The notes beneath the pieces are model-generated. The model had not been told where the DNA came from, made no database searches, and saw nothing but the letters and a program-made list of their open reading frames with translations. Positions 1 through 64,000 of a DNA stretch of 64,000 nt are shown one piece after another. This DNA comes from an uncultured Erysipelotrichia bacterium. Lineage in GTDB: Bacteria > Bacillota_I > Bacilli_A > JBKEDG01. Where the stretch lies: the NCBI GenBank assembly GCA_964593055.1, contig CAZQIG010000002.1, positions 28,631 to 92,630 on the forward strand. The letters run 5' to 3'. How positions within the stretch are numbered: the first letter of the stretch is position 1; each line of letters opens with the position of its first letter. Both the position numbers and the translations under genes were made by a program.

Positions 1-1971
1 GAAATTGATGTTGACCTTGTTATCCCAGACCGTAGTCTTTCATTACGTGAGGGTGCAATCAAAACTTTTCAATTTGATGATAATTCAGTTTATTTTCAAG
101 AAATGCTAGCAATAAGCAAGCATTACGGTTTTGATATAGAATTACCAATTAATAAATGGAAAAAAGAGCATTTAGATTTTGCTTTATATGGTACAAACGA
201 TAAGGTAGAAGTTATCTATCGTAATAATAAAGGTGATGTAAGAAGCAGTAATAAAAAAGTTGAAGGACTAATTAATGGTTTAAATAGAAGATACTTAGAA
301 ACATCAAGCAATTGGATGCGCAATTACATTGAAGGGTTTATGCGTAACCATGTTTGTCCAGTTTGTAAAGGGAAGCGTTTAAAGCCGACTGCTTTAAGCG
401 TCCGTGTTGCTAACTTAAATATTGATGATTTAACACACTTAAGTGTGGAAAAGGCTTTAGATTTTTTTACTAATATTAATTTGAGTGACAAGCAAGAGCA
501 TATAGGTAAATTAGTTTTGAAAGAAATTATTTCAAGACTAACATTTTTAAATGATGTAGGTTTAAGTTATTTGACTTTGAATCGTTCTGCTGGAACATTA
601 AGTGGGGGAGAGTCACAAAGGATTAGGCTTGCAACACAAATAGGTAGTCAGTTGAGTGGCGTATTATATGTTTTAGATGAACCTTCAATTGGTTTGCATC
701 AACATGATAATGATCGCTTGATAAAGAGTTTGAAGAAAATGACACAATTAGGTAATACTTTAATTGTAGTAGAGCATGATGAAGATACGATGCGTGCTTG
801 TGATCATATTGTCGATATCGGACCTAGTGCAGGGATTCACGGTGGAGATGTTATTTATAATGGAGATTATAAAGGAATTCTAGCATGTGAAAAAAGTATC
901 ACAGGTCAATACTTGAGTGGAAAAAAAACTATTTCATTACCAAGTAGTTTGCGTGAAGGAAGTGGCGAGGAGTTAGCTATCCTTGGGGCAAAAGCCAATA
1001 ATTTAAAGAATGTGGATGTTAAGTTTCCTTTAGGAAAATTTATTTGTGTAACAGGTGTTAGTGGTAGCGGTAAATCGAGTATTGTCAATGAAGTACTATA
1101 TAAAGGATTAATGAAGCACTTACACGGAAGTAAAAATATCCCAGGTGAACATCGTGAAATTCAAGGAATTGAGCATGTTGATAAAGTTGTTAATATTTCA
1201 CAATCACCAATTGGAAGGACTCCACGTAGTAATCCTGTAACGTATATTGGAGTATTTGATAAAATACGTGATTTGTTTGCTAGTTTACCAGAATCTAAAG
1301 TTAGAGGTTTCAAAAAAGGACGTTTTTCTTTTAATGTTAAAGGTGGTAGGTGTGAAGCATGTAGTGGAGATGGTGTTGTAAAAATTGAAATGCACTTTTT
1401 ACCAGATGTTTATACAGAATGTGAAGTATGTCGTGGTAAACGCTACAATAGTGAAACGCTTGAAGTAAAATATAAAAATAAGGCTATTGCTGATGTTTTA
1501 AATTTAACAGTTGATGAAGCAGTCGAGTTTTTTGAAAATCATCCACAAATTAGTAAAGGACTAATTACTTTACAAGATGTGGGCTTAGGTTATATTAAAC
1601 TTGGACAGCAAGCACCAACTTTGAGTGGTGGAGAAGCACAACGTGTTAAATTGAGTAAAGAGTTACAAAAAAAACCGACAGGTAAGACAATGTATATTTT
1701 AGATGAACCAACTACGGGTTTACATGTCCATGATGTATCGCGATTAATTAAAATTTTACATCGTCTATGTGATCATGGAGATACATTAGTTGTTATCGAA
1801 CATAATTTAGATGTTATTAAAGTTGCTGATCATATTATTGATTTAGGACCAAAAGGTGGCGATGCTGGAGGAAAAGTAATTGCAACTGGAACTCCTGAAA
1901 AGATTAGTAATAACAAGAAATCAATTACAGGAAGATACTTGAAAAAGTATTTTGAGGAGGATAAAAAATGA
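1..1971 (+). CDS. uvrA: Excinuclease ABC subunit A (UvrA), C-terminal ~650 aa; 5' end lies outside the window
   Basis: The frame stays open from nt 1 (EIDVDLVIPDRSLSLREGAIKTF...). Zn-finger CPVCKGKR and CEACSGDG motifs, two ABC signatures LSGGESQR and LSGGEAQR, and Walker A GVSGSGKSS are present. Confidence 0.9.
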   Translation, partial: EIDVDLVIPDRSLSLREGAIKTFQFDDNSVYFQEMLAISKHYGFDIELPINKWKKEHLDFALYGTNDKVEVIYRNNKGDVRSSNKKVEGLINGLNRRYLETSSNWMRNYIEGFMRNHVCPVCKGKRLKPTALSVRVANLNIDDLTHLSVEKALDFFTNINLSDKQEHIGKLVLKEIISRLTFLNDVGLSYLTLNRSAGTLSGGESQRIRLATQIGSQLSGVLYVLDEPSIGLHQHDNDRLIKSLKKMTQLGNTLIVVEHDEDTMRACDHIVDIGPSAGIHGGDVIYNGDYKGILACEKSITGQYLSGKKTISLPSSLREGSGEELAILGAKANNLKNVDVKFPLGKFICVTGVSGSGKSSIVNEVLYKGLMKHLHGSKNIPGEHREIQGIEHVDKVVNISQSPIGRTPRSNPVTYIGVFDKIRDLFASLPESKVRGFKKGRFSFNVKGGRCEACSGDGVVKIEMHFLPDVYTECEVCRGKRYNSETLEVKYKNKAIADVLNLTVDEAVEFFENHPQISKGLITLQDVGLGYIKLGQQAPTLSGGEAQRVKLSKELQKKPTGKTMYILDEPTTGLHVHDVSRLIKILHRLCDHGDTLVVIEHNLDVIKVADHIIDLGPKGGDAGGKVIATGTPEKISNNKKSITGRYLKKYFEEDKK

Positions 1972-3185
1972 ATCCGATTTTAATAGAAGTAGGACCGTTT
2001 ACTATTACATGGTATGCGTTATTTATTGTTACGGGTATTGCTATAGGATATTACTTTATGATTCGTTTGTTTGAAAAGGCGGGGATTGACCGTGATCAAT
2101 TTGATTATGCGGGCGTTGTAGGAGTAATTTTAGGTATTATTGGAGCAAGAATTTATTATGTGTTATTTAATCTAGAGTACTATTTAGATAATCTCAATGA
2201 AATTATTAGAATTGATCAAGGTGGTTTAGCAATTCATGGAGGAATAATAGCAGGTTTTATTTGGGCTTTTTATTATACTAATAAACATAAGATTAATAAG
2301 TTTTATGTAGCTGATTGTTTAGCACTTGCTTTTATGATTGCTCAAGCAATCGGTAGATGGGGTAATTTTGTTAATAAAGAAGCTTATGGAGCAGCAACTA
2401 CAAGAGAGTTTTTAGAAAAACTGTACTTGCCAGAGTTTATTATCGAAGGTATGAATATAGCGGGTATTTATTATCAACCAACTTTTCTATATGAATCTAT
2501 TTGGAATGTAATAGGTTTTATTATAGGTTATTTTGTGATTTTCAAAAGTAAGCTTAAGCGTGGTAGTACTTTTGTTTTTTACTTAGTTTGGTATTCAATC
2601 GGAAGAATTTTCATCGAATCTTTGCGTACAGATAGTTTATATCTAGGAGAAATTCGTATAGCACAGCTAATTTCAGTAGTGATGATTATTTTAGGAATAG
2701 CAGTGTTTTTGTATTTAAATTTTTTTCAAAAACAAAATGATGTAAAAATGATTGTAGCAACAACAATTGTTGTTAAAAATGATACAATATTATTAATCAA
2801 GAAAAATCAAGGTAGTTATAAGTATGGAATGCCTGGTGGTAAATCAGAATATTTGGAAATTCCGATTAAAACGGCAGCTCGTGAATTTGCAGAAGAGACA
2901 GGTTTGAATTTTTTGAAGTTAAAATTAAAGGTTATTTCAGAGGTTAAAATGCCAAATAGAAATTATCAAATGTATACTTTTTTAGCTGAAAAATATAGTG
3001 GTGAGGCATTCAAAGATAATGCTGAAGGGAAGTTAGAATGGGTAAAAATTAATGAATTGCAAAATATTGATGTATATGAAGGTGATTTAGAAATTATTAA
3101 TTTTGCACTCAATAATGATGGTATTTTAAAAATGGAACACGAGTATGACGAAAATCGTAATTTAGTTGGAAGTAAACGTTTATAA
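1968..3185 (+). CDS. lgt: Prolipoprotein diacylglyceryl transferase fused to a C-terminal NUDIX hydrolase domain
   Basis: The N-terminal ~265 aa are multi-TM with the Lgt signature GRWGNFVNKEAYG. The C-terminal ~140 aa carry the Nudix box GGKSEYLEIPIKTAAREFAEETG. It is one uninterrupted ORF. Confidence 0.75.
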   Translation: MNPILIEVGPFTITWYALFIVTGIAIGYYFMIRLFEKAGIDRDQFDYAGVVGVILGIIGARIYYVLFNLEYYLDNLNEIIRIDQGGLAIHGGIIAGFIWAFYYTNKHKINKFYVADCLALAFMIAQAIGRWGNFVNKEAYGAATTREFLEKLYLPEFIIEGMNIAGIYYQPTFLYESIWNVIGFIIGYFVIFKSKLKRGSTFVFYLVWYSIGRIFIESLRTDSLYLGEIRIAQLISVVMIILGIAVFLYLNFFQKQNDVKMIVATTIVVKNDTILLIKKNQGSYKYGMPGGKSEYLEIPIKTAAREFAEETGLNFLKLKLKVISEVKMPNRNYQMYTFLAEKYSGEAFKDNAEGKLEWVKINELQNIDVYEGDLEIINFALNNDGILKMEHEYDENRNLVGSKRL

Positions 3186-4129
3186 TGTCATTTGCACAAG
3201 TTTTAAAATCAGAACTAATGTCTTTAAAAGTTTCTAAAATGGAGCAAAAATCGGAGCTTTCTGCACTTTTAAAATTAAATGGCTTATTACATTATCGAAA
3301 TAATAAACTTTCATTAGATTTTGTCACTGAAAATGCTTCGATTGCAAGACATGTTTTTACTTTGATAAAAGATGTTTATGATAGTACGAGTAAAATAACA
3401 ATTCAAAAATCTTCTTTTAAAGTAAAAAAAAGCTATATTTTACAAATAGAGAAAGATGTTGATGATATTTTAGAAGACTTAGAGTTGTATGGGTATGATG
3501 ATTGTAGTATATATCAATTGCGTAATTTAAAAACCGATGCTCAAAAAAAGAGTTATTTACGCGGAATGTTTTTAGCAAGTGGTAGTGTAAATAATCCACA
3601 AGTAGCAAAATATCATTTTGAAATTAAAGATAAAAACTATGCGCATAGTTTGCAAATTTTAGAATTATTAAATTATTTTTCATTTAATGCAAAGTTAATT
3701 GAAAGAAAAAGTCATTATGTTGTCTACGTTAAAAGTGCTGAAAAAATTGTTGAGTTATTTGCCTATATGGGTGCTGTGAAAGGGTTACTGTTTTTTGAAC
3801 AATTGCGATTAACACGTGATATAAAAAACAATACTAATCGTATTACTAATTGTGAACAAGCAAATTACGAAAAAAGTTTTACCGCTGGTAAGAAACAAGT
3901 AGATATGATTGAAAAAATTGATCAGTATGTCGGATTAGATACACTTGATGAGAAATTGCAAATAGTTTGTGAATTTAGGTTAGAGTATCCAGAATATTCT
4001 CTTCAAGAATTAGCAGATGTTATGGCTGATGAACTAGGAATTGAAATTAGCAAATCGGGATTAAATCATCGATTTCGTAAATTGAAGCAAATTTTTGAAA
4101 ATATTATTGAAAGTAACCATGATAAATAA
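3185..4129 (+). CDS. whiA: Sporulation/cell-division regulator WhiA-like DNA-binding protein
   Basis: 314 aa. The C-terminal HTH (LQELADVMADELGIEISKSGLNHRFRKL) and LAGLIDGDG-like fold spacing match WhiA. The position after uvrA region genes is typical. Confidence 0.8.
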   Translation: MSFAQVLKSELMSLKVSKMEQKSELSALLKLNGLLHYRNNKLSLDFVTENASIARHVFTLIKDVYDSTSKITIQKSSFKVKKSYILQIEKDVDDILEDLELYGYDDCSIYQLRNLKTDAQKKSYLRGMFLASGSVNNPQVAKYHFEIKDKNYAHSLQILELLNYFSFNAKLIERKSHYVVYVKSAEKIVELFAYMGAVKGLLFFEQLRLTRDIKNNTNRITNCEQANYEKSFTAGKKQVDMIEKIDQYVGLDTLDEKLQIVCEFRLEYPEYSLQELADVMADELGIEISKSGLNHRFRKLKQIFENIIESNHDK

Positions 4130-4157
4130 GTTGTTGAAAATAGTCAACAACTTTTTT
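4130..4157 (+). terminator. Intrinsic terminator after whiA
   Basis: GTTGTTGA-aaatag-TCAACAAC 8-bp stem followed by TTTTTT. Confidence 0.5.
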
Positions 4158-4370
4158 AGTAGAAAAATGCAGATAATTAGTACATTTACTTGATAAAATC
4201 ATTGTAATTTGGTAAATAAGTTTTTTAAAGATTAGGTCTAATTTCGTGGAAAAAATACGTTAACTTGAGATTTACTACACACAGTAGGAAAAAATGGAGC
4301 TTTTTTCTTCATCTCTTTGTAAAAAAAGGTTGAAAAAAAATCATTTATTAGTTAAAATAGAGTTGTGTAT

Positions 4371-4467
4371 GGAAACAAGAAGGTAACTGGTGTGCCTACC
4401 GGTCTTCAAAACCGGATTGCGGCATTAAATTGTCGTGGGTGGGTTCGATTCCCATTTGTTTCCGCCA
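4371..4467 (+). tRNA. selC: tRNA-Sec (selC), anticodon UCA
   Basis: 97 nt, GGAAACAA...TTGTTTCC-G-CCA. It has an 8-bp acceptor stem, a long variable arm, the anticodon loop CUUCAAA (TCA at 4406-4408) and an encoded CCA. It is adjacent to selenoprotein genes. Confidence 0.8.
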
Positions 4468-4512
4468 ATTATAATGATTAAATAAAATTGAATAAATTAA
4501 ATGGAGGTATTT

Positions 4513-5472
4513 ATGGCAGAGCTATATGATTTGATAATCATCGGAGCAGGACCAGCAGGACTATCAGCAGGGCTTTATGCAGGACGCGCAAAACTAAAAA
4601 CATTAATTTTAGAAAAAAAAGCACCAGGTGGTCAAATCGCAACAACACATGAAGTTGCTAATGTTCCAGGATCACTATTTAGTGATGGAAAGACGGCGAC
4701 TACGGGACCTGAATTAACAGCACGTATGGTTGAACAAAGTGATCAATTTGGAGCAGAGCGTGTTAGTGATGAAGTTGTTGAAGTTGATTTCACTAATGAT
4801 ATAAAAGTAGTAAAATGTCGTAAGCAAACATATGAAGCTAGAAGTGTAATTTTAGCTCCAGGTGCTGAGCCACGTAAGTTAGGTGTTTTAGGTGAAGCTG
4901 AGCTGACAGGTAAAGGTGTAAGTTATTGTGCTACTTGTGATGGAGCGTTTTTCACTGATTTAGAAGTATTAGTTGTTGGTGGTGGATACTCAGCAGCAGA
5001 AGAAGGACTGTTCTTAACTAAATTTGCGAGCAAAGTAACAATTTTAGTTCGTGAAGGAGAATTTAGCTGTGCCCAAAGTGTTGTTGATAAAGTACTAGCT
5101 AACGATAAAATCGAAGTACGCTACAATACAGAGATTACCAAAATTACAGGTGATGGTATCGTTGAATCAGCAACGTTGAAAAATAATGTTACTGGTGAAG
5201 AAGAAGAATACATCGTTGATGATGAGTTTGGAACATTTGGAATATTCGTATTCGTAGGATTCGTGCCACAAACAAATGTATTTAAAGATAAAATCACATT
5301 AGATAAATGGGGTTATATTCCAACAAGTGAAGATATGCAAACTGATGTTGCAGGAGTTTATGCAGCAGGTGATGTACGTCCTAAATCATTAAGACAAGTT
5401 GTTACAGCATTAAGTGATGGAGCAATTGCTGCAACAGCTGTTGAAAAATATATTGATGAGAAATTTCACTAA
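4513..5472 (+). CDS. trxB: Thioredoxin reductase
   Basis: The FAD motif GAGPAG and the redox-active CATCDG are present. GGAGG RBS lies 5 nt upstream of ATG 4513. The ORF track start at 4501 is probably upstream of the real start. Confidence 0.85.
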   Translation: MAELYDLIIIGAGPAGLSAGLYAGRAKLKTLILEKKAPGGQIATTHEVANVPGSLFSDGKTATTGPELTARMVEQSDQFGAERVSDEVVEVDFTNDIKVVKCRKQTYEARSVILAPGAEPRKLGVLGEAELTGKGVSYCATCDGAFFTDLEVLVVGGGYSAAEEGLFLTKFASKVTILVREGEFSCAQSVVDKVLANDKIEVRYNTEITKITGDGIVESATLKNNVTGEEEEYIVDDEFGTFGIFVFVGFVPQTNVFKDKITLDKWGYIPTSEDMQTDVAGVYAAGDVRPKSLRQVVTALSDGAIAATAVEKYIDEKFH

Positions 5473-5492
5473 TTTTTAGAAAGGAGGATAAT

Positions 5493-5801
5493 ATGGAACT
5501 ATTAACAAAAGATAATTTTGAAGAAAAAGTTAGCAAGGGAGTTAGTTTAGTTGATTTCTTTAGTGAAAGTTGTGAGCCATGTAAGGCTTTAATGCCACAT
5601 GTTGAAGAAATGGAGAAGAAATATTCTGAAATGCCATTTTATAAGTTAGATACAGCAGGAGCAAGAAGATTAGCAATTAAGTTAAGAGTAATGGGTTTGC
5701 CAACAATAGCAATATTTAAAGATGGTGAGAAAGTTGAAGAACTATCTAAAGATGATGCTACTGTCGAAAATATAGAGGCAATGGTAAAAAAATATTTATA
5801 A
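5493..5801 (+). CDS. trxA: Thioredoxin (CxxC = CEPC), grd-associated
   Basis: 102 aa with a thioredoxin fold, WCEPC-type active site and [11 protein letters not shown]. It lies between trxB and grdA as in clostridial grd clusters. Confidence 0.8.
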
Positions 5802-5818
5802 CAAGAGGAGGCACAAAA

Positions 5819-6289
5819 ATGTTTAGCGGTAAAAAAATTGTGATTATCGGTGACCGTGATGGAATTCCTGGTGAAGCTATTAAAGCATGTGTTGAAACAA
5901 TTGCAGATGCAGAAGTAGTATTCTCTTCTACGGAGTGTTTTGTCTGAACGGCTGCAGGTGCTATGGATTTAGAGAATCAAAAAAGAGTAAAGGAATTTGC
6001 TGAAAACTACGGTCCTGAAAATTTAGTAGTTATTTTAGGAGCTGGTGAAGGAGAAGCAGCAGGTCTTGCTGCTGAAACAGTAACAGTTGGTGATCCAACT
6101 TATGCTGGACCTTTAGCAGGTGTAGAGCTTGGTTTAAATGTTTTCCATGCTGTGGAAGAAGAATTTAAATCAGCAGTTGATTCAAGTGTTTACGAAGAGC
6201 AAGTTGCAATGATGGAAATGGTTTTAAATGTTGATGAAATCGTTTCAGAAATGTCAGAAATTCGTAAATCTGGTAGTAAATTTTTATAA
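5819..6289 (+). CDS. grdA: Glycine/sarcosine/betaine reductase selenoprotein A (GrdA), with in-frame UGA = Sec at 5945-5947
   Basis: ATG 5819 sits after a GAGGAGG RBS. The translation is [15 protein letters not shown]...STECFV-U-TAAGAMD, which matches the conserved GrdA CFVU motif. The downstream ORF 5963-6289 is in the same frame. Confidence 0.85.
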
Positions 6290-6337
6290 ATTCAATAGCA
6301 CATAAAGTGTAGGTTGCACTTTTGAATGGATAGGACA

Positions 6338-6370
6338 AAGAAGAGTGTTAACTCTTCTTTATTATTTAGA
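6338..6370 (+). terminator. Hairpin plus T-tract between grdA and grdC; partial terminator or attenuator
   Basis: AAAGAAGAGT-gtta-ACTCTTCTTT 9-bp stem followed by TTATTATTT. Confidence 0.5.
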
Positions 6371-6388
6371 TTAATTTGGAGGATATTA

Positions 6389-7912
6389 ATGAAAGCAGTT
6401 ATAAAAAATACGGCGTATTGCTTAGTTCATACGCCAGATATGATTATGCATCAAGGGACAACACAAACAACAGAGAAAATTGTAAATCCTGATAGTGAAT
6501 ATTTAAAGCAAATTAATAATCATTTACGTAGTTTTGAAGAAGTTGTTGATTATGCACCAAATCAAGCATATATTGGGAATCTTCATCCAAATGATTTAGC
6601 AAAAATTGAAATGCCATATGTTGGAAAATCAGTTGATGGGAAAAGACAAGGAAAATTTGGAGAAATTTTACCACAGATAGAATTTATTGCACTTTTAAAG
6701 ATTTCAGATGTTTTTGATTTAGTGTTATTAGAAGAAAATTTTGCAAAAGAATGTTTAGAAGCATATAAACAAAATGAAATTGCTTTTGAAGAAGATTTTG
6801 CTAAATTAGAAAATGGTGTAGCATTAAGTGTATTAGAAGAAGAAGTAAAAAATCATGCAGAAGCTATTTATCATGATAATAAGTTAGTAGGATGTGTTAA
6901 AGCTGCTCATGATTTAGATCCTAACTTAAATGCGCACGTTATGTTTGAAAACTTAGTAGTTAAGGCTAGTGGAGTACATGCATTTAGACACTTATTACAT
7001 AAAAATAATATTAATCCACAAATAATTGATTATGTAATTGAATGTAGTGAAGAAGCTTGTGGGGACATGAATCAACGTGGTGGTGGAAACTTTGCTAAGG
7101 CGATCGCTGAAAGTTGTGGAGCAATTAATGCTACAGGTTCAGATTTAAGAGGTTTCTGTGCAGCGCCAACGCATGCATTAATTAGTGCAGCATCTTTAGT
7201 TGCTAGTGGAACACATGATAATGTTGTAGTAGTTGCAGGTGGAGCTACTGCTAAATTAGGAATGAATGGTAAAGATCATATTAAAAAAGAATTACCAATT
7301 TTAGAAGATGTTTTAGGAAGTTTTGCGTTCATGATTTCTAAAAATGATGGTATTAGTCCAATTGTTAGAAATGACATTACTGGAAAACATACTGTTGGAA
7401 CAGGTTCTTCACCACAAGCAGTTATGACATCTCTTGTTTTAGAACCATTACGTGCAGCAGGATTAAAGATTACTGATATCGATAAATATTCTGTTGAAAT
7501 GCAAAATCCTGATATTACTAAACCAGCTGGTGCAGGTGATGTTGCAGAAGCAAATTATAAGATGATTGCAGCATTAGCAGTTATGAATAAAGAGCTAGAT
7601 CGTGCTGATATTAATAGCTTTATTGATCATCACGGAATGAAATCTTGGGCACCAACACAAGGTCATATTCCATCAGGAGTACCTTATTTAGGATTTGCGA
7701 TTGAAGATATGACTACAGGAGATATAAACCGTGCACAAATCATTGGTAAGGGATCATTGTTCTTAGGAAGAATGACAAACTTATTTGATGGTATTAGTGT
7801 TGTTTTAGAAAGAAATAGTGGAGAGTTAGATGAAGAAATTAGTGATGATAAAATCAATAAGCTAATTGCTAAAGCAATGCGTAATTTCGCTGAAAGTTTA
7901 AGTGAGGAATAG
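6389..7912 (+). CDS. grdC: Glycine reductase complex protein C, beta subunit (GrdC), KAS-III-like
   Basis: GGAGG RBS before ATG 6389. The thiolase/KAS-like active-site region GFCAAPTHAL is present. Size (~507 aa) and position after grdA fit. The ORF-track start at 6326 is unlikely. Confidence 0.6.
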   Translation: MKAVIKNTAYCLVHTPDMIMHQGTTQTTEKIVNPDSEYLKQINNHLRSFEEVVDYAPNQAYIGNLHPNDLAKIEMPYVGKSVDGKRQGKFGEILPQIEFIALLKISDVFDLVLLEENFAKECLEAYKQNEIAFEEDFAKLENGVALSVLEEEVKNHAEAIYHDNKLVGCVKAAHDLDPNLNAHVMFENLVVKASGVHAFRHLLHKNNINPQIIDYVIECSEEACGDMNQRGGGNFAKAIAESCGAINATGSDLRGFCAAPTHALISAASLVASGTHDNVVVVAGGATAKLGMNGKDHIKKELPILEDVLGSFAFMISKNDGISPIVRNDITGKHTVGTGSSPQAVMTSLVLEPLRAAGLKITDIDKYSVEMQNPDITKPAGAGDVAEANYKMIAALAVMNKELDRADINSFIDHHGMKSWAPTQGHIPSGVPYLGFAIEDMTTGDINRAQIIGKGSLFLGRMTNLFDGISVVLERNSGELDEEISDDKINKLIAKAMRNFAESLSEE

Positions 7913-7915
7913 GTC

Positions 7916-9085
7916 ATGGGTTTAGAAAATAAAGTTGCAGAAGCTTTCAATAAGATTGCAACGCAAATTGAAACTGGTGATTTCGCTGATAAACTAAAAG
8001 TGGGAGTAACGCTTTTAGGGAGTGAACTTGGTGAAGAAGAAGTTTTACGTGGTGCAGAAGCAGCTGCGAAAGACGGACTATTTGAAGTTGTTGTCATCGG
8101 TAAACCGATAGAAACGAGTTTAGAGTTAATTGAAGTTGCTGATGAAAAAGAAATGCATACTAAAATGGAAGAGCTTTTAGATAGTAAATATCTAGCTGCT
8201 TGTGTTACACTACACTATAGCTTTGCAATCGGTGAGAGTACAATTGGTAAAGTTGTTACACCAGCAAAAGGTAGAGAAATGTATATTGCAACAACAACAG
8301 GAACTAGTGATACTAAAAGAACAATGGCAATGTTAAAAAACACTTTGTATGGAATAGCAGTTGCTAAAGCAGATGGGATTGAGAATCCAGCAGTTGGTAT
8401 TATTAATGTTGATAATGCTAAAACTGTTGAAAGATATTTGAAAAAATTAGCTGCACAAGGATATGCGATTAACTTTGCTGAATCTAAAAGAAGTGATGGT
8501 GGAGTAATAATGCGCGGTAATGATATTTTAATGGGTAGTGTAGATGTCATGGTTACTGATTCACTAACTGGAAATATCTTTATGAAGCTTTTATCTTCAT
8601 TTACAACAGGTGGTAGCTATGAAGCAAGTGGATCGGGATACGGTCCAGGAGTTAATTTTGAGAGTGAGCGTATTATAAATATTATTTCTCGTGCGAGTGG
8701 TGCAGTAGTTATTGCTAATGCAATTAAATATGCGCATACTTTAGCAAAAGGAAATTTACCAAAAGTTTTAAAAGCTGAGTATGAAAAATTACAAGCTGCA
8801 GGTTATACGGATATTTTAGCAGAAATTGAAAAGAAAGAAGCACCAAAGGCAGTAGAAGCTCCTAAAAAAGAAGTTGCTAAAGAAGTAGTTACTGCAGAAA
8901 TTAATGGAATTGATATCATGGATTTAGAAGATGCAGTAGCAGTACTTTTAAATGCAGGTATTTATGCTGAAAGTGGTATGGGTTGTACTGGGCCAATCGT
9001 ATTAGTTAATGATCAAAAATTAGATCAAGCAGTTGCTAAGCTAGCAGAAGCAGAGTTTATCGCACAAGAAGCAACGGGATGTTAA
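7916..9085 (+). CDS. grdD: Glycine reductase complex protein C, alpha subunit (GrdD), PlsX-like
   Basis: 389 aa with a PlsX-like fold (GIINVDNAKTVE...), immediately after grdC. Confidence 0.55.
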   Translation: MGLENKVAEAFNKIATQIETGDFADKLKVGVTLLGSELGEEEVLRGAEAAAKDGLFEVVVIGKPIETSLELIEVADEKEMHTKMEELLDSKYLAACVTLHYSFAIGESTIGKVVTPAKGREMYIATTTGTSDTKRTMAMLKNTLYGIAVAKADGIENPAVGIINVDNAKTVERYLKKLAAQGYAINFAESKRSDGGVIMRGNDILMGSVDVMVTDSLTGNIFMKLLSSFTTGGSYEASGSGYGPGVNFESERIINIISRASGAVVIANAIKYAHTLAKGNLPKVLKAEYEKLQAAGYTDILAEIEKKEAPKAVEAPKKEVAKEVVTAEINGIDIMDLEDAVAVLLNAGIYAESGMGCTGPIVLVNDQKLDQAVAKLAEAEFIAQEATGC

Positions 9086-9687
9086 TTGATGATAAATTAC
9101 AAAATGTTTCGTTAGTAGTTAAAGAATTAAAAGCAGGAAATGTTGTTTTTATACCGACAGATACAGTATATGGATTGGCGACTATTATCGATGATGTTGC
9201 AATATCAAAAATTTTTGCATTAAAAAAACGTGATAAAAAACCAATTGCTGTACTTGTTGATAGTTTAGAGCAAGCAAAAAAAATTGCTGAAGTTAATCTA
9301 GTAGCCTCTTTTTTAAGTAAGAAATTTCATCCAGGACCTTTAACGATAATAATGCCTAAGCGTATGGAAGTAAGTGATTTTTTGACAAGTGGACTTAATT
9401 CTGTTGGCATTAGAATTCCTAAAAACAAATTTCTAAGAGAAGTTTTAAAAATTACTGGTCCTTTAGCAGTTACTTCAGCTAATTTAAGTGGTGATAAACC
9501 TTTTGCTAGTGCAGATGAAGCTATGAAAGTTTTTAAATCGGAAGTCAAGTTGTATGTGCAAACAAAAGATACTTTTAGTAATGAAGCTTCAACTGTTATT
9601 GAACTTGAACCAGAATTAAAAATTTTAAGAGAAGGAGCAATAACTAAAAGTGCTCTAGAAGAAGTATTGAAAAAGGATAGTTTTTGA
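9079..9687 (+). CDS. tsaC: L-threonylcarbamoyladenylate synthase (YrdC/YwlC/Sua5 family)
   Basis: YrdC-domain motifs VFIPTDTVYGLA, KKRDKKPIAVLV and TSANLSG. Confidence 0.75.
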   Translation: MLIDDKLQNVSLVVKELKAGNVVFIPTDTVYGLATIIDDVAISKIFALKKRDKKPIAVLVDSLEQAKKIAEVNLVASFLSKKFHPGPLTIIMPKRMEVSDFLTSGLNSVGIRIPKNKFLREVLKITGPLAVTSANLSGDKPFASADEAMKVFKSEVKLYVQTKDTFSNEASTVIELEPELKILREGAITKSALEEVLKKDSF

Positions 9688-9810
9688 AAATTCAAGAACT
9701 ATCTTTTATTATATACTTATTTTAAGTAATGATAAAATATTAAAGATTAGTAAAAAATTGCTCTCCTCATAAAAAATATGATATAATTTAATAAAACAAG
9801 GAGGGATAAT

Positions 9811-10191
9811 ATGTGTTTATTTTGTGAGATTGTTAATCAAGAAGTTATTGCCAATGTTATTTACGAAGATGATGATGTAATTGCTATTTTAGATTTGTAT
9901 CCTATTGATAGTGGCCATACACTAGTAATCCCTAAGGAACATGTAGAAGACTATTTAAGTACTACTAAAAGTTATGATCACAATATAAAAAAGGTTATTT
10001 CTATCTTGAAAAAAACTATGAATATAACAGGAATCACAGTTTCTACTAATATGGGTGTTAATCAAGATGTTAAACATTTACATTTCCATATAATTCCAAA
10101 TGAACGTTTACAGTCTAACTTTAAGATATTGAAACAAACAAATCAAGATGATTTAAAAATCATGAAGAAAAAAATAGGATATCATAAATAA
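9811..10191 (+). CDS. HIT-family hydrolase
   Basis: Histidine-triad HLHFHIIP; 126 aa. Confidence 0.8.
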   Translation: MCLFCEIVNQEVIANVIYEDDDVIAILDLYPIDSGHTLVIPKEHVEDYLSTTKSYDHNIKKVISILKKTMNITGITVSTNMGVNQDVKHLHFHIIPNERLQSNFKILKQTNQDDLKIMKKKIGYHK

Positions 10192-10222
10192 ATTAAATAA
10201 TAGTTACTAAATAGTGAAGAGT

Positions 10223-10256
10223 GATTTCAATAGGTAGTTTGAAATCATTTTTTTTG
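10223..10256 (+). terminator. Intrinsic terminator after the HIT gene
   Basis: TGATTTCAA-8 nt loop-TTGAAATCA followed by TTTTTTTT. Confidence 0.55.
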
Positions 10257-10409
10257 CATCAATAAATATTTATATTAGTAAATTATGGGACATAATACTT
10301 TATAATATTATAATTATGCATTATCTATAATAATTATTAAGTGTTATAATTCAAAGGCTTATTTTAAAAGTTAATTAATATAAAATTTAGCATATTTTGC
10401 GCTAGAATA

Positions 10410-10418
10410 TGGTATAAT
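10410..10418 (+). promoter_or_regulatory. Extended -10 (TGgTATAAT) upstream of the WYL-type regulator gene
   Basis: A perfect TATAAT with a TG extension lies ~65 nt upstream of ATG 10482, inside a 280-bp AT-rich intergenic region. Confidence 0.35.
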
Positions 10419-10481
10419 ATATTGAAATTATTCAAGTAGATTGGATGAGGAACTTAATTATGAAATATTAGGGGGTATTGG

Positions 10482-11126
10482 ATGAAAATTGATAGATTAA
10501 TATCCATTATTGTAATTTTATTGGACAAAGAAAAAGTCACAGCTAAAAGTTTAGCAAAGAAGTTTGGTGTTTCAACAAAAACAATTTACCGTGATGTTAG
10601 TATTTTAAGTGAAGCTAATGTACCGATTTATTGTGATCGGGGGGTGAATGGAGGTATTTGTTTACATAAGAATTATCAATTAAATACGCAGTTTGCGGGA
10701 AAAAGTAATCTTGAAGATATATTAAAAGGAATAAGTAAGTTTCAAGCATATTCTCATGAGAATATCGCTATAAAAAAAAGTTTAGCACATCAAGAAAATG
10801 ATTGGTTGGAAATTGATTTTTCTTCTAGAGATAGTAAAGAGATGGAAAAAGAATACTTTCAAAAAGTTAGAAATGCTATATTAAATAGAAAAGTTGTTGA
10901 TATAAATTATTGTAATGAAGAAGATAAATTAACAACTATTAGAATAGAACCATTAAAGATAGTAGTAAAAAGTGATGACTTGTATGTTCAAGGTTATTGT
11001 CTATTAAGTGAAGAGTCATGTGAACTTCGATTTTCAAGCCTTAGAAGTGTTTCTATTTTAGAACGTACTTCTAAGGATAATGTAAAAGAAGTTATTGAGA
11101 ATTTCATTCAAGAGTTTAATAATTAA
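10482..11126 (+). CDS. HTH transcriptional regulator, YafY/WYL-like (N-terminal HTH_11, short C-terminal ligand-binding domain)
   Basis: The N-terminus (ISIIVILLDKEKVTAKSLAKKFGVSTKTIYRDVSILSEANVPIYCDRGVNGGICL) matches the YafY-family DeoR-like HTH. Confidence 0.55.
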   Translation: MKIDRLISIIVILLDKEKVTAKSLAKKFGVSTKTIYRDVSILSEANVPIYCDRGVNGGICLHKNYQLNTQFAGKSNLEDILKGISKFQAYSHENIAIKKSLAHQENDWLEIDFSSRDSKEMEKEYFQKVRNAILNRKVVDINYCNEEDKLTTIRIEPLKIVVKSDDLYVQGYCLLSEESCELRFSSLRSVSILERTSKDNVKEVIENFIQEFNN

Positions 11127-11185
11127 AAATATAATAAATAGTGTTTTATTAGTGTTTAATACTTCTTTAATGGTATACTTACATA

Positions 11186-11761
11186 GTGAGAGGTGGCATT
11201 AATTTGGAGTGGACGAAAAAACAAGTAGATGAATATATAGAAATGTTTTCAAATTATGATAATAGTTTTGTGATTGATTTGTTTAAAGAAAAGATTGAGC
11301 GTAATCGAACAGTTTTAGAGCTTGGATTTGGAACTGGAGCAGATTATTTGAGTTTAAAAGATTTTTATAAGATACAGCCGACTGATTATTCAAGAGCCTT
11401 TGTCGATAAATTTAATGAAAAGTACGGTCAAATTGCTTATTGTTTAAATGCATTAACGATTGAAACGCTTGAAAAATTTGATTGTATTTATTCTAATAAA
11501 GTTTTAAATGTTTTTGATGATAGTAATTTGCAAAAATCTTTTAATAGGCAATATGAAGTACTTCAAGAAGGTGGAGTAATATTTCATACCTTGTGGAGTT
11601 ATGATGAGGTGTTTTCTACAGAAGAGCATTATTGCAATAGTATTAGTATTAATAAGCTTGAGCAAATATTGAAAAATAAATTTGTCATTCGAGATATTAT
11701 TAAGTATACAGAAATGGAAGAAGATGATTCACTAATTTTAATTGCAAGTAAAATAGAGTAA
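11186..11761 (+). CDS. Class I SAM-dependent methyltransferase
   Basis: Motif I LELGFGTGADY. The start is more likely TTG 11204 after the GAGAGGTGG RBS. Confidence 0.5.
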   Translation: MRGGINLEWTKKQVDEYIEMFSNYDNSFVIDLFKEKIERNRTVLELGFGTGADYLSLKDFYKIQPTDYSRAFVDKFNEKYGQIAYCLNALTIETLEKFDCIYSNKVLNVFDDSNLQKSFNRQYEVLQEGGVIFHTLWSYDEVFSTEEHYCNSISINKLEQILKNKFVIRDIIKYTEMEEDDSLILIASKIE

Positions 11762-11843
11762 TTAGTATAAATATAAAAGCTAGCTTAAAAGCTGGTTTTT
11801 ATTTGGTTATTAATAGGAAAATAAATTTTCGAAATCAAATACC

Positions 11844-11873
11844 TTGACAAGTATATTCCTATAGGGGTATAAT
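11844..11873 (+). promoter_or_regulatory. Consensus sigma-A promoter (TTGACA-18-TATAAT) with an embedded CCTATAGG palindrome; likely operator of the ArsR-family repressor
   Basis: -35 TTGACA at 11844-11849, -10 TATAAT at 11868-11873. The 8-bp palindrome at 11858-11865 lies in the spacer. Confidence 0.6.
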
Positions 11874-11890
11874 GTGTGTGAGGTGATAAT

Positions 11891-12244
11891 ATGGATAAAA
11901 TAAAACTTCTAAATATAATTAGTGAGAAAACTAGATTTAGAATTATTTGTCTATTAAGAGAAGAAAAAATTTGTGTATGTGAATTACAAGAATTGTTAGA
12001 TATAACACAAGTAGCTGCTTCTAAGCATTTAAAAAGGTTAAAGGAATTTGAAGTAGTTACTGCACAAAAGATAGGAAATAGAATTTTTTATACATTGAAT
12101 GATGATTTATATTGGATTTTTGATGTCATTAATATTATGATTCAAGAAGATAATCAGTTAAAAGAAGAACAAAGATTACTTAAGAATCATTTAGCAATTA
12201 GAGATGATAAGACTTATTCATGTCCGAGTGGTGATCAGCAGTGA
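11891..12244 (+). CDS. ArsR/SmtB-family metal-sensing repressor (CadC-like)
   Basis: 117 aa. The CVCEL metal-binding motif precedes the HTH ([13 protein letters not shown]). Its stop overlaps the ATPase start. Confidence 0.8.
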
Positions 12245-14409
12245 AAAAAGTATTCAAAATTGAAGGTATGACATGTGCTAATTGTGCACAAATTATTAGT
12301 AAAGCTTTTAATGAGAAAAGTGATATAAGTGCGGATGTTAACTTTTCATCAAGTAAGGTTACGGTTAAATATGCTGAAGATACTTATAGTATTAATGATT
12401 TAGAAGCAATTGTTGCTAGTGTTGGTTATAAGTTGATAGTCGATATAGATGAATATGATAGTCTTAGTTTTAAAAAATCGATGAAAAGAAATTTAATTAT
12501 CTCAATTATTTTATCTATTCCCCTTTTAATATCTATGTTAGGTCATTTGAAATGGTTTGATTTTATTTATGTTCCTAGTCTTTTCATGAATGGTGTTTTT
12601 CAGTTGATAGTTGCTTCAGTTATTCAGTTTTATATAGCTAAACAGTTTTATATTTCAGCTTATAAAGGACTTAAAAATAAAGTTTTAGGAATGGATTTAT
12701 TAATTGTTTTAGGAACTAGTGCAGCTTATTTTTATAGTGTATTTTTATTGTATAAACAGCTGTTTATTGAAAAATCGATGCATCCAGAATATTATTTTGA
12801 AATAAGTTCTATTATAATTACGATGGTTTTATTAGGTAATTATATTGAATTTATTGCTAAAGAAAGAACAACTAATGCACTAGGTGATTTAGCTAACTTA
12901 GTACCTAAAAAAGCTCGCTTATTAGTAGATGGTGATGAGAAGTTAGTAGAAACAAGCGATATTATAGCTGATAATTTGATGATTGTTTTAGCTAATGAAA
13001 AGATTCCAGTAGATGGGATTATTGATAAAGGTGATAGTAGTATAGATGAATCTTATTTTACAGGTGAAAGTTTACCTGTTAGTAAAAGTGTGGGAGATTC
13101 TGTCATCGGAGGAACGATAAATTTATCAGAAAGAATTATTGTCAAAGCTACTAGTGTAGGTGAAGATACTGTTTTAGCACAAATAATTCGAACTGTAGAA
13201 GAAGCTTCAAATACAAAACCTCCCATTCAACGTGTTGCTGATAAATTATCATCATACTTTGTGCCAATTATTATTTTAATTGCGATATTAAATTTCATGA
13301 TTCAGTTTTTCTTCTTAGGCTATGATTTTAATATAGTTTTTGCAAGAACAATTGCCATTTTAGTTATTTCATGTCCGTGTGCACTAGGCTTAGCAACCCC
13401 AACATCTATTTTAGTAGGAAATGGATTAGCTGCTAAAAATCATATTTTATATAAAGGCGGAGAATTTTTTGAGCTTGCTAATAAGATAGATGTAATATGT
13501 TTTGATAAAACAGGGACATTGACAGAGGGTAAACCTAATGTAACTGATTATATAGGAAATGATGAAGTTTTACAGTATGCTTTTAGTTTAGAAAAAGAAT
13601 CAACACATCCTATTAGTTTTGCTTTAATAGATTATTGTCAAGATAAAGCTTTTATTAAAAGTGATGTTGAAAAGTTTGAGGTTATTAAAGGTAAAGGTAT
13701 TAAAGGAATAGTTAATGGTAAACAAATCCATATCGGGTCATTAAATTTAATTTTAGATTTAGGTCTTGATTATAGTAAGTATTATCATAAGTATGAAAGT
13801 TTAGTTAATATGGCTAAAACTACAAATTTTATTGTTGTTGATAAAGAGATTAAAGGGTTATATGCTGTACGTGATGATATAAAATCAACTTCAAAAAAAG
13901 CTATTGAAAAAATAAAGGCAAAAGGATTGATTCCGATTATGATTACTGGTGATAATGAAAATGTTGCTGAAGCTATTGCTAAAGAAGTTGGAATTAATGA
14001 ATATTATGCTAATACTTTGCCAAATGATAAAAGTAAAATTATTAAAGATTTGCAAAGTCAAAATCATATAGTTGCTTTTGTTGGTGATGGTATAAATGAT
14101 GCACCTGCATTAAAAGTATCTGATATTGGTATTGCCATGGGTCATGGTACAGATATAGCAATTAATTCAAGTGATGTAACACTTATGAGTCATAATTTAG
14201 AACTCGTAGTAACAGCAATAAACATTTCTCAAGCAACTTTAAAAAATATTTATCAAAATTTCTTTTGGGCATTTTCTTATAATTTAGTAGCAGTACCACT
14301 TGCAGCGGCCGGATTCTTATCAATGGTTTTGGCAGCAGGGGCGATGGGATTTTCTTCGATAATGGTTGTTTTAAATGCTCTTAGGTTAAAAAAGAAAAAA
14401 GTTGATTGA
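12241..14409 (+). CDS. Heavy-metal translocating P1B-type ATPase (CPC motif; Cd/Zn/Pb type)
   Basis: HMA domain [11 protein letters not shown] in the TM6 region ([11 protein letters not shown]), [15 protein letters not shown]. Confidence 0.9.
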
Positions 14410-14433
14410 GTAAGTAGGAAAGGAGGTAAGAAA

Positions 14434-14970
14434 ATGAATAAGAAAATTGTTTTTGGAATAATAGCAATTATATTGTTTTTTGTAGGTATTTTTGCTCTTG
14501 ATCCTAAGGAATATAGTAATTTAAAAAAGTTTGTTGAAGAAAATGATGTAAGAACGGTTGTCGCTAAACTAGAAAATGGTGAGGTTGAAGAATTAAATGG
14601 TGTTGCTTATCCTAATTATATAGAAGTAAGTAATGAAAGAGAAACAGTAGTTTTAGAAGACGATAATAATGAATTTTATGTATCAATAGCTCCATATTTT
14701 GATACAACCCATTCATGAACTATTCATTATTTGACAGGATGTCAAGGTGAATTAAAAAATTATGAATTAAATGTTGTTATTAAAACTATTGATGGTAGAG
14801 TACTATATGATGGTAAAAAGACAACTTATAGTAATGGATTTATGGGATTTTGGTTACCAAGAAACGTGGAAGCAATTATTGAGTTAGAAAGTGAAGGCAA
14901 GGTAGGTGTTTATGCACTATCAACATTTAGTGATAGCCCTACTTGTATTACAACCTTTCAATTAAAATAA
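14434..14970 (+). CDS. Membrane-anchored hypothetical protein split by one in-frame TGA (14716-14718); candidate selenoprotein, otherwise a nonsense pseudogene
   Basis: ORFs 14434-14718 and 14731-14970 are in the same frame and separated only by TGA. A hairpin TTGACA-GGA-TGTCAA begins 12 nt after the TGA. The organism decodes Sec (selC and grdA are in this window). Confidence 0.35.
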
Positions 14971-14982
14971 AGGAGGAAAATT

Positions 14983-15249
14983 ATGCATTGTAGTTATTTT
15001 TTTGGGAGTAATTTAAGTATAGGAAGACATTTTATAGGTGGTGGAATTATGATGGTACTATTTTGGATCGCTATTATATTATTAGGAGTAGCTTTATATA
15101 ATGCTTTTAAGAAAAAATCTGGAGATAAAATATCTACAGAAACTGAATCAACATCAGAAGCATTAAGAATTTTACAATTAAGATATGCTAATAGTGAAAT
15201 TGATGAAAAAGAATATCTTCAAAAAAAGGGACAATTAAATAGTAAATAA
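14983..15249 (+). CDS. Small membrane protein with a C-terminal SHOCT domain
   Basis: One TM segment, then ALRILQLRYANSEIDEKEYLQKKGQL, which is SHOCT-like. Confidence 0.5.
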   Translation: MHCSYFFGSNLSIGRHFIGGGIMMVLFWIAIILLGVALYNAFKKKSGDKISTETESTSEALRILQLRYANSEIDEKEYLQKKGQLNSK

Positions 15250-15252
15250 TAA

Positions 15253-15288
15253 AATACACTCCATAATATAGGAGTGTATTTTATATAT
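15253..15288 (+). terminator. Intrinsic terminator closing the arsR-ATPase operon
   Basis: AATACACTCC-ataatata-GGAGTGTATT 10-bp stem followed by TTATATATTT. Confidence 0.6.
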
Positions 15289-15415
15289 TTGTAGTAATAA
15301 AAACTTATATCATACTACATAAACAGTGAGAATAATTAATAAAAATTTTCTTGCTTAAAAAAGCTTTTCATGATATAATACTGCGGACAAATTTATTTAT
15401 GAAATAGAGGAGAAT

Positions 15416-15862
15416 ATGAAAAAAAAATATTTGAAAATTAAATCTGTAATACTATTTTTAGTATGCATGCTTTTCTTAATAACTTTAAATATTGTATTAA
15501 AAGTTTTTTTAGATTTTAGTATCTTATTACATCTTGTTATGACGAGTATTTTATTTTTGAGTACTGTTGTTATAATTTTTATTCATGTAAAATACTTGCA
15601 GAGCTATAAATATAAAGTAGATGAGCAAAATCTTTATATTTTTTCTGGCTATGTTTGTAAAAAACATGCTTGCTTTCCAATACGTAGAATTCAACATGTT
15701 GAGTATTATCAATATATTGTACAAAAGAAATTTCAGCTCGCGTGCGTAAAAATTGTCACTGGTGGTGGAATTGGATTAATTAAACTTTTAGATGTTAATG
15801 AAGCGGTAGAATTAACAAATTTATTAAGTAGTACAATACATAGGAGGTTAGATGAAGAATAG
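15416..15862 (+). CDS. YdbS-like bacterial PH-domain (bPH_2) membrane protein
   Basis: 148 aa with an N-terminal TM pair and a C-terminal domain. It is paired with, and overlaps, a larger YdbT-like gene as in the B. subtilis ydbST operon. Confidence 0.4.
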   Translation: MKKKYLKIKSVILFLVCMLFLITLNIVLKVFLDFSILLHLVMTSILFLSTVVIIFIHVKYLQSYKYKVDEQNLYIFSGYVCKKHACFPIRRIQHVEYYQYIVQKKFQLACVKIVTGGGIGLIKLLDVNEAVELTNLLSSTIHRRLDEE

Positions 15863-17285
15863 AAATCATCCAATATCTATTATTAATATTAAATATTCTT
15901 TTCTAATATTATCTGTATTATTGTTTTTTGTTATTTTCTTTGAGAGCTCTAAAAAATGGGTATTTTATTTAGTAATCGCCAGTGTAGCTAGTTTATTTGT
16001 ACTATTTTTTTTATTGAGGATTTTGATGTGGTATAAAACAAATTATGAGGTTACTAATGACAAAATAATTTATAATAGATTTATGAAGTTTACTGTTTTT
16101 AATGTAACAATGAATATTGATAACATTTCTTCAATCAACGCATCAGCAAATTTATTATATAGAATTTTGCAAGTTTCTCGTGTTTCGATTACTTCTAATA
16201 CAGGAGTAGGAAATGCTGATGATTCAATTGATTTGATTATTTCTAATTCTCAATATCAACAATTAAAAGAAGCACTTGAAAAAGATTCTTCTACAAAAGA
16301 AGCTTCTTCAGAAGTTGTTAAGTATCGTTATAACTTTATCGATGTTCTTTATTTTCTACTTATTTCAGTAATTATTCCGGGTGTTATAGTAGTTATTTTC
16401 TCATTCTTACTTTTTAACTTACTAAAGATTAAATTTAATTTAAATACTGTTTTACTTGATTTTGATACTATATTATTTAGTTTAGAACTTTTAGTACCTG
16501 TATCTTTATATAAGTTTATTGAATATAAGAGACTTTTAAATCTTCAAGTTGTGTTTGATAGACTAAGAAGTAAAGTAATAATAAAATCATATTTATTATC
16601 AGAAAGTGAAATTGAGTTTGATTATCAGCAAGTGAAGGTATTGAAATTATATAATTATACATTATTTAAAAAATATTTTTTGAAAGTAGGTATTGTTAAC
16701 TCGTTAGAAACTTCTAATGAGGCAACGGTAATTCCTTTTCTTTCTGCTTTAACTAATAGACAAAAAATAGAAAGTATTTTAAATGATTTAAAATATAGTT
16801 TTAGTGAGAGGCTTAAGTATCGACCTAGCAAAGTTAGATTGCTATATATTGTGATACAAGTACTTATCTACGTGTTAATTCTTGTAATTATATTTTTCAT
16901 CGGAATAACATATCTTAATAATCCTTTTATCTGGCTTCCTTTCGCTCTTGCAACTTTTGTAGGAATTTTAAGAAAATTTCTTAAAATATTTAGCCATTTT
17001 AAAACTGAGTATATCGCATTTGATGAAAAAAATATTATTGTTGCTACTGATTATTATTTACATAAAAAATTTGTTTTTGATTATGATAATGTGCAGATGG
17101 TCACAATAACACAAAATCCATTAGATAAATTGTTTAAAGTAGCAAATGTTTATATTAATATTTTTTCGTATAATGTGCAAGAAAAAACGGTTTATAAACT
17201 AGAAAAGTATCGATATAAAAAAGCGAATGAAATTTTAAAACATATTGAGAGTAAAATAAATTATCAAAATAATATTAGAAGTTAG
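15852..17285 (+). CDS. YdbT-like multi-bPH-domain membrane protein
   Basis: 477 aa with repeated TM-pair plus soluble-domain units. It is translationally coupled to the upstream gene. Confidence 0.4.
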   Translation: MKNRNHPISIINIKYSFLILSVLLFFVIFFESSKKWVFYLVIASVASLFVLFFLLRILMWYKTNYEVTNDKIIYNRFMKFTVFNVTMNIDNISSINASANLLYRILQVSRVSITSNTGVGNADDSIDLIISNSQYQQLKEALEKDSSTKEASSEVVKYRYNFIDVLYFLLISVIIPGVIVVIFSFLLFNLLKIKFNLNTVLLDFDTILFSLELLVPVSLYKFIEYKRLLNLQVVFDRLRSKVIIKSYLLSESEIEFDYQQVKVLKLYNYTLFKKYFLKVGIVNSLETSNEATVIPFLSALTNRQKIESILNDLKYSFSERLKYRPSKVRLLYIVIQVLIYVLILVIIFFIGITYLNNPFIWLPFALATFVGILRKFLKIFSHFKTEYIAFDEKNIIVATDYYLHKKFVFDYDNVQMVTITQNPLDKLFKVANVYINIFSYNVQEKTVYKLEKYRYKKANEILKHIESKINYQNNIRS

Positions 17286-17312
17286 AAGATCGATTTATCG
17301 ATCTTTTACTTT
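17286..17312 (+). terminator. Intrinsic terminator
   Basis: AAGATCGA-ttta-TCGATCTT followed by TTACTTTATTT. Confidence 0.5.
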
Positions 17313-17384
17313 ATTTATAAGTGGGTATTTAAATTTTTTCTTTTATTATTATTTCAAGTAGGTGCAGTAATCATATTCAAAATA

Positions 17385-17681
17385 TTGATTGATGTTTTTG
17401 ATCTCAACTTAAATATATACTTCATAAGTATTATGTTTTTTCTTGCAACAGTGCCTTTATTGTCATTAAGTAATGGTTTGTATCATAGAAATGCGTTTGT
17501 TGTTTCAAATGCTATGATAATTGTAGTGCTGATGCTTTTAGTAGTATTAAATATTGGATTAGACTCAGAACTTAACTTTTTTCTTATTATAGTTTTGAAT
17601 AGTTTGGGAGTTTTTAATTTAATATATTTTTATTTAAGTGTAGACCTAGAAAAAAATGGCTTTAATACAGCCATACATTGA
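17385..17681 (+). CDS. Hypothetical small membrane protein
   Basis: 98 aa with three predicted TM segments and no recognisable motif. Confidence 0.3.
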   Translation: MIDVFDLNLNIYFISIMFFLATVPLLSLSNGLYHRNAFVVSNAMIIVVLMLLVVLNIGLDSELNFFLIIVLNSLGVFNLIYFYLSVDLEKNGFNTAIH

Positions 17682-17892
17682 AAATCAGAAAATTATTTTT
17701 TTAGATGAGCCATTTAATGTATTCGATAGAGGGCGGTAAATATTTTTGTTATAGTCAATCATAAATTCAACACTGATTTATAGAAAATTAGAACTCAAAC
17801 GTAGAGTTCTTTTTATTTTAGAAGAAATGAAGTCACTAAAAAAGGTTTAGTACATAGGAACAAAGATTGGAAGGGCATTCAATAAAAGAACA

Positions 17893-18009
17893 ACAAGAAT
17901 TAGTTGACTACTTGGATTATTTTCATGTTTTATTTGTTTGAAGTTGAATAGATTTTCGAGATTTTTTGAAGATAGGATATATTTTTTGCATGTTTTATAA
18001 ATTCATCAA
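17893..18009. repeat. R1 repeat, copy A (~117 bp, ~90% identical to 25099-25215)
   Basis: Aligned by eye: acaagaattagttgacYacttggattattttcatgttttatttgtttgaagttgaaYagaYtttcgagattttttgaagataggatatat...ttataaattcatcaa. Confidence 0.6.
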
Positions 18010-18402
18010 GTTGTTGGTAAAGTAAAAAAAGTTTATGAGGTAACTTATTTAAATGATGAAGAAGTTGAAATAAATTTAAAAAGTGAGTTCATTCATAGTG
18101 AAACAGTAGATGAAGGAGTATTATGTGAAACTAAAGTTATTCAAGATAATAAGAACAATTCTTTAGATAATGATTCAAAACAGACATATGACAATAGCGA
18201 TATACTTAAGATAGAAACACCGAAAGGAGCAGGTGGTACGGAAAATAAATCAGTATCTAAAGATGATATAGTTGCTCATAATAAGATGGGAGCATTTGCT
18301 AATAAGCTAGTATGTGAAAAATATGGTGATATTAATTATAAAGAACATGAGTTTTTAGACTTCTCGGATGGTAGCTTTAACATTCTGGGTATAAATAAAT
18401 AG
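18001..18402 (+). pseudogene. 3' fragment of a Rep_1-family rolling-circle replication initiator (no start codon)
   Basis: 134 in-frame codons ending ...AFANKLVCEKYGDINYKEHEFLDFSDGSFNILGINK*. This is paralogous to the C-terminus of the frameshifted Rep at 21988-22745. The EKYG..K region resembles the catalytic-Tyr motif III. Confidence 0.5.
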
Positions 18403-18522
18403 TTGAAATATATATAATAAAATGGTATATTTGTGTAAATAGGGAAGAAATCGTGAAAATAGTGATGAAAAAAATCATATATAATGATTGTGTCTAAATC
18501 ATTATATAAAGGGGAGAAAAAT

Positions 18523-18873
18523 ATGAAAAGATTCTTATCAATATTTATGTTATTATCTGTATTTTTTACATTTAATATCAATACACACGAAGTAGAGGCT
18601 GCTGTAAAGTGTAAAACTATCTATATAGGATATGGCAATCATAAAACAATTGTTTGTGAAGGAATTGATTACACATTCTTTAATGAGTATATATCAAAGC
18701 ATGAGATTCCGACTTTAGCATGGCAATCTGGTGCAAGTGTTAAGCGTAAAGGTGATGGGGTAAAAGAATGTCGTACAAGCCGTATGGGTTACATGGTTAA
18801 GGCAGATATCAGAGTCAATGGTAATGGCGCAAAATATTATCAAGGCCCTAGTTGTTATGTTGATACATATTAA
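18523..18873 (+). CDS. Secreted Cys-containing small protein (signal peptide plus ~90-aa mature part with 4 Cys)
   Basis: RBS AAAGGGGAG before ATG 18523. Signal MKRFLSIFMLLSVFFTFNINTHEVEA. It lies upstream of an ABC exporter pair. Confidence 0.5.
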   Translation: MKRFLSIFMLLSVFFTFNINTHEVEAAVKCKTIYIGYGNHKTIVCEGIDYTFFNEYISKHEIPTLAWQSGASVKRKGDGVKECRTSRMGYMVKADIRVNGNGAKYYQGPSCYVDTY

Positions 18874-18880
18874 AGGAGAA

Positions 18881-18912
18881 TAGCGCTTATTATTATAAGC
18901 GCTAACTTTTTA
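18881..18912 (+). terminator. Hairpin plus T-tract between the secreted-protein gene and the ABC permease
   Basis: TAGCGCTTAT-tatt-ATAAGCGCTA 10-bp stem followed by ACTTTTTA. Confidence 0.5.
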
Positions 18913-20825
18913 TGAAAAAAAATAGTATAACAATTATTTTAATAGTATTTATAGCCAACATAATTTTTTTAAATTATTTTTCTGATTCCAATATTATTAA
19001 ATTAAATGATGGAAAGTATGAAATTAATATTAAAAACATTGAAAATATTCATGATTTTTTACTATACATAGAAATAAATGAAATTGATGTTCAGGTAGAT
19101 GCTGAATATAATGAAGAATATCATACTTTTATTAGCGAATCATATATAAAAAGAACAGGTTTGGACAGCAATAAAAATTGTTTTACAGATAGTTTTAATT
19201 TTTATTTTTCAGAAAAAACCAACTATTGTAAATTAAATATGCTACCTTCTTTTAATGAAAGTTATAATTTTATTAATGATGATGATTTTACGTTAATGAA
19301 GGAATACTTAACAAGAAACAATATCGAATATTCTGTGACATCATTTAATTATATTTTAGAAACTATAGATTATACAATCATCTTTATAATAATGGCTATT
19401 TTGTTGATGTTGTTATTTCTGTTTGATGCGCAACATAATTTGAAAGTAAAAGCCATTTTAAAATTGAGTGGTTATAGTACTCTTGAAATTATTTTGAAAT
19501 ATTTTAAAATAATTTTTTTAGTAAGCACATTAGCTATTTTATTAATTTTATTATTTGATGCTGCTTTAATTATCTATTCAACACAAGTTTCAGAATTTAC
19601 AATTTTTGTGAAAAATTTTGGTTTGAATTTTATAGTAATTTCCTTTGGGATATATTTTCTCTATTTTATGGCTAATCTTTTAAATAACAAAATTAATATT
19701 TTAAAAATATTAAAAGGTAAAATCTCTAAACCTATTGTTTTCACACTTATTTTTACGACAAAATTACTCTTATCAGCATCACTAATTGCTATAGTTATTT
19801 TTAGTGTAATTGAAGTTTATGAAGTTATTGGTGATTTTAGTAATAAAAAACATTGGGATAAGTATGAAGATTATTATAAAATCGGTAACGATGATTATGG
19901 TAGTGATACATTTAGTAAATTTGTAACAGACAATTATGATAATATTATTTACTTTGACTATTATATTCCGAGTGATTATGAATCATATCAAACATATTGT
20001 GTAAATGAAAAAAAATCAATAACATACTGTCATGAGGTAAGGGTGTCCAAATTATTCTATCACGATTTAAGTTTAGATTTAAGTTTAGATATGAATGAAT
20101 ATAATTATGATTTACTAGTATTAGTTCCAGAAATTCATGAGAATGATATTGAAGTAATAAAAAATGAGCATAGCATAATGTACCCAGAATTAGATCTTTT
20201 CTACATTAGTGTCGATGACTATAAATTGTATTCTTATGACACTGGTACAAATATTTTAAATAGAGATTACATTATAGAACCATTAATTGTGATAGATGTT
20301 AAAGGTACACTTGCAAATGAATATTACGAAAATTTGAATAATGCTTATATTTATTCAAGTGATGTTCCTAATATAACTAATTATGTAATAGATTCTGATG
20401 ATATTAAAGGTATTAGGATTGATGAAAGTTTGAAGAAATATTATGAAGATTACTTTAATATAAAAGTCTTTAGGGCTTTGATTATTATCTTAGTAACTTT
20501 TATTGGTATGGCTCTATTAAATATTAATAATAATTATTTTATCAATCAGACAATTAATTTTACAATTGAAAAATCCATAGTTATGAAAACTAATGGTTTT
20601 AGTAACTTTGATATCTATTACTTTATTTATAGCTTTGTAATTTTTGTTTATATGATTACAGCTTTTCTAATTTACTTAATGACAAAAAGCTTTATTGACC
20701 TTAGTTATGTACTGTTAGTTTTATCAGGAGTGTTTATTATATTGGATTGTACTATGATTAATCACAAAATTAATAAGATTGAAAAAACTAAAATAGTAGA
20801 ATTTTTAAAAGGAGGCAGACTATGA
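18912..20825 (+). CDS. ABC transporter permease, FtsX/MacB-like (antimicrobial-peptide exporter type)
   Basis: 637 aa. TM1 is followed by a large extracytoplasmic domain and a 3-TM FtsX-like bundle, repeated. It is translationally coupled to the downstream ATPase. Confidence 0.55.
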   Translation: MKKNSITIILIVFIANIIFLNYFSDSNIIKLNDGKYEINIKNIENIHDFLLYIEINEIDVQVDAEYNEEYHTFISESYIKRTGLDSNKNCFTDSFNFYFSEKTNYCKLNMLPSFNESYNFINDDDFTLMKEYLTRNNIEYSVTSFNYILETIDYTIIFIIMAILLMLLFLFDAQHNLKVKAILKLSGYSTLEIILKYFKIIFLVSTLAILLILLFDAALIIYSTQVSEFTIFVKNFGLNFIVISFGIYFLYFMANLLNNKINILKILKGKISKPIVFTLIFTTKLLLSASLIAIVIFSVIEVYEVIGDFSNKKHWDKYEDYYKIGNDDYGSDTFSKFVTDNYDNIIYFDYYIPSDYESYQTYCVNEKKSITYCHEVRVSKLFYHDLSLDLSLDMNEYNYDLLVLVPEIHENDIEVIKNEHSIMYPELDLFYISVDDYKLYSYDTGTNILNRDYIIEPLIVIDVKGTLANEYYENLNNAYIYSSDVPNITNYVIDSDDIKGIRIDESLKKYYEDYFNIKVFRALIIILVTFIGMALLNINNNYFINQTINFTIEKSIVMKTNGFSNFDIYYFIYSFVIFVYMITAFLIYLMTKSFIDLSYVLLVLSGVFIILDCTMINHKINKIEKTKIVEFLKGGRL

Positions 20826-21445
20826 TTAAGATTAAAAATTTGAGTAAAAAATTCGATGATAAAAATATATTTAATAATTTAAATCTCTCTTTTGACAAGA
20901 GTGAGCTTGTAGCTATTATTGGTAAGAGTGGTTGTGGTAAAAGTACTTTACTCAATATTATTGGATTACTAGAAAGTTATGATGGAAATCTTGAAATACT
21001 AGGTAAAAATAATCCGAATCTTAATAAAAAAGATGGTCGAGAGCTTTTAAAAAATGAAATTGGATTTATTTTTCAAAACTTTGCTTTGATTGATAATTTG
21101 ACAGTTAGTCAAAATCTGAAGCTCGTCAGTAAGTATAACAACTCTGATTTAAGCTTTGAAGATGCTTTAAAAAAAACTGATACATTAGATTTAATTGACA
21201 AAAAGGTGTCTCAATTAAGTGGTGGTGAACAACAAAGAGTGGCTATTAGTAGGCTAATTTTAAAAAATCCTCAAATTATCTTAGCTGATGAACCAACAGG
21301 AAGCTTAGATGAAGAAAATAGAGATAAGATTTTGGCATTAATGAGAAATTTTGTAGATAATGGGAAACTTGTAATTATTGTTACGCATGAAAAAGAAATA
21401 GCAAACAAGTGTGATGTAATTATCAACTTGGAGGAATATGTATGA
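20822..21445 (+). CDS. ABC transporter ATP-binding protein
   Basis: Walker A GKSGCGKST, signature LSGGEQQRV, Walker B ILADEPTGSLD. Confidence 0.85.
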   Translation: MIKIKNLSKKFDDKNIFNNLNLSFDKSELVAIIGKSGCGKSTLLNIIGLLESYDGNLEILGKNNPNLNKKDGRELLKNEIGFIFQNFALIDNLTVSQNLKLVSKYNNSDLSFEDALKKTDTLDLIDKKVSQLSGGEQQRVAISRLILKNPQIILADEPTGSLDEENRDKILALMRNFVDNGKLVIIVTHEKEIANKCDVIINLEEYV

Positions 21446-21912
21446 AAAAGATTTTTGTGCTCTTATTGGTGTTGATAATATTTTTTATTGGAGGGTATTT
21501 AATCTTTTTGAGTTTATCTGATAAAGAAATGAAATTGTATACTAAAGAGTTTTATGAACTAGGTTATACAGATTTTGATGATAAAGAGAATATTTATTCT
21601 AAAAAAGATACTTATGAAGGTTATAATACAACATATAGCTATCACTTGAGTTCAAATTACTTGAGTGTCAGTGTCTTTTTGAACAATAATACGCATATGT
21701 ATAATTTAGCATCAGATGATGGAAAGTTAATAGATTATGTTTTCTTAAATTTTGAAGAAAATACTAAATTTGAATGTAATGTTGGTGAAAGTGAGATATT
21801 TCAAGACAAGTGTCCAGATATTTATGGTGTATATAATGAAGCAAATGTAATTGAAGTTCTTGAAAAGATGTATGATGAAGAATTAATAAAAATAGAAAAT
21901 ATTATTGATTAA
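21442..21912 (+). CDS. Membrane-anchored extracytoplasmic hypothetical protein
   Basis: N-terminal TM followed by a Cys-containing soluble domain. It overlaps the ATPase stop. Confidence 0.4.
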   Translation: MKKIFVLLLVLIIFFIGGYLIFLSLSDKEMKLYTKEFYELGYTDFDDKENIYSKKDTYEGYNTTYSYHLSSNYLSVSVFLNNNTHMYNLASDDGKLIDYVFLNFEENTKFECNVGESEIFQDKCPDIYGVYNEANVIEVLEKMYDEELIKIENIID

Positions 21913-21987
21913 TTTTTTATAACTGTATATTAAAATTAGTGTTTTGGAGCTTTAATAGCTCTTTTTATTTTAGAAAAAGGAGAAAGT

Positions 21988-22745
21988 ATGCAACTAAAAA
22001 AGGATTTAGTACAAAAAGTAAATATAAAGAAGAACCAAATAATTTATAACTACTATTTAAAAAGTAGTGCATACAATAGAGAAGTAAAAGACTTTAGAGA
22101 TGGAACGCATCTAACAGTAGGAGATAAGCTGGTCTATAAAGTAAGCTCCACAACACTTGTTTGATGGGATATAATTTCAATCATACACTTTCTCCTTGTT
22201 ACATAAACTATAATAATAAATTAAACTTACTAAAACTATCGGAGATATTTGATAGTTTTTTTGAAAAGTATCATATAGATGAGAAGTTTTTCTTTGTAAC
22301 GCTAACAATGCCAAGTCTAAAGTCGGACATAGAGTTGTTAGAAGAAAATAACAAACTGATTAAAAAAGCTAATCAAGTTATTACTAGCTTATATAAACAG
22401 CTAGAAAAGAAGTATGGAACAAATGAATTAATCAAAAAGTATGAAGTCACATATAGTACAGTAAAGGTGATGTTTACAGTCACCCATATTTTCATTTAAT
22501 CATAACATTACCGCCGAATGTATGGCAGATGAAAAGTACAGAGTTAGAAGTGTCGTCAAGAGAGTATATTATAAATTACTAGTATAAGCACTTTTTAAGT
22601 AAGCATTTTGAAATTAAATTTGAAGATGCATTAGGATCATTTGCAAATGAAGTAGCATGTGAAAAATATGGTGAAAACAATTATAAGACACATGAGTGTT
22701 TACCACTATCAGATGGAAGTTTTAATATTATTGGTATAAATAAAT
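21988..22745 (+). pseudogene. Rep_1-family (pC194/pUB110-type) rolling-circle replication initiator, disrupted by at least two frameshifts
   Basis: Three consecutive frames give an N-terminal piece (MQLKKDLVQ...), then FFFVTLTMPS (motif I FLTLT-like) to HPYFHLII (HUH motif II), then ...SFANEVACEKYGENNYK...GINK* (motif III Tyr region). Confidence 0.55.
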
Positions 22746-22862
22746 AGTTGAAATGTAGATGGTAAAATGGTATATTTATGTAAACAAGACATACTTTGTA
22801 AATAAAAGGGGGATAGTATAAACACATTATTAATGTCCAAATACATTATAAGGGTGGTTATT

Positions 22863-23900
22863 ATGAAAAAAATAATTCGTCAAATAATAATTATAATTTT
22901 GGGTGTGGTTGTATTAGTGCCGTCGCACATTAATGCTATAAGTAAAAGTAGTGATAAAAATAGTAACGCATTTGAAACTTATATTCCAGAGTCACTAGAA
23001 TATGATGAATATACAATTGATTTTTATAAGGAATATAAAAATTATAGGTTAGCAAAAGATGAAATACTTAGAAAATATAATAGCTTAATAGTGAAGTATA
23101 ATAAAGAGTATGAAGAAAACTTGAAATTAGAAACATATGATGATATTCAAAATGCAATAGCATATGGGGTACTATTGATGGATGATGACCAGTTTTATAA
23201 GAAGGCAGGTGAATTTGTGGGAAAATTAGATATTTTGGAAAACACGTTTAAAAATAGTGATATAAACATATTATATAAATCATTGTTTAAAAGAAATGCT
23301 AATGAGTTCAATTCACTATCAATGCTTGCCATTTCAACTCCAGCCAATGAAAATAGCCAAGATATTTATAAAAATGTAGTGGAACCAGCAATTGGAAGAC
23401 AACGTGCGTCTTTCAATAAAAGTAATGCAATTAATTATGCAAAAAAACATGCAACAAATAGGAATAGCAGTTATAAAAGTTTAGATTTAGATTGTACAAA
23501 TTTTGCATCACAAATTTTAAGAGCTGGTGGATGGTCGTATACAGCTACATGGAGATATAGTTCCTTAAAAATTCCTAAAACATGGTCAAGAGCTGATTAT
23601 TTTGTGAAGTACTGGTCAAAATATGATAGCACAACTTGGGGTAGTTTTAATACTTTAACAACCTATGTGCGTGGCGGAGATTTTATTACATATGATAGCT
23701 CTAGAGATGGTGACTGGGATCATGTTGCTTTTGTGACCGCTAGATCATCATCATATTATCGTCAAAACGGTAGAAAATATTATTCAACGAAGATTGCACA
23801 GCATACTTCTGATTATCACAAATGGGCATACTATACAGGTTGGCAAAATTTTGACACCTCTTCTAGAGATAGGTATTATAGATATTTACGTTTTTGGTAA
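22863..23900 (+). CDS. Secreted protein with a C-terminal putative amidase (Amidase_6-like, papain-fold Cys/His) domain
   Basis: Signal peptide MKKIIRQIIIIILGVVVLVPSHINA. The C-terminal region contains DLDCTNFASQILRAGGW ... DWDHVAFV. ATG 22863 follows a GGGTGG RBS. Confidence 0.45.
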   Translation: MKKIIRQIIIIILGVVVLVPSHINAISKSSDKNSNAFETYIPESLEYDEYTIDFYKEYKNYRLAKDEILRKYNSLIVKYNKEYEENLKLETYDDIQNAIAYGVLLMDDDQFYKKAGEFVGKLDILENTFKNSDINILYKSLFKRNANEFNSLSMLAISTPANENSQDIYKNVVEPAIGRQRASFNKSNAINYAKKHATNRNSSYKSLDLDCTNFASQILRAGGWSYTATWRYSSLKIPKTWSRADYFVKYWSKYDSTTWGSFNTLTTYVRGGDFITYDSSRDGDWDHVAFVTARSSSYYRQNGRKYYSTKIAQHTSDYHKWAYYTGWQNFDTSSRDRYYRYLRFW

Positions 23901-23921
23901 TTAATTGAAAGGGGATAGGAA

Positions 23922-24479
23922 ATGAAAAAATTCAATCTTTTATTAATTGTGGTTGTATTGCTTTCAGGATGTAATAAAGATACGGGATTTAACTATGAAG
24001 ATGCAAATTTTAGAGTAAATAACAAATATTATCCGATAAAAAATGAAGATGATTTTAATAGATATTATAGTGTTCCAAAGTCAATATATAATGACTCGGA
24101 AAGTGAAATTTTCAATACTAAAACTAATTATATTAATCCATATTTGATTGGAGATATGTATAATATTGGGATAGAAAGTTTTAATGAAAAATATTACATG
24201 GGTAATACAGGGATCTACTATTTAATAGAAGATACAGCTTTGAAGGATTTTGAGGAGATATCAATTATTATAGGAATGGAATTTTTTGCACAAGATATTT
24301 ATTATAAGAGTATCATTGTTAATGGTGAGTGCGAACTAAATATTAGCTATGAAGATTTAGATAATAATGTAGTTAATTATTCATCTTCTGAGGAAGCATG
24401 TGAACTGTTAAAAGAATATAACGAAGAATTTTATGATGAATTAAATAATTATTTAAAATCAGCTTATGGATATGAGTAG
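23922..24479 (+). CDS. Lipoprotein, hypothetical
   Basis: Lipobox LLSGC at residues 13-17; 185 aa; two Cys in the mature part. Confidence 0.5.
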   Translation: MKKFNLLLIVVVLLSGCNKDTGFNYEDANFRVNNKYYPIKNEDDFNRYYSVPKSIYNDSESEIFNTKTNYINPYLIGDMYNIGIESFNEKYYMGNTGIYYLIEDTALKDFEEISIIIGMEFFAQDIYYKSIIVNGECELNISYEDLDNNVVNYSSSEEACELLKEYNEEFYDELNNYLKSAYGYE

Positions 24480-24684
24480 TATGAAAGCTTTATTTTCATG
24501 TAAATATCTATAGAGTGATTAGAATACTATGTAGAATATATGATTAATTTATGTGTCATGTGGTAATTTAAGAGCTTTATGTAAAAGTTAATGGAATTTA
24601 GAACTATGAAGGAAAGATTATTCATTATATGGTACGTATAAAGCAAGATGTAATCACTAAAAACAATAGACAGGAGTTAAATAA

Positions 24685-24990
24685 GTGGAAATAGTTTATT
24701 TTGAACCAAATTCAATTTTTGTGTTACTGTTATTTTTAGGACTCTTCTATTTAGCAACATTCACAATATGTTTGGTTACTATTAAATTTGATGTTCTGGG
24801 GAAATTGTTTTTAGTAGTATCTTTACTATTGTATTTATATGTTGGATATTATATGACAGCTGCTAGTTATTATGCTGATGACAAGTCACTGGATATATTT
24901 TCAAGTTATGGATATTTGGAATTAATAATATTAGTATATCCTTACATATTTTTATCAATAGCATGTAGGTTTGGAGAGAAAAAAAATTAA
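24685..24990 (+). CDS. Hypothetical small membrane protein
   Basis: 101 aa with 3 TM segments. GTG start. Confidence 0.3.
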   Translation: MEIVYFEPNSIFVLLLFLGLFYLATFTICLVTIKFDVLGKLFLVVSLLLYLYVGYYMTAASYYADDKSLDIFSSYGYLELIILVYPYIFLSIACRFGEKKN

Positions 24991-25098
24991 AATAATATAA
25001 TTTTTATACAATTTCTGCAAACGAGTTCAATTAATAAATTGAGCTCGTTTTATTTTGAAAGGAAGGAGAAAGTGCTTAAAATTTAAAAAGACCGCTTT

Positions 25099-25215
25099 AC
25101 AAGAATTAGTTGACCACTTGGATTATTTTCATGTTTTATTTGTTTGAAGTTGAACAGACTTTCGAGATTTTTTGAAGATAGGATATATCTTTTAAAAGTC
25201 TTATAAATTCATCAA
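25099..25215. repeat. R1 repeat, copy B
   Basis: ~90% identical to 17893-18009. No ORF follows this copy. Confidence 0.6.
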
Positions 25216-25649
25216 ATAAAACTGGTTAGTATTATGAAGCAGATTAACATGACAAATACTCCATGAAATTTAGCACTGTATGTGTAAAGTGCTGTAATCT
25301 AGACATGATTAATGAAAACATTAAAATGTAGTATGTTGGTAAAGCAGCTAAAAATGAGTATCATTTTGGAAGAGAACCTTAGGGTTATTTGAAAAATAAA
25401 GAGGAAAAATTAGTTTAGAATCTTAAGGTTAAAGAAACTAATATTATTGGTACTATCGACTTTACTTTAAATAATTTTATGAAACAATGATAAAAGAATT
25501 TAGTGAGGCACAAACTTTGCAAATAAAAACAATTTAAGAGTTAAGGCAATTTCATATGTTCTAGGTTTGTTTTAAGAAAAGAGTCTAATTATGACAGTTG
25601 TTTTTGAAAGAGACATAAAATCAGAATAACTATTTGATATTTTTGTCTT

Positions 25650-25709
25650 TTTTAGTTTTTCTTCCATTGTACAGGTGCATATAAAAACCCCTAAAGTTAG
25701 AATAGTATA
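25650..25709. repeat. R2 repeat, copy A (~60 bp, 3 mismatches vs 27024-27084)
   Basis: Aligned by eye: tttttagtttttcttccattgtacaRgtgcatataaaaacccctaaagttagaRtagtata. The minus strand reads TATACTA..AGGGG-8 nt-ATGCACYTGTACAATGGAAGAAAAACTAAAAA, i.e. a conserved -10-like box, RBS and start of a tiny ORF. Confidence 0.55.
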
Positions 25710-25936
25710 GTTGTTACTATTGTTCTTGTAAAGTTTATAAAATAATTTGATTAAAAGATATATCAACATTATTAGTTATTTAATTGTGTTATACTTAATA
25801 TAAGAAGTATTGAATCATAAATATGGAAGGAGTGAAAATGAGTATATTTAGATTACTAACTTTAGAGAATCATTCAGAATTAGAAATATTAAGTATAGTT
25901 TAATAAAGAATTCTTTAATGATGGAGGCTAATTATA

Positions 25937-26542
25937 ATGAAAAAAACTTTAAATTTGATACTAGTCTTAGTAATTCTTGTATCCACAGGTAGTATTTATA
26001 ATATCAACAAAGGATTTAATTTGTTTTCCAAAGTAATTGAAGCCAATGAGAATGAATACTATGATGATACAGTAGAAAATTTAATAGAATCAGTTAATGA
26101 TTATGATGTGATAAGAATTAATGATGATAAGTATGGAACTAGGTATCTGGGTGGTTATTATGAGTATAAATATTCTCATACTATAACGTATAATGACAAA
26201 TATTTAGGTGTGCACCCTAATTTTTCAGCTTCAAATCCATTATACTCTGATGGCTATTATTTTAGTACTACTAATGATAAAAGGTTTAGTGCATCAGTTA
26301 GTGTAGGGGTTAAATTTGTTTCTGTATCATTTAATGTAGATGCTTCTAGTTCTGTGGGTAGTGGTTACTTTAGGAGTGCTAGTTCTTCTAGAAAGTCTTT
26401 ACCGTATATAAGAGCGGATTTAAAAGTTAAATTCTATGATATGTATATTTATGACGATTATGGAAAACTCTTAGCTATATCACGTGATTATTATACTCAA
26501 ACAACTACATCAGATAGACAAATTTTTATAAAATACTTTTAA
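25937..26542 (+). CDS. Secreted hypothetical protein
   Basis: Signal peptide MKKTLNLILVLVILVSTGSIYN. 201 aa, Tyr/Ser-rich. Confidence 0.4.
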   Translation: MKKTLNLILVLVILVSTGSIYNINKGFNLFSKVIEANENEYYDDTVENLIESVNDYDVIRINDDKYGTRYLGGYYEYKYSHTITYNDKYLGVHPNFSASNPLYSDGYYFSTTNDKRFSASVSVGVKFVSVSFNVDASSSVGSGYFRSASSSRKSLPYIRADLKVKFYDMYIYDDYGKLLAISRDYYTQTTTSDRQIFIKYF

Positions 26543-26564
26543 AGTTTGATTTTAGGGGGAGAAT

Positions 26565-26819
26565 ATGAAAAAAGAAATTATTAAAGCGTTCATATATACT
26601 TTACTTATAGTTGCAATATTTATATTATTAGATAATTACATAGGTTATGTAACTAGCAATTATGTATTAGAATCGTTTCTTGACAATTATAAAGAAATGA
26701 TCAATATATTTTTTCATATATTTACCATTATATTGATTATAATGTGCACAAAATATATACTATATAAAAGAAATAATGATGATATGATTACATTTGAGCG
26801 AAAAGACAATAGTAAATAG
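26565..26819 (+). CDS. Small 2-TM membrane protein
   Basis: 84 aa. RBS GGGGGAG before the ATG. Confidence 0.35.
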   Translation: MKKEIIKAFIYTLLIVAIFILLDNYIGYVTSNYVLESFLDNYKEMINIFFHIFTIILIIMCTKYILYKRNNDDMITFERKDNSK

Positions 26820-27023
26820 AGTAATAGTCTAATAAGAGAGTTAATGCCATTATAGTTGGATATTTAAATTATGATGCCGTTTTAATACAATTATGAATGG
26901 AAGATTTGTAACATAATGGAGAATCAGATTTAAATAAACTAAATGAATGTACAGAAAAATGAGGAGACAAGTATCAGTATAAATTTAAGCTGTAGAGACA
27001 ATTGGAGCTTTCATTTTTAGTTT

Positions 27024-27084
27024 TTCTTCCATTGTACAAGTGCATATAAAAACCCCTAAAGTTAGAGTAGTATATTTATTATAC
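27024..27084. repeat. R2 repeat, copy B
   Basis: Lies ~40 bp from the 3' end of tRNA-Gly. Confidence 0.55.
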
Positions 27085-27121
27085 AATTCTCTCCAACTTA
27101 TGGGGTCTTTTCAATTCTAAA

Positions 27122-27195
27122 TGGAGCGGGTGAAGGGAATCGAACCCTCACAGTCAGCTTGGAAGGCTGAAGTTCTACCATTAAACTACACCCGC
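27122..27195 (-). tRNA. tRNA-Gly (anticodon UCC)
   Basis: Reverse complement GCGGGTGTAGTTTAATGGTAGAACTTCAGCCTTCCAAGCTGA...TTCGATTCCCTTCACCCGCTCCA; CCA is encoded. Confidence 0.85.
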
Positions 27196-27196
27196 A

Positions 27197-27272
27197 TGGC
27201 GGTCCAGACGGGATTCGAACCCGCGATCTCCGCTGTGACAGAGCGGCATGTTAACCACTACACCACTGGACC
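27197..27272 (-). tRNA. tRNA-Asp (anticodon GUC)
   Basis: Reverse complement GGTCCAGTGGTGTAGTGGTTAACATGCCGCTCTGTCACAGCGG...GGTTCGAATCCCGTCTGGACCGCCA. Confidence 0.85.
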
Positions 27273-27349
27273 AGTAGGAATATAATATCATATGGAACTA
27301 TATTTGTAAACAACTTTTTATAAAAAAAAGAAACTGCGAGTAGCAATTT

Positions 27350-28795
27350 CTATAAAAATATTTTTTGGTACTTATTTTTAAGGTACTCAATTAGGTATTG
27401 AATATTAAAGCTTTCACCAGTTACTTCTTCAAGAATTTCCAGCTGTGTCTTTGTAGCAGCTTTTTGGTGAATGTTTTGATGTAACCACTCATGGATTGGT
27501 TTCAAGTTACCAGAACTAAGAACTTTTTCAAAATTCAATTCTTTTTTCATTGTATTTAAAAATTGTGCTGCAAAAGCTGTACCCAATAAATATGTTGGAA
27601 AATAACCAAACTGACCAGCTGACCAGTGAACATCTTGTAAGATGCCATTATTATCTTCATCAACTTCGATATTGAAATATTTAAAGTATAGTTCATTCCA
27701 ACGTTTTTTAGCATCTTTTGGATCAAGTAAACCGTTAAATAGTTCTTTTTCAATATTATATCTCAATAAAATATGGAGTGGATAAGTTAGTTCATCAGCT
27801 TCAACACGGCTATAACTTGGACTCACATCATTGACATACTTATAAAACTCCTTTTCATTTAGATGTGCATACATTGGGAAAATAGTTTTAATTTTGTCGA
27901 AATGTGTTTTTAGAAAAGTTTCATTTGTAAATATAAAAATTTCATAAAAGCGTGACTGTGACTCATGAAAAGCTAGTGATGCAGAAGAGTCTAATAAAGT
28001 ATTTTCTAAATTAGTATCAAATCCTTGCTCGTATTTAGCATGACCTAATTCATGAAATAAACTCTTCATACTTGAAAGAGGGTTATTAGTATATTTAGTT
28101 GTTAGACGTACATCTTGAGTAGAAAGTCCCATACAAAAAGGATGAACACTTTCACTTATCTCTCCTCTTGCTAAATCAAACTCCATGATATCTACAATCC
28201 AATCTTTCATGATTTTTTGTTCATCAAGACAATCATCATTTAATAATTTTGGTTGTACAGCTTTGTTTGCTATGACTTCTTTTACAAAAGGAACTAATTG
28301 TTCTTCAATAACTTTAAAAATTTCATCATATTCTTTAGTAGTAAAGTTTTCTTCAAAACTATCTAATAATGTATCATATAAATTGTCACACGTTGCCATT
28401 ATTTCAGCATTTTTCTTAGCATTATCAATTGAAGCTAACAAAGCAGCTTCATAGATAGAATAATCATTTTTTTGTCGTGCTTCTTCCCATTTTTGATTGG
28501 CCTCAAATCTGATTTTTTGTGTTTCTTGAATAAACTCCTCACTAAATTTTTTGGCATTATCAACAAATTTCAATAATATTTCACAATGCCTTTTGTTTTT
28601 AGGATCTTTTTGAGCTTCTAAAATAGCTTGATAGAATTTATCATCTGTTAAAAGATTTTTTCTATCAATTGTTAATTGGGTCAAATAGTCTTGGACAAAG
28701 CTTGCTGTTTTCACCTTGTTTTTTGTATGGATTTCCCATAACAATACTCCGTATAAATAAGAAGTTTGCTTAAGCAGTTTAATTGTTTTTTCCAT
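27350..28795 (-). CDS. Carboxypeptidase Taq (M32) family metallocarboxypeptidase
   Basis: HELGHAKYE (HExxH), HPFCMGLSTQDVRLTTKY, 481 aa. Confidence 0.85.
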   Translation of the reverse strand: MEKTIKLLKQTSYLYGVLLWEIHTKNKVKTASFVQDYLTQLTIDRKNLLTDDKFYQAILEAQKDPKNKRHCEILLKFVDNAKKFSEEFIQETQKIRFEANQKWEEARQKNDYSIYEAALLASIDNAKKNAEIMATCDNLYDTLLDSFEENFTTKEYDEIFKVIEEQLVPFVKEVIANKAVQPKLLNDDCLDEQKIMKDWIVDIMEFDLARGEISESVHPFCMGLSTQDVRLTTKYTNNPLSSMKSLFHELGHAKYEQGFDTNLENTLLDSSASLAFHESQSRFYEIFIFTNETFLKTHFDKIKTIFPMYAHLNEKEFYKYVNDVSPSYSRVEADELTYPLHILLRYNIEKELFNGLLDPKDAKKRWNELYFKYFNIEVDEDNNGILQDVHWSAGQFGYFPTYLLGTAFAAQFLNTMKKELNFEKVLSSGNLKPIHEWLHQNIHQKAATKTQLEILEEVTGESFNIQYLIEYLKNKYQKIFL

Positions 28796-28819
28796 AAATC
28801 CTCCTTTTCAAACATTATA

Positions 28820-29569
28820 TCATAAATGGAAATTTTTTAGTATTTCTATTTTTGCATGAGGTTTGATTTCAAAATGATTATCGTAGAAAGTTTCACCATC
28901 TATTTGAAATAAGCGTTCATCAGTTTTAATAGTAATATTTTTTGCTGTTGTTATAAAAATATATTTTTTAAAAAGCGGGTGTAATCCTAACTTTAAGAAA
29001 AGGATTAATAAGGGGATTAAGAGCTTATTTATATTATGAGCAATGACTATTTGTAAGTCTTCTTGCTTGAGATTGGCACTAGGTGCAATTTTAAAGCCTT
29101 TTCCAAAATATTTTCCATTTTGACATGAGCATAAGTATACATTTTGAAAAGTTTTAGTTTTTTGGTCATACTTAATTGTAAGAGAAAATGGATGGAAATT
29201 TTTCAAAGCACTGAAAATTGAACGAAAATAAGTTTTTTTATTTTTCGTATTTAGAACATGGCAAATTACGGCATCAATTCCACATCCAAAACCATTAATG
29301 AAAAAATGTTCATTAAGTTTATAGGTATAAGTTAAAATGCTGTTAGAAAAATTTCTTGCTAAGTCATTACCTGTACCGTAAGGATGTAAAATTATTTTTG
29401 ATAAGCTATATTTATTTATAAATTTGTTTAAGGTACCATCACCACCATACAAGTGAATTTCATCATTTTTTGTAAAACTATAGGAACGTTTACAAGTACT
29501 AAGATCAATCATTTCATGTGCATTTTGTGGTATTTTTTTTGCCTTTGAATTATAGAATCTGTATTTCAT
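28820..29569 (-). CDS. Lipid kinase with a DAGK catalytic domain (YegS/DgkB-like)
   Basis: LYGGDGTLNKF and HPYGTGNDLARNF. Confidence 0.5.
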   Translation of the reverse strand: MKYRFYNSKAKKIPQNAHEMIDLSTCKRSYSFTKNDEIHLYGGDGTLNKFINKYSLSKIILHPYGTGNDLARNFSNSILTYTYKLNEHFFINGFGCGIDAVICHVLNTKNKKTYFRSIFSALKNFHPFSLTIKYDQKTKTFQNVYLCSCQNGKYFGKGFKIAPSANLKQEDLQIVIAHNINKLLIPLLILFLKLGLHPLFKKYIFITTAKNITIKTDERLFQIDGETFYDNHFEIKPHAKIEILKNFHL

Positions 29570-29693
29570 ATTACAACTCCTTTAAGAACTACTAATAATT
29601 GTAACAAAAAATGGTAAAATTGAAAATAATTGTGTTATAATAATTTTATGAGAAAATGAAAGAAATACAATCTTTGAAATAGGAGTGATAACG

Positions 29694-30131
29694 ATGAAAA
29701 TAGCACTTGGAAGTGACCACGGTGGCTTTTTTTTAAAGAAAATTGTTTTAGACTATTTATTAAAAGAAGGATATGAAGTTGAGGATTGTGGCACGTATAA
29801 TGAAGAAAGTGTGACATATGCTGATTATGGTATTTTAGTCGGTGAAAAAGTAAGAGATGGGAAAGTTGATCGTGGAATTGTTATTTGTGGTAGTGGTGTA
29901 GGAATTAGTATTGCAGCTAACAAAGTTGTTGGAGTAAGGTGTGCTTTAGTTAGTGAGCCTTATTCAGCAAGGCTTTCTAGAGAGCATAATGATGCCAATG
30001 TTTTAGCATTAGGCGCGCGATTAATAGGTCCTGATATGGCTCTTGAAATTATTAAAACTTGGCTTATAACAGAATTTGAGCAAGGAAGACATGTGAAAAG
30101 GATTAAGGTGATGACAGATTATGAGGAGTGA
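29694..30131 (+). CDS. rpiB: Ribose-5-phosphate isomerase B
   Basis: [11 protein letters not shown]...[18 protein letters not shown] 29694 follows an AGGAG RBS. Confidence 0.85.
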
Positions 30132-30135
30132 AAAG

Positions 30136-31365
30136 ATGGATGAGACAGTACTTAATGTTTTAAATAGTGAGTTAAAAAGACAAAGGAATAATATTGAGTT
30201 AATTGCTTCTGAAAATTTTGTTTCAAGAGAAGTAATGCAAGTTCAAGGAAGTATTTTAACTAATAAATATGCAGAAGGATATAGTGGTAAAAGGTACTAC
30301 GGTGGTTGTGAATATATTGATGTAGTAGAAGATATTGCAATTGAAAGAGTCTGTAAATTATTTGGTAGTAAATATGCTAATGTTCAACCACATTCAGGAT
30401 CATCAGCTAATATGGCAGCGATTAGAGCATTAATTAATCATGGTGATGTAGTTTTGGGAATGAAGCTTGATCATGGTGGACATTTAACACATGGGCATCC
30501 TTTAAGTTTTAGTGGTGGAGATTATACTATCTATAGTTATGGTGTTAGTTTAGTCTCAGAATTGATAGACTATTCTGAAGTTGAACGCTTGGCTTTGAAA
30601 CATAAACCTAAGTTGATTATTGCTGGTGCTAGTGCTTATACACGTGAGATAGACTTTAAAAAATTTCGTGAGATAGCTGATAAAGTTGATGCTTACTTAT
30701 TAGTTGACATGGCACATATCGCTGGTCTAGTTGCTACATCTTTACACATGAATCCTTGTCCTTATGCTGATGTTGTAACTTCTACGACACATAAAACGCT
30801 AAGAGGTCCACGTGGAGGAATAATTTTAACTAATGATGAGAAAATAGTGAAAGCTATTAATCGTGAAGTTTTTCCAGGTATTCAAGGTGGACCGTTAATG
30901 CATGTTATCGGGGCAAAAGCAGTAGCTTTTGGAGAAGCTTTGTCAATTGATTTTAAAATATATCAGGAGCGTGTTGTTGAAAATGCTAGATTTTTAGCGA
31001 GTACTTTAGAAAAATTAGGGTATCGATTAGTAAGTGGTGGAACTGATAATCATATTGTGTTAGTCGATGTAAAAAAATCGGTGCAGATGACTGGTAAAAA
31101 AGCTGAGCAGTTGTTAGATGATATAGGCATAACATGTAATAAAAACACGGTTCCTTTTGATGATGAAAAACCTTTTATTACAAGTGGAATTAGATTAGGA
31201 ACAGCTGCTATGACGACAAGGGGGTTAAATGTAGAAGATTTCATTGAAATAGCACATATTATTGATAGTACTTTAAAAGAAAAAGATACAGTTGAAAATT
31301 TACGTACTAGAGTTTTAGAAATAACGAAAAAGTATCCACTATATGAGGAGCATAAGTATGAGTAA
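30136..31365 (+). CDS. glyA: Serine hydroxymethyltransferase
   Basis: PLP site [14 protein letters not shown]. ~410 aa. Confidence 0.9.
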
Positions 31366-31984
31366 AGTAGTAGTTTTTGATCATCCTTTGATTCATCATA
31401 AGTTGACGTATTTAAGAGATATAAATACTAAACATTTTATTTTTAAGAAGACTGTTGATGAAATTACACTATTAATGGCATATGAAGCAACGAGAAATTT
31501 AACTTTAAAGCCAAAAGATATTGAAACACCGATTGAGAAGATGACAGGAAATGTTTTAGAAAAAGAAGTTGTTATTGTACCAATATTAAGAGCTGGTCTT
31601 GGAATGGTTGAAGGTATTTTAACTTTAATTCCGACTGCAAGAACGGGGCATCTAGGTATGTTTCGTGATCCTAAAACGTTAGAACCAGTTGTTTATTATA
31701 AAAAATTTCCTGATCAAATTAAGGATGGAGCAGTTTTTGTTGTCGATCCTATGTTAGCAACAGGAGTCAGTGCTATTGAAGCAATTAAAATTGTAAAAGA
31801 ATCGGGTGCCAAAAATATTTGTTTTATGGGACTTGTTGGTTGTCCAGAAGGCGTAGAAGCACTGCATCAAGCTCATCCAGATGTACCAATTTATTTAGCA
31901 GCATTAGATGAAAAATTGAATGAGCATGCTTATATTGTACCAGGATTAGGCGATGCTGGTGATCGTTTATATGGGACAAAATAA
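31358..31984 (+). CDS. upp: Uracil phosphoribosyltransferase
   Basis: [17 protein letters not shown]...[12 protein letters not shown]. Confidence 0.9.
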
Positions 31985-32162
31985 AATTAGTAAGCTTTTA
32001 ATTTTACCATCTGTTTTTATCGGTGATATTTTTGGGCTAACTTTTGTAGGTTATTTATTGAGAAACTATTTTGGTAGAGTATCAATTTTTATTGGGTTGT
32101 TACTAGGAATTAGTTTAGGTTTTTATCATATGTATTTTTTGGTGAAAAAATATGAGCAATAA
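31953..32162 (+). CDS. Small membrane protein upstream of atpI (AtpZ-like?)
   Basis: 69 aa, 2 TM, overlaps the upp end. Position only. Confidence 0.3.
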
Positions 32163-32529
32163 AGAATTTTATTTACGAGCTTCCATAGTTCAGTTTGCGA
32201 TGTTATTGCTTGTTAGTGGTATTGCTATTTTTAGTAGCAATTTCGAGTTAATTATTAGCTATCTTTGTGGGATTGTGATTAGTCATATTAGTTTTTTACT
32301 TGTCTATTATAGTATGAATTATATTTATGAAAAAATTTATTATAAGGCAGGAGCAAAGAAGTTTGCAATATTTAGTTACTTTATTAGATTTGCATTATAT
32401 GCCATTTTGATATATATTAGTTTTAAGCTATTTACAGTTAATAATTGGAATGTATTCTTTTTTATAATTGGGATCGGAAGCTTAGATGGGTATATTTATT
32501 TAGTGAATATTTTTAAAGGAGGTGATTAG
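32152..32529 (+). CDS. atpI: ATP synthase protein I-like membrane protein
   Basis: 125 aa, 4 TM, immediately upstream of atpB. Confidence 0.45.
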   Translation: MSNKEFYLRASIVQFAMLLLVSGIAIFSSNFELIISYLCGIVISHISFLLVYYSMNYIYEKIYYKAGAKKFAIFSYFIRFALYAILIYISFKLFTVNNWNVFFFIIGIGSLDGYIYLVNIFKGGD

Positions 32530-33184
32530 TATTGGAATAGAGCTTAAATTATTTGGGGTTGAGTTTTCTGAAACGGTTGCAGCATCGTTTCTAATTGTGT
32601 TATTTTTAACGATAATTTTAATGATTATGAGTTATAAAATTAAGCGAGCCAATCCTGAAGAAAAATCACGTGGATTAGTTTTAATTGGGCAGTTAATCGT
32701 GGAGTCAGTTGAAGGATTAGTCGTTTCTAGTGCTGGTGAAAAAAATAAGTTTTTATCACCGTATATTGCATCATTAATTATATTTTTAGTATTTGCCAAT
32801 CTTTCAGGATTATTAGGGATTACTCCACCGACTTCTGATTACAATGTTACATTAGGATTAGCGCTTATTACGGCAGTACTAATCCATGCGAATAAAATTC
32901 GCAATATAAAATTATCGGGTTATGTGAAAGGTTACTTTGAACCTGTAGCATTCATGTTGCCACTAAATTTGTTAGAAGTTGTGACAGTACCACTTTCGAT
33001 GTCATTTCGTTTATTTGGAAACATTTTGGCAGGAGTTATTATCATGAGTATTGTCTATTCTAGTTTAGCATTTTTTACACCATTAATAGCACCATTTTTT
33101 CACGGTTATTTTGATATATTTGCAGGTTTAGCGCAAACTATCGTATTTACTTTACTAACGATTATTTATGTTGGTGGAGAATAA
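32522..33184 (+). CDS. atpB: F0 ATP synthase subunit a
   Basis: The conserved Arg helix ...SFRLFGNILAG... Confidence 0.85.
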   Translation: MISIGIELKLFGVEFSETVAASFLIVLFLTIILMIMSYKIKRANPEEKSRGLVLIGQLIVESVEGLVVSSAGEKNKFLSPYIASLIIFLVFANLSGLLGITPPTSDYNVTLGLALITAVLIHANKIRNIKLSGYVKGYFEPVAFMLPLNLLEVVTVPLSMSFRLFGNILAGVIIMSIVYSSLAFFTPLIAPFFHGYFDIFAGLAQTIVFTLLTIIYVGGE

Positions 33185-33189
33185 TTTAA

Positions 33190-33459
<270 letters not shown>

Positions 33460-33471
33460 GCGGGGTTTATT

Positions 33472-33969
33472 GTGGAAAATTTTGAAATAAATTTAATTCC
33501 ACAGTGGAGCTCATTAATTCTACAATGGGTTTCTACATTAATACTTTTTTTAGCTATTCGTCATTTTCTATGGAAACCGATGAAAATATTTTTAGCTAAA
33601 AGAGAAGAGTTGAGTATTGAAAATTTAGAAAAAGCGAAAAGTTTAAATAACAATGCTGAAAATAATTTTGATAAGAGTAAACAAGTTTTAAGTGATGCGA
33701 GAAAAGAAGCTGTAGAAATTGTTTCTGATTCTAAGTTAGCAGCTAATAAAGTTCATGATAGTATTATTGAAAATGCTCAAAAAGAAGTGAATATTTTGAA
33801 GCGAAACAATGTTGAAGCAATTGCACGTGAAAAGCAGAAATTCGAGTCTAGTTTAAAACAACAAGTAATTGATATTTCTTTAGAAGCAGCAGCTAAAGTT
33901 GTTGAACGTGAGCTAAAAGAGAATGATCATCGTGAGTTTATTGAAAACTTTGTGGAGAAGACGTACTAA
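33472..33969 (+). CDS. atpF: F0 ATP synthase subunit b
   Basis: N-terminal TM plus a long charged coiled coil. GTG start. Confidence 0.8.
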   Translation: MENFEINLIPQWSSLILQWVSTLILFLAIRHFLWKPMKIFLAKREELSIENLEKAKSLNNNAENNFDKSKQVLSDARKEAVEIVSDSKLAANKVHDSIIENAQKEVNILKRNNVEAIAREKQKFESSLKQQVIDISLEAAAKVVERELKENDHREFIENFVEKTY

Positions 33970-34496
33970 TGGCTGTTGCACATAATTATGCAAATGCTCT
34001 TTTTGAACTTAGCGTTGAAAAAGATTGTGTTGTTAGTTATTATAATGAATTAAAAATTATTGAAAGCGTTTTTACTGAAGATTTATTTAAGTTTTTTGTT
34101 CATCCAGCGATTCATCGTAGTGAAAAATTTTCAGTATGTCAAGATATTTTCCAAGTTTTTTCCAAAGATATTTTACATTTTTTACTACTTGTAATTGAAA
34201 AAGATCGTATTCATGATTTAAAGGAGATGTTTTTAAATTATGAGGAAATATATAATCATTTTCAAAATATTTATGTTGCTGATATTTATACAGTAATACC
34301 TTTAGAACAAGAACAAGTTGTTAATTTGGAAAAAGTATTGAGTGTAAAGTTAGAGAAGAACTTAAAATTAAATAATATTGTTGACAAGTCAATTCTTGGT
34401 GGAATGAAAATAATAGTTGATAATAAAGTTTATAATTATAGTATTGAAAATAAGTTAGAACAGTTAAAAGAAGATTTATTGTCATTTGATTCATAA
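33969..34496 (+). CDS. atpH: F1 ATP synthase subunit delta
   Basis: MAVAHNYANALFELS...; 175 aa. Confidence 0.75.
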   Translation: MAVAHNYANALFELSVEKDCVVSYYNELKIIESVFTEDLFKFFVHPAIHRSEKFSVCQDIFQVFSKDILHFLLLVIEKDRIHDLKEMFLNYEEIYNHFQNIYVADIYTVIPLEQEQVVNLEKVLSVKLEKNLKLNNIVDKSILGGMKIIVDNKVYNYSIENKLEQLKEDLLSFDS

Positions 34497-34510
34497 AGTG
34501 AGGTGAGGTA

Positions 34511-36037
34511 ATGAAAGTAAAACCAGAAGAAATAAGTTCGGTTATTAAGGCACGAATAAAAGATTATGAAAATAAAATTACAAAAGATGATGTTGGTTCT
34601 GTAATTCAAATAGGTGATGGAATTGCCCTAGTTTATGGTCTAGAAGAAGTAATGGCTAATGAAGTTTTAGAGTTTCCAAATAATATTTTTGGAATTGCGC
34701 TTAATTTAGAAGAAGATCATGTTGGGGTTGTTTTGATGGGTGATGATCAAAAGATTAAAGAAGGCGATCTTGTTAAGAGAACAAAACGTATTATTGAAGT
34801 ACCTGTAGGTGATAAGTTGATTGGTCGCGTTGTTAATGCTTTAGGTCAGCCAATTGATGGTAATGGTTTAATTGAAACTTCTAAATATCGTCCAGTAGAA
34901 AGAGTTGCGCCAGGTGTTATGACGAGAAAAAGTGTTAGCGTACCACTACAAACAGGAATTAAGGCAATTGATAGTATGATTCCTATTGGTAGGGGACAGC
35001 GTGAACTAATTATCGGCGATCGTCAAACGGGTAAAACAGCAATTGCTATTGATACGATTTTAAATCAAAAAGGTTTAGATGTTATTTGTGTTTATGTTGC
35101 AATTGGTCAAAAAAATTCGACTGTAGCACAAATTGTAGATAAACTTTCTAGTGCAGGGGCTTTAGAATATACGATAGTTGTTTCTAGTAGTGCAAGTGAA
35201 TCAGCACCTTTACAATATATTGCACCTTATGCAGGTTGTGCAATGGCTGAAGAATTCATGGAGCAAGGAAAAGATGTTTTAATAGTTTATGATGATTTAA
35301 GTAAACATGCGGTTGCCTATCGTACGTTATCACTACTTTTAAGAAGGCCACCTGGAAGAGAAGCTTATCCAGGAGATGTGTTCTATTTACATTCCCGCTT
35401 ATTAGAAAGAAGTGCACGTTTGAATGAACATTATGGTGGTGGTTCTATTACGGCACTACCAATTATTGAAACACTAGCAGGAGATTTAAGTGCTTATATT
35501 CCAACAAATGTTATCTCGATTACTGATGGTCAAATATTTTTAATTGAGCAGTTGTTCAATTCTGGTCAAAGACCAGCCGTTGATGCTGGACTTTCAGTTT
35601 CACGTGTTGGTGGCTCAGCACAAATTAAAGCGATGAAGCAAGTTAGTGGTAGTTTGAAATTAGAGTTAGCACAATATAAAGAACTAGAAGCTTTTTCACA
35701 GTTTGGATCTGATTTAGATGAGGCTACGACAAAAGTACTTGAGCATGGTAAGCGTGTTTTAGAAATTTTAAAACAGCATCAATACGAACCGATGGATGTT
35801 TTTGATCAAATTATTAGCTTATTTGCAGTAAAGCACCGCTACATTAGTAAGATTGATTTAGGTGATATTAAGGCATATGAAGAAGCGTTAGTTGAACACT
35901 TCAATACGGTAGCTATAGATATACGTAATAAATTAGTTGATGAAAAAGCGATTAGTGATGAATTAGAAAAAGTTTTACAGATAGAAGTTTCACAATTTAC
36001 AGATGATTTTGTTAAAAATCGTGAGGTTATGAAGTAA
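34511..36037 (+). CDS. atpA: F1 ATP synthase subunit alpha
   Basis: P-loop GDRQTGKT. 508 aa. Confidence 0.95.
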
Positions 36038-36843
36038 TGTCTTCACTACAGCAAACAACTAGTCGTATTAATTCTATAACGTCTACAAAAAAGATTACAA
36101 ATGCGATGAAGCTCGTAGCAACAGCTAAGTTACGAACTGCACGAATTAATTATGAGCAAGGAATACCTTATGCAACAACCGTTGAAAAAGTGATGAATTC
36201 TGTTTCACGTATTATGGAAGCTGATAAATACTGTATGATGCGTGATGAAGGTGTTGATTTATATATCGTAATTAGTTCAGAATTAGGGCTTTGTGGTGCT
36301 TATAATTTAAATATGTTTAAATTAGTACCTACTGATGTTAAGCTTGTTTTATTAGGTAAACAAGCTACTACACACTTTAAAAATCATGATGTTTTATATG
36401 AAAAAACTGGTATTACTGATCAACCAAATATTGATGATTTAAGGGCTATCTCAGCCAAAATTTTCAAAATGTATGATAATCATGAATTAAGAAGTGTTAA
36501 CATCGTATATACGAAATACCTTTCTTCAATTTCTTTTGAGCCGACAGTAGAACGAATATTTCCTTTTTCACGAAGTGGTGAAGCGAAAAAAAATGTTGAG
36601 TTTGAACCGAATGAACAAGGTATTTTACAATATACAGTACCGAGGTATTTATTGACAAAGATGACACTGTTAATGTTGGAGTCACTTGTTAGCGAATATG
36701 CTAGTCGTAGATTAGCAATGGAAAATGCTACTGATAATGCTAATGAATTAATTGAACAGTTAATGTTAGAGAAAAATCGTGCTCGACAAGCAGCAATTAC
36801 ACAAGAAATATCAGAAATAATTGCTGGTGCTGAAGCACTTTAA
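36037..36843 (+). CDS. atpG: F1 ATP synthase subunit gamma
   Basis: 268 aa with C-terminal ...ITQEISEIIAGAEAL. Confidence 0.9.
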   Translation: MSSLQQTTSRINSITSTKKITNAMKLVATAKLRTARINYEQGIPYATTVEKVMNSVSRIMEADKYCMMRDEGVDLYIVISSELGLCGAYNLNMFKLVPTDVKLVLLGKQATTHFKNHDVLYEKTGITDQPNIDDLRAISAKIFKMYDNHELRSVNIVYTKYLSSISFEPTVERIFPFSRSGEAKKNVEFEPNEQGILQYTVPRYLLTKMTLLMLESLVSEYASRRLAMENATDNANELIEQLMLEKNRARQAAITQEISEIIAGAEAL

Positions 36844-38241
<1,398 letters not shown>

Positions 38242-38245
38242 GTGT

Positions 38246-38596
38246 TTGATGTTTAATTTAAAAATAGTTACACCACAAAAAGAATTTTTTAATGATGAGA
38301 TTATTGAGTTAGTACTTAGAAGTTCTGAAGGAGATTTTGCTATTTTAAGTAATCATGTTGATAAAATTGCTAAAATTGTCTTTAGTGCAGGAATGATTAA
38401 AACTCCATCAGGTGAACGTTTTTTTACAACTTCTGGTGGAATGTTTACAATGTTTGATAATGAGGCTGTTTTGTTATCTAATCATTTAAAATGGGAAGAG
38501 ATTACTAAAAAAGATTTAGTAAGTCATAATGATAAGCTTTTAAAAATTAATAATCCTGTTGAAATCATTGAGTATTTTAGTCATGAAAATAGTTGA
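38246..38596 (+). CDS. atpC: F1 ATP synthase subunit epsilon
   Basis: 116 aa, MMFNLKIVTPQKEFF... Confidence 0.85.
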   Translation: MMFNLKIVTPQKEFFNDEIIELVLRSSEGDFAILSNHVDKIAKIVFSAGMIKTPSGERFFTTSGGMFTMFDNEAVLLSNHLKWEEITKKDLVSHNDKLLKINNPVEIIEYFSHENS

Positions 38597-38780
38597 TGCA
38601 ATTGTTTTTTTGATGTGTACGGTTTTTGCTTTTTATAGTTTAGAAGGAATTGATTTTAAAATTTTTGCAAAAAAAAACCGTAATCGTCAAATTATGGCCT
38701 TCTATATTATGTTAGGACTTGTTTTTTCGGGATTGTTAATGAGCTTTTATTTACTAGCAAAAAATTATTTAATTTTTTAA
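38559..38780 (+). CDS. Small 2-TM membrane protein overlapping the atpC 3' end
   Basis: 73 aa, hydrophobic, ends 3 nt before a bidirectional terminator. Could be spurious. Confidence 0.25.
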   Translation: MKSLSILVMKIVDAIVFLMCTVFAFYSLEGIDFKIFAKKNRNRQIMAFYIMLGLVFSGLLMSFYLLAKNYLIF

Positions 38781-38805
38781 GAACAATTAATTTGTTCTTT
38801 TTTTA
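38781..38805. terminator. Bidirectional terminator (atp operon on +, yigZ on -)
   Basis: GAACAA-ttaat-TTGTTC flanked by A- and T-tracts. Confidence 0.5.
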
Positions 38806-39396
38806 TTAGATTTTTTTTATTAACGCAGTATTTTTTGTCAATTCTACAATTTTTTCAATAATAGAAAGATTGTTTTGACTCAAAGATATTTCATATACGA
38901 CAAAATCATAAAAATGCTTTTTTAAAATTTCTCCCTCATATATATCAATAAGATAATTAATTTGATCTGTATACTGATATGAAAAACTAATTTCGTACTT
39001 GAAAAATTCTTGGTGTACAATTAGTTCAGCAATGTTTAAAACTTCTGTTGTACTATTAGCATATGCTCTAATTAATCCGCCAGCACCTAATTTGACACCA
39101 CCAAAATAACGTGTTACAATGCACAGTATATTATCAAGTTCATTTTGCAGTAAAGTGTTTAAAATAGGGTAACCAGCAGTACGTGTAGGCTCCCCATCAT
39201 CATTATATTTTTGTACTGATTGGTTTTGTAAGACGTAGGCATAACAGTTATGTGTTGCATGAAAGTGTTCCTTGTTTACATCCGCTATGATTTTATCTAC
39301 TTCTTCAATATTTTGAACAGGAAAAATTTGTGCAATAAAACTTGATTTTTTTATAATAGTTGTTTTAGAATAAGGTCTTGTAATTGTTTTATACAT
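38806..39396 (-). CDS. yigZ: IMPACT/YigZ family protein
   Basis: HNCYAYVL...DDGEPTRTAGYPIL. Confidence 0.75.
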   Translation of the reverse strand: MYKTITRPYSKTTIIKKSSFIAQIFPVQNIEEVDKIIADVNKEHFHATHNCYAYVLQNQSVQKYNDDGEPTRTAGYPILNTLLQNELDNILCIVTRYFGGVKLGAGGLIRAYANSTTEVLNIAELIVHQEFFKYEISFSYQYTDQINYLIDIYEGEILKKHFYDFVVYEISLSQNNLSIIEKIVELTKNTALIKKI

Positions 39397-39461
39397 TTTA
39401 TCACCACGTACATTGTATAATAAGTTGAGCTTAAAAGCAACGAATAAAATAGGAGGTTCTT

Positions 39462-40298
39462 ATGAGTTCAATTGGAATTATTACTGTAAGTAGTGCATAT
39501 TTGAGTGAAACGAAATTAAAAGAAAATAATATTGGTGTTGTTGATTTAAATATTGTTTACGATGATAAAAGTGTTAAAGAAACTGAGCTATTAAATAATG
39601 AGTTGTTTACTTTGATAGATTCGGGTGTTTTAGTTAAAACTTCACAACCATCACCGGCACAGTATTTAGAAGTGATTGAAAGTATTGCCCATTTGTATGA
39701 TAAAATTATTATTGTGGTTATTTCTAAGGAATTAAGTGGTGCATATAATTCTGCTTTAATAGCTAGTGAACTTTATGAAGGTGATTTAGAAATTTCGGTG
39801 ATTGATTCAAAAACGGCGGCTTTAGGTACAGAGTATGTTATTGATGAAATACTAGAAGATGTTGAAAAGGGTGTATCTTTTGAAAATATTTTAAGTAGTG
39901 CAAGAGAGTTTACATCTAAGTTAAAAACTTTTTTAGTTATTGATGATTTGAGCATTTTAGTGCAAAGTGGGCGTCTTAAAATATCACAGTTAGTTATAGG
40001 AAATTTGTTAAAAATTAAGCCATTATTAAAGTTAAACAGTGGAAAAATAGAAATTTTTAAAAAAATTCGCACACAGAAGAAAGTTTATGATAAAATAGTA
40101 GAGCTGATTTATAATGATAATTTAGAAAATAAAGTGCGTAAAGTATATATTACATATGCTATAAAAAAAGAATATGCTTTAAGTTTAAAAAAGAGTATCT
40201 TAGAAAAAATATCTGATGTAGAGGTTATCATATGTGAGCCGATAGGACCTGTATTATCAGTGCACTTAGGTAGGGGAGGTATTGGAGTAAGTTGGTAA
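39462..40298 (+). CDS. DegV family fatty-acid-binding protein
   Basis: 278 aa; DegV fold motifs (IGIITVSSAYL..., SQPSPAQY). Confidence 0.8.
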   Translation: MSSIGIITVSSAYLSETKLKENNIGVVDLNIVYDDKSVKETELLNNELFTLIDSGVLVKTSQPSPAQYLEVIESIAHLYDKIIIVVISKELSGAYNSALIASELYEGDLEISVIDSKTAALGTEYVIDEILEDVEKGVSFENILSSAREFTSKLKTFLVIDDLSILVQSGRLKISQLVIGNLLKIKPLLKLNSGKIEIFKKIRTQKKVYDKIVELIYNDNLENKVRKVYITYAIKKEYALSLKKSILEKISDVEVIICEPIGPVLSVHLGRGGIGVSW

Positions 40299-41155
40299 AT
40301 AATGACAAAAAAATTGCTGTTGTAACAGATTCAACAGCAGGAATAAAAAAAGATAATGATGAATCAATTATAGTTATTCCACTGAGTTTTATTTTTGGTG
40401 AAGATGTTTTTTTAGATGGTGTTAATATAAACAGTCATGAATTTTTTGATATTGCTGAAAAGTATTTTCATGAAAAAAATATTTTGCCTAAAACATCGCA
40501 ACCATCAATCGGTGCAACAATTGATGCATTTGCAGAAATTTTAAAAGATTATGATGAAATTATTTATATTACGATTAGTTCAGAGATGAGTGGAACTTAT
40601 CAAAGTGGAGTCTTAGCAGCAAATGAGTTTCCAAATCGTGTACATGTAATTGATTCACGAACTACTGTTGCGATGCAAGCAGATTTAGCAAGGTTTGCCT
40701 TAAAACTAGTTAATCAAGGGATGGATAGTCAAAAAATTGTTGAAAAATTAGAAGCTGTTAAAGGAAATTGCGAAGTGTATTTTGTCGTAAATTCTTTAGA
40801 GCATCTTCATCGTACGGGAAGAATCAGCAAAATGTCAATGCAATTAGGCTCATTTTTAAAGTTGAAACCAGTACTTACAATAACTGATGGAAGTGTTGTT
40901 GTAGATGAGAAAATACGTACGATTAAAAAAGCACATTTAGCGTTAGTCGATAAAGTTGCTAAAATGAAAGTTAACGACAAAACGGTAATAACTGTTTTAG
41001 ATGCTAAAGCAGATGAATACTGTGAGATGCTTCAAAAGCAAGTTAGTGAACTTTTCTCAGAAAAAGAGATTTATAAAGCTGATATTAGTCCGGTAATTGC
41101 TGTAAATACAGGCCCAAAAATCATTGGGGTAACAGTTACTAATTACGAAGAATAA
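40292..41155 (+). CDS. DegV family fatty-acid-binding protein (tandem paralog)
   Basis: 287 aa; IAVVTDSTAGI..., TSQPSIGA. Confidence 0.8.
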   Translation: MVNNDKKIAVVTDSTAGIKKDNDESIIVIPLSFIFGEDVFLDGVNINSHEFFDIAEKYFHEKNILPKTSQPSIGATIDAFAEILKDYDEIIYITISSEMSGTYQSGVLAANEFPNRVHVIDSRTTVAMQADLARFALKLVNQGMDSQKIVEKLEAVKGNCEVYFVVNSLEHLHRTGRISKMSMQLGSFLKLKPVLTITDGSVVVDEKIRTIKKAHLALVDKVAKMKVNDKTVITVLDAKADEYCEMLQKQVSELFSEKEIYKADISPVIAVNTGPKIIGVTVTNYEE

Positions 41156-41183
41156 AAAGTAGACTTAGTGTCTACTTTTTTTA
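41153..41183. terminator. Bidirectional terminator
   Basis: AGTAGAC-ttagt-GTCTACT followed by TTTTTTT, with an A-tract upstream. Confidence 0.55.
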
Positions 41184-41825
41184 TCTAACAAAATTCATCA
41201 TTACTTTTTCTACATGTGCTGGAGCTTTAACTGTAGATTCGTTTAAAACACGCATCAAATAGCCCATATTAGCACCTAAAACTTCCATAATTTGCATACC
41301 TTCAAGATCTTGTTCATATTCGCCTTTAGCAGCTCCGTGGATAATATTCCAGTAATTAGCCGATGGGATAAACATTTCTGCATAATTTAAGTATTTATTT
41401 AAACTATCAAAAGTTGTACTCCCACCACTTCTTCTAACAGCTACAAGACTAGCTCCAACTTTATGGCGTAAAAAATTACCATTAGCTGCTGAAACGTAAA
41501 AAACGCGGTCTAAAACATTTTTAATTTGCCCACTAACGCCAGCAAAATAAACAGGAGAAGCAAGAATCAAACCATCAGCTTCATTAATTTTTGCGATTAA
41601 GTTATTGACTAATTCATCTTTAAGCACACATTTTAAATCTCGTTTCAAAAAACATTTCCCACATGCCGTACATCCAGAAAGAGGCTTTTTACCTACGTGA
41701 ATAATTTCTGTTTCGATATCATATTCTTCTAATTTTTTAGCTACTACTTGAATAGCATTATAAGTATTACCTTTTTTACGCGGACTTCCATTAATAGCGA
41801 TTACTTTCATGATTTTCTCCTTCAT
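41181..41825 (-). CDS. Flavodoxin-like NADPH-dependent FMN reductase / iron-sulfur flavoprotein
   Basis: MKVIAINGSPRKKGNT plus Cys cluster SGCTACGKC. Confidence 0.65.
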   Translation of the reverse strand: MKEKIMKVIAINGSPRKKGNTYNAIQVVAKKLEEYDIETEIIHVGKKPLSGCTACGKCFLKRDLKCVLKDELVNNLIAKINEADGLILASPVYFAGVSGQIKNVLDRVFYVSAANGNFLRHKVGASLVAVRRSGGSTTFDSLNKYLNYAEMFIPSANYWNIIHGAAKGEYEQDLEGMQIMEVLGANMGYLMRVLNESTVKAPAHVEKVMMNFVR

Positions 41826-41905
41826 ATCATAGATTTATGTTAGCATAGCATATTAATTTATGATTGTCTATGCCAAATAAAAAGTAACCACTTAGGTTAC
41901 TTTTA

Positions 41906-42397
41906 TTATTTGTTGTTGTCATAATAACTATGTGCCATTCTTGAAGCAGCAGCAGCAATAATAGCTCCAGCAATATCATCTAGAAAAGTATTACAAACTT
42001 TAGCATCTTTACCAGCAATATCAATTTCTTTAATAACCCCAGTTTTAGCTTTATCTAAATAACCAAAATTAGTCAAACCAATTGAACCATAAACATTGAC
42101 AATTGATAAAGCGAGAATTTCATCAATTCCATATAAGCTAAAATCCTCATTTACAATCTTATTTAGAGGCTCATCTAACATATTTTTTTCTGCTAATTTA
42201 TCTAGATTAATTCCTGTTAGAATTGCAAATTGTACTTCTCTTTTATCTAACACAGCATAGATCATTTCTAAACAATATTCGTGATCGATATTAGGATTAT
42301 ACTTAATTTGTAGATCGTATAAAACATCAGCTAATTTACTGAAATTAACCCCACGTTCCTTTAACTGTTCAACAACAATGTTTTTTAAATCTTTCAT
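41906..42397 (-). CDS. Phosphatidylglycerophosphatase A family (YutG-like)
   Basis: ...VYGSIGLTNFGY...FLDDIAGAIIAAAASR; resembles B. subtilis YutG. Confidence 0.55.
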   Translation of the reverse strand: MKDLKNIVVEQLKERGVNFSKLADVLYDLQIKYNPNIDHEYCLEMIYAVLDKREVQFAILTGINLDKLAEKNMLDEPLNKIVNEDFSLYGIDEILALSIVNVYGSIGLTNFGYLDKAKTGVIKEIDIAGKDAKVCNTFLDDIAGAIIAAAASRMAHSYYDNNK

Positions 42398-42410
42398 CTC
42401 GTCCTCCTAA

Positions 42411-42662
42411 TTAGGCATCTACATCAACAACTTTAATAATACCAGGAACTTCTTCAACAAGTGCAAGTTCAATTACTTCAGAAAGTGTTACTGTTGATAA
42501 GGCACAACCGCTGCATGCACCTAAAAGACGCACGTATACAATCCCACTATCAACATTAATCAATTCAACATCTCCACCATCTCTTTGTAAATAAGGACGC
42601 ATCTTATCGAGTATTTTTTCAACTTCTTCATATATATTATCTTCTACTGACATTTTTATCAC
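42411..42662 (-). CDS. NifU-like Fe-S cluster protein (Nfu C-terminal domain)
   Basis: 83 aa with a CxxC site LLGACSGCALS. Confidence 0.75.
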   Translation of the reverse strand: MIKMSVEDNIYEEVEKILDKMRPYLQRDGGDVELINVDSGIVYVRLLGACSGCALSTVTLSEVIELALVEEVPGIIKVVDVDA

Positions 42663-42762
42663 CTAATTTATATTATAACTAAAAATAAAAATATATCAAG
42701 TTAAAGGTTTCAAAATTGTTAATGAGTTTAGATGTATGGTATAATGTGAAAGAGGTGTTTTC

Positions 42763-43128
42763 ATGCGAAGCTTAAAAGAAGGAAGTATTATAGTAGTTAA
42801 AGTAAAAAGTATTAAAAAATATGGGTTCTTTGTTAGTATAAATGAAGAGCTCGATGGTCTAGTACACATCTCTGAAATATCGGATAATTATGTAAAATCA
42901 ATTACAAAATTTGTTGAAGTAGGTGAAGTTATTTTAGCGAGGGTTGTCACGTATAGACAAGGTAAAATGAATCTTTCTATCAAGAATATGAATTATAAAT
43001 TACGCAAGACTTGTGTTAGATATTTAGAAGGTGACTATGTAGTAGATGAAAATTTTACCACAATTAAAGCTAAGCTTGGATTGTGGATAAAGGAGTATGA
43101 AAGAAATGATGAAATTAGTAAACGCTAA
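42763..43128 (+). CDS. S1 RNA-binding domain protein (general stress protein 13-like)
   Basis: 121 aa; S1 fold GSIIVVKVKSIKKYGFFVSI...GLVHISEIS. Confidence 0.7.
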   Translation: MRSLKEGSIIVVKVKSIKKYGFFVSINEELDGLVHISEISDNYVKSITKFVEVGEVILARVVTYRQGKMNLSIKNMNYKLRKTCVRYLEGDYVVDENFTTIKAKLGLWIKEYERNDEISKR

Positions 43129-43537
43129 TGAAGTAAAAGAAGTTTCAATTGAACAGTTGCATAATCAAAAAACAGTACTGTTTTTTTATCCAAAAGCTAA
43201 TACGCCAGGTTGAGTAGTAGAAGCTACAGACTTTTCCGGGTTGAAGAGTGAGTTTTTGGCTAGAGGATATCAGTTAATCGGTGTGAGCCGTGATAGTGTT
43301 AAAGCACAGCAAAATTTTATTGCTAAAAGAGAATTGACGATTGATTTGATTGCTGATGTTGATAGTGAGTTATGTACTTATTTTGAAGTATTGAAAGAAA
43401 AAAATATGTTTGGTAAATCATACATTGGAATTGAACGTTCGACATTTGTATTAGATGAAAACTTTCAGATTATTAAGGAATATCGCAAGATAAAAGTTGC
43501 AGGACACGCTAAAGAAGTTTTAGAAAATTTAAATTAA
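43106..43537 (+). CDS. Bcp/PrxQ-type peroxiredoxin with in-frame UGA (43211-43213) replacing the peroxidatic Cys; predicted selenoprotein
   Basis: ATG 43106 gives MMKLVNANEVKEVSIEQLHNQKTVLFFYPKANTPG-U-VVEATDFSGLKSEFLARGYQLIGVSRDS..., against the canonical FYPKDxTPGCTxE. It is in frame with the annotated ORF 43241-43537. A G.U-containing hairpin CTTTTC-cgggtt-GAAGAG starts 17 nt after the UGA. Confidence 0.6.
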
Positions 43538-43556
43538 GAGCGAAGGCTCTTTTTCT
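43537..43556 (+). terminator. Short hairpin plus T-tract after the peroxiredoxin gene
   Basis: AGAGC-gaag-GCTCT followed by TTTTC. Confidence 0.4.
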
Positions 43557-43581
43557 TAACTGATAAATGAATGGAGGATGT

Positions 43582-46122
43582 ATGGAAAAAATTGTAATTG
43601 TTGATGGATTTAATTTCTTGTTTCGTAGTTATTTTGCGACTGCTAGTACGGGAATGCGAAATTCTAAAGGATTTCCAACTAATGCATTGTATGCTTATCA
43701 TACGATGTTAACAAAGTTGATTACTGAAGAAAATCCCGATTACATGGTTGTTGTCATGGATAGTGGGAAAACTTTTAGGCATGATAGTTATCCCTTATAT
43801 AAAGCTCATCGTAAAGAAGCTCCTTTGGAGTTAAAGCAGCAAATTCCAAAAGCTGAAACAATGTTGAAGGGATTAGGAATTAGTGCACTTAGTTATGATG
43901 GGTATGAAGCTGATGATATTGCGGGAAGTTTAGCGAAAAAATATCAAGGTGAATATGAAGTTTTATTAGTTACTAGTGATCAAGATTATTTGCAGTTAGT
44001 TGATAAAAATACGACTGTTAAGCTGCTAAAAGCAAAAGATTTCAATTATTTTGATGAGCGTAAATTATTTGATGAATATGGCTTAAAGCCTAAGCAAATT
44101 ATTGATTTGAAAGCTTTAGAAGGTGATAAAAGCGATAATATTCCAGGAGTTAGTGGAATTGGGATTGTTGGGGCTAAGAAATTATTAAGTGAGTATTGTG
44201 ATATAGAGAGTATTTATGAAAACCTTGAAGAAATTAAGGGTAAAATTCAAGAAAAGTTAAGAGTTAATAAAGAAAATGCTTTTTTAAGTAAAGAGTTAGC
44301 AACGATTTATTGTGATTTAGAACTTGATTATAATTTAAATGAGTTTAAGATTAATAGGGATGAGAAATTATTACATGACTTTTATAAAGAAATGGAGTTT
44401 GCTTCATTTGTAAAAAGTGTGCAACAAGTAGAAGATATAGCGTATGAATTTGCTAATAGTTTAGATGTGATTACTGAAAATAGTGCTATTTATGTTGATT
44501 ATTATGGTAATTATTATGATAAAGAAGTCTTAGGAATTGGTGTATATGATGGAGAAAATGCTTACTATATTACAAAAGAAGTCCTTTATGCTAATTTAGA
44601 ACAATTAAACAAGGTGAAGAATTTTAGTTGTTATGACTATAAACGTTTATATATGACTTTTTCTGGTGAAGTTGGGGAGAGTAATTTTGATTTGTCAATT
44701 GCACATTACATTTTGGATTACAAAGCTAAAGAGATAAGTGAAATTGGTCTTAAGTTTGACATTTTATTAAAAAGTAATGAAGAGCTTTATGGAAAAGGTA
44801 AAAAGTATCATTATCCTGATGAAGAGCTCTTACAAAAAGAAGCTGTTAAAAAGGCTAAATTGATATTTGATTATAAGAAAATTTATTTAAAAGAGTTGGA
44901 AGAGCATCAAATAATGCAATTATATTATGAAATAGAATTACCTCTAGCTAAAGTTTTAGCTAAAATGGAGCTTGTAGGAATCAAAGTAGATGTCCATTTT
45001 CTACGAGAACTTGGCAAAGATCTCGATGTGCAGCTTGAAAAATTAGAAAAGCGCATTTTTGAGCTTGCAAAAGAAGAATTCAAAATCAACTCTTATAAAC
45101 AGCTCGGTGTAATATTATTTGAAAAACTAGCGATTCCATATCCGAAAAAAAATGCTAAAAGCTATTCGACATCTGTTGATATTTTAGAAAAAATTAAAAC
45201 AAAGCACGAAATTGTTCCACTTATTTTAGAGTATCGTCAAATAGCAAAAATTAATAGCACATATGTCAAAGGACTAATCAGCTATGTTTTTGATGATGAA
45301 CGCATTCATACTATTTTTCAACATACGAAAGTAGCTACGGGAAGACTTTCTTCTATTGAACCTAATTTGCAAAACATTTCTGTTAGAACAGAGCTTGGAA
45401 GAGAAATACGTAAGGCTTTTGTAGCAGATAATCAACTGTTTGCATGTGATTATTCACAAATAGAATTACGTGTTTTAGCACATTTAAGTGAAAATGAGCA
45501 TTTACTAGAAGCTTTCAATGAAAAGATAGATATTCATACGAAAACTGCTAGTGATGTTTATGGAATTGCACTTGATGAAGTTACTCCAGAAATGCGTCGA
45601 ATAGCTAAGGCAGTTAATTTTGGAATTATTTATGGTCAAAGAGAATTTGGGTTAAGCGAGAATTTAGGTATTGAAATATATGAGGCTAAACAGTTTATCG
45701 ATGATTATTTTATAAAATATGCTGGTGTTAAAAAATATTTAGAAGATGTTGTTGCTGAAGCGACAAAAAAAGGTTATACGACAACTATTTTTAAACGTCT
45801 TAGATATATTGAAGAATTAAAGAGTAATAACTTCATGCAAAAACAGTTAGGTGAAAGATTAGCGATGAATACGCCTATTCAAGGAAGTGCTGCGGATATT
45901 ATTAAGTTAGCGATGGTAAAAATAGATGATGCTTTTGAAATGCAAAAAATTAAATCAAAGATGATTTTACAAGTGCATGATGAATTGATTTTTGATATAA
46001 TAGAGGGCGAAGAAAAGCTTGTTGAAGATATAGTTGTAGAGATTATGGAAAATTGTTTGAAATTAAAAGTACCATTAGTCGTAGAAGCTAAATTTGGGAA
46101 AAGATGGTACGACGCAAAGTAG
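43582..46122 (+). CDS. polA: DNA polymerase I
   Basis: 5'-3' exonuclease N-terminus and Pol A motifs (DYSQIELR, QVHDELIF). GGAGG RBS before ATG 43582. Confidence 0.95.
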   Translation: MEKIVIVDGFNFLFRSYFATASTGMRNSKGFPTNALYAYHTMLTKLITEENPDYMVVVMDSGKTFRHDSYPLYKAHRKEAPLELKQQIPKAETMLKGLGISALSYDGYEADDIAGSLAKKYQGEYEVLLVTSDQDYLQLVDKNTTVKLLKAKDFNYFDERKLFDEYGLKPKQIIDLKALEGDKSDNIPGVSGIGIVGAKKLLSEYCDIESIYENLEEIKGKIQEKLRVNKENAFLSKELATIYCDLELDYNLNEFKINRDEKLLHDFYKEMEFASFVKSVQQVEDIAYEFANSLDVITENSAIYVDYYGNYYDKEVLGIGVYDGENAYYITKEVLYANLEQLNKVKNFSCYDYKRLYMTFSGEVGESNFDLSIAHYILDYKAKEISEIGLKFDILLKSNEELYGKGKKYHYPDEELLQKEAVKKAKLIFDYKKIYLKELEEHQIMQLYYEIELPLAKVLAKMELVGIKVDVHFLRELGKDLDVQLEKLEKRIFELAKEEFKINSYKQLGVILFEKLAIPYPKKNAKSYSTSVDILEKIKTKHEIVPLILEYRQIAKINSTYVKGLISYVFDDERIHTIFQHTKVATGRLSSIEPNLQNISVRTELGREIRKAFVADNQLFACDYSQIELRVLAHLSENEHLLEAFNEKIDIHTKTASDVYGIALDEVTPEMRRIAKAVNFGIIYGQREFGLSENLGIEIYEAKQFIDDYFIKYAGVKKYLEDVVAEATKKGYTTTIFKRLRYIEELKSNNFMQKQLGERLAMNTPIQGSAADIIKLAMVKIDDAFEMQKIKSKMILQVHDELIFDIIEGEEKLVEDIVVEIMENCLKLKVPLVVEAKFGKRWYDAK

Positions 46123-46130
46123 GTGAAAAG

Positions 46131-46934
46131 ATGCCAGAACTACCAGAAGTAGAAACAGTAAGAAGAACATTATTACAAGCTGTTAAAGGAAAGAAGATTA
46201 GTGATGTAGAAATTCAATATCCGCTTATTATTAAGGGAATCAATCCGCTAGATTTTAAAAAGAGTTTAATCAATCGTAAAATTAGCGATATCAAAAGAAT
46301 TGGTAAATATTTAATATTTGATTTAGATGGTTTGTATTTACTTTCACATTTGCGTATGGAAGGTAAATACTTTATTGATGAATTAAATGCTGATTGGCGT
46401 AAACATGATCATATTCGTTTTTATTTAGATGATTTAATTCTCGTCTATAATGATGTACGTAAATTCGGTACGATGCATTTAACAAATAATTATCACAGTC
46501 ATCCTTCAATTGTTAAACTTGGAAAAGAGCCTTTTGAAATTAGTGTGAAAGATTTACAAGCTAAAATGCATTCTAAAAAAGCGATTAAAACACTTTTATT
46601 AGATCAAACTGTTATTAGTGGACTAGGTAATATTTATGTAGATGAAGTACTATTTTTAGCTAGACTACATCCTACTACAAGTGCAGATAAATGTTATGAT
46701 AAAGCAGAATTATTAATAAATTCGGCAATAAAAACACTAAATAAAGCGATAAAACTAGGTGGGACAACGATTAGAAGCTATACTTCTAGTGAAGGTGTTA
46801 GTGGTAAATTTCAAAATAGTTTATTAGTGCATATGCAAAAAGGAAATGAGTGTAGTGTTTGTCAAACACCAATTGAAAAAATAGTTGTTGGAGGTAGGGG
46901 AACGTATTATTGTCCTCATTGTCAAAAATGTTAG
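46131..46934 (+). CDS. mutM: Formamidopyrimidine-DNA glycosylase
   Basis: MPELPEVETVRR N-terminus and a C-terminal zinc finger CxxC...CxxC. Confidence 0.9.
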   Translation: MPELPEVETVRRTLLQAVKGKKISDVEIQYPLIIKGINPLDFKKSLINRKISDIKRIGKYLIFDLDGLYLLSHLRMEGKYFIDELNADWRKHDHIRFYLDDLILVYNDVRKFGTMHLTNNYHSHPSIVKLGKEPFEISVKDLQAKMHSKKAIKTLLLDQTVISGLGNIYVDEVLFLARLHPTTSADKCYDKAELLINSAIKTLNKAIKLGGTTIRSYTSSEGVSGKFQNSLLVHMQKGNECSVCQTPIEKIVVGGRGTYYCPHCQKC

Positions 46935-47473
46935 CTTTAACAGGTTCAATTGGAACGGGTAAGTCAACAGTTGTGAAACTCTTAAAAGCTCATGGAGTAC
47001 GTATTTTTGATTGTGATGAGTATGTAGCAAATTTATATAATCAAGAGAGTTTTGTTCAAGAGCTTTCAAATATGTTTTTTGCTGGACGATCTTTTCAAAA
47101 AAGTGAGCTATTAAAAGTCATCATGGAAGATAAAAAACAGCGTGAAAAATTAAATAACGTTGTGCATCCATTAGTATTTGCAGAGTTAAAAAGACTTGAT
47201 GATGATATTTTAGTAGATATTCCGCTACTTTTTGAAAGTCAGTCCGAACATTTCTTTTCTAAAATTATTGTTGTCTATTGTTCAAAAGACAAACAAGTAG
47301 CACGGCTTATTAAGCGTGAAGGAGTTTCTAAAGCAGAGGCACTTAAGTTGATTGAAATGCAAGAAGATATTGAAAAGAAAGCTTTAGTAGCTGATATTGT
47401 TATTGATAATAATGGAACAATTAAAGAGTTAGAAAGTGAAGTAAAAGAAAAATTGCAGTTTTTATGGAGGTAA
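46928..47473 (+). CDS. coaE: Dephospho-CoA kinase
   Basis: MLALTGSIGTGKST P-loop. Confidence 0.85.
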   Translation: MLALTGSIGTGKSTVVKLLKAHGVRIFDCDEYVANLYNQESFVQELSNMFFAGRSFQKSELLKVIMEDKKQREKLNNVVHPLVFAELKRLDDDILVDIPLLFESQSEHFFSKIIVVYCSKDKQVARLIKREGVSKAEALKLIEMQEDIEKKALVADIVIDNNGTIKELESEVKEKLQFLWR

Positions 47474-47476
47474 TTG

Positions 47477-48610
47477 ATGAAAAGTGCAGGAGATAAATTT
47501 CAAGTTTTTTCTAAGATATTTTTAAATAGTGATACGAGAGTTTTATTTGCTTTGTATAAACACATTGTCGGTCTTGAAGCTGTGATGTTGTATAATGATT
47601 TATTACATGATTTAGGAGAAAATAGATATTCTAGTAAGCGTAGTGTTCAGTTTTTAATGGAACAATATCAAAGTAATTTAGAAGAAATTAATAAATACCT
47701 TGATAAGTTGTCAGCTGTTAATTTAATTGATGTTTATTATGGTAATGGATATTTAATTGAGCTTCATCAGCCATTAAATTTTGAAGAAGTATTTGCAGAT
47801 TTACTTTTGAATAAGATGTTAAAACAGCATTTAAGCGCAGATTTTTATCAAGGGTTACTTGATAAGTATGGTAAACATCATTATAATTTAAATGAATTTA
47901 AAAAAATTTCTAAAACTAGTCGAGAAGTTTTTAATTTAGAAAGAAAAGTTAGTGCTCATGAAGTAAAATCGACACATGATTATGATGAACTTATTATTCT
48001 TGTGAAGCGTTTTGGCTATAATATTTTAAATGATGAATTAGAAAATATTATCTATTTATTGACTTTAAATAATGTAAGTGTTAAAAACGCTTTTAGAATT
48101 ATTAATGATTCATTAAATCACAATCGCTTAAACGAAGAACTTTTTGTGCAGAATTTAAAAAAAATGCGTGGTAAGTATTTTGTAAATAGTCAAGAAGAAA
48201 TTATTTCTAAAGAAAATTATTTAGATTTTTTACAAAATGAAGATAGCGAAGTTTTTTATGCTAAGCTTTGTAGAGGAAAAGTTTTAAATAAAAGTGAAAA
48301 AGATTTAATTAAATTTTTGCGAAAAAGCTATCATTTTTCTGATAGTGTTATTAATGTTTTATTAGATTATATTTATAAATCTAATGATCGTAATATGAAT
48401 CCTAAATATATTAAAGCAATTGCCAGCGTCTGGTACAATCATGCGATTAGCGATGCTAATGAAGCGATGAAAATAGCTAAGAAGATGTATCATGGTAAGG
48501 TTGAAGGACCTAAGTGGTTAAATGATCATAGTTTTGAAGAAGCAGATGATAAGACACAAAAGGAAATGGAAAAATTGATTGAGGAAATGGTGAAACATGA
48601 AAAAAGTTAG
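47477..48610 (+). CDS. dnaB: Replication initiation and membrane attachment protein (Firmicutes DnaB/DnaD-like)
   Basis: Its position directly upstream of dnaI matches the B. subtilis dnaB-dnaI operon. DnaD-like repeat region. GGAGG RBS before ATG 47477. Confidence 0.5.
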   Translation: MKSAGDKFQVFSKIFLNSDTRVLFALYKHIVGLEAVMLYNDLLHDLGENRYSSKRSVQFLMEQYQSNLEEINKYLDKLSAVNLIDVYYGNGYLIELHQPLNFEEVFADLLLNKMLKQHLSADFYQGLLDKYGKHHYNLNEFKKISKTSREVFNLERKVSAHEVKSTHDYDELIILVKRFGYNILNDELENIIYLLTLNNVSVKNAFRIINDSLNHNRLNEELFVQNLKKMRGKYFVNSQEEIISKENYLDFLQNEDSEVFYAKLCRGKVLNKSEKDLIKFLRKSYHFSDSVINVLLDYIYKSNDRNMNPKYIKAIASVWYNHAISDANEAMKIAKKMYHGKVEGPKWLNDHSFEEADDKTQKEMEKLIEEMVKHEKS

Positions 48611-49466
48611 TGAATTATTTGATGAAAAATTAATAGATGATCTCAATCACAAATTAATGGAAAAACATTTAGATAATATGTCTGATATTGCATATAGAAC
48701 GCTTTTTGAAAGTTATCATGATCCTAGTTTATACATTGAAACAGCTTTGATTATGAGTAGTTTAAAAGAAGCAGCGTCTTGCAAGACTTGTAAGGAAATT
48801 AATGAGTGTAGTAATAAATTACAAGGGCATAAATTAGTTTTAAATTATAAAAATAAATTAGAAGAAGTATATGAGCCTTGTAATTATTACTTGGAAATAA
48901 TTCGTAAAAAACGTATTTATTATGTTGGTGTTAATAGCGAGTTATATGAAGCTAAGTTAGAAAAAATTTATGTTGATGATGCTAGTAGAATGGAAATTTT
49001 ACAAGTTTTTAAAGAGCTATTATCAACTAATAGTAAAAAGGGTATTTATCTACATGGAAAGTTCGGTACTGGTAAAACTTATATGATGAGTGCGTTTTTA
49101 AATAAGCTGAGTGAAAGTTATGAAAAATGTGGCTTAGTTTATTTTCCAAGGTTATTAGTAGAATTGAAAAATTCCTATACCGATAAAACAAATTATTTAG
49201 ATAAAATTATGATGCTTGATGTTTTAGTTATCGATGATTTGGGAGCAGAGCATATGACTTCTTGGAGCCGTGATGAAGTTTTAGGTACGATTTTACAATA
49301 TCGTATGGAAAATAGGTTGTTAACACTATTTACTTCCAATCTATCGATTAGTGAATTAGAACGATTTTACAGCAGAGACAAGAGTGAAGTTAATGCAAGA
49401 AGAATTATTGATCGTATTAAGTTTTTAAGTAGTCCTTATGCACTCTTCAATAAGCAATATAGATAA
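48597..49466 (+). CDS. dnaI: Primosomal protein DnaI (helicase loader)
   Basis: N-terminal Zn-binding Cys cluster and AAA+ Walker A LHGKFGTGKTYM. Confidence 0.8.
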   Translation: MKKVSELFDEKLIDDLNHKLMEKHLDNMSDIAYRTLFESYHDPSLYIETALIMSSLKEAASCKTCKEINECSNKLQGHKLVLNYKNKLEEVYEPCNYYLEIIRKKRIYYVGVNSELYEAKLEKIYVDDASRMEILQVFKELLSTNSKKGIYLHGKFGTGKTYMMSAFLNKLSESYEKCGLVYFPRLLVELKNSYTDKTNYLDKIMMLDVLVIDDLGAEHMTSWSRDEVLGTILQYRMENRLLTLFTSNLSISELERFYSRDKSEVNARRIIDRIKFLSSPYALFNKQYR

Positions 49467-49531
49467 GGCTTGTCATATAAGACTAAATATTATATAATCT
49501 ATTTATGTATCTTATAGTGAGGTGAACAAAA

Positions 49532-50818
49532 TTGAACGACAGTAGTTTATATGTCCTCTTGGGAATAATTTTAATATGCTTGTCAGCATTTTTCTCGGCA
49601 AGTGAAACGGCGTATTCGACAATGAATGTGATGCGAATGCGTAAGTATAGTGAAGAGGATATGAAAGGTGCTAAAAAAGCACTAGCTATCTATAATAATT
49701 TTGAAATGACAATTACAACTATTTTAATTTGTAATAATGTTGTAAATATTGCTATGGCAGCAATTGCAACAATCTTTTTTGTTGATAATTTTCAAAGACT
49801 ATCTGCTGATCAATCAGCACTAGCTTCTACAGCATTTGTAACGATAATTGTTTTGATTTTTGGTGAAGTTTTACCAAAGAATTATGCCAAAGCAAAACCA
49901 GAAAATTATGCTATGAAAACATCGGCGATAATGTATATGTTGATTAAGCTATTAAAACCAGTAAGTTTTCCGATTAGAAAAATCAACAAGCTTTTTAATA
50001 AGAAAGTCAAACACAATGTTAGTGTAACAGAAGCGGAGTTACGAAAAATGATTGATTACATTGAAGAAGAGGGTGTCATTGAAGAAAATGAAAGTGATTT
50101 AGTACGTTCAGCACTCGATTTTGATGATAAAATTATTGGTGATGTTTTAACACCGCGAACAGATGTTATCGGGCTTGATATTGATAGTACGCAAGAAGAA
50201 ATTCTTGAAGTGATTTATCAAGAAAAATATTCTCGTATTCCTGTTTATCGTGAGACAATTGATAACATTATTGGTGTAGTTCACGCGCGTGAGATTTTCA
50301 AACAATATATTAAGGAGCAAGAAATTTCTTTAGAGAAGTTAATGCATAATCCGATTTTTGTACCTAAATCTATGAAAATGATTAAGTTACTAGATGAGCT
50401 ACAAGCTGAAAAAGGTCATATGGCTATTGTAAAAGATGAGCATGGTGGAACGAGTGGTATTTGTACGATGGAAGATTTATTAGAGCAGTTAGTTGGCGAT
50501 ATTTGGGATGAACGTGATACTGTTGAGCATCGTATAACTGAAAAAGACGATAAGCTGATTGTTTCTTCTGATTATGAATTAGATGAATTGTTTGAGACTT
50601 ATTTAGAAGATACTAAGTTACCTGATACTGAGTATTCGACTGTTGGTGGTTGGATTTACGAACTAATAGAAGAAATTCCAGAGGTTAATGATACTTATGA
50701 GTATCATGATAATAAGTATACGATTGATATTAAGATTTTAGAAGTAATCAATCATAAGATTGAATTAGTGGAATTAAAAATTACTAAAAATATTGATGAA
50801 GAGGAAATGACTATATAA
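49532..50818 (+). CDS. CNNM/CorC/HlyC-family transporter (DUF21 + CBS pair + CorC_HlyC)
   Basis: 428 aa with an N-terminal 4-TM DUF21, CBS domains and C-terminal transporter-associated domain. Confidence 0.8.
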   Translation: MNDSSLYVLLGIILICLSAFFSASETAYSTMNVMRMRKYSEEDMKGAKKALAIYNNFEMTITTILICNNVVNIAMAAIATIFFVDNFQRLSADQSALASTAFVTIIVLIFGEVLPKNYAKAKPENYAMKTSAIMYMLIKLLKPVSFPIRKINKLFNKKVKHNVSVTEAELRKMIDYIEEEGVIEENESDLVRSALDFDDKIIGDVLTPRTDVIGLDIDSTQEEILEVIYQEKYSRIPVYRETIDNIIGVVHAREIFKQYIKEQEISLEKLMHNPIFVPKSMKMIKLLDELQAEKGHMAIVKDEHGGTSGICTMEDLLEQLVGDIWDERDTVEHRITEKDDKLIVSSDYELDELFETYLEDTKLPDTEYSTVGGWIYELIEEIPEVNDTYEYHDNKYTIDIKILEVINHKIELVELKITKNIDEEEMTI

Positions 50819-50827
50819 GGAGTGTTT

Positions 50828-51055
50828 ATGGAAAATATAATTATGATTACAATTGTAGCAATTTCAATTTTAATTATTTCAATTGTTTTATTACAAAGTA
50901 ATAAAGCTGAGGGGGCATCACAAGTTATTAGTGGTGGAACTGATTTATTTACAGAAAGAAAAGAACGAGGAGTAGAAAAAGCAGTGACAAGAGTTACGTT
51001 TGTTTTAATTTTTACATTTATTTTACTAACTTTCTTGTTATCTTATGTATTATAA
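50828..51055 (+). CDS. secG: Preprotein translocase subunit SecG
   Basis: Two TM segments flanking GASQVISGGTDLFTERKERG. Confidence 0.7.
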   Translation: MENIIMITIVAISILIISIVLLQSNKAEGASQVISGGTDLFTERKERGVEKAVTRVTFVLIFTFILLTFLLSYVL

Positions 51056-51078
51056 AAAAGGCGTAAGCCTTTTTAGTT
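51054..51078 (+). terminator. Intrinsic terminator after secG
   Basis: AAAAAGGC-gtaa-GCCTTTTT. Confidence 0.5.
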
Positions 51079-51091
51079 TATGGGAGAGTAT

Positions 51092-53176
51092 ATGAAAGAA
51101 GCCATTTTAAATCTCTTGCAAGAAAAAGAGTATAATCCGCTTAGTGCAATTGATATTTTTGAATTATTACCGTATGAAAGTAGTACGGATTTTAAAGAAT
51201 TTATGAAAACTTTACTGCAACTTGAAGAAGAGGGAATTGTATTTGAAACGAAAAAGCATAAATATATACTAGCTTCACGTGCTAATCTTTTACAAGGTGT
51301 TTTTAAAGTTAATCATAAAGGATTTGGTTTTGTCATTATGGAAAATGATGATGATATTTTTGTTGTGCGTAGTAATTTTCAAGAAGCAATTAATGGTGAT
51401 GTCGTACTTGTAGAAGTTTTAAATCACGAGGGGCTTAGAAGAGAAGGTCGTATAGTGAAAGTTTTGAAAAAAGGAAATACTTTTTTTGTAGGAACTTATC
51501 ATGAAAAGAAAAGTCATGGCTATGTTTTGTTAGATGATCCAAAAATGGGTTTGAAAATAGATATTAGTCATGAACAACGTGATTTAGCAGTAAATGGTAG
51601 TAAAGTTTGTGTTATCCTTTTAGATAAGAAAAATGATGAAGTTTACAATGGAAAGATTATTAAAGTTATCGGTCATCGTAATGATCCAGGGATTGATATT
51701 TTATCAACTATTTATAAACATGATATAGAAGTGGAATTTAATGAAAAGGTTCTTGAAGAAATAGCGGTGATTCCTAATGAAGTTAGAGAAAAAGATTTAG
51801 TAGATCGTGTTGATTTGCGTGATGAAGTTATTGTGACAATTGATGGTGATGATGCTAAGGATTTAGATGATGCCATTAGTTTAGTTAAAACAAGTGATAG
51901 ATATATTTTAAAAGTACATATTGCAGATGTTAGTTACTATGTAGAAGAAGCAACTAATCTAGATAAATCTGCTGCATCTAGAGCAACGAGTGTTTATTTA
52001 GTAGATCGTGTTATTCCTATGTTACCACATTATTTATCAAATAATATTTGTTCATTAAACGAAGGAGAAGATCGTTTAGCAATGACATGTGAAATGCATT
52101 TTAATTATAAAGGTGAACTTGTAGATCATAAGTTGTATGCTTCGGTGATTCATTCTAAAGCAAGAATGACTTATAATAATGTAAATAGAATTTTGAATGA
52201 TGATTTAAAAGGGTTAGAGCATTATGAAAATTTATATGAACTGTTTTTCTTAATGCATGAATTGGCACTAAAAATACGTCAAAAGCGTATTGAGCGAGGT
52301 AGTTTAGATTTTGATGTACCGGAAGGAAAAATCATTTTAGATAGTAATGGTAAAGTTAGCGATGTAGTTGTTGCAAAGCGTTTTGAAGCAGAAAGAATTA
52401 TTGAAGATTTTATGATTGTTGCTAATGAAACAGTTGCAGAACATTTTTATTGGTTAGACTTACCTTTTGTTTATCGTGTGCATGCTAAGCCAAAAGATAG
52501 TAAAATGGAAAAGTTTATTCGTGCAGCAAATGCTAATGGTTTTAGTGTAAAAAGAAGTAGTGAAAAAATTAGTCACCATAGTTTACAAAATATTTTAAAA
52601 GAATTAGATGATGATAAAGGTTATGTTATGCGAACATTATTACTGCGTTCGATGCAAAAAGCTATTTATGATACGAAAAATATTGGTCATTTTGGCTTAG
52701 CTTCAAAGTATTATACGCATTTTACGTCACCTATTAGAAGATATCCTGATTTATTAGTCCATCGTTTAATTAGAAAATATGAATTTTTAGGTAATTTAAA
52801 TTTTAGTAATAATGATATTGGACAGCTTGTGCAAAATAGCGAACATAGTTCTTTTAAAGAGCGTAAAGCGATGGATTGTGAATATGAAATTCTTGATATG
52901 AAGAAGGCAGAATATATGGAGCAATTCATAGGTAGTAATTTTAAGGGGATTATTAGTTCATTAACTAATTTTGGAATGTTTGTCGAGCTTGAAAATACGA
53001 TTGAGGGGTTAATTAGGTTTGCTGATATTACGAGTGATCATTTTATTTATGATGAGGAAAGAATGCTTGTTTATAGTAAGAAGAGTAATAAAGTTTATAA
53101 ATTAGGAGAAGAAGTGAAAGTTAAGCTTGTCAGAGCAGATAAAATAACAGGTGAGATAGATTTTATTTTGAGGTGA
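51092..53176 (+). CDS. rnr: Ribonuclease R
   Basis: RNB catalytic domain (DGDDAKDLDDA) and a C-terminal S1 domain. Confidence 0.9.
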   Translation: MKEAILNLLQEKEYNPLSAIDIFELLPYESSTDFKEFMKTLLQLEEEGIVFETKKHKYILASRANLLQGVFKVNHKGFGFVIMENDDDIFVVRSNFQEAINGDVVLVEVLNHEGLRREGRIVKVLKKGNTFFVGTYHEKKSHGYVLLDDPKMGLKIDISHEQRDLAVNGSKVCVILLDKKNDEVYNGKIIKVIGHRNDPGIDILSTIYKHDIEVEFNEKVLEEIAVIPNEVREKDLVDRVDLRDEVIVTIDGDDAKDLDDAISLVKTSDRYILKVHIADVSYYVEEATNLDKSAASRATSVYLVDRVIPMLPHYLSNNICSLNEGEDRLAMTCEMHFNYKGELVDHKLYASVIHSKARMTYNNVNRILNDDLKGLEHYENLYELFFLMHELALKIRQKRIERGSLDFDVPEGKIILDSNGKVSDVVVAKRFEAERIIEDFMIVANETVAEHFYWLDLPFVYRVHAKPKDSKMEKFIRAANANGFSVKRSSEKISHHSLQNILKELDDDKGYVMRTLLLRSMQKAIYDTKNIGHFGLASKYYTHFTSPIRRYPDLLVHRLIRKYEFLGNLNFSNNDIGQLVQNSEHSSFKERKAMDCEYEILDMKKAEYMEQFIGSNFKGIISSLTNFGMFVELENTIEGLIRFADITSDHFIYDEERMLVYSKKSNKVYKLGEEVKVKLVRADKITGEIDFILR

Positions 53177-53180
53177 GATA

Positions 53181-53618
53181 ATGGAAATAAGAAATCGTAA
53201 AGCACATCATAACTATTTTATTTTAGAAGAACTCGAATGTGGAATTGTTCTTGTAGGTAGTGAAGTGAAGTCTATTCGCCTAGGTAACTGTAATATAGCT
53301 GATGCTTTTTGTCGAATTAGAAGTGGAGAAGTTTTTATAAGTAATATGCATATCAGTTCATATGAGCATGGTAATGACTTTAATCATGAACCACTTCGTC
53401 AACGTAAATTGCTATTACATCGTAAAGAAATAAGAAAGTGGGAAATGAAACTTAAATTGGAAAATTTGAGTATTATACCTTTGAAGGTTTACTTTAAAAA
53501 TGGAAAGTGCAAACTTCTAGTAGGTCTTGCAAAAGGAAAGAAAAATTATGATAAACGTGCTTCGCTAAAAGAAAGAGATATGAAACGAGCGATTCAAAAA
53601 TCTTTACATAAGGAGTGA
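53181..53618 (+). CDS. smpB: SsrA-binding protein
   Basis: 145 aa, ...NYFILEELECGIVLVGSEVKSIR... Confidence 0.9.
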   Translation: MEIRNRKAHHNYFILEELECGIVLVGSEVKSIRLGNCNIADAFCRIRSGEVFISNMHISSYEHGNDFNHEPLRQRKLLLHRKEIRKWEMKLKLENLSIIPLKVYFKNGKCKLLVGLAKGKKNYDKRASLKERDMKRAIQKSLHKE

Positions 53619-53622
53619 TTTT

Positions 53623-54834
53623 ATGAACAAAAAGCCGTTAAAAGGGATGAGAGACTTTTTGCCACAAGATGCGATTAAAAGAAATATGTTGCGACAATTA
53701 ATTGTTGAAAATTATTTGTCATATGGTTATAGTCCCATTGAAACACCTTCGTTAGAAGATTATCAAAATATTCATACAAATGAATCAGGTGAAAATTCTA
53801 AAATAGCTTTTAATGTTTTAAAGCGTGGTGATAAATTAAATTTAGATGACCGTAATTTAGATATCAAAAGTATTTGTGATATGGGATTACGTTTTGATTT
53901 GACATTGCCATTGACAAGATTTTATGCAAATAATGCTAATAGTTTACCTTCACCCTTCAAAGTTTTTCAGATTGGTGATGTTTGGCGTGGAGAGCGTCCT
54001 CAAAAGGGGCGTTATCGTCAATTTATGCAATGCGATGTTGATATTATTGGTGATAAAACAATTAATGCTGAGCTTGATTTATTACGTGTGGGGATTAAAA
54101 CATTGCAAAAGCTAGGATTAAATGATTTTGTGATTAGTATTAACGATCGCCGTCTTTTAAATGATTTAATGAATTTATGTGAGATTGAGCAACAGTATTA
54201 TGAAAAAGTTTTAATCACGCTTGATAAATTAGATAAAATTGGTGAAGAAAAAGTCATCGCTGAATTATTGCAAATTGGTTTAAGTGAAGTTAAATCGGCA
54301 AAGCTTTTGAAAATGATTACTAACTTAGATTTACATACACTTAATAACTACTATGCTAATGATTTATTAACAGTAATTGAGGTTATTAATACTGTTAGTG
54401 AAAAAATTAGCATTGTATTTGATCCAACACTTGTTAGAGGGATGGGTTATTATACGGGAATGGTGTTTGAAATTAAGGATAAAAAATTAAATCTTTCTAT
54501 TGCAGGTGGTGGTAGATATGATAATTTAATTGGTAAATTTATGAATAATGATGTTCCCGCTTGTGGATTTTCACTAGGTTTTGAGCGTATTTTGTTATTG
54601 CTTGATGAAAAAAAATACGAAGTTAGTTGTCAGCATGCGGTTTTAATTGATGAATTAGCTAGTGATAAATATATTGAGTTGTTAGAAAAAATAGCAAATG
54701 TAGGTTTTAATGTTAGTATTTTAACGAAGAAGAAAAATTTAAAAAAACAATTAGATGATTTAGTGAATAGTAATTATCAATACTATTGTGTATATGAAGA
54801 TGAGTTAGACTTTAAGGAATTAAATAATGCGTAA
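53623..54834 (+). CDS. hisS: Histidine--tRNA ligase-like protein (HisS; the HisZ paralog is not excluded)
   Basis: Class II motifs GMRDFLP, GGGRYDNLIGKF and a C-terminal anticodon-binding-like domain. At 403 aa it is somewhat short. Confidence 0.55.
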   Translation: MNKKPLKGMRDFLPQDAIKRNMLRQLIVENYLSYGYSPIETPSLEDYQNIHTNESGENSKIAFNVLKRGDKLNLDDRNLDIKSICDMGLRFDLTLPLTRFYANNANSLPSPFKVFQIGDVWRGERPQKGRYRQFMQCDVDIIGDKTINAELDLLRVGIKTLQKLGLNDFVISINDRRLLNDLMNLCEIEQQYYEKVLITLDKLDKIGEEKVIAELLQIGLSEVKSAKLLKMITNLDLHTLNNYYANDLLTVIEVINTVSEKISIVFDPTLVRGMGYYTGMVFEIKDKKLNLSIAGGGRYDNLIGKFMNNDVPACGFSLGFERILLLLDEKKYEVSCQHAVLIDELASDKYIELLEKIANVGFNVSILTKKKNLKKQLDDLVNSNYQYYCVYEDELDFKELNNA

Positions 54835-55396
54835 ATTAATTATTATAAGTGGGATCATTTTCTTAATAGTAGCAAGTGTAATCGTTTATTATAATAATGA
54901 GCGTGTGATGATAAATCGCACTTTTCGTCATGCTGAGTCAGTCTATGATGCTTTAAATGATAAAAGGGTTGTTAAATTTTATATTCAATTACAAGAACTC
55001 GATAATAAATTTATTTATCAAGAATATAGTGAAAAAGAATTTATTATTTATAATGGTAATGAATATTTGCTGTTTAATAAAGGGAAGTTACTAAAATCAG
55101 AGAATTTGGATTTTAGTACAGCTATTCCAACTTTTTACAATTCAAATGAAAAGTTTGATTATCAGAGCCTATTTAGTGATGATGTAGAAGCATTTTATAA
55201 TAGTGATCCAAGTGAGATGGTGTTAGTTGATGATAGTAAGTGTCCAACGATTAAGTATGAAGATGAGAAAGTAATTAATGTTTTAGAAAATTGTGATGGT
55301 GTTTATACTTTAACAACAACTAAGTCAGAAGTTACAAGAATTTTAGAGTTTTCTTTAATAAAGGAAGTTATTAAAAAGACTGAGGTAGTTCAATGA
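54827..55396 (+). CDS. Membrane-anchored hypothetical protein
   Basis: N-terminal TM and no recognisable motif. Confidence 0.35.
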   Translation: MRKLIIISGIIFLIVASVIVYYNNERVMINRTFRHAESVYDALNDKRVVKFYIQLQELDNKFIYQEYSEKEFIIYNGNEYLLFNKGKLLKSENLDFSTAIPTFYNSNEKFDYQSLFSDDVEAFYNSDPSEMVLVDDSKCPTIKYEDEKVINVLENCDGVYTLTTTKSEVTRILEFSLIKEVIKKTEVVQ

Positions 55397-56061
55397 TAAT
55401 TTTATTTAGTCCAACAAAAGAGCAAATTATAAAAGAAATTTCTGGTAGTAAGCATAAGTATGAGGATAAGACTTTGCAAATTGAAAAGTGTTTAGAAAGT
55501 TTTTCTAAAGATGAGTTACAAAAAATTTTAAAAATCAGTGATAAAAAGTTTGCAGAGTATTTAGAAATGAAACAAAATTTAAAAAAAACGCCCGCTTTAA
55601 TGATGTATAATGGTATTAGTTATCGTCAACTTTCACGTGATACTTATAATCAAAAACAGAAGGATTATTTACAAAAGCACGTTAGAATTTTAAGTGCGAT
55701 GTATGGAATTTTAAGACCTTATGACTTAATCAAAAATTATCGCCTAGATTATACGCGAAATATTGGTTTTAATCTATATAGCTTTTGGCATGATGAAGTT
55801 CAAAGTGAATTGAGTGAGACAACAATTAGTTTAGCTAGTCAAGAATTTATTAAAGGTTTGAGTAATATAATTCAAGTTCATTTTTGGAATGAAGGAAAAA
55901 AAGTACATACAGTAGAGGCAAAAAAAATGCGTGCTAAATTTTTAGATGCTTGCGTATTACAAAATATCGTGAGAATAGATGATTTTTTAGATTTAAAAAT
56001 TGCTGGATATAGCTTGTTTTTATATGATAGAGATAATTTACAAATCATTTTTGCAAAATAA
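55393..56061 (+). CDS. yaaA: YaaA-family peroxide stress protein (DUF328/UPF0246)
   Basis: MIILFSPTKEQ... N-terminus; 222 aa. Confidence 0.7.
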   Translation: MIILFSPTKEQIIKEISGSKHKYEDKTLQIEKCLESFSKDELQKILKISDKKFAEYLEMKQNLKKTPALMMYNGISYRQLSRDTYNQKQKDYLQKHVRILSAMYGILRPYDLIKNYRLDYTRNIGFNLYSFWHDEVQSELSETTISLASQEFIKGLSNIIQVHFWNEGKKVHTVEAKKMRAKFLDACVLQNIVRIDDFLDLKIAGYSLFLYDRDNLQIIFAK

Positions 56062-56123
56062 TCGTACTAGTTATTGCAAATAAAGTTAATCTTTGATATA
56101 ATAGTTGAGCAATGTTTGCAAAT

Positions 56124-56200
56124 GGCGGTGTAGCTCAGCTGGCTAGAGCGTTCGGTTCATACCCGAAAGGTCGGGGGTTCGATCCCCTCCGCCGCTACCA
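56124..56200 (+). tRNA. tRNA-Met (anticodon CAU; elongator-type)
   Basis: GGCGGTGTAGCTCAGCTGGCTAGAGCGTTCGGTTCATACCCGAA...GGTTCGATCCCCTCCGCCGCTACCA. Confidence 0.85.
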
Positions 56201-56228
56201 TTTATTTTTGAATTTGTAATAAAAGTTC

Positions 56229-56264
56229 AAGACACTAGAATAGTAATTCTTGTGTCTTTTTTGT
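56229..56264 (+). terminator. Intrinsic terminator after tRNA-Met
   Basis: AAGACAC...GTGTCTT with an inner AGAAT/ATTCT extension, followed by TTTTTT. Confidence 0.6.
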
Positions 56265-56670
56265 TTGCATAAATTACAAACGGTGTGACTAGAAAAATAT
56301 GCATCAATGTAAATTGTTTTTATAGCAATTTAGGAAAAGAGAGGGGAATATTAGTTCTAAGATATTTAAAAGTCAAGCATGAAAAATGTTGTTAAAAAAT
56401 TGATAGACATAAATATTTTATATTTTTACATTGATTATACATGGATTCAATTAAAATAAGTAGATATTGTATATGAGCTCTAATTATGATAATATCTAGC
56501 TTAGATATAACTTTATTTAATTATTATAAATAAAAAGTATGGTAATTAAACTAGATTGGCAATTTATGATAATATGAGTGGATATTCACATGCATATTAT
56601 CTTACATATGATTATGTAGATTCAAAATACCCTAGAGTTCGTTACAAATTATGGATTTGAGGTGAAATAA

Positions 56671-57084
56671 ATGAAAAAAAGGATTGTATTATTTATTATT
56701 TCAGTAATTATTTTGTTATTAATCTTAATCATAATTTTTTATAATACTAAAAATAGTTGTGAAAAAGGGTTAGCAACTTATATTATAAAAAATGATTTAG
56801 TACAAACTAGAGAAATTACTTTTAACTCAGAAGCGTGGTGTGCAGGTAAATATGTTATATCTGTATGGGAAGAAGTGTATGATGAAAACGATGTTTTGAT
56901 TTCTACAATTGTTGCTAGTGGAGATGAAGAGATAGAAGTTTTTATTGATGATGGAGACTCTATAACTGAAGTAGAGTTTTTAGGAGAAGAACAAGTAATA
57001 AAAATAGCTATAGGAGATAAGTTGATAATTGAGTTTTTAAATGAGGATACAGAGCAAGAAATAAAGCTATATTATAAAGATTAA
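56671..57084 (+). CDS. Membrane-anchored hypothetical protein immediately upstream of cas13a
   Basis: 137 aa, N-terminal TM, acidic C-terminal domain, GGTGA RBS. Confidence 0.4.
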   Translation: MKKRIVLFIISVIILLLILIIIFYNTKNSCEKGLATYIIKNDLVQTREITFNSEAWCAGKYVISVWEEVYDENDVLISTIVASGDEEIEVFIDDGDSITEVEFLGEEQVIKIAIGDKLIIEFLNEDTEQEIKLYYKD

Positions 57085-57134
57085 GAGGGTGCTAGTAAAA
57101 AAAGCTAGTACTTTTTTGTTTTATTTAGAATTAA

Positions 57135-57163
57135 TTGACAGCATTAATATAAAATGTGATAAT
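57135..57163 (+). promoter_or_regulatory. Near-consensus sigma-A promoter for the effector gene (TTGACA-17-TGtGATAAT)
   Basis: -35 TTGACA at 57135-57140 and extended -10 TGnGATAAT at 57155-57163. This places ATG 57156 inside the promoter, so the real start is ATG 57222 after the GTGGGGGGA RBS. Confidence 0.55.
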
Positions 57164-57221
57164 GAAAATATATTTTAAAGACTACTTATGTTATCAAAAA
57201 ATTTTAAAGTGGGGGGATTTA

Positions 57222-60200
57222 ATGAGAATAACTAAGCAAAAGTGGTACTGTGTTAGTGGTGTAGAAAATGAGCTGTTTTACGACAAGTATAATAGAAGAT
57301 ATTTTTATTTAAAAGAAAATAATCAAAGGTGTGTAATTGATAAAAACGATTTTTACATACAATTAAAAACAAGAGGGAATAGTCAAAATAAAGAGTTTAA
57401 TATTCTAAAAAAGAAAAATATTTACAAAAAAGATATGTCTAGTTATAAAAAACTTGAAGAAAAAATAGATTTCAAAAGTAAAACTAAACTATATTTTAAA
57501 AGAGGTGGAAAATATTCTGAAATTTATGATAATGAAAAACAGTTAGCAGTAAATCGTCATAATTTTATTTGTGATATTAATAGTATTCATAACGAATTTT
57601 TAAAAGAAACTATGAAGCATGAAAAAGTTGATGAAGATATCTGTAATAATTTTACCGATAAATATTTTAATGTAATTGACAAATATACGAAAGAAAGTGA
57701 AGAAGTTATAAGTGATAAAGCGTTACGCGATTCAAGGTCTGTATCTATTTCAAAGATTTTGAAGCATAATGAAAAATCTTTAATAAATAGATTTGGAACA
57801 AGAGCTATTGAATGTGAAATTCAATTAGCAAAATCAATTATTAATTTTCATAAGAAACAGAAGCTTTCCAAAAAACTGAATGAATTTTATACAGAATTAA
57901 CTAAAGAATATAACAGAAGTATGAAAAGATATGGATTAACTTCTAAAAATTCAAAAAGTAATAGAAATGATATTATTGAAAGTTTGAATTATAATAAAAT
58001 TTTAGAGATTAGTACATTTAATGATTTAAAAAATAAAATCGGTGTAGTAATTGAAGCTTATGACTTATCTAAATTATGTGTAAAAATTATTGATAATAAA
58101 GCAACATATTATAAAGAGTTTAAAAATCCTAATGGAAAAAATAATATTAAATATACTTTATTTGATGACATAAGAAAACATTATCAAGACACCTTTAAAA
58201 ATTTTGATGAAAAAATGAAAGACACTATTAATAATAGCTGTTTAATTGTTAAAGAAAATGAATATAAATTTGTTTTGAAGTATGTTCATAATTATGTATT
58301 AGGTAGAGCAAGAAAAATAAAAAAATATGTTGAAAGTAAAGATTTAGAACTTGAGGATGACTTTATTGAAAAGGCTTTTGAACACAAGAAATTAAAAACA
58401 AAAATAGAAAATAGGGTTCTTTCTACTTTTAATACTCAACTGAATAGTATGAAAAAAGAAAAAGCCTTAGATTTGACTGAAAATCTAGAAAAAGAAATTG
58501 GGTTGCAGTTAGCAAAAATTCAAGATACGTATTCTAATAAATTAAATAATTTAATTTACGAAACAGTATACAAATTTTTATCTTCCATCGATAGAAAAAA
58601 TGATATATTGGGAGCAAGTGAATTATGTGACTTAAAGAAGGATATAGGAGAAACAAAATTTGAAAGTAATAAAGAACTATATATATCAGCATATTTGTTG
58701 AGAAACTATACAATTCATTACCAAAATTTTGATAAACAAAATGAAATTAGAGATGATAATGCTTTTAGTTTGAAAAATTATTGCCCCAAGTCATCAGTAG
58801 ATAAAATAAGCAAATATGTTGTGTCACAGTTTGAGTATAATAATACATTTAAATATATTGATAATAATATATTTAAAAAATCAATAGACTTACTTCAATT
58901 AAATCATATTAAGGATTTAATATTTCCAAGGTTTGATAAAATTTTCAAACTTATAGTAAATGATAAAAATTTTAAATGTTTTGAGCCTAAATTATTTTTT
59001 GATTTAAATGATGAGTTTAAATTTTGTTATAAATACTTATTGAATAGAATTTATTCACAGGGATTTGCAACAAACACTGATAAAACTAAAAATTACCTTG
59101 AAAAAAAACAGCAATTTATGAACGAGTGTCATGGTAATGTAGTAATGGTAGAAAAACAAATAATTGAGCTTATTGCTCAAGATTTTATAGAATATTTATC
59201 TGATAATAAGATTGAATTTAATTTGAATGATGATTTTGATAAATGTAATATAGATGAAAATAAAAGATACTTAGAATTAAAGTTAAAGAAATTTGAATTT
59301 TCAGATTATAATTCAATTAAAGATTCAAATGATTTTATTATTAGTATATATCATCTAGGAATTAATGCAACAGTTGAAATATTGAGTGAGTTATTGCAAA
59401 ATACTATAAAATATAAGTCCCTTTTAATAAGTTTGAAAGAAAAGTATAAAGAAGAGCATAAGATTTTTTTAGAAGCTTTCCAAAAAGTAACTCGATTTAA
59501 TGAAGAATTTTATACTAGTATTGAGTGTTATTTGAGCGAATTTGAGAAATTAATAAAAATATTAAAAAATGAATTGATGATTAAAAATTATGATTTAAAT
59601 AGTAATTTAAATTGTCATAATAAATTCGAGAGTGAATTATTGAAAATTTTCAATAAAAATAGCAGGGTAGAATTTAAAAGTCTTGATGAAGTAAAATATC
59701 AAAAAGCGAATAAAAATAATGAAAGTATTGAAGTGAATCTTTGGAAACCAGAAAGTAAAACTAAAAATGTTGATATAATAAACAATAAGTTTTTAATTAG
59801 AGAGTATACTAATGGAACACTAAAGTTCAGCTTAGATTTACATACTCATTGTATGAAAGAAACAAAATTGTACTATAATGAAATTATTGCTGAAATAAAT
59901 ACGTTTAATAAAACTATATCTAGGGATGATTTATTAGAAAATAAAGATTTGATAGATACAATTATGGGTTCTAAAGATAATCATAAGCAATTTGAAAGTA
60001 TGTCTAGAATAGTATATTATCAAAAAATGAGGCAATTAATCCAGGGTAAATATAAAGAGCTTTATAACGAAGCAAAAATGAATAATAAAAATAGGAGAAT
60101 TTTATACTCGGATATTTTTAAAGATAATAAAGAATTAGTAAATAAAACAAGCGCAATTCACAAAGAAGCAAGTGATGGAATAAATAAGTATAATTTTTAT

Positions 60201-60683
60201 ATGAACTTGCTTAAACTTACTACAATTAGTAAAATTAAAAAATATAATAGTGAGTTTCATGCAAGGTTTATGTCTTGGATATTTCAAGGTGAAAAATTTG
60301 CTGGCAATATTTATAATACTAAAAAACCTATTGGGCAATTATTGTCGAAAAGGTCTATTGATTCAAATAATAATTTGAATCAATTTAGAAATGACATTGC
60401 TCACTTGAATAATTTTCAAGAAAATAATAAAAGCTCTAAAAGCTATAGTGACTATATAGATGATATCAAAAGATATAACTCGTATAGTACTATGAAAAGA
60501 AAAGAGGTATCTATTGTTATTGATAAAATTAGAACAAAGTATTTAGCTTCTAATGATAATATACACAAAGTTTTTAATAAAAAAAATGGGTATGAGTGTG
60601 ATTTAAATAACAATAGTGCTGAAGAAGTAAAATATTATTTGGAATTTGAAAAATTTAATTGGGATAGATCAAACAATGTCTAA
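57222..60683 (+). CDS. cas13a: Type VI-A CRISPR effector Cas13a (C2c2)-like, RNA-guided RNase with two HEPN R-x4-H motifs
   Basis: ~1153 aa, Lys/Asn-rich, with no RuvC or HNH signatures. RNYTIH is at codons 494-499 (nt 58701-58718). RNDIAH is at codons 1056-1061 (nt 60387-60404). cas1-cas2 and a co-oriented array with a Leptotrichia-Cas13a-like repeat lie directly downstream. Confidence 0.85.
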   Translation: MRITKQKWYCVSGVENELFYDKYNRRYFYLKENNQRCVIDKNDFYIQLKTRGNSQNKEFNILKKKNIYKKDMSSYKKLEEKIDFKSKTKLYFKRGGKYSEIYDNEKQLAVNRHNFICDINSIHNEFLKETMKHEKVDEDICNNFTDKYFNVIDKYTKESEEVISDKALRDSRSVSISKILKHNEKSLINRFGTRAIECEIQLAKSIINFHKKQKLSKKLNEFYTELTKEYNRSMKRYGLTSKNSKSNRNDIIESLNYNKILEISTFNDLKNKIGVVIEAYDLSKLCVKIIDNKATYYKEFKNPNGKNNIKYTLFDDIRKHYQDTFKNFDEKMKDTINNSCLIVKENEYKFVLKYVHNYVLGRARKIKKYVESKDLELEDDFIEKAFEHKKLKTKIENRVLSTFNTQLNSMKKEKALDLTENLEKEIGLQLAKIQDTYSNKLNNLIYETVYKFLSSIDRKNDILGASELCDLKKDIGETKFESNKELYISAYLLRNYTIHYQNFDKQNEIRDDNAFSLKNYCPKSSVDKISKYVVSQFEYNNTFKYIDNNIFKKSIDLLQLNHIKDLIFPRFDKIFKLIVNDKNFKCFEPKLFFDLNDEFKFCYKYLLNRIYSQGFATNTDKTKNYLEKKQQFMNECHGNVVMVEKQIIELIAQDFIEYLSDNKIEFNLNDDFDKCNIDENKRYLELKLKKFEFSDYNSIKDSNDFIISIYHLGINATVEILSELLQNTIKYKSLLISLKEKYKEEHKIFLEAFQKVTRFNEEFYTSIECYLSEFEKLIKILKNELMIKNYDLNSNLNCHNKFESELLKIFNKNSRVEFKSLDEVKYQKANKNNESIEVNLWKPESKTKNVDIINNKFLIREYTNGTLKFSLDLHTHCMKETKLYYNEIIAEINTFNKTISRDDLLENKDLIDTIMGSKDNHKQFESMSRIVYYQKMRQLIQGKYKELYNEAKMNNKNRRILYSDIFKDNKELVNKTSAIHKEASDGINKYNFYMNLLKLTTISKIKKYNSEFHARFMSWIFQGEKFAGNIYNTKKPIGQLLSKRSIDSNNNLNQFRNDIAHLNNFQENNKSSKSYSDYIDDIKRYNSYSTMKRKEVSIVIDKIRTKYLASNDNIHKVFNKKNGYECDLNNNSAEEVKYYLEFEKFNWDRSNNV

Positions 60684-61572
60684 TACAATATTTGTAAAGC
60701 AAGGTAGTAAGTTAAAAATTAGCGATGCAAATTTGTGTGTAGAAGTAGATAGTGAGTATAACTTAATCCCATTTAATGAAATAGAAATAATAATTATTGA
60801 AAATTTGAGATGTAGTATAACTGCAAGCGTTATAGTCGAATGTAGTATGAAAGGCATTCCAATAATATATTGTAATAATAAGCATACACCAGTTGCGACA
60901 ACAGATAGCTTATATTCTTACCATAGGCAAACCAAAAAGATACAAGAACAAATGTTATGGACTACTATTAGAAAAGAAAGACTATTTGTAAAAATTGTTG
61001 AAAGAAAAATTAAAAATCAATGTAATCTTTTGAAGTACATATATGATGATATAGATGAAAAATATTTTGAAGAAAAAATACGATCATTAAATAAAGAAAA
61101 TGTATTGAGTGTAGAAGCACAAGTTGCAAAGAAATACTTTAATAACTTGTATGGCTCAGAATTCAAAAGACATGAAAAAGATTATCCAAACTTTCTTTTG
61201 AATTATGGCTATGCTATAATTAGAAGCAAGATAAGACAAGTTATTGTAAGTAAAGGATTACATCCATCACTTGGAATAATGCATAACAATCAATTTAACA
61301 ACTATAATTTAAGTGATGATATTATCGAAGTTTATAGACCATTAATTGATTACTATGTGCATGTTATTTTAAAATCAAGTTTTGAAGAAAGCCAAGCAAA
61401 AAACATTTTACAAGGTCTATTATTTCAAAGAGTGATGTATGATGGAGTGGAAACAGGAGTAAGGTTGAGTATAGAGCTATTTGTAGATGGCATAATTAAG
61501 TATATGAATAAATCTAATAAGGAAATAGTAATGCCCATTTTGGAGGTTGATATGTATGAGCTCCAAATATAA
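60676..61572 (+). CDS. cas1: CRISPR integrase Cas1
   Basis: The Cas1 C-terminal signature NYGYAIIRSKIRQVIVSKGLHPSLGIMHNNQFNNYNLSDDIIEVYRPLIDYYV is present. It overlaps the cas13a stop. An alternative TTG start is at 60646. Confidence 0.85.
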   Translation: MSNTIFVKQGSKLKISDANLCVEVDSEYNLIPFNEIEIIIIENLRCSITASVIVECSMKGIPIIYCNNKHTPVATTDSLYSYHRQTKKIQEQMLWTTIRKERLFVKIVERKIKNQCNLLKYIYDDIDEKYFEEKIRSLNKENVLSVEAQVAKKYFNNLYGSEFKRHEKDYPNFLLNYGYAIIRSKIRQVIVSKGLHPSLGIMHNNQFNNYNLSDDIIEVYRPLIDYYVHVILKSSFEESQAKNILQGLLFQRVMYDGVETGVRLSIELFVDGIIKYMNKSNKEIVMPILEVDMYELQI

Positions 61573-61879
61573 AACAATTTTATTTTATGATTTTGCGTGT
61601 AGGACAAAGAAGGAGAAAAGGGAGTTTCAAAGATTTAATAAAGGAATAAAAAAGCTTGGATTTATGATGATACAAAAATCAGTATATGTAAGAAGCATTA
61701 AAAGCAAGGAAGAGTATGCAAATATAAAAGCTAGAATAATGATAAGAGAGAATAATAACAATGATATAAGAATAGTGCTTTTAACTAATTCAAAGTATGA
61801 AGAGATAGAGATGATATCAGGACAAGAAACCTTAACAGATATGGTATTGACAAGCAAAAAAAATGTAATTAATTTATAA
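61556..61879 (+). CDS. cas2: CRISPR adaptation protein Cas2
   Basis: ~107 aa, MSSKYKTILFYDFACRTKKEKREFQRFNKGIKKLGFMMIQKSVYV (Cas2 beta1-alpha1-beta2 pattern). GGAGG RBS. It overlaps the cas1 end. Confidence 0.75.
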   Translation: MSSKYKTILFYDFACRTKKEKREFQRFNKGIKKLGFMMIQKSVYVRSIKSKEEYANIKARIMIRENNNNDIRIVLLTNSKYEEIEMISGQETLTDMVLTSKKNVINL

Positions 61880-61984
61880 GAAGTACTTAAAATTCGAAAC
61901 TATTTTCTAAAAAAAAAGAAAAAACAGTATTTGAAATACCAAAAACGTTGTTATATCAATAAAAAAATATGTTATATGTTTGCG
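61880..61984 (+). promoter_or_regulatory. CRISPR leader (A/T-rich, ~105 bp) between cas2 and the first repeat
   Basis: The A-rich stretch contains TTGAAA and TATGTTATAT promoter-like boxes. The degenerate repeat lies at the far end of the array, so this end is leader-proximal. Confidence 0.5.
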
Positions 61985-62625
61985 GATTTATTACACCCCA
62001 AAAACGAAGGGGACTAAAACCGTAGGAAGTGTTGGGTTAAAACCAACAGTATGATTTATTACACCCCAAAAACGAAGGGGACTAAAACTTTTGTTGAATC
62101 GCTTCTATTATAATACTCTCTGATTTATTACACCCCAAAAACGAAGGGGACTAAAACGTTTAGTAAGAATTTTGTTAATTGTGGTACGGATTTATTACAC
62201 CCCAAAAACGAAGGGGACTAAAACATTCCTGGACACCTCTTATTATAGTAAAAAGATTTATTACACCCCAAAAACGAAGGGGACTAAAACGGGATAATAT
62301 TCTCATCATTAATCGCGATAATGATTTATTACACCCCAAAAACGAAGGGGACTAAAACTGAATATTGGTCATAAAGTGAATCGAACACTGATTTATTACA
62401 CCCCAAAAACGAAGGGGACTAAAACACGGTTTGGAATTTATTGCTTTGGTTAGTTGATTTATTACACCCCAAAAACGAAGGGGACTAAAACTATAAGTTT
62501 TATTTTCGTTATTTATTATTTTGATTTATTACACCCCAAAAACGAAGGGGACTAAAACTGTAGCAATGACTTTTTTCCCATCAACTCCAGATTTATTACA
62601 CCCCCAAGAGGTATTAGAATATTAA
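61985..62625 (+). CRISPR. CRISPR array: 9 identical 36-nt repeats (GATTTATTACACCCCAAAAACGAAGGGGACTAAAAC) plus 1 degenerate terminal repeat; 9 spacers of 30-33 nt
   Basis: Repeat starts are at 61985, 62053, 62122, 62189, 62255, 62323, 62390, 62456 and 62523. The degenerate repeat starts at 62590 (GATTTATTACACCCCCAAGAGG...). Each repeat has an internal CCCC...GGGG stem. Confidence 0.95.
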
Positions 62626-62661
62626 TATGATTATGTAGTTTATGAATATAAGCACAAAAAA

Positions 62662-62691
62662 AGAGTTGAATTAGTTTATTCAACTCTTTTT
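62662..62691. terminator. Terminator downstream of the CRISPR array
   Basis: AGAGTTGAAT-tagttt-ATTCAACTCT 10-bp stem flanked by an A-tract and a T-tract. Confidence 0.55.
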
Positions 62692-62840
62692 GTAGTCTTG
62701 TATTTGATAATTACACTTAATTTTTAGTAAGGGTAATTTTTGATGATAGGTTTTAGGTAATAAATGTGCTTAAAACATTGTAATATAGCGATTTGAATGT
62801 TATAATTGGTGTCAGCAAGAAGCGAGTTTTGGAGGTAGAC

Positions 62841-63674
62841 ATGAAAAAAAAGATTGTGAATATTATTTTGATTTTAGTAGGTAGTTTATTATTGGCAATA
62901 GGTGTGAATACAGTATATGTTCCATATGAGATAGCCTCTGGAGGAGTAACTGGATTTGCTATTGTTTTAGAAAGTGCTTTTGGCTTTGGGATTAATACTA
63001 CAGTGTTTGTTTTAAATGGTGTATTATTGGTGGCAGCTTTAATTTTTATAGGTAAAGATTTTTTCATTAAGTCATTGCTTGGTTCTTTAGCTTTACCATT
63101 TTTTATGACAGTAGTTCCTGTAGAACCGTTAACTGATGATTTAGTAATTTCTTTAGTAGCGGGAACGATTTTTGTAGCAATTGGAATTAAGATAGTTTAT
63201 GTAGCTAATGGTAGTACGGGAGGAACGACAATTCCACCGATGATTTTTAAAAAATATTTTAATTTTCCTATTTCAAGAGGATTATTAATTTCTGATGGAT
63301 TAGTTGTTTTATCATCGTTTTTCGTATTAGGTTTAAATAAATCTGTTGTAGCAACAATTAGTATTATTTTCTTCGTAATGGTTTATGAATATATCGAAAC
63401 AGGAATTAGAAGAGCGAGATCGGTACATATTATTAGTAAATTTCATCGTGAGATTAAAGAAGAAATTTTTGAAAAGCTTGACCGTGGAGCGACTTATTTA
63501 AATGGGCATGGTGCTTATAATTTAGAAGAGCGTGATGTTTTAGTAGTAGTAGTAGGTGTGCGTGAGTTATCTAAGTTGAAAAGTATTTGTGATAAACACG
63601 ATGAGAATGCATTTATTATTGTTCATAATGTTGTAGATGTTCATGGTGAAGGATTTAGTTATTTTTCAAAATAA
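62841..63674 (+). CDS. YitT-family membrane protein (DUF161 + DUF2179)
   Basis: MKKKIVNIILILVGSLLLAIGVN...SGGVTG. GGAGG RBS before ATG 62841. Confidence 0.7.
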   Translation: MKKKIVNIILILVGSLLLAIGVNTVYVPYEIASGGVTGFAIVLESAFGFGINTTVFVLNGVLLVAALIFIGKDFFIKSLLGSLALPFFMTVVPVEPLTDDLVISLVAGTIFVAIGIKIVYVANGSTGGTTIPPMIFKKYFNFPISRGLLISDGLVVLSSFFVLGLNKSVVATISIIFFVMVYEYIETGIRRARSVHIISKFHREIKEEIFEKLDRGATYLNGHGAYNLEERDVLVVVVGVRELSKLKSICDKHDENAFIIVHNVVDVHGEGFSYFSK

Positions 63675-63676
63675 AA

Positions 63677-63700
63677 AAGAGCAAATGCTCTTTTTATTTA
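63677..63700. terminator. Bidirectional terminator
   Basis: AGAGC-aaat-GCTCT flanked by an A-tract and TTTTTATTT. Confidence 0.45.
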
Positions 63701-64000
63701 TGAATTTCGATAAATTTTATAGTATCTTCTAAAGTGTTATCACCAATTAATCCAGCATATTTTGAAATACCATTTTCAATATAAAGTGTTGTAGGTGTTC
63801 CTGTAATACTTAAATCTTGAGTTAGCTTATTACGATCATCAGTTGAAAGTTTATCTAAATCTATAGAGTAAGCAGTAGTATTTGTTTTTTCTAAAGCTTG
63901 TTCAAGTTTTGGTGTAAATGATTCACATGCACCGCAAGAAGAAGCTGCTACTTCAAAGAAAAATGATTCTCCATCAGCAATCATAGTTTGATACTGTTTG
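63694..64000 (-). CDS. Thioredoxin-like protein (CGAC active site); 5' end probably beyond the window
   Basis: SSCGACESF CxxC motif and thioredoxin-fold GTPTTLYIENG. The frame stays open to the window edge. Confidence 0.6.
   Translation of the reverse strand, partial: KQYQTMIADGESFFFEVAASSCGACESFTPKLEQALEKTNTTAYSIDLDKLSTDDRNKLTQDLSITGTPTTLYIENGISKYAGLIGDNTLEDTIKFIEIHK

Follow-up and report, generated by a model that had tools for sequence, protein, structure and literature searches.

The 64,000-nucleotide stretch of DNA analyzed here, referred to as the window, very probably contains a working selenocysteine (Sec)-decoding locus, in which a tRNA-Sec gene (selC) is followed directly by a core module of glycine/sarcosine/betaine reductase. 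The identities of the genes, the position of the Sec codon, the standard use of TGA elsewhere in the window, and selection on the structure of the tRNA are all directly supported. The system is of a known kind and belongs to textbook Sec biology, while its gene arrangement, in an uncultured low-GC bacterium, is new or unusual. In the explanation that best fits the locus, transcription would start from a single promoter (4330..4358) a few bases before selC and continue into trxB-trxA-grdA. Processing would then release the tRNA-Sec from the 5′ end of this mRNA, as in other tRNA-mRNA co-transcripts, so that its supply would follow how strongly the cell's main selenoprotein is expressed. The core module comprises TrxB, TrxA, GrdA, in which Sec occupies the CxxU redox site, and component C (GrdC and GrdD), which forms acetyl phosphate. 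Protein B (GrdE/GrdB or the betaine/sarcosine equivalent), as well as SelA, SelB, and SelD, would be encoded elsewhere in the genome.

The tRNA-Sec gene and the operon downstream

ARAGORN (tRNA-SeC, anticodon TCA) and the Rfam tRNA-Sec covariance model RF01852 agree on a tRNA-Sec gene at 4371..4467 of the forward strand, as the first-pass annotation had proposed when it described a 97-nt tRNA with an 8-bp acceptor stem, a long extra arm, and anticodon UCA, the complement of UGA. The covariance-model score is well above threshold (71.5 bits, gathering score 47, E = 1.2e-12), and the model scores the gene neither as a tRNA-Ser nor as a pseudogene. The acceptor and T stems (8 bp and 5 bp) contain only standard pairs and give a 13-bp helix of the bacterial 8+5 type in both the window and a sister lineage. 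The D arm has a 6-bp stem with A15 bulged and a 4-nt loop, UGGU, the long extra arm has 6 bp, and the 3′ end carries discriminator G73 and an encoded CCA. Overall, 30 of 30 pairs in the cloverleaf are standard. Both G73 and the long arm would suit recognition by SerRS. The window and sister-lineage genes differ at seven positions, six of which form three compensatory pairs, and therefore the structure is kept by selection. A fourth compensatory change, C30-G44 to U-A, is found in the tRNA-Sec of a third lineage (L144). Judged from these features, the product of selC is a functional bacterial tRNA-Sec. When compared with 109 metagenomic tRNA-Sec genes, selC is at most 78% identical to any of them and the grd-linked genes are not distinctly closer, so that no donor can be inferred.

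Upstream of selC, a terminator-like hairpin with a 10-bp stem and a T-run follows whiA (4128..4153, forward strand) and, from its sequence, closes the preceding transcription unit. A promoter-like site, TTGAAA-17-TAAAAT (4330..4358, forward strand), ends 12 nt before the tRNA, with its −35 GGTTG and −10 TTAAAATA boxes kept in the sister lineage. The spacer between selC and trxB (4468..4512, forward strand) is AT-rich and unstructured, with a minimum free energy of 0 kcal/mol, and contains the trxB ribosome-binding site; neither a terminator nor a predicted promoter was found in it. The distance of 45 nt from selC to the trxB ATG (4513) is as originally annotated. In the sister lineage the spacer is only 23 nt long and holds just the ribosome-binding site, and there too no terminator follows selC. 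Because a terminator is missing between selC and trxB and the sister spacer is so short, selC is likely to be co-transcribed with trxB-trxA-grdA, an interpretation drawn from sequence signals only. Linkage does not always equate to a single transcript, however, since in L144 a terminator-like hairpin lies on either side of selC, the downstream one being its own.

The genes that follow all lie on the forward strand. They begin with trxB (4513..5472), encoding a thioredoxin reductase of the grd-associated type (TIGR01292, 339 bits, cut-off 343), and trxA (5493..5801), encoding a clostridial-type thioredoxin with active site CEPC (NF047697, 137 bits, cut-off 140). Both scores are just below the equivalog cut-offs, and the gene order agrees with that of known grd clusters. 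Next come grdA (5819..6289), encoding selenoprotein A (NF040748 equivalog) with its Sec codon TGA at 5945..5947, grdC (6389..7912) for the component C beta subunit (NF040746, 794 bits), and grdD (7916..9085) for the component C alpha subunit (NF040747, 537 bits). The grdD stop is overlapped by 7 nt by tsaC (9079..9687), with which the unit probably ends. The trxB-trxA-grdA cluster headed by tRNA-Sec that had been annotated is therefore correct in its order, but it does not end at grdA and instead runs on through grdC, grdD, and tsaC. A Bacilli-like backbone carries the grd module as an insertion between whiA and tsaC. The GC content of the grd block is 32–39%, as is that of uvrA, and the GC profile gives no clear island signal at the block.

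Searches of the 64 kb window, of 10 kb past its 3′ end, and of ~4 kb past its 5′ end found no selA, selB, or selD; the flanks encode GAPDH (5′) and pyrG, pgpA, cdaA, ybbR, glmM, glmS, and a Mur ligase (3′). No grdX, grdE, or grdB is present within the cluster, and no protein B genes (GrdE/GrdB, GrdG/GrdF, or GrdI/GrdH) were found in the window or flanks. A search starting from the GrdB of locus L008 gave matches in relatives, none of them traceable to the window organism, and ranking GrdB candidates by amino-acid composition was uninformative. Because neither the window nor its flanks contain protein B genes, we classify the locus, on its gene content, as the A/C/Trx core module of glycine/sarcosine/betaine reductase rather than as a complete reductase.

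UGA as stop codon and as selenocysteine

Translation of grdA gives ...STECFV-UGA-TAAGAMD, in keeping with the CFVU (CxxU) motif that had been read there. With U written as C, GrdA scores 260.6 bits on NF040748 (cut-off 130) over residues 3–151, a match that spans the UGA. The UGA occupies the invariant CxxU column in 8 of 8 related loci, and the region beyond it is conserved at the protein level in all relatives. Two further in-frame TGA candidates in the window, noted in the first-pass annotation, are credible as well, with U matching a functional Cys of a solved homologue in each. For a Bcp-like gene, the Cys aligned with U is the peroxidatic one of BCP (5iox); for a CueP-like gene, it is the first one in the HPC...GCQGE stretch of the alignment with Salmonella CueP (4gqz). 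In-frame TGAs that restore full-length homologues fall only at Cys/Sec redox sites.

The genome is very AT-rich (28.9% GC) and its nearest named relatives by PolA are MAGs labelled Mollicutes and Tenericutes (46–49% identity), a placement that is weak, coming from two named matches. Both points would suit a reassigned UGA, read as Trp as in Mycoplasma/Spiroplasma or as Gly as in Gracilibacteria, with the in-frame TGAs being sense codons. Against this, 12 of 60 long ORFs use TGA as an ordinary stop where the protein is expected to end, and Trp is encoded by TGG 67 times, a pattern of usage that led us to reject UGA as a Trp or Gly codon. Together with the dedicated tRNA-Sec and the restriction of restoring TGAs to redox sites, it leaves reassignment with almost no chance of being correct. 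Because TGA is otherwise a normal stop, UGA is recoded and not reassigned; with the tRNA-Sec present and the CxxU UGA found in all 8 related grdA loci, the original proposal that UGA is read as Sec is supported. The locus could instead be decaying, with grdA a split pseudogene, the tRNA a relic, and the missing grdE/grdB the mark of a lost system. The absence here of grdX, grdE, and grdB, which canonical operons contain, agrees with decay, as does the failure to find Sec machinery nearby (window and ~14 kb of flanks). Yet the five ORFs are intact and match full-length equivalogs (near threshold for TrxB and TrxA), all relatives conserve the protein sequence past the TGA, the tRNA has undergone compensatory evolution, and the layout is shared with a lineage at only 77% GrdC identity. 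Furthermore, module-only copies are normal where a genome keeps protein B elsewhere: copies without protein B genes occur in GCA_002919055.1, and L013 and L014 encode the protein B genes separately from the module. Decay is thus very improbable, and a functional Sec-decoding locus remains the preferred explanation.

The window organism accordingly appears as a very AT-rich uncultured bacterium in which UGA has two roles, stop and Sec. The Mollicutes/Tenericutes group was reported in 2006 as being without SelD (PMC1794560), and a literature search on Tenericutes and Izimaplasma found nothing about Sec or glycine reductase. Because UGA serves both functions, gene callers split at least three genes (grdA, the CueP-like gene, and the Bcp-like gene), for which selenoprotein annotation is due.

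Hairpins in and behind grdA

The in-frame SECIS of grdA looks very weak. The candidate bSECIS region (5943..5973, forward strand) consists of invariant nucleotides, including the rare codons GTC and ACG, and can form a weak hairpin, UCUGAA/UUUAGA, around a GC-AGGU-GC apex. Single-sequence folding of the 60–80 nt past the UGA is not significant for grdA (z = +0.4 to +0.8) or for the Bcp-like gene (z = −0.7 to +0.2), and is marginal for the CueP-like gene (z = −1.8). With RNAalifold applied to eight grdA loci, none of 21 consensus pairs covaried. The only support for the candidate in-frame grdA bSECIS, which is unproven, is that the rare synonymous codons GTC and ACG do not vary.

Behind grdA, a SECIS-shaped hairpin, AAAGUGUA-GGU-UGCACUUU (6304..6322, forward strand), has an 8-bp stem and a GGU triloop. 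It begins 14 nt past the TAA stop of grdA and ~360 nt from the Sec UGA, is conserved in four lineages at ~14 to 66 nt from the stop, and has one stem pair that covaries. Gram-positive SECIS elements have a stem of ~6–7 bp and a GGU loop and are located 13–16 nt past the UGA (Haft preprint 10.1101/2022.07.06.499078); the grdB SECIS reads CGUUGC-GGU-GCAACG. The hairpin resembles these elements in its stem, triloop, and apex, but unlike them lies past the grdA stop instead of just behind the UGA. We therefore class it, from its predicted structure, as SECIS-like only, matching in shape and not in position near an in-frame UGA. A permissive Rfam search of 5800..6450 returned nothing but noise. In a window-wide scan, hairpins with GGN triloops numbered 11 versus 6 ± 2.3, and because this enrichment is only mild, the hairpin shape alone is not diagnostic.

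A second hairpin in the gap between grdA and grdC (6337..6360, forward strand) resembles a terminator or attenuator and is followed by a T-rich tail; its stem sequences vary among lineages with complementarity kept. The pair of hairpins probably attenuates read-through into grdC-grdD-tsaC. A more speculative reading, which we consider doubtful, is that the hairpin at 6304..6322 may be a SelB-binding, SECIS-like 3′ UTR element that either recruits SelB/Sec-tRNA to the grdA mRNA or makes passage through the adjacent terminator into grdC-grdD depend on how much Sec-tRNA is available. If so, the operon, with its co-transcribed selC, would be a self-contained unit that tunes selenoprotein synthesis, and SelB binding would make the hairpin a rare natural example of a bacterial SECIS-type element that acts in noncoding sequence.

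Relation to known grd loci and origin of the arrangement

Gene sets of the form trxB-trxA-grdA(-grdC-grdD) are known from Eubacterium acidaminophilum and other Stickland fermenters. The window has the same order of TrxB, TrxA, selenoprotein A, and component C, and the same CxxU with UGA in GrdA, and in those sets too the protein B genes can be separate. In contrast to them, the unit in the window begins with a tRNA-Sec gene with no terminator before trxB, and sits between whiA and tsaC on the Bacilli-like backbone. The Peptostreptococcaceae operon grdX-trxB-trxA-grdE-grdA-grdB-grdC-grdD (Romboutsia L005 and Faecalimicrobium L002) contains homologous families, with GrdD 54–56% identical, and the same nucleotide context at the grdA UGA. 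It differs from the window in having no selC within 10 kb, in the presence of grdX, grdE, and grdB, in the placement of grdB directly after grdA, and in having no hairpin behind grdA. A parallel to the position of selC is provided by sel-grd superclusters (selA-selB-selC-grdX-grdE-grdB-trxB-trxA-grdA-grdC-grdD; L074, L124, L087, L022), where selC is immediately upstream of the grd genes on the same strand. There, selC closes the sel operon, with grdX-grdE-grdB between it and trxB, whereas the window is without selA and selB and selC abuts trxB. In E. coli, the thrU-tyrU-glyT-thrT-tufB operon has tRNA genes 5′ of a protein-coding gene, with a shared promoter and release of the tRNAs by processing. 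In the window, too, a tRNA gene precedes the protein-coding genes of an operon, but this tRNA is the specialized decoder on which one of those genes depends, and co-transcription is inferred. The selC-first operon is a compact case in which a decoder tRNA is linked to the mRNA that it chiefly serves, and fits the idea that Sec decoding spreads along with a selenoprotein gene.

The order whiA-selC-trxB-trxA-grdA-grdC-grdD-tsaC is kept in the sister lineage, where GrdC is 77% identical, and superclusters of the type selB-selC-grdX-grdE-grdB(-trxB-trxA-grdA-grdC-grdD) account for 4 of 109 sampled metagenomic tRNA-Sec loci. Comparison of these gene orders suggests that the selC-first arrangement probably descends from a sel-grd supercluster with selC abutting grd genes. 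The linkage could then be merely historical, with selC and the grd module left over from, or transferred with, such a supercluster, selC giving its own short transcript, and the operon, expressed by read-through or from a weak internal start, not being coupled to it in regulation. The existence elsewhere of superclusters in which selC abuts grd genes favors this possibility, as do the terminator-like hairpins around selC in L144. Horizontal acquisition of the block is suggested by the contrast between GrdC, which shares ~70% identity with clostridial proteins, and PolA, for which no match beyond the sister lineage exceeds 51%. However, neither the window nor the sister lineage has a terminator after selC, the 23-nt sister spacer is too short for a promoter, and the selC-trxB adjacency survives across divergence down to 60% PolA identity. 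We consider a purely historical linkage rather unlikely, and favor co-transcription of selC with the reductase genes. Two further gene orders also speak for the supercluster origin, and a third for separate coding of protein B: locus L066 reads aspS-selC-trxB-selA-selB, the related L144 locus reads grdB-selC-...-trxB-trxA-grdA-grdC-grdD, and stand-alone grdX-grdE-grdB clusters are found in relatives.

A tRNA-Sec gene at the head of a Grd module

Of the four tRNA genes that ARAGORN detects in the window, one (4371..4467, forward strand) is a tRNA-SeC gene, selC, with anticodon TCA. The Rfam tRNA-Sec model RF01852 covers 4371..4463 with 71.5 bits (E = 1.2e-12) against a gathering score of 47, and takes precedence over the generic tRNA model in that clan. 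Folding gives a bacterial tRNA-Sec cloverleaf in which 30 of 30 pairs are standard. Its acceptor stem has 8 bp and its T stem 5 bp, while a 6-bp D stem with A15 bulged closes a 4-nt UGGU loop. The anticodon stem (5 bp) carries the loop CUUCAAA, the extra arm has 6 bp, and the sequence ends with discriminator G and an encoded CCA. The first-pass annotation, made from the sequence alone, had described a tRNA-Sec with anticodon UCA, an 8-bp acceptor stem, and a long extra arm, and had named a covariance model as the check; the gene finder, the model, and the fold all confirm it. Between the window and the sister lineage (L010-L012, with the same gene layout around selC), 7 of 97 tRNA positions differ, six of them as three pairs of compensatory changes: A-U to G-C at acceptor pair 5:89 and at D-stem pair 16:23, and C-G to U-A at extra-arm pair 50:65. 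L144, a third related lineage, has a tRNA-Sec that shares 91% identity with that of the window and in which anticodon-stem pair C30-G44 is changed to U-A. These compensatory changes across the three lineages rule out selC being a pseudogene, and by this sequence comparison the window tRNA-Sec is demonstrably under selection.

The genes that follow selC on the forward strand were identified from NCBIfam model matches. They are trxB (4513..5472; TIGR01292 thioredoxin-disulfide reductase, 339 bits, cut-off 343), trxA (5493..5801; NF047697 clostridial TrxA, 137 bits, cut-off 140), grdA (5819..6289; NF040748, residues 3-151, 260.6 bits with U written as C, cut-off 130), grdC (6389..7912; NF040746, 794 bits), grdD (7916..9085; NF040747, 537 bits), and tsaC (9079..9687; TIGR00057), which overlaps the grdD stop. 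The order is thus selC-trxB-trxA-grdA-grdC-grdD-tsaC, and this cluster contains no genes for a substrate-specific protein B. The TrxA active site reads S-C-E-P-C, compared with G-C-V-P-C in the homologue from the sel-grd supercluster L074 and WCGPC as the common motif. On the 5' side of selC lie a partial uvrA, an lgt-Nudix fusion, and whiA. The fusion (1968..3185) joins lgt, for prolipoprotein diacylglyceryl transferase, and a Nudix/MutT-like domain in one 405-aa ORF; in L010 of the sister lineage lgt and Nudix are separate, overlapping genes.

The trxB start codon at 4513, preceded by the ribosome-binding site GGAGG, leaves the 45-nt gap after the tRNA end at 4467 that had been noted before. 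selC is probably co-transcribed with the trxB-trxA-grdA module, judging from its flanks. A terminator-like hairpin with a T-run follows whiA (4128..4153), and a promoter-like site, TTGAAA-17-TAAAAT, ends 12 nt ahead of the tRNA. In the sister lineage the region upstream of selC is unalignable except for the -35 and -10 boxes, which are conserved. No promoter-like or terminator-like site was found in the selC-trxB spacer, which is unstructured (minimum free energy 0 kcal/mol) and in the sister lineage comprises only 23 nt, little beyond the ribosome-binding site. On the simplest reading, a single transcript would start at selC and run through trxB-trxA-grdA, and normal processing enzymes would cut the tRNA-Sec out of it. 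Physical linkage does not always mean co-transcription, since selC in L144 is flanked by terminator-like hairpins, with a terminator on its 5' side and a hairpin with a U-run on its 3' side.

UGA decoding and selenoprotein genes

The grdA frame translates as MFSGKK...SKFL, broken by the predicted in-frame TGA, which lies at 5945..5947. Reassignment of TGA in a Mycoplasma-type or Gracilibacteria-type code would also let such frames be read, and the window has a GC content of only 28.9%. However, among 60 crudely selected, non-overlapping ORFs of 100 aa or more, TAA ends 38, TGA 12, and TAG 10, and TGG is used 67 times. TGA is therefore a normal terminator, Trp is coded normally, and both alternative codes are excluded.

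A scan for frames that are long only when TGA is read through gave two credible cases beyond grdA. One is a CueP-family gene (14434..14970, TGA 14716..14718; PF21172 136.7 bits, NF038094 141 bits), whose U falls, in an alignment to Salmonella CueP (4gqz), on the leading Cys of the HPC...GCQGE stretch. Directly ahead of it are genes for an ArsR regulator (11891..12244) and a heavy-metal P-type ATPase (12241..14409). By eye, the protein has an N-terminal hydrophobic segment, possibly a signal or lipoprotein sequence; CueP is unmentioned in a 2026 selenoproteome review. The other case is a Bcp/PrxQ-type peroxiredoxin gene (~43097..43537, TGA 43211..43213), which gene callers cut in two. In its FYPKANTPG-U-VVE sequence, U falls on the TPGC-motif Cys of BCP (5iox), which we take to be the peroxidatic Cys. 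Both candidates thus align at Cys sites, and the earlier argument that tRNA-Sec and grdA lend them support is sound.

Candidate SECIS hairpins differ among the three genes. In the CueP-like gene a convincing one, a GGA loop on a 7-bp stem, lies 16 nt after the UGA. In the Bcp-like gene a CGGGUU loop is closed by a 7-bp stem, one pair of which is G·U, and this hairpin starts ~26 nt after the UGA. In grdA, the 60 or 81 nt after the UGA fold no better than shuffled sequence (z = +0.4 and +0.8), and the consensus hairpin (UCUGAA/UUUAGA, a 2-bp GC/GC apex, loop AGGU) has covarying pairs at 0 of 21. In an alignment of eight grdA loci, 20 nt around the UGA are invariant, even at the synonymous third bases of Val-GTC and Thr-ACG, which make up 6% and 15% of the Val and Thr codons here, respectively, and this invariance at synonymous sites points to constraint at the RNA level.

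Neither SelA, SelB, nor SelD is encoded among the larger ORFs of the window, and sel genes are likewise absent from 10 kb beyond its 3' end (a thioredoxin-like gene, pyrG, pgpA, cdaA, ybbR, glmM, glmS, a hydrolase, and a Mur ligase) and from ~4 kb beyond its 5' end (full-length uvrA and GAPDH). Three intact selenoprotein genes and a tRNA-Sec under selection nevertheless provide strong, if indirect, evidence for a working Sec system in the host. Loading of substrate onto GrdA requires GrdE/GrdB or an equivalent, and it is plausible, by analogy with relatives, that protein B is encoded at a separate locus. The GrdB of L008, a relative, retrieves a family of 341-residue GrdBs from AT-rich relatives, three in stand-alone TDE2712-family-grdX-grdE-grdB clusters (L142, L147, L149) and one in the large L144 supercluster; this search gave no match from samples holding the window organism.

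Two hairpins between grdA and grdC

The grdA-grdC spacer holds two hairpins that are kept in the window, the sister lineage, L008/L009, and L013-L015, and are confined to the clade with a GrdC at least 72% identical to that of the window. The second (6337..6360) is terminator-like with a T-rich tail, and its stem sequences vary by lineage yet remain complementary. The first (6304..6322), AAAGUGUA-GGU-UGCACUUU, has an 8-bp stem and a GGU triloop, resembling the Gram-positive SECIS form in which a stem closes a GGU loop (10.1101/2022.07.06.499078). The grdB SECIS of the same clade, CGUUGC-GGU-GCAACG, shares this form and starts 15 nt after its UGA. Unlike a SECIS, the 6304..6322 hairpin follows the TAA stop, ~360 nt from the Sec codon, and so is not placed as a SECIS should be; its distance from the stop differs among lineages. 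Neither hairpin has a match in Rfam.

GGN-triloop hairpins are only mildly enriched in the window (11 vs 6 +/- 2.3), and the case for the 6304..6322 element therefore rests on conservation and not on shape. Within an unalignable spacer, 17 of its 19 bases are invariant, and covariation is seen at the one stem pair that varies (window U.G, sister lineage U-A, L008 and L014 C-G). For the motif, 0.01 occurrences are expected in the window and one is present. Among 143 loci compared, it is limited to this clade; it is missing from canonical operons, where grdB begins ~25 nt after grdA, and from the high-GC superclusters L074 and L124. This pattern indicates that it is probably a functional RNA element. 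That it would be a SelB-binding site, aiding Sec insertion in grdA or gating read-through into grdC-grdD, seems rather unlikely.

Relatives, origin, and host

The window GrdC has one identical database entry, followed by matches at 77% (P0002), 74% (P0003), and 72% (P0004); all further matches are at ~70% and clostridial. The 77% relative is the sister lineage, from three SRA runs, with the order lgt, nudix, whiA, small ORF, tRNA-Sec, trxB, trxA, grdA, grdC, grdD, tsaC. Scanning GTDB species representatives with GrdD peptides of the window gave relatives only (49-56% identity), and in the five GTDB relatives tRNA-Sec is absent within 10 kb. In contrast to the window, the two of these examined in detail (L005, L002) carry the canonical grdX-trxB-trxA-grdE-grdA-grdB-grdC-grdD operon. 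The trxB-trxA-grdA-grdC-grdD module, whose organisation is matched in Eubacterium acidaminophilum, stands behind grdX-grdE-grdB in L008, behind a betaine-type B pair and a BCCT transporter in L015, and alone in L013 and L014.

A metagenome scan with a tRNA-Sec-specific pattern gave at least 120 loci, at least 109 with an ARAGORN tRNA-SeC. Among the matches listed (109 tRNA-SeC loci), four have selB-selC followed directly by grdX-grdE-grdB (L022, L074, L087, L124) and run on into trxB-trxA-grdA-grdC(-grdD) where the contig allows, the order in L074 having been checked with family models; one has grdC-grdD...selB-selC (L101), one has aspS-selC-trxB-selA-selB (L066, 1..6000), and none has selC directly ahead of trxB-trxA-grdA. 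Linkage of selC and grd genes is thus a recurring theme, and the window arrangement seems to be a cut-down descendant of a sel-grd supercluster, set between whiA and tsaC. In L066 a thioredoxin reductase gene lies between selC and selA, another case of trxB directly downstream of selC. The AT-rich relative L144 (8278..21026; also L145, L146) has a ~13 kb supercluster ordered grdX-grdE-grdB, tRNA-Sec, orf196, a betaine-type GrdE'/GrdH pair, a BCCT transporter, and trxB-trxA-grdA-grdC-grdD.

The first-pass finding is correct and its interpretation supported, and a tRNA-Sec, a GrdA CxxU selenoprotein, and a Trx/GrdA/GrdCD module are textbook in kind. Modestly new are selC as first element of the module in a layout kept in two lineages, the conserved SECIS-shaped hairpin in the grdA 3' region, and the host, an uncultured, deep-branching, AT-rich bacterium missing from reference genome sets. 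Its PolA is 60% identical to that of the sister lineage and at most 51% to anything else, with taxon-named matches only to Mollicutes or Tenericutes MAGs (46-49%). The backbone synteny is Bacilli-like (tsaC...glyA-upp-atp, polA-fpg-coaE-dnaB-dnaI, cdaA-ybbR-glmM-glmS), with a Mur ligase in its 3' flank region. GrdC at ~70% identity to clostridial proteins beside so divergent a PolA is compatible with horizontal acquisition of the selC-grd block, and echoes the argument that Sec decoding and a selenoprotein gene spread together (PMC1794560). Base composition gives no independent sign of such acquisition.

The window organism also occurs in GCA_019826105.1, GCA_019826165.1, and GCA_019826185.1 (sibling, highly fragmented) and in SRR15291766/67, and relatives occur in other very large assemblies (GCA_0407773xx-6xx series) whose contig numbers exceed one million, pointing to host-associated or metagenomic sources. 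The forward strand carries 55 of the 60 long ORFs, and GC skew is positive across the first 16 kb, the only stretch profiled. A CRISPR-Cas locus (57156..62604) encodes a 1175-aa protein, then cas1 (type II-like model), cas2, and an array of ~9 repeats. The 1175-aa protein has no match in NCBIfam, PADLOC, Pfam, or PDB sequences and carries two R-N-x-x-x-H (HEPN-like) motifs; it may be a very divergent Cas13-like effector. The 36-nt repeat, GATTTATTACACCCCAAAAACGAAGGGGACTAAAAC, is presumably similar to type VI-A (Cas13a) repeats.

Follow-up and report, generated by a model that had tools for sequence, protein, structure and literature searches.

The interval 14434–14970 of the DNA analysed here, a stretch of 64,000 nucleotides from an uncultured Erysipelotrichia bacterium (the whole stretch is termed the window), appears to be one intact gene and a genuine selenoprotein gene, whose product is a selenocysteine (Sec)-containing member of the CueP family. 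We put the probability of this reading, which draws on sequence comparisons, at roughly 0.9. A preliminary description of the locus had proposed a candidate new selenoprotein and, failing that, a nonsense mutation of recent origin. The selenoprotein part of that proposal stands, given the homologs with Cys or TGA at the interrupted position and the hairpin that follows it; the protein itself is not new, however, as it is the Sec form of a known family. The gene and its parts are as follows.

14434–14970, plus strand: cueP (Sec form), 178 codons in a single frame, ATG at 14434, TGA (Sec) at codon 95, TAA at 14968–14970; matches PF21172, NF038094 and 4gqz
14422–14426, plus strand: Shine-Dalgarno sequence GGAGG, 7 nt 5′ of ATG 14434, read from the sequence
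14446–14499, plus strand: N-terminal hydrophobic segment of 18 residues, IVFGIIAIILFFVGIFAL, after MNKK in the translation; signal anchor or signal peptide, without a lipobox
14710–14712, plus strand: His93 codon, equivalent of His94 of Salmonella CueP; invariant column
14716–14718, plus strand: UGA codon 95, equivalent of Cys96 of Salmonella CueP, from the alignment of THS-U-TIHYLTGCQGE with THPCFNHSLSGCQGE
14725–14727, plus strand: His98 codon, equivalent of His99 of Salmonella CueP; invariant column
14740–14742, plus strand: Cys103 codon, equivalent of Cys104, within the 3′ arm of the hairpin; invariant column
14944–14946, plus strand: Cys171 codon, equivalent of Cys172, third conserved ligand; invariant column

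Two open reading frames, 14434–14718 (94 aa) and 14731–14970 (79 aa, with a nominal TTG start), share one frame, and the sole stop from 14434 up to the TAA at 14968–14970 is the TGA at 14716–14718, in agreement with the preliminary description. Readthrough gives the sequence ...FDTTHS-U-TIHYLTGCQGELK around position 95 and the 178-aa protein that had been proposed: 178 codons are counted, and one CueP domain model extends across both halves. The U-x8-C pair that had been described has to be corrected to U95-x7-C103, as seven residues (TIHYLTG) separate Sec from Cys. The TGA is reproducible and is no assembly artefact, because the identical pair of 94-aa and 79-aa ORFs occurs in records from several samples or assemblies (GCA_019826185.1, SRR15291767, SRR15291763), on six or more contigs in all.

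With residue 95 entered as Cys, the readthrough protein matches PF21172 (CueP) over residues 52–176 with an E value of 5e-40 (136.7 bits against a cut-off of 27), and the NCBIfam model NF038094 with an E value of 2e-41 (141.3 bits against a cut-off of 60). Since a single CueP domain model covers both ORFs, the two halves do not adjoin by chance. The score against the strict CueP metallochaperone equivalog, NF038095, is 108.5 bits and lies under the curated cut-off of 195; the product is therefore filed in the broader family only, as a CueP family member and not as a CueP ortholog in the strict sense.

Among solved structures, Salmonella CueP (4gqz, E 3e-23) is the sole relative. Its alignment with the readthrough protein crosses the TGA, which falls on the Cys of ‘THPCF’, i.e. 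Cys96, and the five-residue Cys/His cluster is kept, with His93, UGA95, His98, Cys103 and Cys171 corresponding to His94, Cys96, His99, Cys104 and Cys172. In Salmonella CueP, Cu2+ induces a disulfide between Cys96 and Cys104 and O2 induces one between Cys96 and Cys172, and mutation of any one of His94, Cys96, His99, Cys104 and Cys172 leads to loss of protection against the copper-driven Fenton reaction (PMC3935622). By analogy, Cys103 is the likely partner of Sec95, either in a selenenylsulfide or in copper binding. The positive-inside rule predicts that the protein faces the outer side of the membrane; relatives of the cueP product carry lipoboxes or signal peptides.

The state of the homologs at the TGA, which the preliminary description had named as a check, is Cys or TGA at the exact position and no other residue. 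An exhaustive HMMER profile search of 1.84 billion representatives yielded 509 CueP relatives, and the best 150 of these 509 show Cys (138), ‘W’ (10) or fragments ending at the codon (3) in the UGA95 column; no residue other than Cys or ‘W’ occurs there among the best 150 of the 509. The ‘W’ entries call for comment. A first homolog search had found two ‘W’ proteins, which share 49% and 44% identity with the product of the window gene, together with one Cys protein, and in both ‘W’ proteins the DNA has TGA, while the remaining Trp codons on their contigs are all TGG. In all, the DNA check covered the ‘W’ representatives P0001, P0002 and P0159, with TGA in 3 of 3, and left out P0011, P0020, P0037, P0053, P0070, P0071, P0096 and P0117. 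Each ‘W’ examined at the DNA level is thus a TGA codon translated under code 4. A second protein search retrieved 55 proteins with Cys, another 55 N-terminal fragments that are about 97 aa long and stop right before the codon, and seven further ‘W’ forms, P0159 among them.

At the DNA level, the TGA form was sought with the pattern A-P-Y-x3-T-H-x-TGA-x2-H-x4-C-x-G-E, which matches at least 120 metagenomic stretches. Those listed comprise 106 distinct genes, and in each listed match the ORF is CueP-like, of full length and equipped with a lipobox or a signal peptide. Among these 106 listed genes, every one has exactly one in-frame TGA (106 of 106), and all 263 Trp codons are TGG. The C-terminal motifs NGF..WLPR and TC.TTF, which lie outside the pattern, are conserved in the TGA-form genes among the matches listed. 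Sec and Cys forms can be closely related: the Sec gene L036 and the Cys protein P0003 are 71% identical, and the Sec gene L012 and the Cys protein P0165 are 61% identical. In species-representative genome contigs, a single-protein query found no relative, and an alignment query found one Cys-form actinobacterial locus only and zero Sec forms.

These data bear directly on the possibility of a fresh nonsense mutation or pseudogene, in which a Cys codon (TGT or TGC) or a Trp codon (TGG) has changed to TGA and left a dead gene with a 94-aa stub. A single base change is sufficient for any of the three conversions, and the locus is indeed present as two ORFs in public gene calls. However, the identical event would have to be postulated in more than 100 diverged genes that are otherwise intact and are conserved downstream, and the window gene itself retains all conserved residues past the TGA without a frameshift. 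The presence of tRNA-Sec in the organism and synonymous-site selection on the hairpin, both described below, argue against it further. The preliminary description had held that homologs ending at this point, or two halves that evolve as independent genes with no conservation across the TGA, would speak against a selenoprotein; more than 100 diverged genes show conservation that continues past the TGA, and the nonsense-mutation alternative is accordingly rejected as highly improbable.

The Sec reading of cueP presupposes a decoding apparatus, and two elements of the window are pertinent.

4371–4467, plus strand: selC, tRNA-Sec, anticodon UCA (ARAGORN; Rfam RF01852, 71.5 bits against a gathering score of 47)
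5819–6289, plus strand: grdA, glycine reductase selenoprotein A, Sec-UGA at 5945–5947 (CFVUTAAG); NF040748

NF040748 matches grdA with profile positions 2–40 before the TGA and 42–149 after it, and public gene calls split grdA into 42 + 108 aa in the same manner as cueP. Downstream of selC are trxB, trxA, grdA, grdC and grdD; selC and grdA are 8–10 kb upstream of cueP. A tRNA-Sec and a GrdA with a canonical in-frame TGA in the same window indicate that the source organism decodes Sec. In AtpD, this organism comes closest, among named relatives, to uncultured ‘Bacilli bacterium’ MAGs (81–82% identity). An NCBIfam scan of the window ORFs found none of the genes selA, selB and selD, and neither did a search of the 10 kb upstream.

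The alternative that fares best, although it is still very improbable, is that UGA is read here as a standard amino acid, either under a reassigned code (Trp in code 4, Gly in code 25) or by a near-cognate tRNA that inserts Trp or Cys. The low G+C of the window (28.9%) and the ‘W’ shown at this position in several public homologs are in keeping with such a reading. Nevertheless, TGA is the terminator of 17 of the 78 long ORFs in the window, Trp is always TGG, and an internal in-frame TGA is found in only two real genes, grdA and cueP; the window uses genetic code 11. The homologs point the same way, in that the lone TGA is always at this codon among the 106 genes listed, with the uniform TGG usage given above, and the ‘W’ entries whose DNA was read stem from code 4 translation. 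A Trp or Gly reading also has to contend with Cys in 138 of the best 150 of the 509 representatives, and low-level near-cognate readthrough, which may contribute, would leave the conserved hairpin unexplained.

The hairpin that is predicted to direct Sec insertion at cueP codon 95 is located directly 3′ of the UGA.

14722–14752, plus strand: hairpin of the bacterial SECIS (bSECIS) type, with outer helix 14722–14727/14747–14752, 7-bp stem 14730–14736/14740–14746 and loop GGA at 14737–14739 (folding, RNAalifold)

The preliminary description had noted a TTGACA-GGA-TGTCAA hairpin 12 nt past the TGA and had considered its spacing and G-containing loop to fit bacterial SECIS geometry. The hairpin is present at 14731–14745, with TTGACA at 14731–14736 beginning 12 nt past the TGA, GGA at 14737–14739 and TGTCAA at 14740–14745; addition of the U14730–G14746 pair gives a 7-bp stem that begins 11 nt past the TGA. 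The published bSECIS model has a 3–9 nt apical loop on a 4–16 bp upper stem, a G in loop positions 1–2, a UGA-to-loop distance of 16–37 nt and a minimum free energy (MFE) of −7.5 kcal/mol or below (PMC13188914). SECIS prediction had also been suggested as a check, and judged by this model the cueP hairpin, with its GGA loop (3 nt), 7-bp stem, 18-nt spacing and MFE of −8.5 kcal/mol, agrees in all four respects. In Rfam, even at relaxed thresholds, no SECIS family matches the cueP site. This negative is uninformative, because the genuine grdA Sec site is equally unmatched.

As the hairpin overlaps the conserved codons L-T-G-C-Q-G, shuffles of synonymous codons were run within each gene. For the window gene the shuffled mean is −2.65 kcal/mol against the observed −8.5 kcal/mol (z −3.06; 3 of 100 shuffles as stable). 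Dinucleotide shuffles give z −2.06 for a 45-nt element and a non-significant −0.32 for the 75 nt after the TGA. The bSECIS element is thus short, as seen from the −0.32 on 75 nt against −2.06 on 45 nt and −3.06 with synonymous codons. Over the 106 distinct genes among the matches listed, the mean z of the synonymous-codon shuffle is −1.51, with 38% of genes in the top 5%; five control windows in the same listed genes give z of about 0 and about 5%.

Covariation support for the stem comes from the 17 genes among the matches listed that have the window-type hairpin. RNAalifold independently predicts the same 7-bp stem for these, and four of the seven stem pairs show compensatory double changes. 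With the outer helix included, for a count of 11 pairs, 92% of cells are paired in the same 17 genes, versus 33–59% when the partner is slid, and none of 500 shuffles reaches the observed score.

A second hairpin type is found in a sediment clade (88 genes among the matches listed, with ‘SSCQGE’). Its sequence is UCCUCCU-GUC-AGGGGGA, and it is shifted by 4 nt: the stem starts 15 nt after the UGA and has the loop GUC, compared with 11 nt and the loop GGN in the Bacilli type. The codons that form the sediment-clade hairpin are near-frozen, with Ser TCC at 99% versus 23% elsewhere in the same genes, Gly GGG at 98% versus 22%, and Gln CAG at 100% versus 43%.

The Cys-form genes provide a further comparison, as 13 of 14 are without the hairpin (z −1.2 to +1.7). 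Two synonymous changes, TTG to TTA and TGT to TGC, disrupt the stem in L004, a Cys ortholog that shares 71% identity with L036. One Cys form departs from this pattern, namely that of Paraliobacillus ryukyuensis (L143, codon TGT), which retains the same hairpin and may represent a recent Sec-to-Cys conversion. Because of this case, the hairpin alone is not strictly diagnostic of the Sec form. It should be pointed out that the codon-level evidence as a whole argues for selection on the RNA hairpin itself.

The least credible alternative has two separate genes, a 94-aa membrane-anchored protein and a 79-aa protein started from TTG 14731, with TTGACA perhaps an internal −35 box; TTG is an allowed start codon and a promoter scan lists TTGACA-18-AAAAAT at 14731–14760 (10 of 12 matches), but promoter-like matches are at chance level here (52 versus 46.5 ± 6.6 expected), no Shine-Dalgarno sequence precedes 14731 while cueP and the next gene each have GGAGG, a start codon at that place is not conserved in homologs, the CueP domain and the solved structure require residues from both sides of the TGA, and a start at 14731 would leave the metal site without His93, residue 95 and His98. 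All three alternatives (a nonsense mutation, a different genetic code, two separate genes) are effectively excluded, and a single gene for a Sec-containing CueP family protein is the reading adopted in what follows.

The genomic context of cueP is a copper operon.

11773–11802: terminator-like hairpin preceding the promoter
11844–11873, plus strand: operon promoter TTGACA-18-TATAAT, 12 of 12 matches (promoter scan)
11891–12244, plus strand: ArsR/SmtB-family metalloregulator, first operon gene (PF01022; NF033788, 75 bits)
12241–14409, plus strand: CopA-type Cu(I) P1B ATPase with N-terminal CxxC HMA domain and membrane CPC (TIGR01511, 555 bits against a cut-off of 397)
14983–15249, plus strand: small membrane protein with SHOCT-like C-terminus, last operon gene (PF09851, E 2e-4, below the gathering score)
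15249–15284, plus strand: terminator-like hairpin of 14 bp, operon end

Thus cueP is the third gene of a four-gene unit, arsR-copA-cueP-SHOCT, bounded by a consensus promoter and terminators. The operon shared with an ArsR-family repressor and a CPC-type P1B ATPase, as put forward in the preliminary description, is confirmed by the genes at 11891–12244 and 12241–14409 and by the promoter and terminators, and this copper operon is intact and not decaying.

Related neighbourhoods are found elsewhere. SHOCT genes flank Cys-form CueP too, in L141 and L142, and the close Sec homolog L003 is located after a multicopper oxidase. Cys forms on plasmids and metagenomic contigs have copper ATPases, multicopper oxidases, CopD and HMA-DsbD proteins as neighbours. 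Downstream of Sec-CueP, the sediment clade has genes for a TlpA/redoxin-like WCPPC protein, a rhodanese and a MauE/DoxX membrane protein; such thiol-redox neighbours would fit a need for re-reduction of the site. Linkage to CopA was also considered as a general rule, and was discarded: a CopA homolog is present in 2 of the 120 metagenomic Sec-CueP loci among the matches listed, most of which are on short contigs.

A mechanism can be proposed for the product, in which SelB-GTP-Sec-tRNA(Sec) would bind the hairpin, with insertion of Sec at codon 95, and the N-terminal helix would anchor the protein on the outer face of the membrane. The single promoter would co-express cueP with the ArsR-type repressor and the CopA-type Cu(I) efflux ATPase. 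In Salmonella, copper exported by CopA/GolT passes to CueP, and by analogy the CopA-type ATPase may supply copper to the CueP of the window. Sec95 may then act with Cys103, Cys171 and both histidines to capture copper expelled by CopA and/or to reduce Cu(II). As the putative reactive centre, Sec95 would cycle via a Sec95–Cys103 selenenylsulfide (and Cys171) that mirrors the Cu2+-induced Cys96–Cys104 disulfide of Salmonella CueP. As a selenolate, Sec95 would have a lower pKa, be a softer ligand and be re-reduced more easily. This chemical role of Sec95 is extrapolated from Salmonella CueP, and moderate confidence is placed in it.

Sec usually stands in for a catalytically critical Cys. For this reason, the position of Sec would point to Cys96 as the reactive residue in CueP, and Sec at Cys96 may lend support to a redox role (Cu(II) reduction via a 96–104 chalcogen bridge) beside simple chaperoning. 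Perhaps the findings can be taken together as follows, a view toward which we lean somewhat: Sec-CueP would constitute an unrecognised and widespread extracytoplasmic selenoprotein family, with Sec in the copper-handling site of a metallochaperone/reductase, and for every CueP protein it would mark Cys96 as the catalytic nucleophile. Over the same codons, the family would have arrived at two different in-frame SECIS solutions, which would imply repeated switching between Sec and Cys.

Sec-CueP is apparently uncatalogued as a selenoprotein. The catalogue of prokaryotic selenoprotein families from May 2026 (119 families; Table 1, PMC13188914) does not include CueP, PF21172 or NF038094, and the main text of the BSepDB paper (111 families) makes no mention of CueP or copper. 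In NCBIfam release 20, 17 Sec-form proteins match the two ordinary CueP models only, with no dedicated selenoprotein model, and no paper in the literature searched links CueP with selenocysteine or selenoprotein in the relevant sense. If the Sec reading is correct, the bacterial selenoproteome would gain a family that is predicted to act outside the cytoplasm in copper handling; most selenoproteins known so far are thiol-oxidoreductase-like. There is also a practical side, in that public protein sets contain this family as stubs of about 97 aa, as C-terminal fragments or as false code 4 ‘W’ proteins, and such entries could distort pseudogene counts and the inference of genetic codes for low-G+C contigs.

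Replacement of a redox or metal-ligand Cys by Sec, with a SECIS inside the ORF, is a well-known mechanism, and Sec-CueP can be compared with several systems. GrdA of the same window shares with it the organism, the decoding system and the split in public gene calls. Unlike the cueP product, GrdA acts as a redox carrier in the cytoplasm and has a CxxU motif, and its SECIS has no obvious likeness to the cueP hairpin in sequence or predicted fold.

The catalogued Sec-containing metal-handling proteins are a UxxC cation-transporting P-type ATPase, a MerT-like protein, a CopZ-family 2Fe-2S protein, a UxxU metal-binding protein (NF041115) and the SO_0444 Cu/Zn efflux transporter (Table 1, PMC13188914). 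Like these, Sec-CueP is a putative heavy-metal resistance protein in which Sec takes the place of a Cys with a metal-ligand or redox role, with a predicted in-ORF bacterial SECIS directly 3′ of the UGA. It differs in fold and family, as the NCBIfam models of the catalogued proteins miss the cueP product and 16 other Sec-CueP proteins, and its motif is U-x7-C, whereas theirs are UxxC, CxxU or CU.

The closest likeness is to Salmonella CueP (4gqz; PF21172; NF038094/NF038095). The two have the same domain, with an identity of about 45–50% by eye in the C-terminal domain, and in common also are the His-x-Cys/Sec-x2-His-x4-Cys ... Cys cluster, genetic linkage to a Cu(I) P1B ATPase, and an extracytoplasmic location that is predicted from sequence in the present case. 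Salmonella CueP is a soluble protein of the Gram-negative periplasm, whereas the protein described here has a predicted N-terminal helix anchor and belongs to a low-G+C bacterium of the class Bacilli. At the position of residue 96, where Salmonella has cysteine, this bacterium would have Sec, encoded by UGA.

The same CueP codons carry two hairpin architectures. Bacilli-type genes, including that of the window (hairpin at 14730-14746), have a GG(U/A) loop and a stem that lies 11 nt 3' of the UGA, whereas genes of the sediment clade (among metagenomic loci L010-L129) have a GUC loop and a stem 15 nt 3' of the UGA. The hairpin codons of the sediment clade, TCC TCC TGT CAG GGG GAA, are almost without variation.

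Two Cys-form loci deserve mention:

L143, 2501-3034: Cys-form CueP (TGT) of Paraliobacillus ryukyuensis, GCA_900168775.1
L131, S. equorum plasmid pKS1030-2, NZ_CP068578.1 22332-22631: unannotated CueP-like ORF, Cys form, 116 aa

The Paraliobacillus gene retains a SECIS-like hairpin, TTGACAGGTTGTCAAGG, and its product shares 61% identity with the Sec-form homolog L012; the hairpin may be a fossil SECIS, the remnant of a recent Sec-to-Cys switch. The plasmid ORF has a short N-terminus, and a copper-translocating ATPase lies downstream of it. This ORF may represent either a pseudogene or a gene absent from the PLSDB table.

Sec-CueP is misrecorded in two ways in public protein collections (P0001, P0002, P0159 and other 'W' entries; P0220-P0274). 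Some entries are full-length with Trp at the Sec site, the contigs having been translated under code 4, and others stop after about 97 aa, as N-terminal stubs without a Pfam match. A related trap awaits code-4 gene callers in the window itself, where copA and cueP (12241-14970) share a reading frame by chance, such that taking TGA as sense fuses them into a single ORF of 919 codons.

Other genes of the window are as follows:

1968-3185: Lgt (prolipoprotein diacylglyceryl transferase) with a NUDIX hydrolase domain fused at the C-terminus (PF01790 + PF00293)
4371-9085: tRNA-Sec, immediately 5' of trxB, then trxB-trxA-grdA(Sec)-grdC-grdD
15416-17285: two membrane-protein ORFs of 148 aa and 477 aa that overlap each other, directly after the copper operon

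Neither of the two overlapping ORFs has an NCBIfam match. No grdB, grdE, selA, selB or selD is present in the window, and the 10 kb upstream of it likewise contain none of these genes.

A small membrane protein adjoins the CueP gene at several loci, and is termed SHOCT-type only where the domain was detected:

Window, 14983-15249: SHOCT-type, beside cueP(Sec)
L141, 1124-1456: SHOCT-type, beside a Cys-form gene
L142, 2078-2410: SHOCT-type, beside a Cys-form gene
L003, 242-418: beside a Sec-form homolog

Its presence in distant lineages, with Sec and Cys forms alike, suggests that it is a conserved partner of CueP.

Downstream of Sec-CueP, the sediment clade carries a TlpA/redoxin-like WCPPC protein at 15 loci, a rhodanese at eight and a MauE/DoxX membrane protein at seven (all within L010-L129). 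Examples are:

L087, 1102-1755
L086, 2301-2855
L110, 8795-9316

These surroundings look like a periplasmic thiol-redox module and not a copper pump.

Follow-up and report, generated by a model that had tools for sequence, protein, structure and literature searches.

Organization of the locus

Within the window (the whole 64,000-nucleotide stretch of DNA analysed), a plasmid-relic block of ~9.3 kb spans 17790-27011, beside a tRNA-Gly/tRNA-Asp pair. The block is composed of three head-to-tail, co-oriented units (A, B and C). The locus contains the following features.

15416-17285, left flank: bPH_2 (YdbS/YdbT-like) gene pair
17385-17681, + strand: orphan 98-aa ORF with 3 TM, left-edge debris
17656-17740, + strand: ABC ATPase relic of 28 codons (...KIIFLDEPFNVFD...) with Walker B and D-loop, overlapping the 98-aa ORF
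17790-21945, + strand: unit A (4.2 kb), Rep_1 relic, then a four-gene cassette
21946-25018, + strand: unit B (3.1 kb), Rep_1 relic, Amidase_6 protein, lipoprotein and 3-TM protein
25019-27011, + strand: unit C (2.0 kb), Rep relic, then an orphan gene pair
27011-27121: native-looking downstream flank of tRNA-Gly, including repeat copy D3b
27122-27195, - strand: tRNA-Gly(tcc)
27197-27272, - strand: tRNA-Asp(gtc)
27350-28795, - strand: M32 carboxypeptidase, right flank

The sequence-only reading had described plasmid debris together with secreted or envelope proteins, set between core-like genes. This was borne out, with the bPH_2 pair present on the left and the M32 carboxypeptidase on the right, and can be sharpened: the debris is not random and forms three plasmid-sized tandem units, each with a Rep_1 relic followed by intact cargo. 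The stretches regarded as non-coding (17700-18480, 25000-25930 and 26820-27120) indeed contain no credible ORF. A left edge had been placed at ~17700; this border is blurred by the 3-TM ORF and the ABC relic further left. The latter matched the last 22 positions of PF00005 weakly (E 0.21). Unit sizes of 2-4 kb fit small rolling-circle plasmids.

Rep relics and repeats

Units A, B and C start in a common manner, with a hairpin, a T-run, an RBS and an M..LKK start of a Rep gene. The relics, repeats and promoter-like sites are as follows.

17790-18402, + strand: Rep relic A; hairpin with T-run at 17790-17810, ATG at 17827, stop after 7 codons; contains D2a
21946-22747, + strand: Rep relic B; hairpin with T-run at 21946-21962, ATG at 21988, stop at 22745-22747
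25019-25215, + strand: Rep relic C; 14-bp hairpin with T-run at 25019-25050, RBS, GTG at 25072, stop after 4 codons; contains D2b
18289-18439 (D1a) and 22634-22784 (D1b): repeat D1, 81% identity, E 1e-34
17893-18009 (D2a) and 25099-25215 (D2b): repeat D2, 93% identity, E 6e-45
25646-25716 (D3a) and 27011-27081 (D3b): repeat D3, 93% identity, E 9e-24
18403-18431, + strand: promoter-like site of unit A, TTGAAA-17-TATATT with TG extension, inside D1a and immediately 3' of the Rep stop
22748-22776, + strand: second copy of the promoter-like site, unit B, inside D1b and after Rep

Decay of rolling-circle Rep genes, as proposed earlier, was confirmed; the gene starts are three in number rather than two. 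Relic B consists of three reading-frame fragments with the Rep_1 Cys motif, FVTLT, KYEVTY and HPYFHLII, and is the only copy in which recognisable Rep_1 motifs are kept. When stitched together, it matched PF01446 (Rep_1) with an E value of 4e-6; the score of 26.9 bits falls short of the gathering cutoff, 33.2. By tblastn it matched 'protein rep' on small plasmids of Staphylococcus and Enterococcus, and it is collinear with the Rep proteins of pIB07 and pTM1 at the Cys motif, FLTLT, LEVTY and HPHFH. Relics A and C were identifiable only via the common start and the repeats, which tie the relics pairwise (D1, A/B; D2, A/C). In relic A, the C-terminal reading frame closes at TAG 18400-18402, and its C-terminal 37 codons are homologous to relic B through D1 (81% DNA identity). 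Early stops, frameshifts and internal deletions mark the decay of rep, for which the population is still polymorphic, with a 10-nt indel at 22157 in relic B varying among sister assemblies. The cargo ORFs of the array, in contrast to rep, are unbroken. We searched for an origin of replication, a free plasmid form and an intact Rep relative, and found none.

Similarity within D1, D2 and D3 was far above chance. Of the earlier description of two repeat families, the repeats themselves stood, while D3 constitutes a third family missing from that list. No function could be assigned to D2 from sequence searches. D3, a 71-nt direct repeat, brackets the last 1.4 kb of the block, and D3a is a partial copy of the flank proximal to tRNA-Gly. 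Terminator-like hairpins were enriched, with 11 found against 1.3 expected.

Unit A resembles the lactococcin 972 cluster

18523-18873, + strand: small Sec-secreted protein of 116 aa; signal peptide of 26 aa (VEA/A), mature part of 90 aa containing 4 Cys
18881-18904, + strand: intercistronic hairpin of 10 bp followed by a T-run, separating the small gene from that of the permease
18912-20825, + strand: permease, 637 aa, 1+4+3 TM layout with two large outside loops
20822-21445, + strand: ABC ATPase, 207 aa, lactococcin-972-associated group, with overlap between its start and the stop of the permease
21442-21912, + strand: protein of 156 aa, with a single N-terminal TM plus an outside domain in which Cys are conserved

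Concerning the small secreted protein, no match was identified in Pfam, NCBIfam or PDB. Its only homolog is encoded at 5628-5942 of contig L006, in the equivalent cassette position, with 50% identity, and the two share the motif SRMGYxVKADxRVNGxGAKY. Similarity to Lcn972 was not significant (P 0.009 with the single sequence, 0.13 profile against profile), and structure prediction gave low pLDDT values of 45 and 37. By these comparisons the protein represents a new family, and we regard it as a candidate bacteriocin. It had been noticed previously as a signal-peptide Cys protein; the 4 Cys are present, but they are not conserved in the sole homolog.

The permease had no direct HMM match, including to the DUF1430 and TIGR01654 models, and only 3 homologs were found among 1.84e9 representatives. 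Against FtsX, two of these (P0003 and P0005) gave weak matches and P0004 none. On the other hand, comparison of the family profile with DUF1430 by hhalign gave a probability of 93% and an E value of 3.4e-7 over 406 collinear columns, and the hydropathy layout is that of pBL1 orf2. The permease thus appears to be remotely related to DUF1430, 'bacteriocin-associated integral membrane protein'. The ATPase of the predicted exporter, also noticed previously, was present; its best model was TIGR03608 (238.4 bits, 16 bits short of the cutoff of 254.85), with the second-best model ~80 bits behind at 159 bits. With the pBL1 ATPase it shares 45% identity. The four-gene cassette also occurs in three unrelated contigs (L006-L008), with the fourth gene conserved in all four cassettes.

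We compared unit A with the Lcn972 cluster of Lactococcus lactis plasmid pBL1 (lcn972, orf2 encoding a DUF1430 membrane protein, and orf3 encoding an ABC ATPase). Gene order and sizes are equal: a small Sec-type gene, a hairpin with T-run (also found in L006), a ~640-aa multi-pass protein and, starting right at the permease stop, a 207-aa ATPase. TIGR03608 is the nearest model for both ATPases, the permease families are remotely homologous with equal TM layout, and a plasmid origin would be common to both. In contrast, the structural protein of unit A, longer than Lcn972 with its 90-aa mature part and 4 Cys, appears by sequence to fall into another family. Moreover, the permease is too divergent for the DUF1430/TIGR01654 models, unlike orf2, and unit A has an extra fourth conserved gene (~160 aa, N-terminal TM). 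The host also differs, being a distant Izimoplasma-like low-GC lineage, and the relic is of the Rep_1 rolling-circle type whereas pBL1 is a theta replicon (PMC4055356). For the pBL1 system, the literature describes binding of Lcn972 to lipid II, a putative immunity role for the ABC genes orf2-orf3 and a plasmid-stabilising effect of the cluster (PMC4055356). Taken together, unit A seems to be related to the lactococcin 972 bacteriocin system, though very distantly.

We also considered the possibility that unit A, instead of producing a bacteriocin, serves in peptide resistance or sensing as a BceAB- or MacB-like ABC module whose accessory protein is secreted. The permease layout is FtsX/MacB-like, the small protein is not demonstrably Lcn972-like, and the TIGR03608 model name calls the role of this transporter group putative. 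However, the order of small secreted gene, hairpin, permease and ATPase is that of pBL1, whereas bceAB has the ATPase first, and no two-component system is adjacent. Furthermore, the small gene accompanies the transporter in L006 at 50% identity, as against ~25% for the permeases. We therefore consider a resistance or sensing module unlikely.

Units B and C

22863-23900, + strand: secreted Amidase_6 protein, 345 aa, with signal peptide; papain-like, NlpC/P60-type, with Cys in DCTNFAS and His in DWDHVAF
23922-24479, + strand: orphan lipoprotein, 185 aa, lipobox LLSGC
24685-24990, + strand: orphan 101-aa protein with 3 TM
25937-26819, + strand: orphan pair of unit C, comprising a protein of 201 aa, secreted or N-anchored (25937-26542), and one of 84 aa with 2 TM (26565-26819)

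The amidase-like secreted protein, the lipoprotein and the tiny membrane proteins (2-3 TM) reported earlier were all present. The amidase matched PF12671 with an E value of 5e-22, its 79.2 bits exceeding the gathering cutoff of 23.2. Its homologs lie downstream of rep on the small rolling-circle plasmids pIB07 (Clostridium botulinum, 5.9 kb) and pTM1 (Bacillus altitudinis, 7.2 kb), plus one phage. Like unit B, these plasmids carry rep, an Amidase_6 gene and a gene for a small envelope protein, with a size of a few kb and aligned Rep motifs in common. Unit B differs in being chromosomal, in its rep pseudogene and in lacking a Mob gene. The pIB07 amidase is also paired with a lipobox protein, which has no sequence similarity to the unit B lipoprotein; the unit B lipoprotein gene lies downstream of the amidase on the same strand, unlike the partner in pIB07/pTM1. 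With pBL1 and these Rep_1 + Amidase_6 plasmids, two of the cargoes have plasmid-borne counterparts.

The lipoprotein is a candidate immunity partner of the amidase; lgt was found in the window. A papain-like amidase domain beside a small envelope-located partner is also seen in Vibrio cholerae TseH/TsiH and in Gram-positive bacteriolysins, and an immunity partner is known for a T6SS effector that has an Amidase_6-like domain (PMC4453574). Unlike TseH, the unit B protein is predicted to be exported by a Sec signal peptide and not by a T6SS; its putative immunity partner is an orphan. No homolog of the 201-aa and 84-aa proteins of unit C was found in any library tried. Nearly all cargo proteins of the array are orphans, with few distant homologs at most. 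As the lipoprotein and the 101-aa, 201-aa and 84-aa proteins are orphans, their 'immunity' or 'toxin' roles are assigned by position alone.

Composition, relatives and assembly

In the codon-usage check that had been proposed, the block differed from the rest of the window, though only marginally, and the same applied to the dinucleotide signature. The proposed GC-skew check revealed no anomaly, the island being equal to the core. Composition does not flag the block as foreign. One scan of a species-representative genome collection gave a closest M32 relative of 41% identity, and no relative of AtpD at 90% or above was found among 15 billion proteins. The sister assemblies all represent one strain and all carry the island, identical.

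These results raise the possibility of an old, vertically inherited envelope/secreted gene block with local duplications, in which the Rep-like stretches are very ancient or coincidental. Codon usage, GC3 and dinucleotide signature barely differ from the core, GC skew and gene orientation are core-like, the island is identical and present in all samples, and the L006 cassette is chromosomal without Rep. Against this stand the collinear, frameshifted Rep_1 motifs and a threefold recurrence that keeps step with hairpins and cargo, and unit B is syntenic with real Rep_1 + amidase plasmids. The 93% repeat identity implies recent events, and nearly all cargo proteins are orphans or have only distant homologs. 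We judge vertical inheritance to be quite unlikely.

A metagenome assembly chimera, with plasmid contigs misjoined into a chromosome contig, was also considered. Contig ends of sister assemblies cluster in the block and at its left edge (17365, 17515, 17535, 17621, 17919, 22005, 23137, 23467 and 25960), and, apart from overlaps of 20-107 nt, only the window's own contig bridges the left junction. However, an 89-kb contig of another assembly is 100% identical over 17515-30825, across all unit junctions and the tRNA junction. The A/B junction is also crossed by contigs L025 and L033, and the C/tRNA junction by L003, L004 and L032. A chimera is thus extremely improbable; the join of the block to the chromosome is real.

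The tRNA junction

The flank of tRNA-Gly is homologous over 110 nt to the sequence flanking this tRNA pair in metagenome contig L011. As this homology ends at 27012, precisely where D3 ends, the island junction can be placed at ~27011, and the 110 nt adjoining tRNA-Gly look native. The right edge had been set about 40 bp from tRNA-Gly, which is in fact the gap to D3b; the junction lies 110 nt off.

A classical tRNA-targeted island, i.e. the degraded and eroded remains of an ICE, IME or prophage that a tyrosine or serine integrase had inserted at the tRNA-Gly 3' end, would account for the position of the block beside the tRNA pair. The 71-nt D3 around the last 1.4 kb resembles attL/attR of an integrase-less cis-mobilisable element, and the related L006 cassette is also located beside a tRNA cluster. 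Nevertheless, no integrase, recombinase, transposase, excisionase, relaxase or phage gene is present in the block, and no second copy of the tRNA 3' end was found in the 64 kb. D3 contains no tRNA sequence, the 110-nt flank is common to the tRNA flank of another organism, and the search for viral relatives was negative. There is no indication of integrase-mediated tRNA targeting, and we consider such an island very unlikely.

In streptococci, CIME-type arrays arise by tandem accretion of integrase-less, att-flanked elements, and tRNA-linked genomic islands are known. The block resembles these in its co-oriented modules stacked by a tRNA gene and in the direct repeat around the tRNA-proximal module. 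It differs from them in having no integrase, in a D3 that excludes the tRNA end, and in borders formed by Rep relics rather than att sites.

A proposed origin of the array

With a probability of roughly 0.6, we interpret the block as a chromosomal head-to-tail array of three small rolling-circle-plasmid-like units, each once a Rep_1 replicon with competition cargo. The cargo is probably antibacterial, consisting of secreted proteins with matching membrane or lipoprotein partners. Three Rep_1 replicons would have been captured between the YdbST-like genes and the tRNA-Asp/tRNA-Gly pair, after which rep decayed and the cargo was kept. In units A and B, the cargo may be transcribed from the conserved promoter directly after the rep stop.

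In unit A, a lactococcin-972-type system, the small Sec-exported protein would be the toxin, with its transcript kept in excess by the intercistronic hairpin. The DUF1430-related permease, the ATPase and the fourth, membrane-anchored protein would shield the envelope of the producer itself. The product of unit B would be a secreted Amidase_6 cell-wall hydrolase, with the lipoprotein and the small membrane protein serving in self-protection, and unit C may encode a third secreted-protein/membrane-protein pair. Entry could have occurred by recombination of successive plasmids through their related rep sequences, or by Campbell-type insertion via the ~70-nt D3 homology.

Chromosomal setting of the block

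The window has a GC content of about 29% and a strongly positive GC skew, and its + strand carries nearly all genes. Chromosomal genes on the left side include uvrA, lgt, trxB, glycine-reductase genes with a tRNA-Sec and a copper ATPase gene, and those on the right encode an M32 carboxypeptidase and a YegS-like kinase, followed by rpiB, glyA, upp, the atp operon, polA and rnr. ORF and domain searches found no housekeeping genes in the interval from the bPH_2 (YdbS/YdbT-like) pair, which ends at 17285, to tRNA-Gly (27122). The sequence-only reading had listed ORF-poor stretches, repeat families, an exporter ATPase, a secreted amidase-like protein, a lipoprotein and several tiny membrane proteins in this interval, and this inventory proved correct. 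The direct repeats form three families, with E-values spanning 1e-24 to 1e-45.

Units and direct repeats of the block (window positions)
17790-21945: unit A
21946-25018: unit B
25019-27011: unit C
18289-18439 and 22634-22784: repeat D1, 81% identity
17893-18009 and 25099-25215: repeat D2, 93% identity
25646-25716 and 27011-27081: repeat D3, the third family, 93% identity

The bPH_2 pair that adjoins the block (15416-17285, +) has a GC content of 0.235-0.248, as low as that of the island. The intrinsic resistance of Bacillus subtilis to antimicrobial compounds made by other bacilli has been linked to ydbST, and the pair next to the block may thus belong to it functionally. We also noticed a 28-codon relic of an ABC ATPase at 17656-17740 (+), KIIFLDEPFNVFD, which retains the Walker B motif and the D-loop and lacks its upstream part. 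It overlaps the 3' end of an orphan 3-TM ORF (17385-17681).

Three decayed Rep genes

Terminator-like hairpins are abundant in the block, with 11 observed against 1.3 expected from shuffled sequences. The hairpins at 17790-17810, 21946-21962 and 25019-25050 all lead into the same succession of T-run, ribosome-binding site and start codon (M..LKK), a common layout which indicates three starts of one gene type. The gene in unit B (relic B, 21988-22747) gives a 250-aa protein when joined over two frameshifts. This stitched protein matched Rep_1 (PF01446) with an E-value of 4e-6 and 26.9 bits, under the Pfam gathering threshold of 33.2, and relics A and C gave no match to this model. Sub-threshold or missing scores are expected here, as the relics are pseudogenes. 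Relic B also matches genes annotated 'protein rep' on small plasmids of Staphylococcus and Enterococcus. Its motifs SPCYINY, FFFVTLT, KYEVTY and HPYFHLII occur in this order and align with the Cys motif, FLTLT, LEVTY and HUH motifs of the Rep proteins from pIB07 of Clostridium botulinum and pTM1 of Bacillus altitudinis, two small rolling-circle plasmids. The HUH motif HPYFH is in frame only past a frameshift. In terms of the catalytic Tyr, a possible CEKYG in D1 did not line up with AKY, the motif found in the reference Rep proteins.

Early stops or frameshifts are present in all three copies, none of which retains an uninterrupted reading frame. Copy A stops after 7 codons, has D2 where the N-terminal half would be and keeps the C-terminal 37 codons (D1), while copy C stops after 4 codons and retains D2. 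In a contig of a sister assembly (L025; GCA_019826185.1), 10 extra bases at 22157 join the first two fragments of copy B into a 173-aa ORF, and this indel polymorphism indicates that Rep decay is ongoing in the population. Just past the Rep stop in units A and B, a promoter-like TTGAAA-17-TGnTATATT points toward the cargo (18403-18431 and 22748-22776). The block is therefore composed of three units in the same orientation, each with a Rep relic followed by intact cargo. At 4.2, 3.1 and 2.0 kb, they are as large as small rolling-circle plasmids. We also considered D2 as a single-strand origin, and rejected this candidate because the two copies fold at z -3.2 and z +1.4, so that the structure is not conserved.

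A transporter cassette probably related to the lactococcin 972 cluster in unit A

The cargo of unit A consists of four genes.

Genes of unit A (window positions)
18523-18873: gene 1, Sec-signal protein, 116 aa
18912-20825: gene 2, permease, 637 aa
20822-21445: gene 3, ABC ATPase, 207 aa
21442-21912: gene 4, N-terminally anchored protein, 156 aa

The best model for the ATPase, with a lead of about 80 bits, was TIGR03608, 'putative bacteriocin export ABC transporter, lactococcin 972 group'. The score of 238.4 bits lies 16 bits short of the cutoff (254.85), and the ATPases of three homologous cassettes scored 236.6-247.9. Identity to the ATPase of pBL1, the Lactococcus lactis plasmid that carries lactococcin 972 (Lcn972), was 45%. 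The permease matched no family model, including the DUF1430 / TIGR01654 HMMs, which describe a 'bacteriocin-associated integral membrane protein' of roughly 650 aa, and a k-mer-seeded homolog search with it returned self hits only. A HMMER scan of 1.84 billion representatives revealed three distant permease homologs (26-29% identity), each of them encoded in the same cassette, together with a TIGR03608-like ATPase and a ~165-aa protein. When a profile of the four permeases was compared with the DUF1430 alignment, hhalign gave a probability of 93% and an E-value of 3.4e-7 over 406 collinear columns. The hydropathy pattern of the permease, 1 + 4 + 3 TM segments with two large loops, is that of the pBL1 DUF1430 protein.

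The gene order of the Lcn972 type, in which a small Sec-signal gene precedes a membrane protein gene and an ATPase gene in one operon, is found in unit A. Order and sizes agree with the pBL1 cluster, whose proteins have 92, 648 and 207 aa, and pBL1, unit A and one homologous contig (L006) share a hairpin with a T-run that separates the small gene from the permease gene. Unit A appears to resemble the Lcn972 system, to which it would be distantly related in its transporter part. Lcn972 binds lipid II; its cluster confers stability on the plasmid, and orf2-orf3 putatively encode the immunity transporter (PMC4055356).

The small secreted protein was then compared with Lcn972 itself. Searches against Pfam and NCBIfam gave no match even at an E-value of 10, including the lactococcin 972 family (PF09683 / TIGR01653). 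With hhalign, the comparison to Lcn972 gave a P-value of 0.009 for the single sequence, limited to 30 columns, and 0.13 for profile versus profile. A PDB profile search matched no solved structure, that of Lcn972 included, AlphaFold models of the full-length protein and of the mature part (18601-18870) were unusable (pLDDT 45 and 37), and a k-mer-seeded homolog search returned self hits only. The counterpart in L006, the only homologous contig with enough upstream sequence, is 50% identical. Compared to the Lcn972 system, the putative toxin of unit A thus represents a new family, and the cassette contains an extra, fourth gene.

In L006, the homologous four-gene cassette is chromosomal and lacks a Rep relic; only 160 nt separate its end from a cluster of six tRNA genes (9098-9631). 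In another contig, L008, the homologous cassette is followed by a pair (3795-4676, -) encoding a secreted 165-aa and a multi-TM 124-aa protein, and then by a fragment of IS21 IstB. L008 thereby gives a second example of such a cassette near other secreted/membrane pairs; sequence similarity between this pair and the 201/84-aa pair of unit C was absent.

A predicted secreted amidase in unit B

Unit B encodes a secreted 345-aa protein that matched Amidase_6 (PF12671) with an E-value of 5e-22 and 79.2 bits, against a gathering threshold of 23.2; the domain covers residues ~190-345. The Cys and His of a papain-like amidase are visible in DCTNF and DHVAF. A tblastn search against plasmids located relatives of this amidase on very small plasmids. 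In pIB07 (5.9 kb) and pTM1 (7.2 kb), a Rep_1 'protein rep' gene precedes the amidase gene, and the amidase has a small lipoprotein or membrane protein as its partner. The arrangement in unit B is the same, except that its Rep gene is dead. The downstream lipoprotein (lipobox LLSGC) and a 101-aa 3-TM protein are orphans, and lgt is present in the window. Taking into account their position and the precedent of a T6SS effector with an Amidase_6-like domain that has an immunity partner (PMC4453574), we infer that these two proteins may serve in self-protection. In B. subtilis, proteins with an Amidase_6 domain have yet to be characterised (PMC10653849).

The sister contig L003 carries 13 substitutions relative to the window. 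They are confined to 23168-23388, a segment at the end of the contig that encodes the N-terminal portion of the amidase, and the remaining 15.4 kb are free of substitutions. The pattern hints that the population contains a diverged allele of the amidase gene or a second copy of it.

Unit C and the tRNA border

Unit C comprises, in order, Rep relic C, 430 nt, the first copy of D3 (D3a), a 21-codon ORF, an orphan 201-aa secreted/anchored protein and an 84-aa 2-TM protein. The 21-codon ORF (25838-25903, +; MSIFRLLTLENHSELEILSIV) has a strong ribosome-binding site, GGAAGGAG, lies just 5' of the 201-aa gene and sits within a 29-nt inverted repeat (25790-25818 / 25869-25897). The C-terminal half of its product is loosely like a truncated leader of the double-glycine type.

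The second copy of D3 (D3b) lies 40 nt from the 3' end of tRNA-Gly. A metagenome scan for the tRNA-Asp/tRNA-Gly junction found 10 loci, none of them syntenic. One of these contigs, L011, carries the same tRNA pair in another gene context, with thrB upstream. Its flank downstream of tRNA-Gly is homologous for 110 nt (L011 1232-1350 versus window 27012-27113; 69% over 112 nt, and 88% with the tRNAs included), and the end of the homology at 27012 coincides with the end of D3. This homology indicates that the tRNA-proximal 110 nt are probably native flank, with the junction at 27011. The conserved flank includes an extended -10 box, TTGTATAAT, that points away from the tRNA. A second copy of the last 71 nt of the flank, at 25646-25716, brackets the 201/84-aa gene pair, and the D3 copies are compatible with either a circular DNA inserted via D3 homology or a segmental duplication. 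An ORF past tRNA-Gly in L011 raised the possibility that D3 is the end of an IS3-type element; this candidate was rejected, as neither an HTH/transposase hit nor a plasmid match was obtained.

Origin of the block

The sequence-only reading had proposed an island of plasmid debris and secreted or envelope proteins at a classic tRNA integration hotspot. The first part was supported by the Rep_1 relics, the synteny with plasmids and the orphan cargo, and can be refined to three tandem units. Concerning the hotspot, no specific mark was found: there is no integrase and no repeated tRNA 3' end. ORF and domain searches of the block detected no integrase, recombinase, transposase, relaxase or phage gene, and the 25-nt 3' end of tRNA-Gly occurs once in the window with up to 3 mismatches allowed. 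An Rfam search returned tRNAs only, and searches against PHROGs, PDB and viral contigs with the island proteins and DNA gave no matches.

Composition was examined as well. The GC content of the island genes is 0.261 against 0.296 (p 0.009), a difference that resides mainly in the first two codon positions; for GC3 and synonymous-codon fit, the difference has p ~0.03. The dinucleotide delta* of the island window (79.6) was the highest of 110 windows when computed leave-one-out, with one core window at 76.8, and this computation removed most of the contrast obtained with a reference from which only the island was excluded. GC skew, which had been suggested as a check, is unchanged in the block.

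In terms of relatives, a genome scan with the M32 peptidase found sequences at only 41% and 33% identity, with no tRNA nearby, and clustering at 90% identity left AtpD as a singleton; these scans and that of the metagenomes yielded no relative close enough for an empty-site comparison. The same strain with the same island is represented in three sister assemblies and three read sets. A foreign, plasmid origin of the block is indicated by the Rep_1 relics, the plasmid synteny, the orphan cargo, the recent 93% repeats, and the clustered contig breaks and sequence variants. An 89-kb contig from a different assembly is identical to the window across 17515-30825, which shows that the join to the chromosome is real. 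Coverage is poorer at the left junction. At this border, five sister assemblies or read sets have contig ends within 17365-17621, and two contigs of one assembly overlap by 107 nt and are left unmerged. These ends suggest a branch in the assembly graph, caused by a variant or by a repeat elsewhere, and the breaks could reflect a population variant.

Taken together, the block probably consists of three tandem, domesticated rolling-circle plasmid units with predicted antibacterial effector and protection modules. Judged from sequence, one module is a putative distant variant of the lactococcin 972 system, and another matches plasmids that combine Rep_1 and Amidase_6. A more far-reaching version, to which we assign a probability of roughly 0.3, is that a deep-branching, Izimoplasma-like low-GC host serially captured small rolling-circle 'weapon plasmids' at one chromosomal site and recycled their promoters, and that unit A represents a new bacteriocin system, very rare with only four protein clusters in 1.84 billion representatives and sister to Lcn972, with a new toxin fold or family and a fourth component. 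If the reading as domesticated plasmid units holds, the block would be a clear example of the domestication of small rolling-circle plasmids, in which rep was lost and cargo and promoter were kept, three times at one site. It would also provide a new family of candidate Sec-secreted bacteriocins, with an Lcn972-like immunity transporter and a fourth component, far from the lactic acid bacteria, as well as candidate immunity partners for an Amidase_6 hydrolase. Interest in Lcn972 stems from its binding to lipid II and its narrow spectrum. Current ideas would not be overturned; known themes would be extended to an unstudied lineage.

Other features of the window

A 1175-aa ORF at 57156-60683 (+) has a very low GC content (0.224) and no Pfam match. 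At 14434-14970 (+), a CueP-like gene forms one reading frame with an in-frame TGA at 14716-14718 (...THS-TGA-TIHYLTGCQ...). The Pfam CueP match spans both halves of the gene, and the split is identical in sister contigs. A perfect hairpin, TTGACA-GGA-TGTCAA, lies 12 nt past the TGA, and tRNA-Sec (4371-4467) and the glycine-reductase genes are present in the same window. The predicted CueP-like protein probably contains selenocysteine, in a U-x7-C motif.

Follow-up and report, generated by a model that had tools for sequence, protein, structure and literature searches.

A truncated Rep_1 pseudogene among probable mobile-element remnants beside two tRNA genes in an uncultured Erysipelotrichia bacterium

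Known Rep_1 systems and the locus

Rep proteins of the pC194/pUB110 type (Rep_1, PF01446) are about 230-330 aa long, and their replicons are structurally unstable, as deletion derivatives of rolling-circle (RCR) plasmids form between short direct repeats. Operons of the lactococcin 972 type, made up of the genes for a precursor, a large membrane protein and an ABC ATPase, are plasmid-borne in Lactococcus. Conjugation-linked Rep_1 proteins are known from plasmids mobilised by ICEBs1 and from conjugative elements, and Rep_1 proteins have been reported to be active in mobilisation besides replication (PMC5357655, PMC5714925). The nick consensus of Rep_1 is CTTGATA (PMC10378824).

We have analysed a 64,000-nt stretch of DNA from an uncultured Erysipelotrichia bacterium (the window), in which an island of 9.4 kb (17.8-27.1 kb) lies beside the genes for tRNA-Gly and tRNA-Asp (Table 1). 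This island is likely to be the decayed chromosomal remainder of at least two, and probably three, Rep_1-type mobile elements, with one rep gene (copy 2) truncated and fused to the tail of another open reading frame, X. The same arrangement was found in three independent assemblies and in Logan contigs, and their identical sequence rules out an assembly artefact. The original prediction had described two decayed Rep_1 genes, left by two related small plasmids or by tandem copies of one that integrated and then degenerated. Its observation is partly confirmed and its interpretation partly supported: more than one Rep-bearing remnant does lie in tandem and the elements were related, but the stretch that had been taken for the second Rep gene cannot be shown to be one of these remnants, and small plasmids are not established as the source, since most of the relatives belong to larger elements that are conjugative or partitioned.

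Table 1. Features of the island and its right-hand limit (positions in the window)
Feature	Position	Strand	Content or basis
Unit 1, hairpin and Rep 5' stub	17790..17854	+	Terminator-like hairpin (17790-17810), T-run, decayed RBS, stub with ATG at 17827 (MKSLKKV*)
Repeat D4, copy 1	17893..18009	+	93% identical to 25099-25215; no coding signature
Start-less ORF X	18001..18402	+	133 stop-free codons, relic of a protein gene (codon usage); 'second copy' of the original prediction
Repeat D3, copy 1	18289..18439	+	Last 37 codons of X, stop, promoter-like site 18403-18431
Cargo cassette 1	18484..21912	+	Secreted protein (129 aa), membrane protein (637 aa), ABC ATPase (207 aa), membrane-anchored protein (156 aa)
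Hairpin ahead of rep copy 2	21946..21962	+	Terminator-like
Rep_1 (PF01446) pseudogene, copy 2	21988..22641	+	Pfam match, alignment to P0001, breakpoint
Repeat D3, copy 2	22634..22784	+	Fused in frame to Rep at octamer GGAtCATT; promoter-like site 22748-22776
Cargo cassette 2	22833..24990	+	Secreted Amidase_6 protein (355 aa; Pfam, 5e-22), lipoprotein-like protein (185 aa), membrane protein (101 aa); ORFs
Unit 3, hairpin and probable Rep 5' stub	25019..25073	+	Strong terminator hairpin (25019-25050); stub 25041-25073 with GTG start and early stops
Repeat D4, copy 2	25099..25215	+	Repeat comparison
Cargo cassette 3	25646..27081	+	Secreted protein (201 aa; 25937-26542), membrane protein (84 aa); bracketed by D5; ORFs
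tRNA-Gly(TCC) and tRNA-Asp(GTC)	27122..27272	-	Right-hand island limit

A Rep_1 pseudogene and its intact relatives

As had been predicted, a Rep_1 gene can be read across three frames (21988-22161, 22167-22454 and 22457-22745), with the homology to intact Rep proteins ending at 22641, at about residue 250 of 397. The joined translation matched Rep_1 in Pfam with E = 3.3e-6 and 27.2 bits, below the gathering score of 33.2 as the domain lacks its final third, and it scored 320 bits against the family HMM. Its closest intact homologue is the 397-aa protein P0001 of locus L001, with 86.7% nucleotide and 82% amino acid identity. Motif I (FxTLT) is present in the second frame as FFFVTLTMPS, in agreement with the original prediction, and the F-F-V-T-L-T columns are invariant in the family alignment. 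The sequence HPYFH in the third frame, which had been read as the HUH motif, is degenerate: within S-H-P-Y-F-H-L-I-I, a CAT>TAT change gives Y-F-H where all of the intact relatives have an invariant H-F-H (H194-F195-H196 in P0001), and the residue changed from His to Tyr is the first His of the motif, which binds metal.

The alignment to the relatives also revealed a 10-nt deletion at 22157/22158, a 1-nt deletion at 22454/22455 and a TGG>TAG stop at 22580-22582, so that the frame is interrupted by two frameshifts and a TAG. Furthermore, the last ~147 codons are gone, and these hold, in the intact relatives, both the catalytic Tyr motif (motif III, E-x3-Y, which is E..GY.SK in this subfamily; residues 258-262 in P0001) and a candidate nick site; the tail found in their place has no G-Y. 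Judging from this set of lesions, copy 2 cannot work as a Rep protein. The dN/dS of the rep pieces relative to L001 is 0.11-0.25, which indicates that the inactivation is recent. In fact, contig L004, from a sibling sample, retains the 10 nt missing from the window, so sibling strains still differ in this deletion. Genetic code 4 was also considered as a way of rescuing the first frameshift and was ruled out, as a TAA follows 14 codons past the TGA at 22162-22164.

Four intact homologues of copy 2 were found, all of them belonging to PF01446 with 46-62 bits (53.9 for P0001; cutoff 33.2). Like other proteins of the pC194/pUB110 type, these relatives carry motif I (FFVTLTMP), the motif II region (HPHFHLII), motif III and a CTTGATA nick-type site (PMC10378824, PMC5714925), and they differ in being longer (383-475 aa) and in that their candidate nick site falls within the 3'-terminal third of the ORF; copy 2 is in addition a pseudogene with a mutated HUH His, a deleted motif III and no nick site. 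This is a rare subfamily: 1.84 billion representatives yielded 9 clusters at E < 1e-30, and a genome-contig scan of 185,579 species genomes, which did not turn up the organism of the window itself, gave only 2 loci. A sequence search of the PDB with the Rep profile gave no solved relative.

The CTTGATA site of the relatives is a conserved stretch of 33 nt that encodes GLDNSTSS, retained together with E..GY.SK in all of the close intact ones. Between loci this core shows 84% identity, as compared with 32-40% in the flanks, and we consider it a candidate nick site of the double-strand origin (dso). For Rep proteins of the P0001/P0002 type, the predicted nicking substrate would be cAGGTCTTGATAACAGTACATCAAGT, with a putative cleavage point CTTG/ATA. 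No dso-like site with a CTTGATA-like motif lies near copy 2 or near 18001-18402, and copy 2 has no cognate dso in cis. The 24-nt centre of the core had no match in the window at up to three mismatches, and CTTGATA itself is no more frequent there than by chance, with 18 occurrences for an expected 13.3; the sole one in the island is on the minus strand within a cargo gene. The core was not found in viral contigs either.

The Rep proteins P0003 and P0004 and that of L011 resemble the conjugation-linked Rep_1 proteins in that they adjoin transfer genes, their neighbours being VirD4/TraG-type coupling proteins, MobL relaxase, ArdC, Toprim primase, SSB, ParM and serine recombinase. In contrast, no recombinase or transfer genes were found in the ~10 kb flanking the island on each side, and no partition gene is left in the window. 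L001 shows within its 4.6 kb a bacteriocin-type ABC operon upstream, a small ORF downstream and nothing further, and this element occurs in the same samples as the window organism. Terminal overlap, examined as a sign of circularity, was absent from contigs L001, L008 and L009.

The repeat D3 and the start-less reading frame X

The two D3 copies are 81% identical across 151 nt (E about 1e-33). The protein tails that they encode share 26 of 38 aa (68%), close to the ~65% originally estimated, and the similarity continues past the stop for 37 nt, somewhat less than the ~50 bp given before, with 86% identity as compared with 79% in the coding part. In copy 2 the switch from Rep to D3 is sharp and falls at the octamer GGAnCATT (22634-22641): to its left copy 2 matches L001 at 43 of 45 positions and D3 copy 1 at 14 of 45, and to its right the figures are 19 of 47 for L001 and 37 of 47 for copy 1. 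On the evidence of this junction, copy 2 is a chimera in which a microhomology of 8 nt links Rep residues 1-250 to the tail of another ORF. A junction of this kind, placed where both partners have the same 8 nt, is reminiscent of the deletion derivatives of RCR plasmids, with the difference that here we have a chromosomal remnant and that the mechanism is deduced from the junction.

According to the original prediction, the shared tail was the C-terminus of Rep. This is contradicted by the end of the intact Rep homology at 22641 and by the nine closest Rep clusters, from 139 matches in 1.84 billion representatives, none of which ends in the tail CEKYG...GINK; the Rep signal in D3 was at chance in the profile, frameshift-aware and DNA tests. 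The coding part of D3 has a dN/dS of 0.24, with dS = 0.73 between the copies. Beyond the stop, a promoter scan detected in both copies the promoter-like site TTGAAA-17-TGgTATATT (a consensus match only), of which the -35, TG and -10 elements are identical between copies, with 4 differences in the 17-nt spacer. A search of metagenome contigs for this pattern gave no further copies, the single hit being a chance match in a Bacteroidetes-like pyrG gene. We therefore regard D3 as probably the tail of X followed by a candidate promoter, which would probably drive the cargo genes, and not as a second Rep C-terminus.

X is, as had been noted, start-less, with 133 codons free of stops. Its codon-usage score is 0.78 in frame (real genes, 0.67 +/- 0.21) and negative off frame, whereas the Rep pieces score 0.14-0.24; this score and the dN/dS of D3 indicate that X was coding. 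The view of X as a separate gene is based on negative evidence because no homologue of the 133-aa ORF was found among 5.8 billion proteins. PHROGs and Pfam gave nothing save a weak G5 match (E = 0.056), and there was no Rep_1 match in Pfam at E <= 10. Against the Rep family HMM, X scored -0.5 bits, and the D4 peptides and X/D3 tails were also at chance level (E = 0.03-0.14 at Z = 1). A frameshift-aware alignment of the X DNA to the Rep profile scored 32.2 (genomic null, 28.2 +/- 5.4), a level reached by 18.6% of genomic segments, and the same test on the sequence of unit 3 was not significant. Finally, when D3, unit 1 and unit 3 were aligned by DNA Smith-Waterman with the 3' third of each of five rep genes, the scores stayed within those of dinucleotide shuffles. 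Thus, the Rep_1 similarity predicted for both copies holds for 21988-22641, but 18001-18402 shows no significant Rep similarity in any test, and its description as a second Rep copy retaining the C-terminal third is unsupported.

Some weak hints colinear with Rep do exist, as D4 encodes QQELVDYLDYFH where Rep has SQEIFDYAYVH, X has SLDN for the GLDN of Rep, and the tail has ANEVA for the ANEVAGY of P0004. If they were meaningful, 18001-18402 would be the C-terminal third of a strongly diverged second Rep_1, D3 would be the true Rep C-terminus, and copy 2 would have suffered an internal in-frame deletion instead of a foreign fusion. X follows a genuine rep 5' stub, in the place expected for the 3' end of rep, the weak matches fall on HMM positions 259-269 and 290-344 (including SLDN), and in a MAFFT alignment the tail coincides with the region of motif III; the in-frame junction and a D3 dN/dS below 1 would also suit D3 as the natural end of a Rep variant. 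However, we find this explanation unlikely, given that each HMM match has p about 0.03-0.14 before correction for multiple tests, that the frameshift-aware alignment and the DNA comparison with the five relatives' rep genes are both at chance, and that none of the 139 Rep relatives has such an end, the close intact ones keeping E..GY.SK and GLDNSTSS. Moreover, the tail has no catalytic G-Y and the codon usage of X is far from that of the rep pieces.

The island, its cassettes and its formation

The units of the island share one layout: a terminator hairpin, the RBS and start of rep, a rep remnant and then genes for secreted and membrane proteins. A promoter-like site follows the rep remnant in units 1 and 2, and unit 3 has no D3. 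All three rep starts come after hairpins, that of unit 3 having -11.3 kcal/mol (z = -4.7). Both 5' stubs are homologous in DNA to the intact rep start, comprising hairpin, RBS and first codons. Over 74 nt, the unit 1 stub (17790-17854) shares 79.7% identity with positions 3121-3194 of L001 (E about 4e-10), and it is 77% identical to 21957-22013 in unit 2; the match of 25041-25073 in unit 3 to L001 3136-3168 is weaker, as its 84.8% identity extends over only 33 nt (E about 4e-4). On this homology, the additional real Rep remnants are the stub of unit 1 and, probably, that of unit 3, neither of which figured in the original prediction. D4 copy 1 has a negative codon-usage score in every frame.

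The three cargo cassettes are unrelated to one another. Cassette 1 is similar to lactococcin 972-type operons in its order of a small secreted protein, a ~640-aa protein with many membrane segments and a ~207-aa ATPase, and in its link to a plasmid-type rep, as the same gene order recurs upstream of the intact rep in L001. The ATPase matches ABC_tran in Pfam and, as its best NCBIfam hit, the lactococcin-972-group bacteriocin export ABC family TIGR03608 (5e-71). The cassette differs from those operons in that the ATPase is under the cutoff (238.4 bits; cutoff 254.85), the 129-aa and 637-aa proteins have no match in Pfam or NCBIfam, including the Lactococcin_972 precursor and associated membrane families, and there is an extra gene for 156 aa. 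Cassette 3 is flanked by D5, a 71-nt direct repeat (25646-25716 and 27011-27081) with copies 93% identical. No att-like repeats of at least 13 nt were found between the left edge of the island and its right part, D5 around cassette 3 being the only bracketing repeat, so the island does not have the recombinase and flanking att repeats of an integrative element; Rfam detected tRNAs only. We infer the limits of the island, in the interval between the bPH_2 genes and tRNA-Gly/Asp, and its mode of integration because exact-protein look-ups for both flanks gave no empty site or island-free relative: all contigs have the same arrangement or break near 17515-17621.

According to the explanation that we favour as likely, related Rep_1-bearing elements would have accreted in tandem beside tRNA-Gly/tRNA-Asp, perhaps as newly arriving ones underwent homologous recombination with a resident rep remnant. 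The ancestral order would have been rep, X, promoter and cargo, and a truncation event, presumably a microhomology-mediated illegitimate recombination at the 8 nt GGAGCATT, would have created the in-frame fusion of rep with the ~36 terminal codons of X, the longer start-less relic persisting in unit 1. The cargo may have been retained by selection as the replication genes decayed. A readable rep is left in unit 2 only.

A single element, integrated once and duplicated in situ in tandem, could also have produced copies that then diverged and decayed. The shared layout and the repeats D3, D4 and D5 would fit with this, as would the fact that RCR plasmids form head-to-tail multimers, but the cassettes are mutually unrelated, and the stub of unit 1 resembles unit 2 no more than it does the external L001 (77% and 80%). 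The dS and dN/dS of D3 point to selection in separate functional genes and not to neutral decay after a duplication, and we hold this origin to be very improbable. Even less credible is that D3 was kept for a role in cis, as a promoter/leader module or a recombination site marking exchangeable secreted-protein cassettes, since its identical promoter elements, its better conserved post-stop part and its position directly upstream of unrelated cassettes are outweighed by the codon-position pattern and host-like codon score of a sequence that evolved as protein, by the lack of D3 in unit 3 and by the fruitless pattern search in metagenome contigs.

As an extension of tandem accretion, we can speculate, with quite little confidence, that the Rep stubs and D3 act as resident homology 'landing pads' at which related elements, be they Rep_1 plasmids or conjugative ones (the L001 element, for instance), recombine into the chromosome, leaving secreted-toxin/immunity cassettes behind. 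If true, antibacterial cassettes would be gathered next to tRNA-Gly/Asp in an integron-like manner, driven by homology. It is also conceivable that, before it decayed, a truncated Rep lacking the Tyr hampered incoming plasmids. For the rest, an array of rep remnants and secreted-protein cassettes is ordinary mobile-element debris, and the locus leaves the knowledge of rolling-circle replication unchanged. For annotation, it should be described as one Rep_1 pseudogene, two stubs and the X relic, and not as two Rep genes. It shows how a rep gene captured by the chromosome has decayed very recently, with polymorphism that persists, and how cleanly a truncation can fall at a microhomology of 8 nt. 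Moreover, it points to a rare Rep_1 subfamily, usually linked to conjugation, with a candidate nick site within the coding sequence (GLDNSTSS).

The Rep_1 pseudogene and its lost 3' third

The locus is one recently dead, chimeric Rep_1 pseudogene (copy 2), accompanied by two 5' stubs of rep and by the relic of another gene, X, with a repeated tail and putative promoter. A Rep gene legible over three frames had been described at 21988-22745, and translation yielded the same pieces. The joined translation of copy 2 matches Pfam Rep_1 with E = 3.3e-6 (27.2 bits), under the gathering score since the match covers no more than positions 27-122 of the 253-position profile. A search of 5.8 billion proteins revealed four intact homologues (383-397 aa), each a PF01446 member (46-62 bits against the Rep_1 profile). 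The best one, P0001 (82% identical), is encoded in contig L001 by a gene with 86.7% DNA identity to window positions 21957-22657. The Rep_1 similarity claimed for copy 2 is borne out by these matches, which indicate a real Rep_1 pseudogene. Its lesions were taken from a three-way alignment of the window, L001 and the sibling-strain contig L004; the 10-nt deletion is missing from L004 and is therefore a strain polymorphism. Compared with L001, the three rep pieces have dN/dS values of 0.11-0.25, so purifying selection acted on this rep during most of its divergence and its inactivation is recent.

The similarity of copy 2 to every intact Rep ends at about residue 250 of 397. To the left of the octamer GGAnCATT, which is common to copy 2, the X region and L001, 43/45 positions of copy 2 agree with L001 and 14/45 with the X region, and to its right the matches are 19/47 and 37/47, respectively. 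This switch marks copy 2 as a chimera with its junction at an 8-nt microhomology. Motif III (E..GY.SK), kept in all close relatives, is missing from copy 2, and so is a 33-nt DNA island (cAGGTCTTGATAACAGTACATCAAGTrGTAAA) coding for the conserved GLDNSTSS. In the intact relatives this core is 84% identical among five loci, with just 32-40% in the flanks; it includes CTTGATA, which is the consensus sequence nicked in Rep_1 origins (PMC10378824), and a weak 6-bp hairpin (CTTGAT/ATCAAG, -3.1 kcal/mol). We consider it a candidate double-strand origin of this Rep subfamily. The search for such a nick motif in the window was negative, as plain CTTGATA occurs at chance rate and no copy of the 33-nt core is present.

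Coordinates of the features (window positions unless a locus or contig is named)
Feature	Position	Remark
Copy 2, 10-nt deletion	22157/22158	
Copy 2, 1-nt deletion	22454/22455	
Copy 2, TGG>TAG	22580-22582	
Copy 2, CAT>TAT		HUH motif Y-F-H in place of invariant H-F-H
Octamer GGAnCATT	22634-22641	in copy 2
ORF X	18001-18402	133 codons
Repeat D3	18289-18439; 22634-22784	151 nt, 81% identity
Rep stub, unit 1	17790-17854	reads MKSLKKV*; Rep there MQLKKDLV
Rep stub, unit 3	25041-25073	behind strong hairpin
Repeat D4	17893-18009; 25099-25215	117 nt, 93% identity
Direct repeat D5	25646-25716; 27011-27081	71 nt, 93% identity
33-nt core, rep ORF 3' third	L007 10988-11020	
33-nt core, rep ORF 3' third	L008 7650-7682	
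33-nt core, rep ORF 3' third	L009 2036-2068	
33-nt core, rep ORF 3' third	L010 11096-11128	
33-nt core, rep ORF 3' third	L011 ~10997-11029	
33-nt core, rep ORF 3' third	L001 4147-4179	
tRNA-Sec	4371-4467	1.4 kb upstream of grdA
grdA	5822-6289	two ORFs, in-frame TGA (…STECFV*TAAG…)
CRISPR-Cas locus	57156-62625	
1175-aa ORF	57156-60683	exactly two R-N-x3-H (HEPN-type) motifs, residues 516 and 1078
cas1	60646-61572	after 1175-aa ORF
cas2	61547-61879	after cas1
CRISPR array	61985-62600	~10 copies of 36-nt repeat GATTTATTACACCCCAAAAACGAAGGGGACTAAAAC

ORF X and the shared tail

The original prediction took ORF X for a second decayed Rep_1 gene, with a C-terminus ~65% identical to that of copy 2 and a similarity continuing ~50 bp past the stop. 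Both resemblances were recovered, with 26/38 identical residues and 37 nt past the stop. However, D3 lies entirely outside the Rep homology and X gave no significant Rep match in any test, so that of the two proposed Rep_1 genes only copy 2 stands. In fact, a D3-type ending was found in 0/9 close Rep clusters (profile search of 1.84 billion representatives), the family HMM scored below 0 on ORF X, frameshift-aware DNA-to-profile alignment gave 32.2 against 28.2 ± 5.4 for 436 other window segments, and aligning its DNA with the 3' third of each of five rep genes gave scores within those of dinucleotide shuffles. The ORF has no homologue and falls into no family of Pfam or PHROG; read in frame, its codon usage scores 0.78 (real genes, 0.67 ± 0.21), the dN/dS of the D3 coding part is 0.24, and it does look like a former coding sequence. 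An ORF that looks coding, with neither homologue nor Rep signal, is read here as the relic of gene X. That the ORF and D3 are instead a strongly diverged Rep seems improbable to us, and we keep this explanation because of a few weak colinear resemblances (QQELVDYLDYFH / SQEIFDYAYVH, SLDN / GLDN, and ANEVA).

On this reading, the tail of X and the sequence right after its stop were fused with the truncated rep of unit 2. After the stop, D3 contains TTGAAA, 17 nt and TGgTATATT, predicted from the consensus match to be a near-consensus extended -10 promoter, which would account for the similarity beyond the stop. The hexamer and TG positions are all kept in both D3 copies, the spacer differing at 4/17, and in units 1 and 2 the first cargo gene follows the site after ~50-90 nt.

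A three-unit island in the chromosome

The window comes from the chromosome of a low-GC bacterium (29% GC) and contains uvrA, glycine reductase genes and tRNA-Sec, copA, polA, rnr and the ATP synthase operon. The features described here fall in a 9.4-kb stretch (17.8-27.1 kb) of 26% GC, with two bPH_2-domain genes on one side and tRNA-Gly/tRNA-Asp on the other. Parts of window 17515-31445 recur unchanged among Logan contigs and in three metagenome assemblies at NCBI, which rules out an assembly artefact, and one sibling contig is 99.75% identical to window 17515-23467. Independent metagenome assemblies break at 17515-17621, just left of the island (L002 and L004 start at 17515; L013 and L015 end at ~17621 and ~17535); strain heterogeneity or an edge repeat may be the cause.

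The island consists of three units with the layout hairpin, rep start, remnant and cargo. The stubs of units 1 and 3, overlooked previously, are Rep remnants, the latter probably so: the first is 79.7% identical over 74 nt to the beginning of the L001 rep (hairpin, T-run, RBS and initial codons), and the second is a shorter match to the same rep start. D4 comes after both stubs, and has neither a coding signature nor a match to any relative. Cargo 1 comprises a small secreted protein, a 637-aa membrane protein, an ABC ATPase (top match, just under cutoff, the lactococcin-972-group transporter family) and a 156-aa protein; cargo 2, a secreted Amidase_6 protein, a lipoprotein and a membrane protein; and cargo 3, a 201-aa secreted protein and a small membrane protein (84 aa), bracketed by D5. 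D5 flanks a 1.3-kb cassette, with its right copy 40 nt from tRNA-Gly and no recombinase near; it could represent a target duplication or something att-like. The stub of unit 1 resembles unit 2 no more closely than it does L001, and the cargos are unrelated, which argues for separate acquisitions over local duplication.

Elsewhere in the window, the in-frame TGA of grdA (glycine reductase selenoprotein A) is the expected selenocysteine codon. The 1175-aa ORF of the CRISPR-Cas locus had no match in Pfam, NCBIfam or PDB sequences; the 36-nt repeat resembles Leptotrichia Cas13a repeats, which makes a divergent type VI-A system likely.

The kind of element behind the island

The neighbours of the Rep relatives include coupling proteins, a MobL relaxase, ArdC, primase, SSB, ParM or ParAB, and serine recombinases; this subfamily therefore resides mostly on conjugative or partitioned elements, unlike minimal pC194-like plasmids. 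Apart from replication, Rep_1 proteins are known to function in mobilisation (PMC5357655, PMC5714925). A scan of 185,579 species genomes gave two loci of this rare subfamily (one Erysipelotrichaceae, one Bacilli MAG). The proposal that related small plasmids, or tandem copies of one, had integrated and degenerated is thus partly supported: remnants of several related Rep-bearing elements are present, whereas small plasmids seem less likely as their source and tandem copies of one element are improbable. No recombinase, transfer or partition gene is left in the window, the island edges carry no att repeats and no empty site was found, so the way in which the elements entered the chromosome is inferred.

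The intact rep of L001 (1-4609, GCA_019826105.1), a contig from the same sample as one identical to the window, lies directly downstream of a second, different operon of the lactococcin-972-like type seen in cargo 1 (two small secreted proteins, a 628-aa membrane protein and an ABC ATPase); the small ORF after it encodes a protein that is ribbon-helix-helix-like by eye. Because of this shared sample, the habitat of the decayed chromosomal copy, and even its host, may also harbour a live element of this family.
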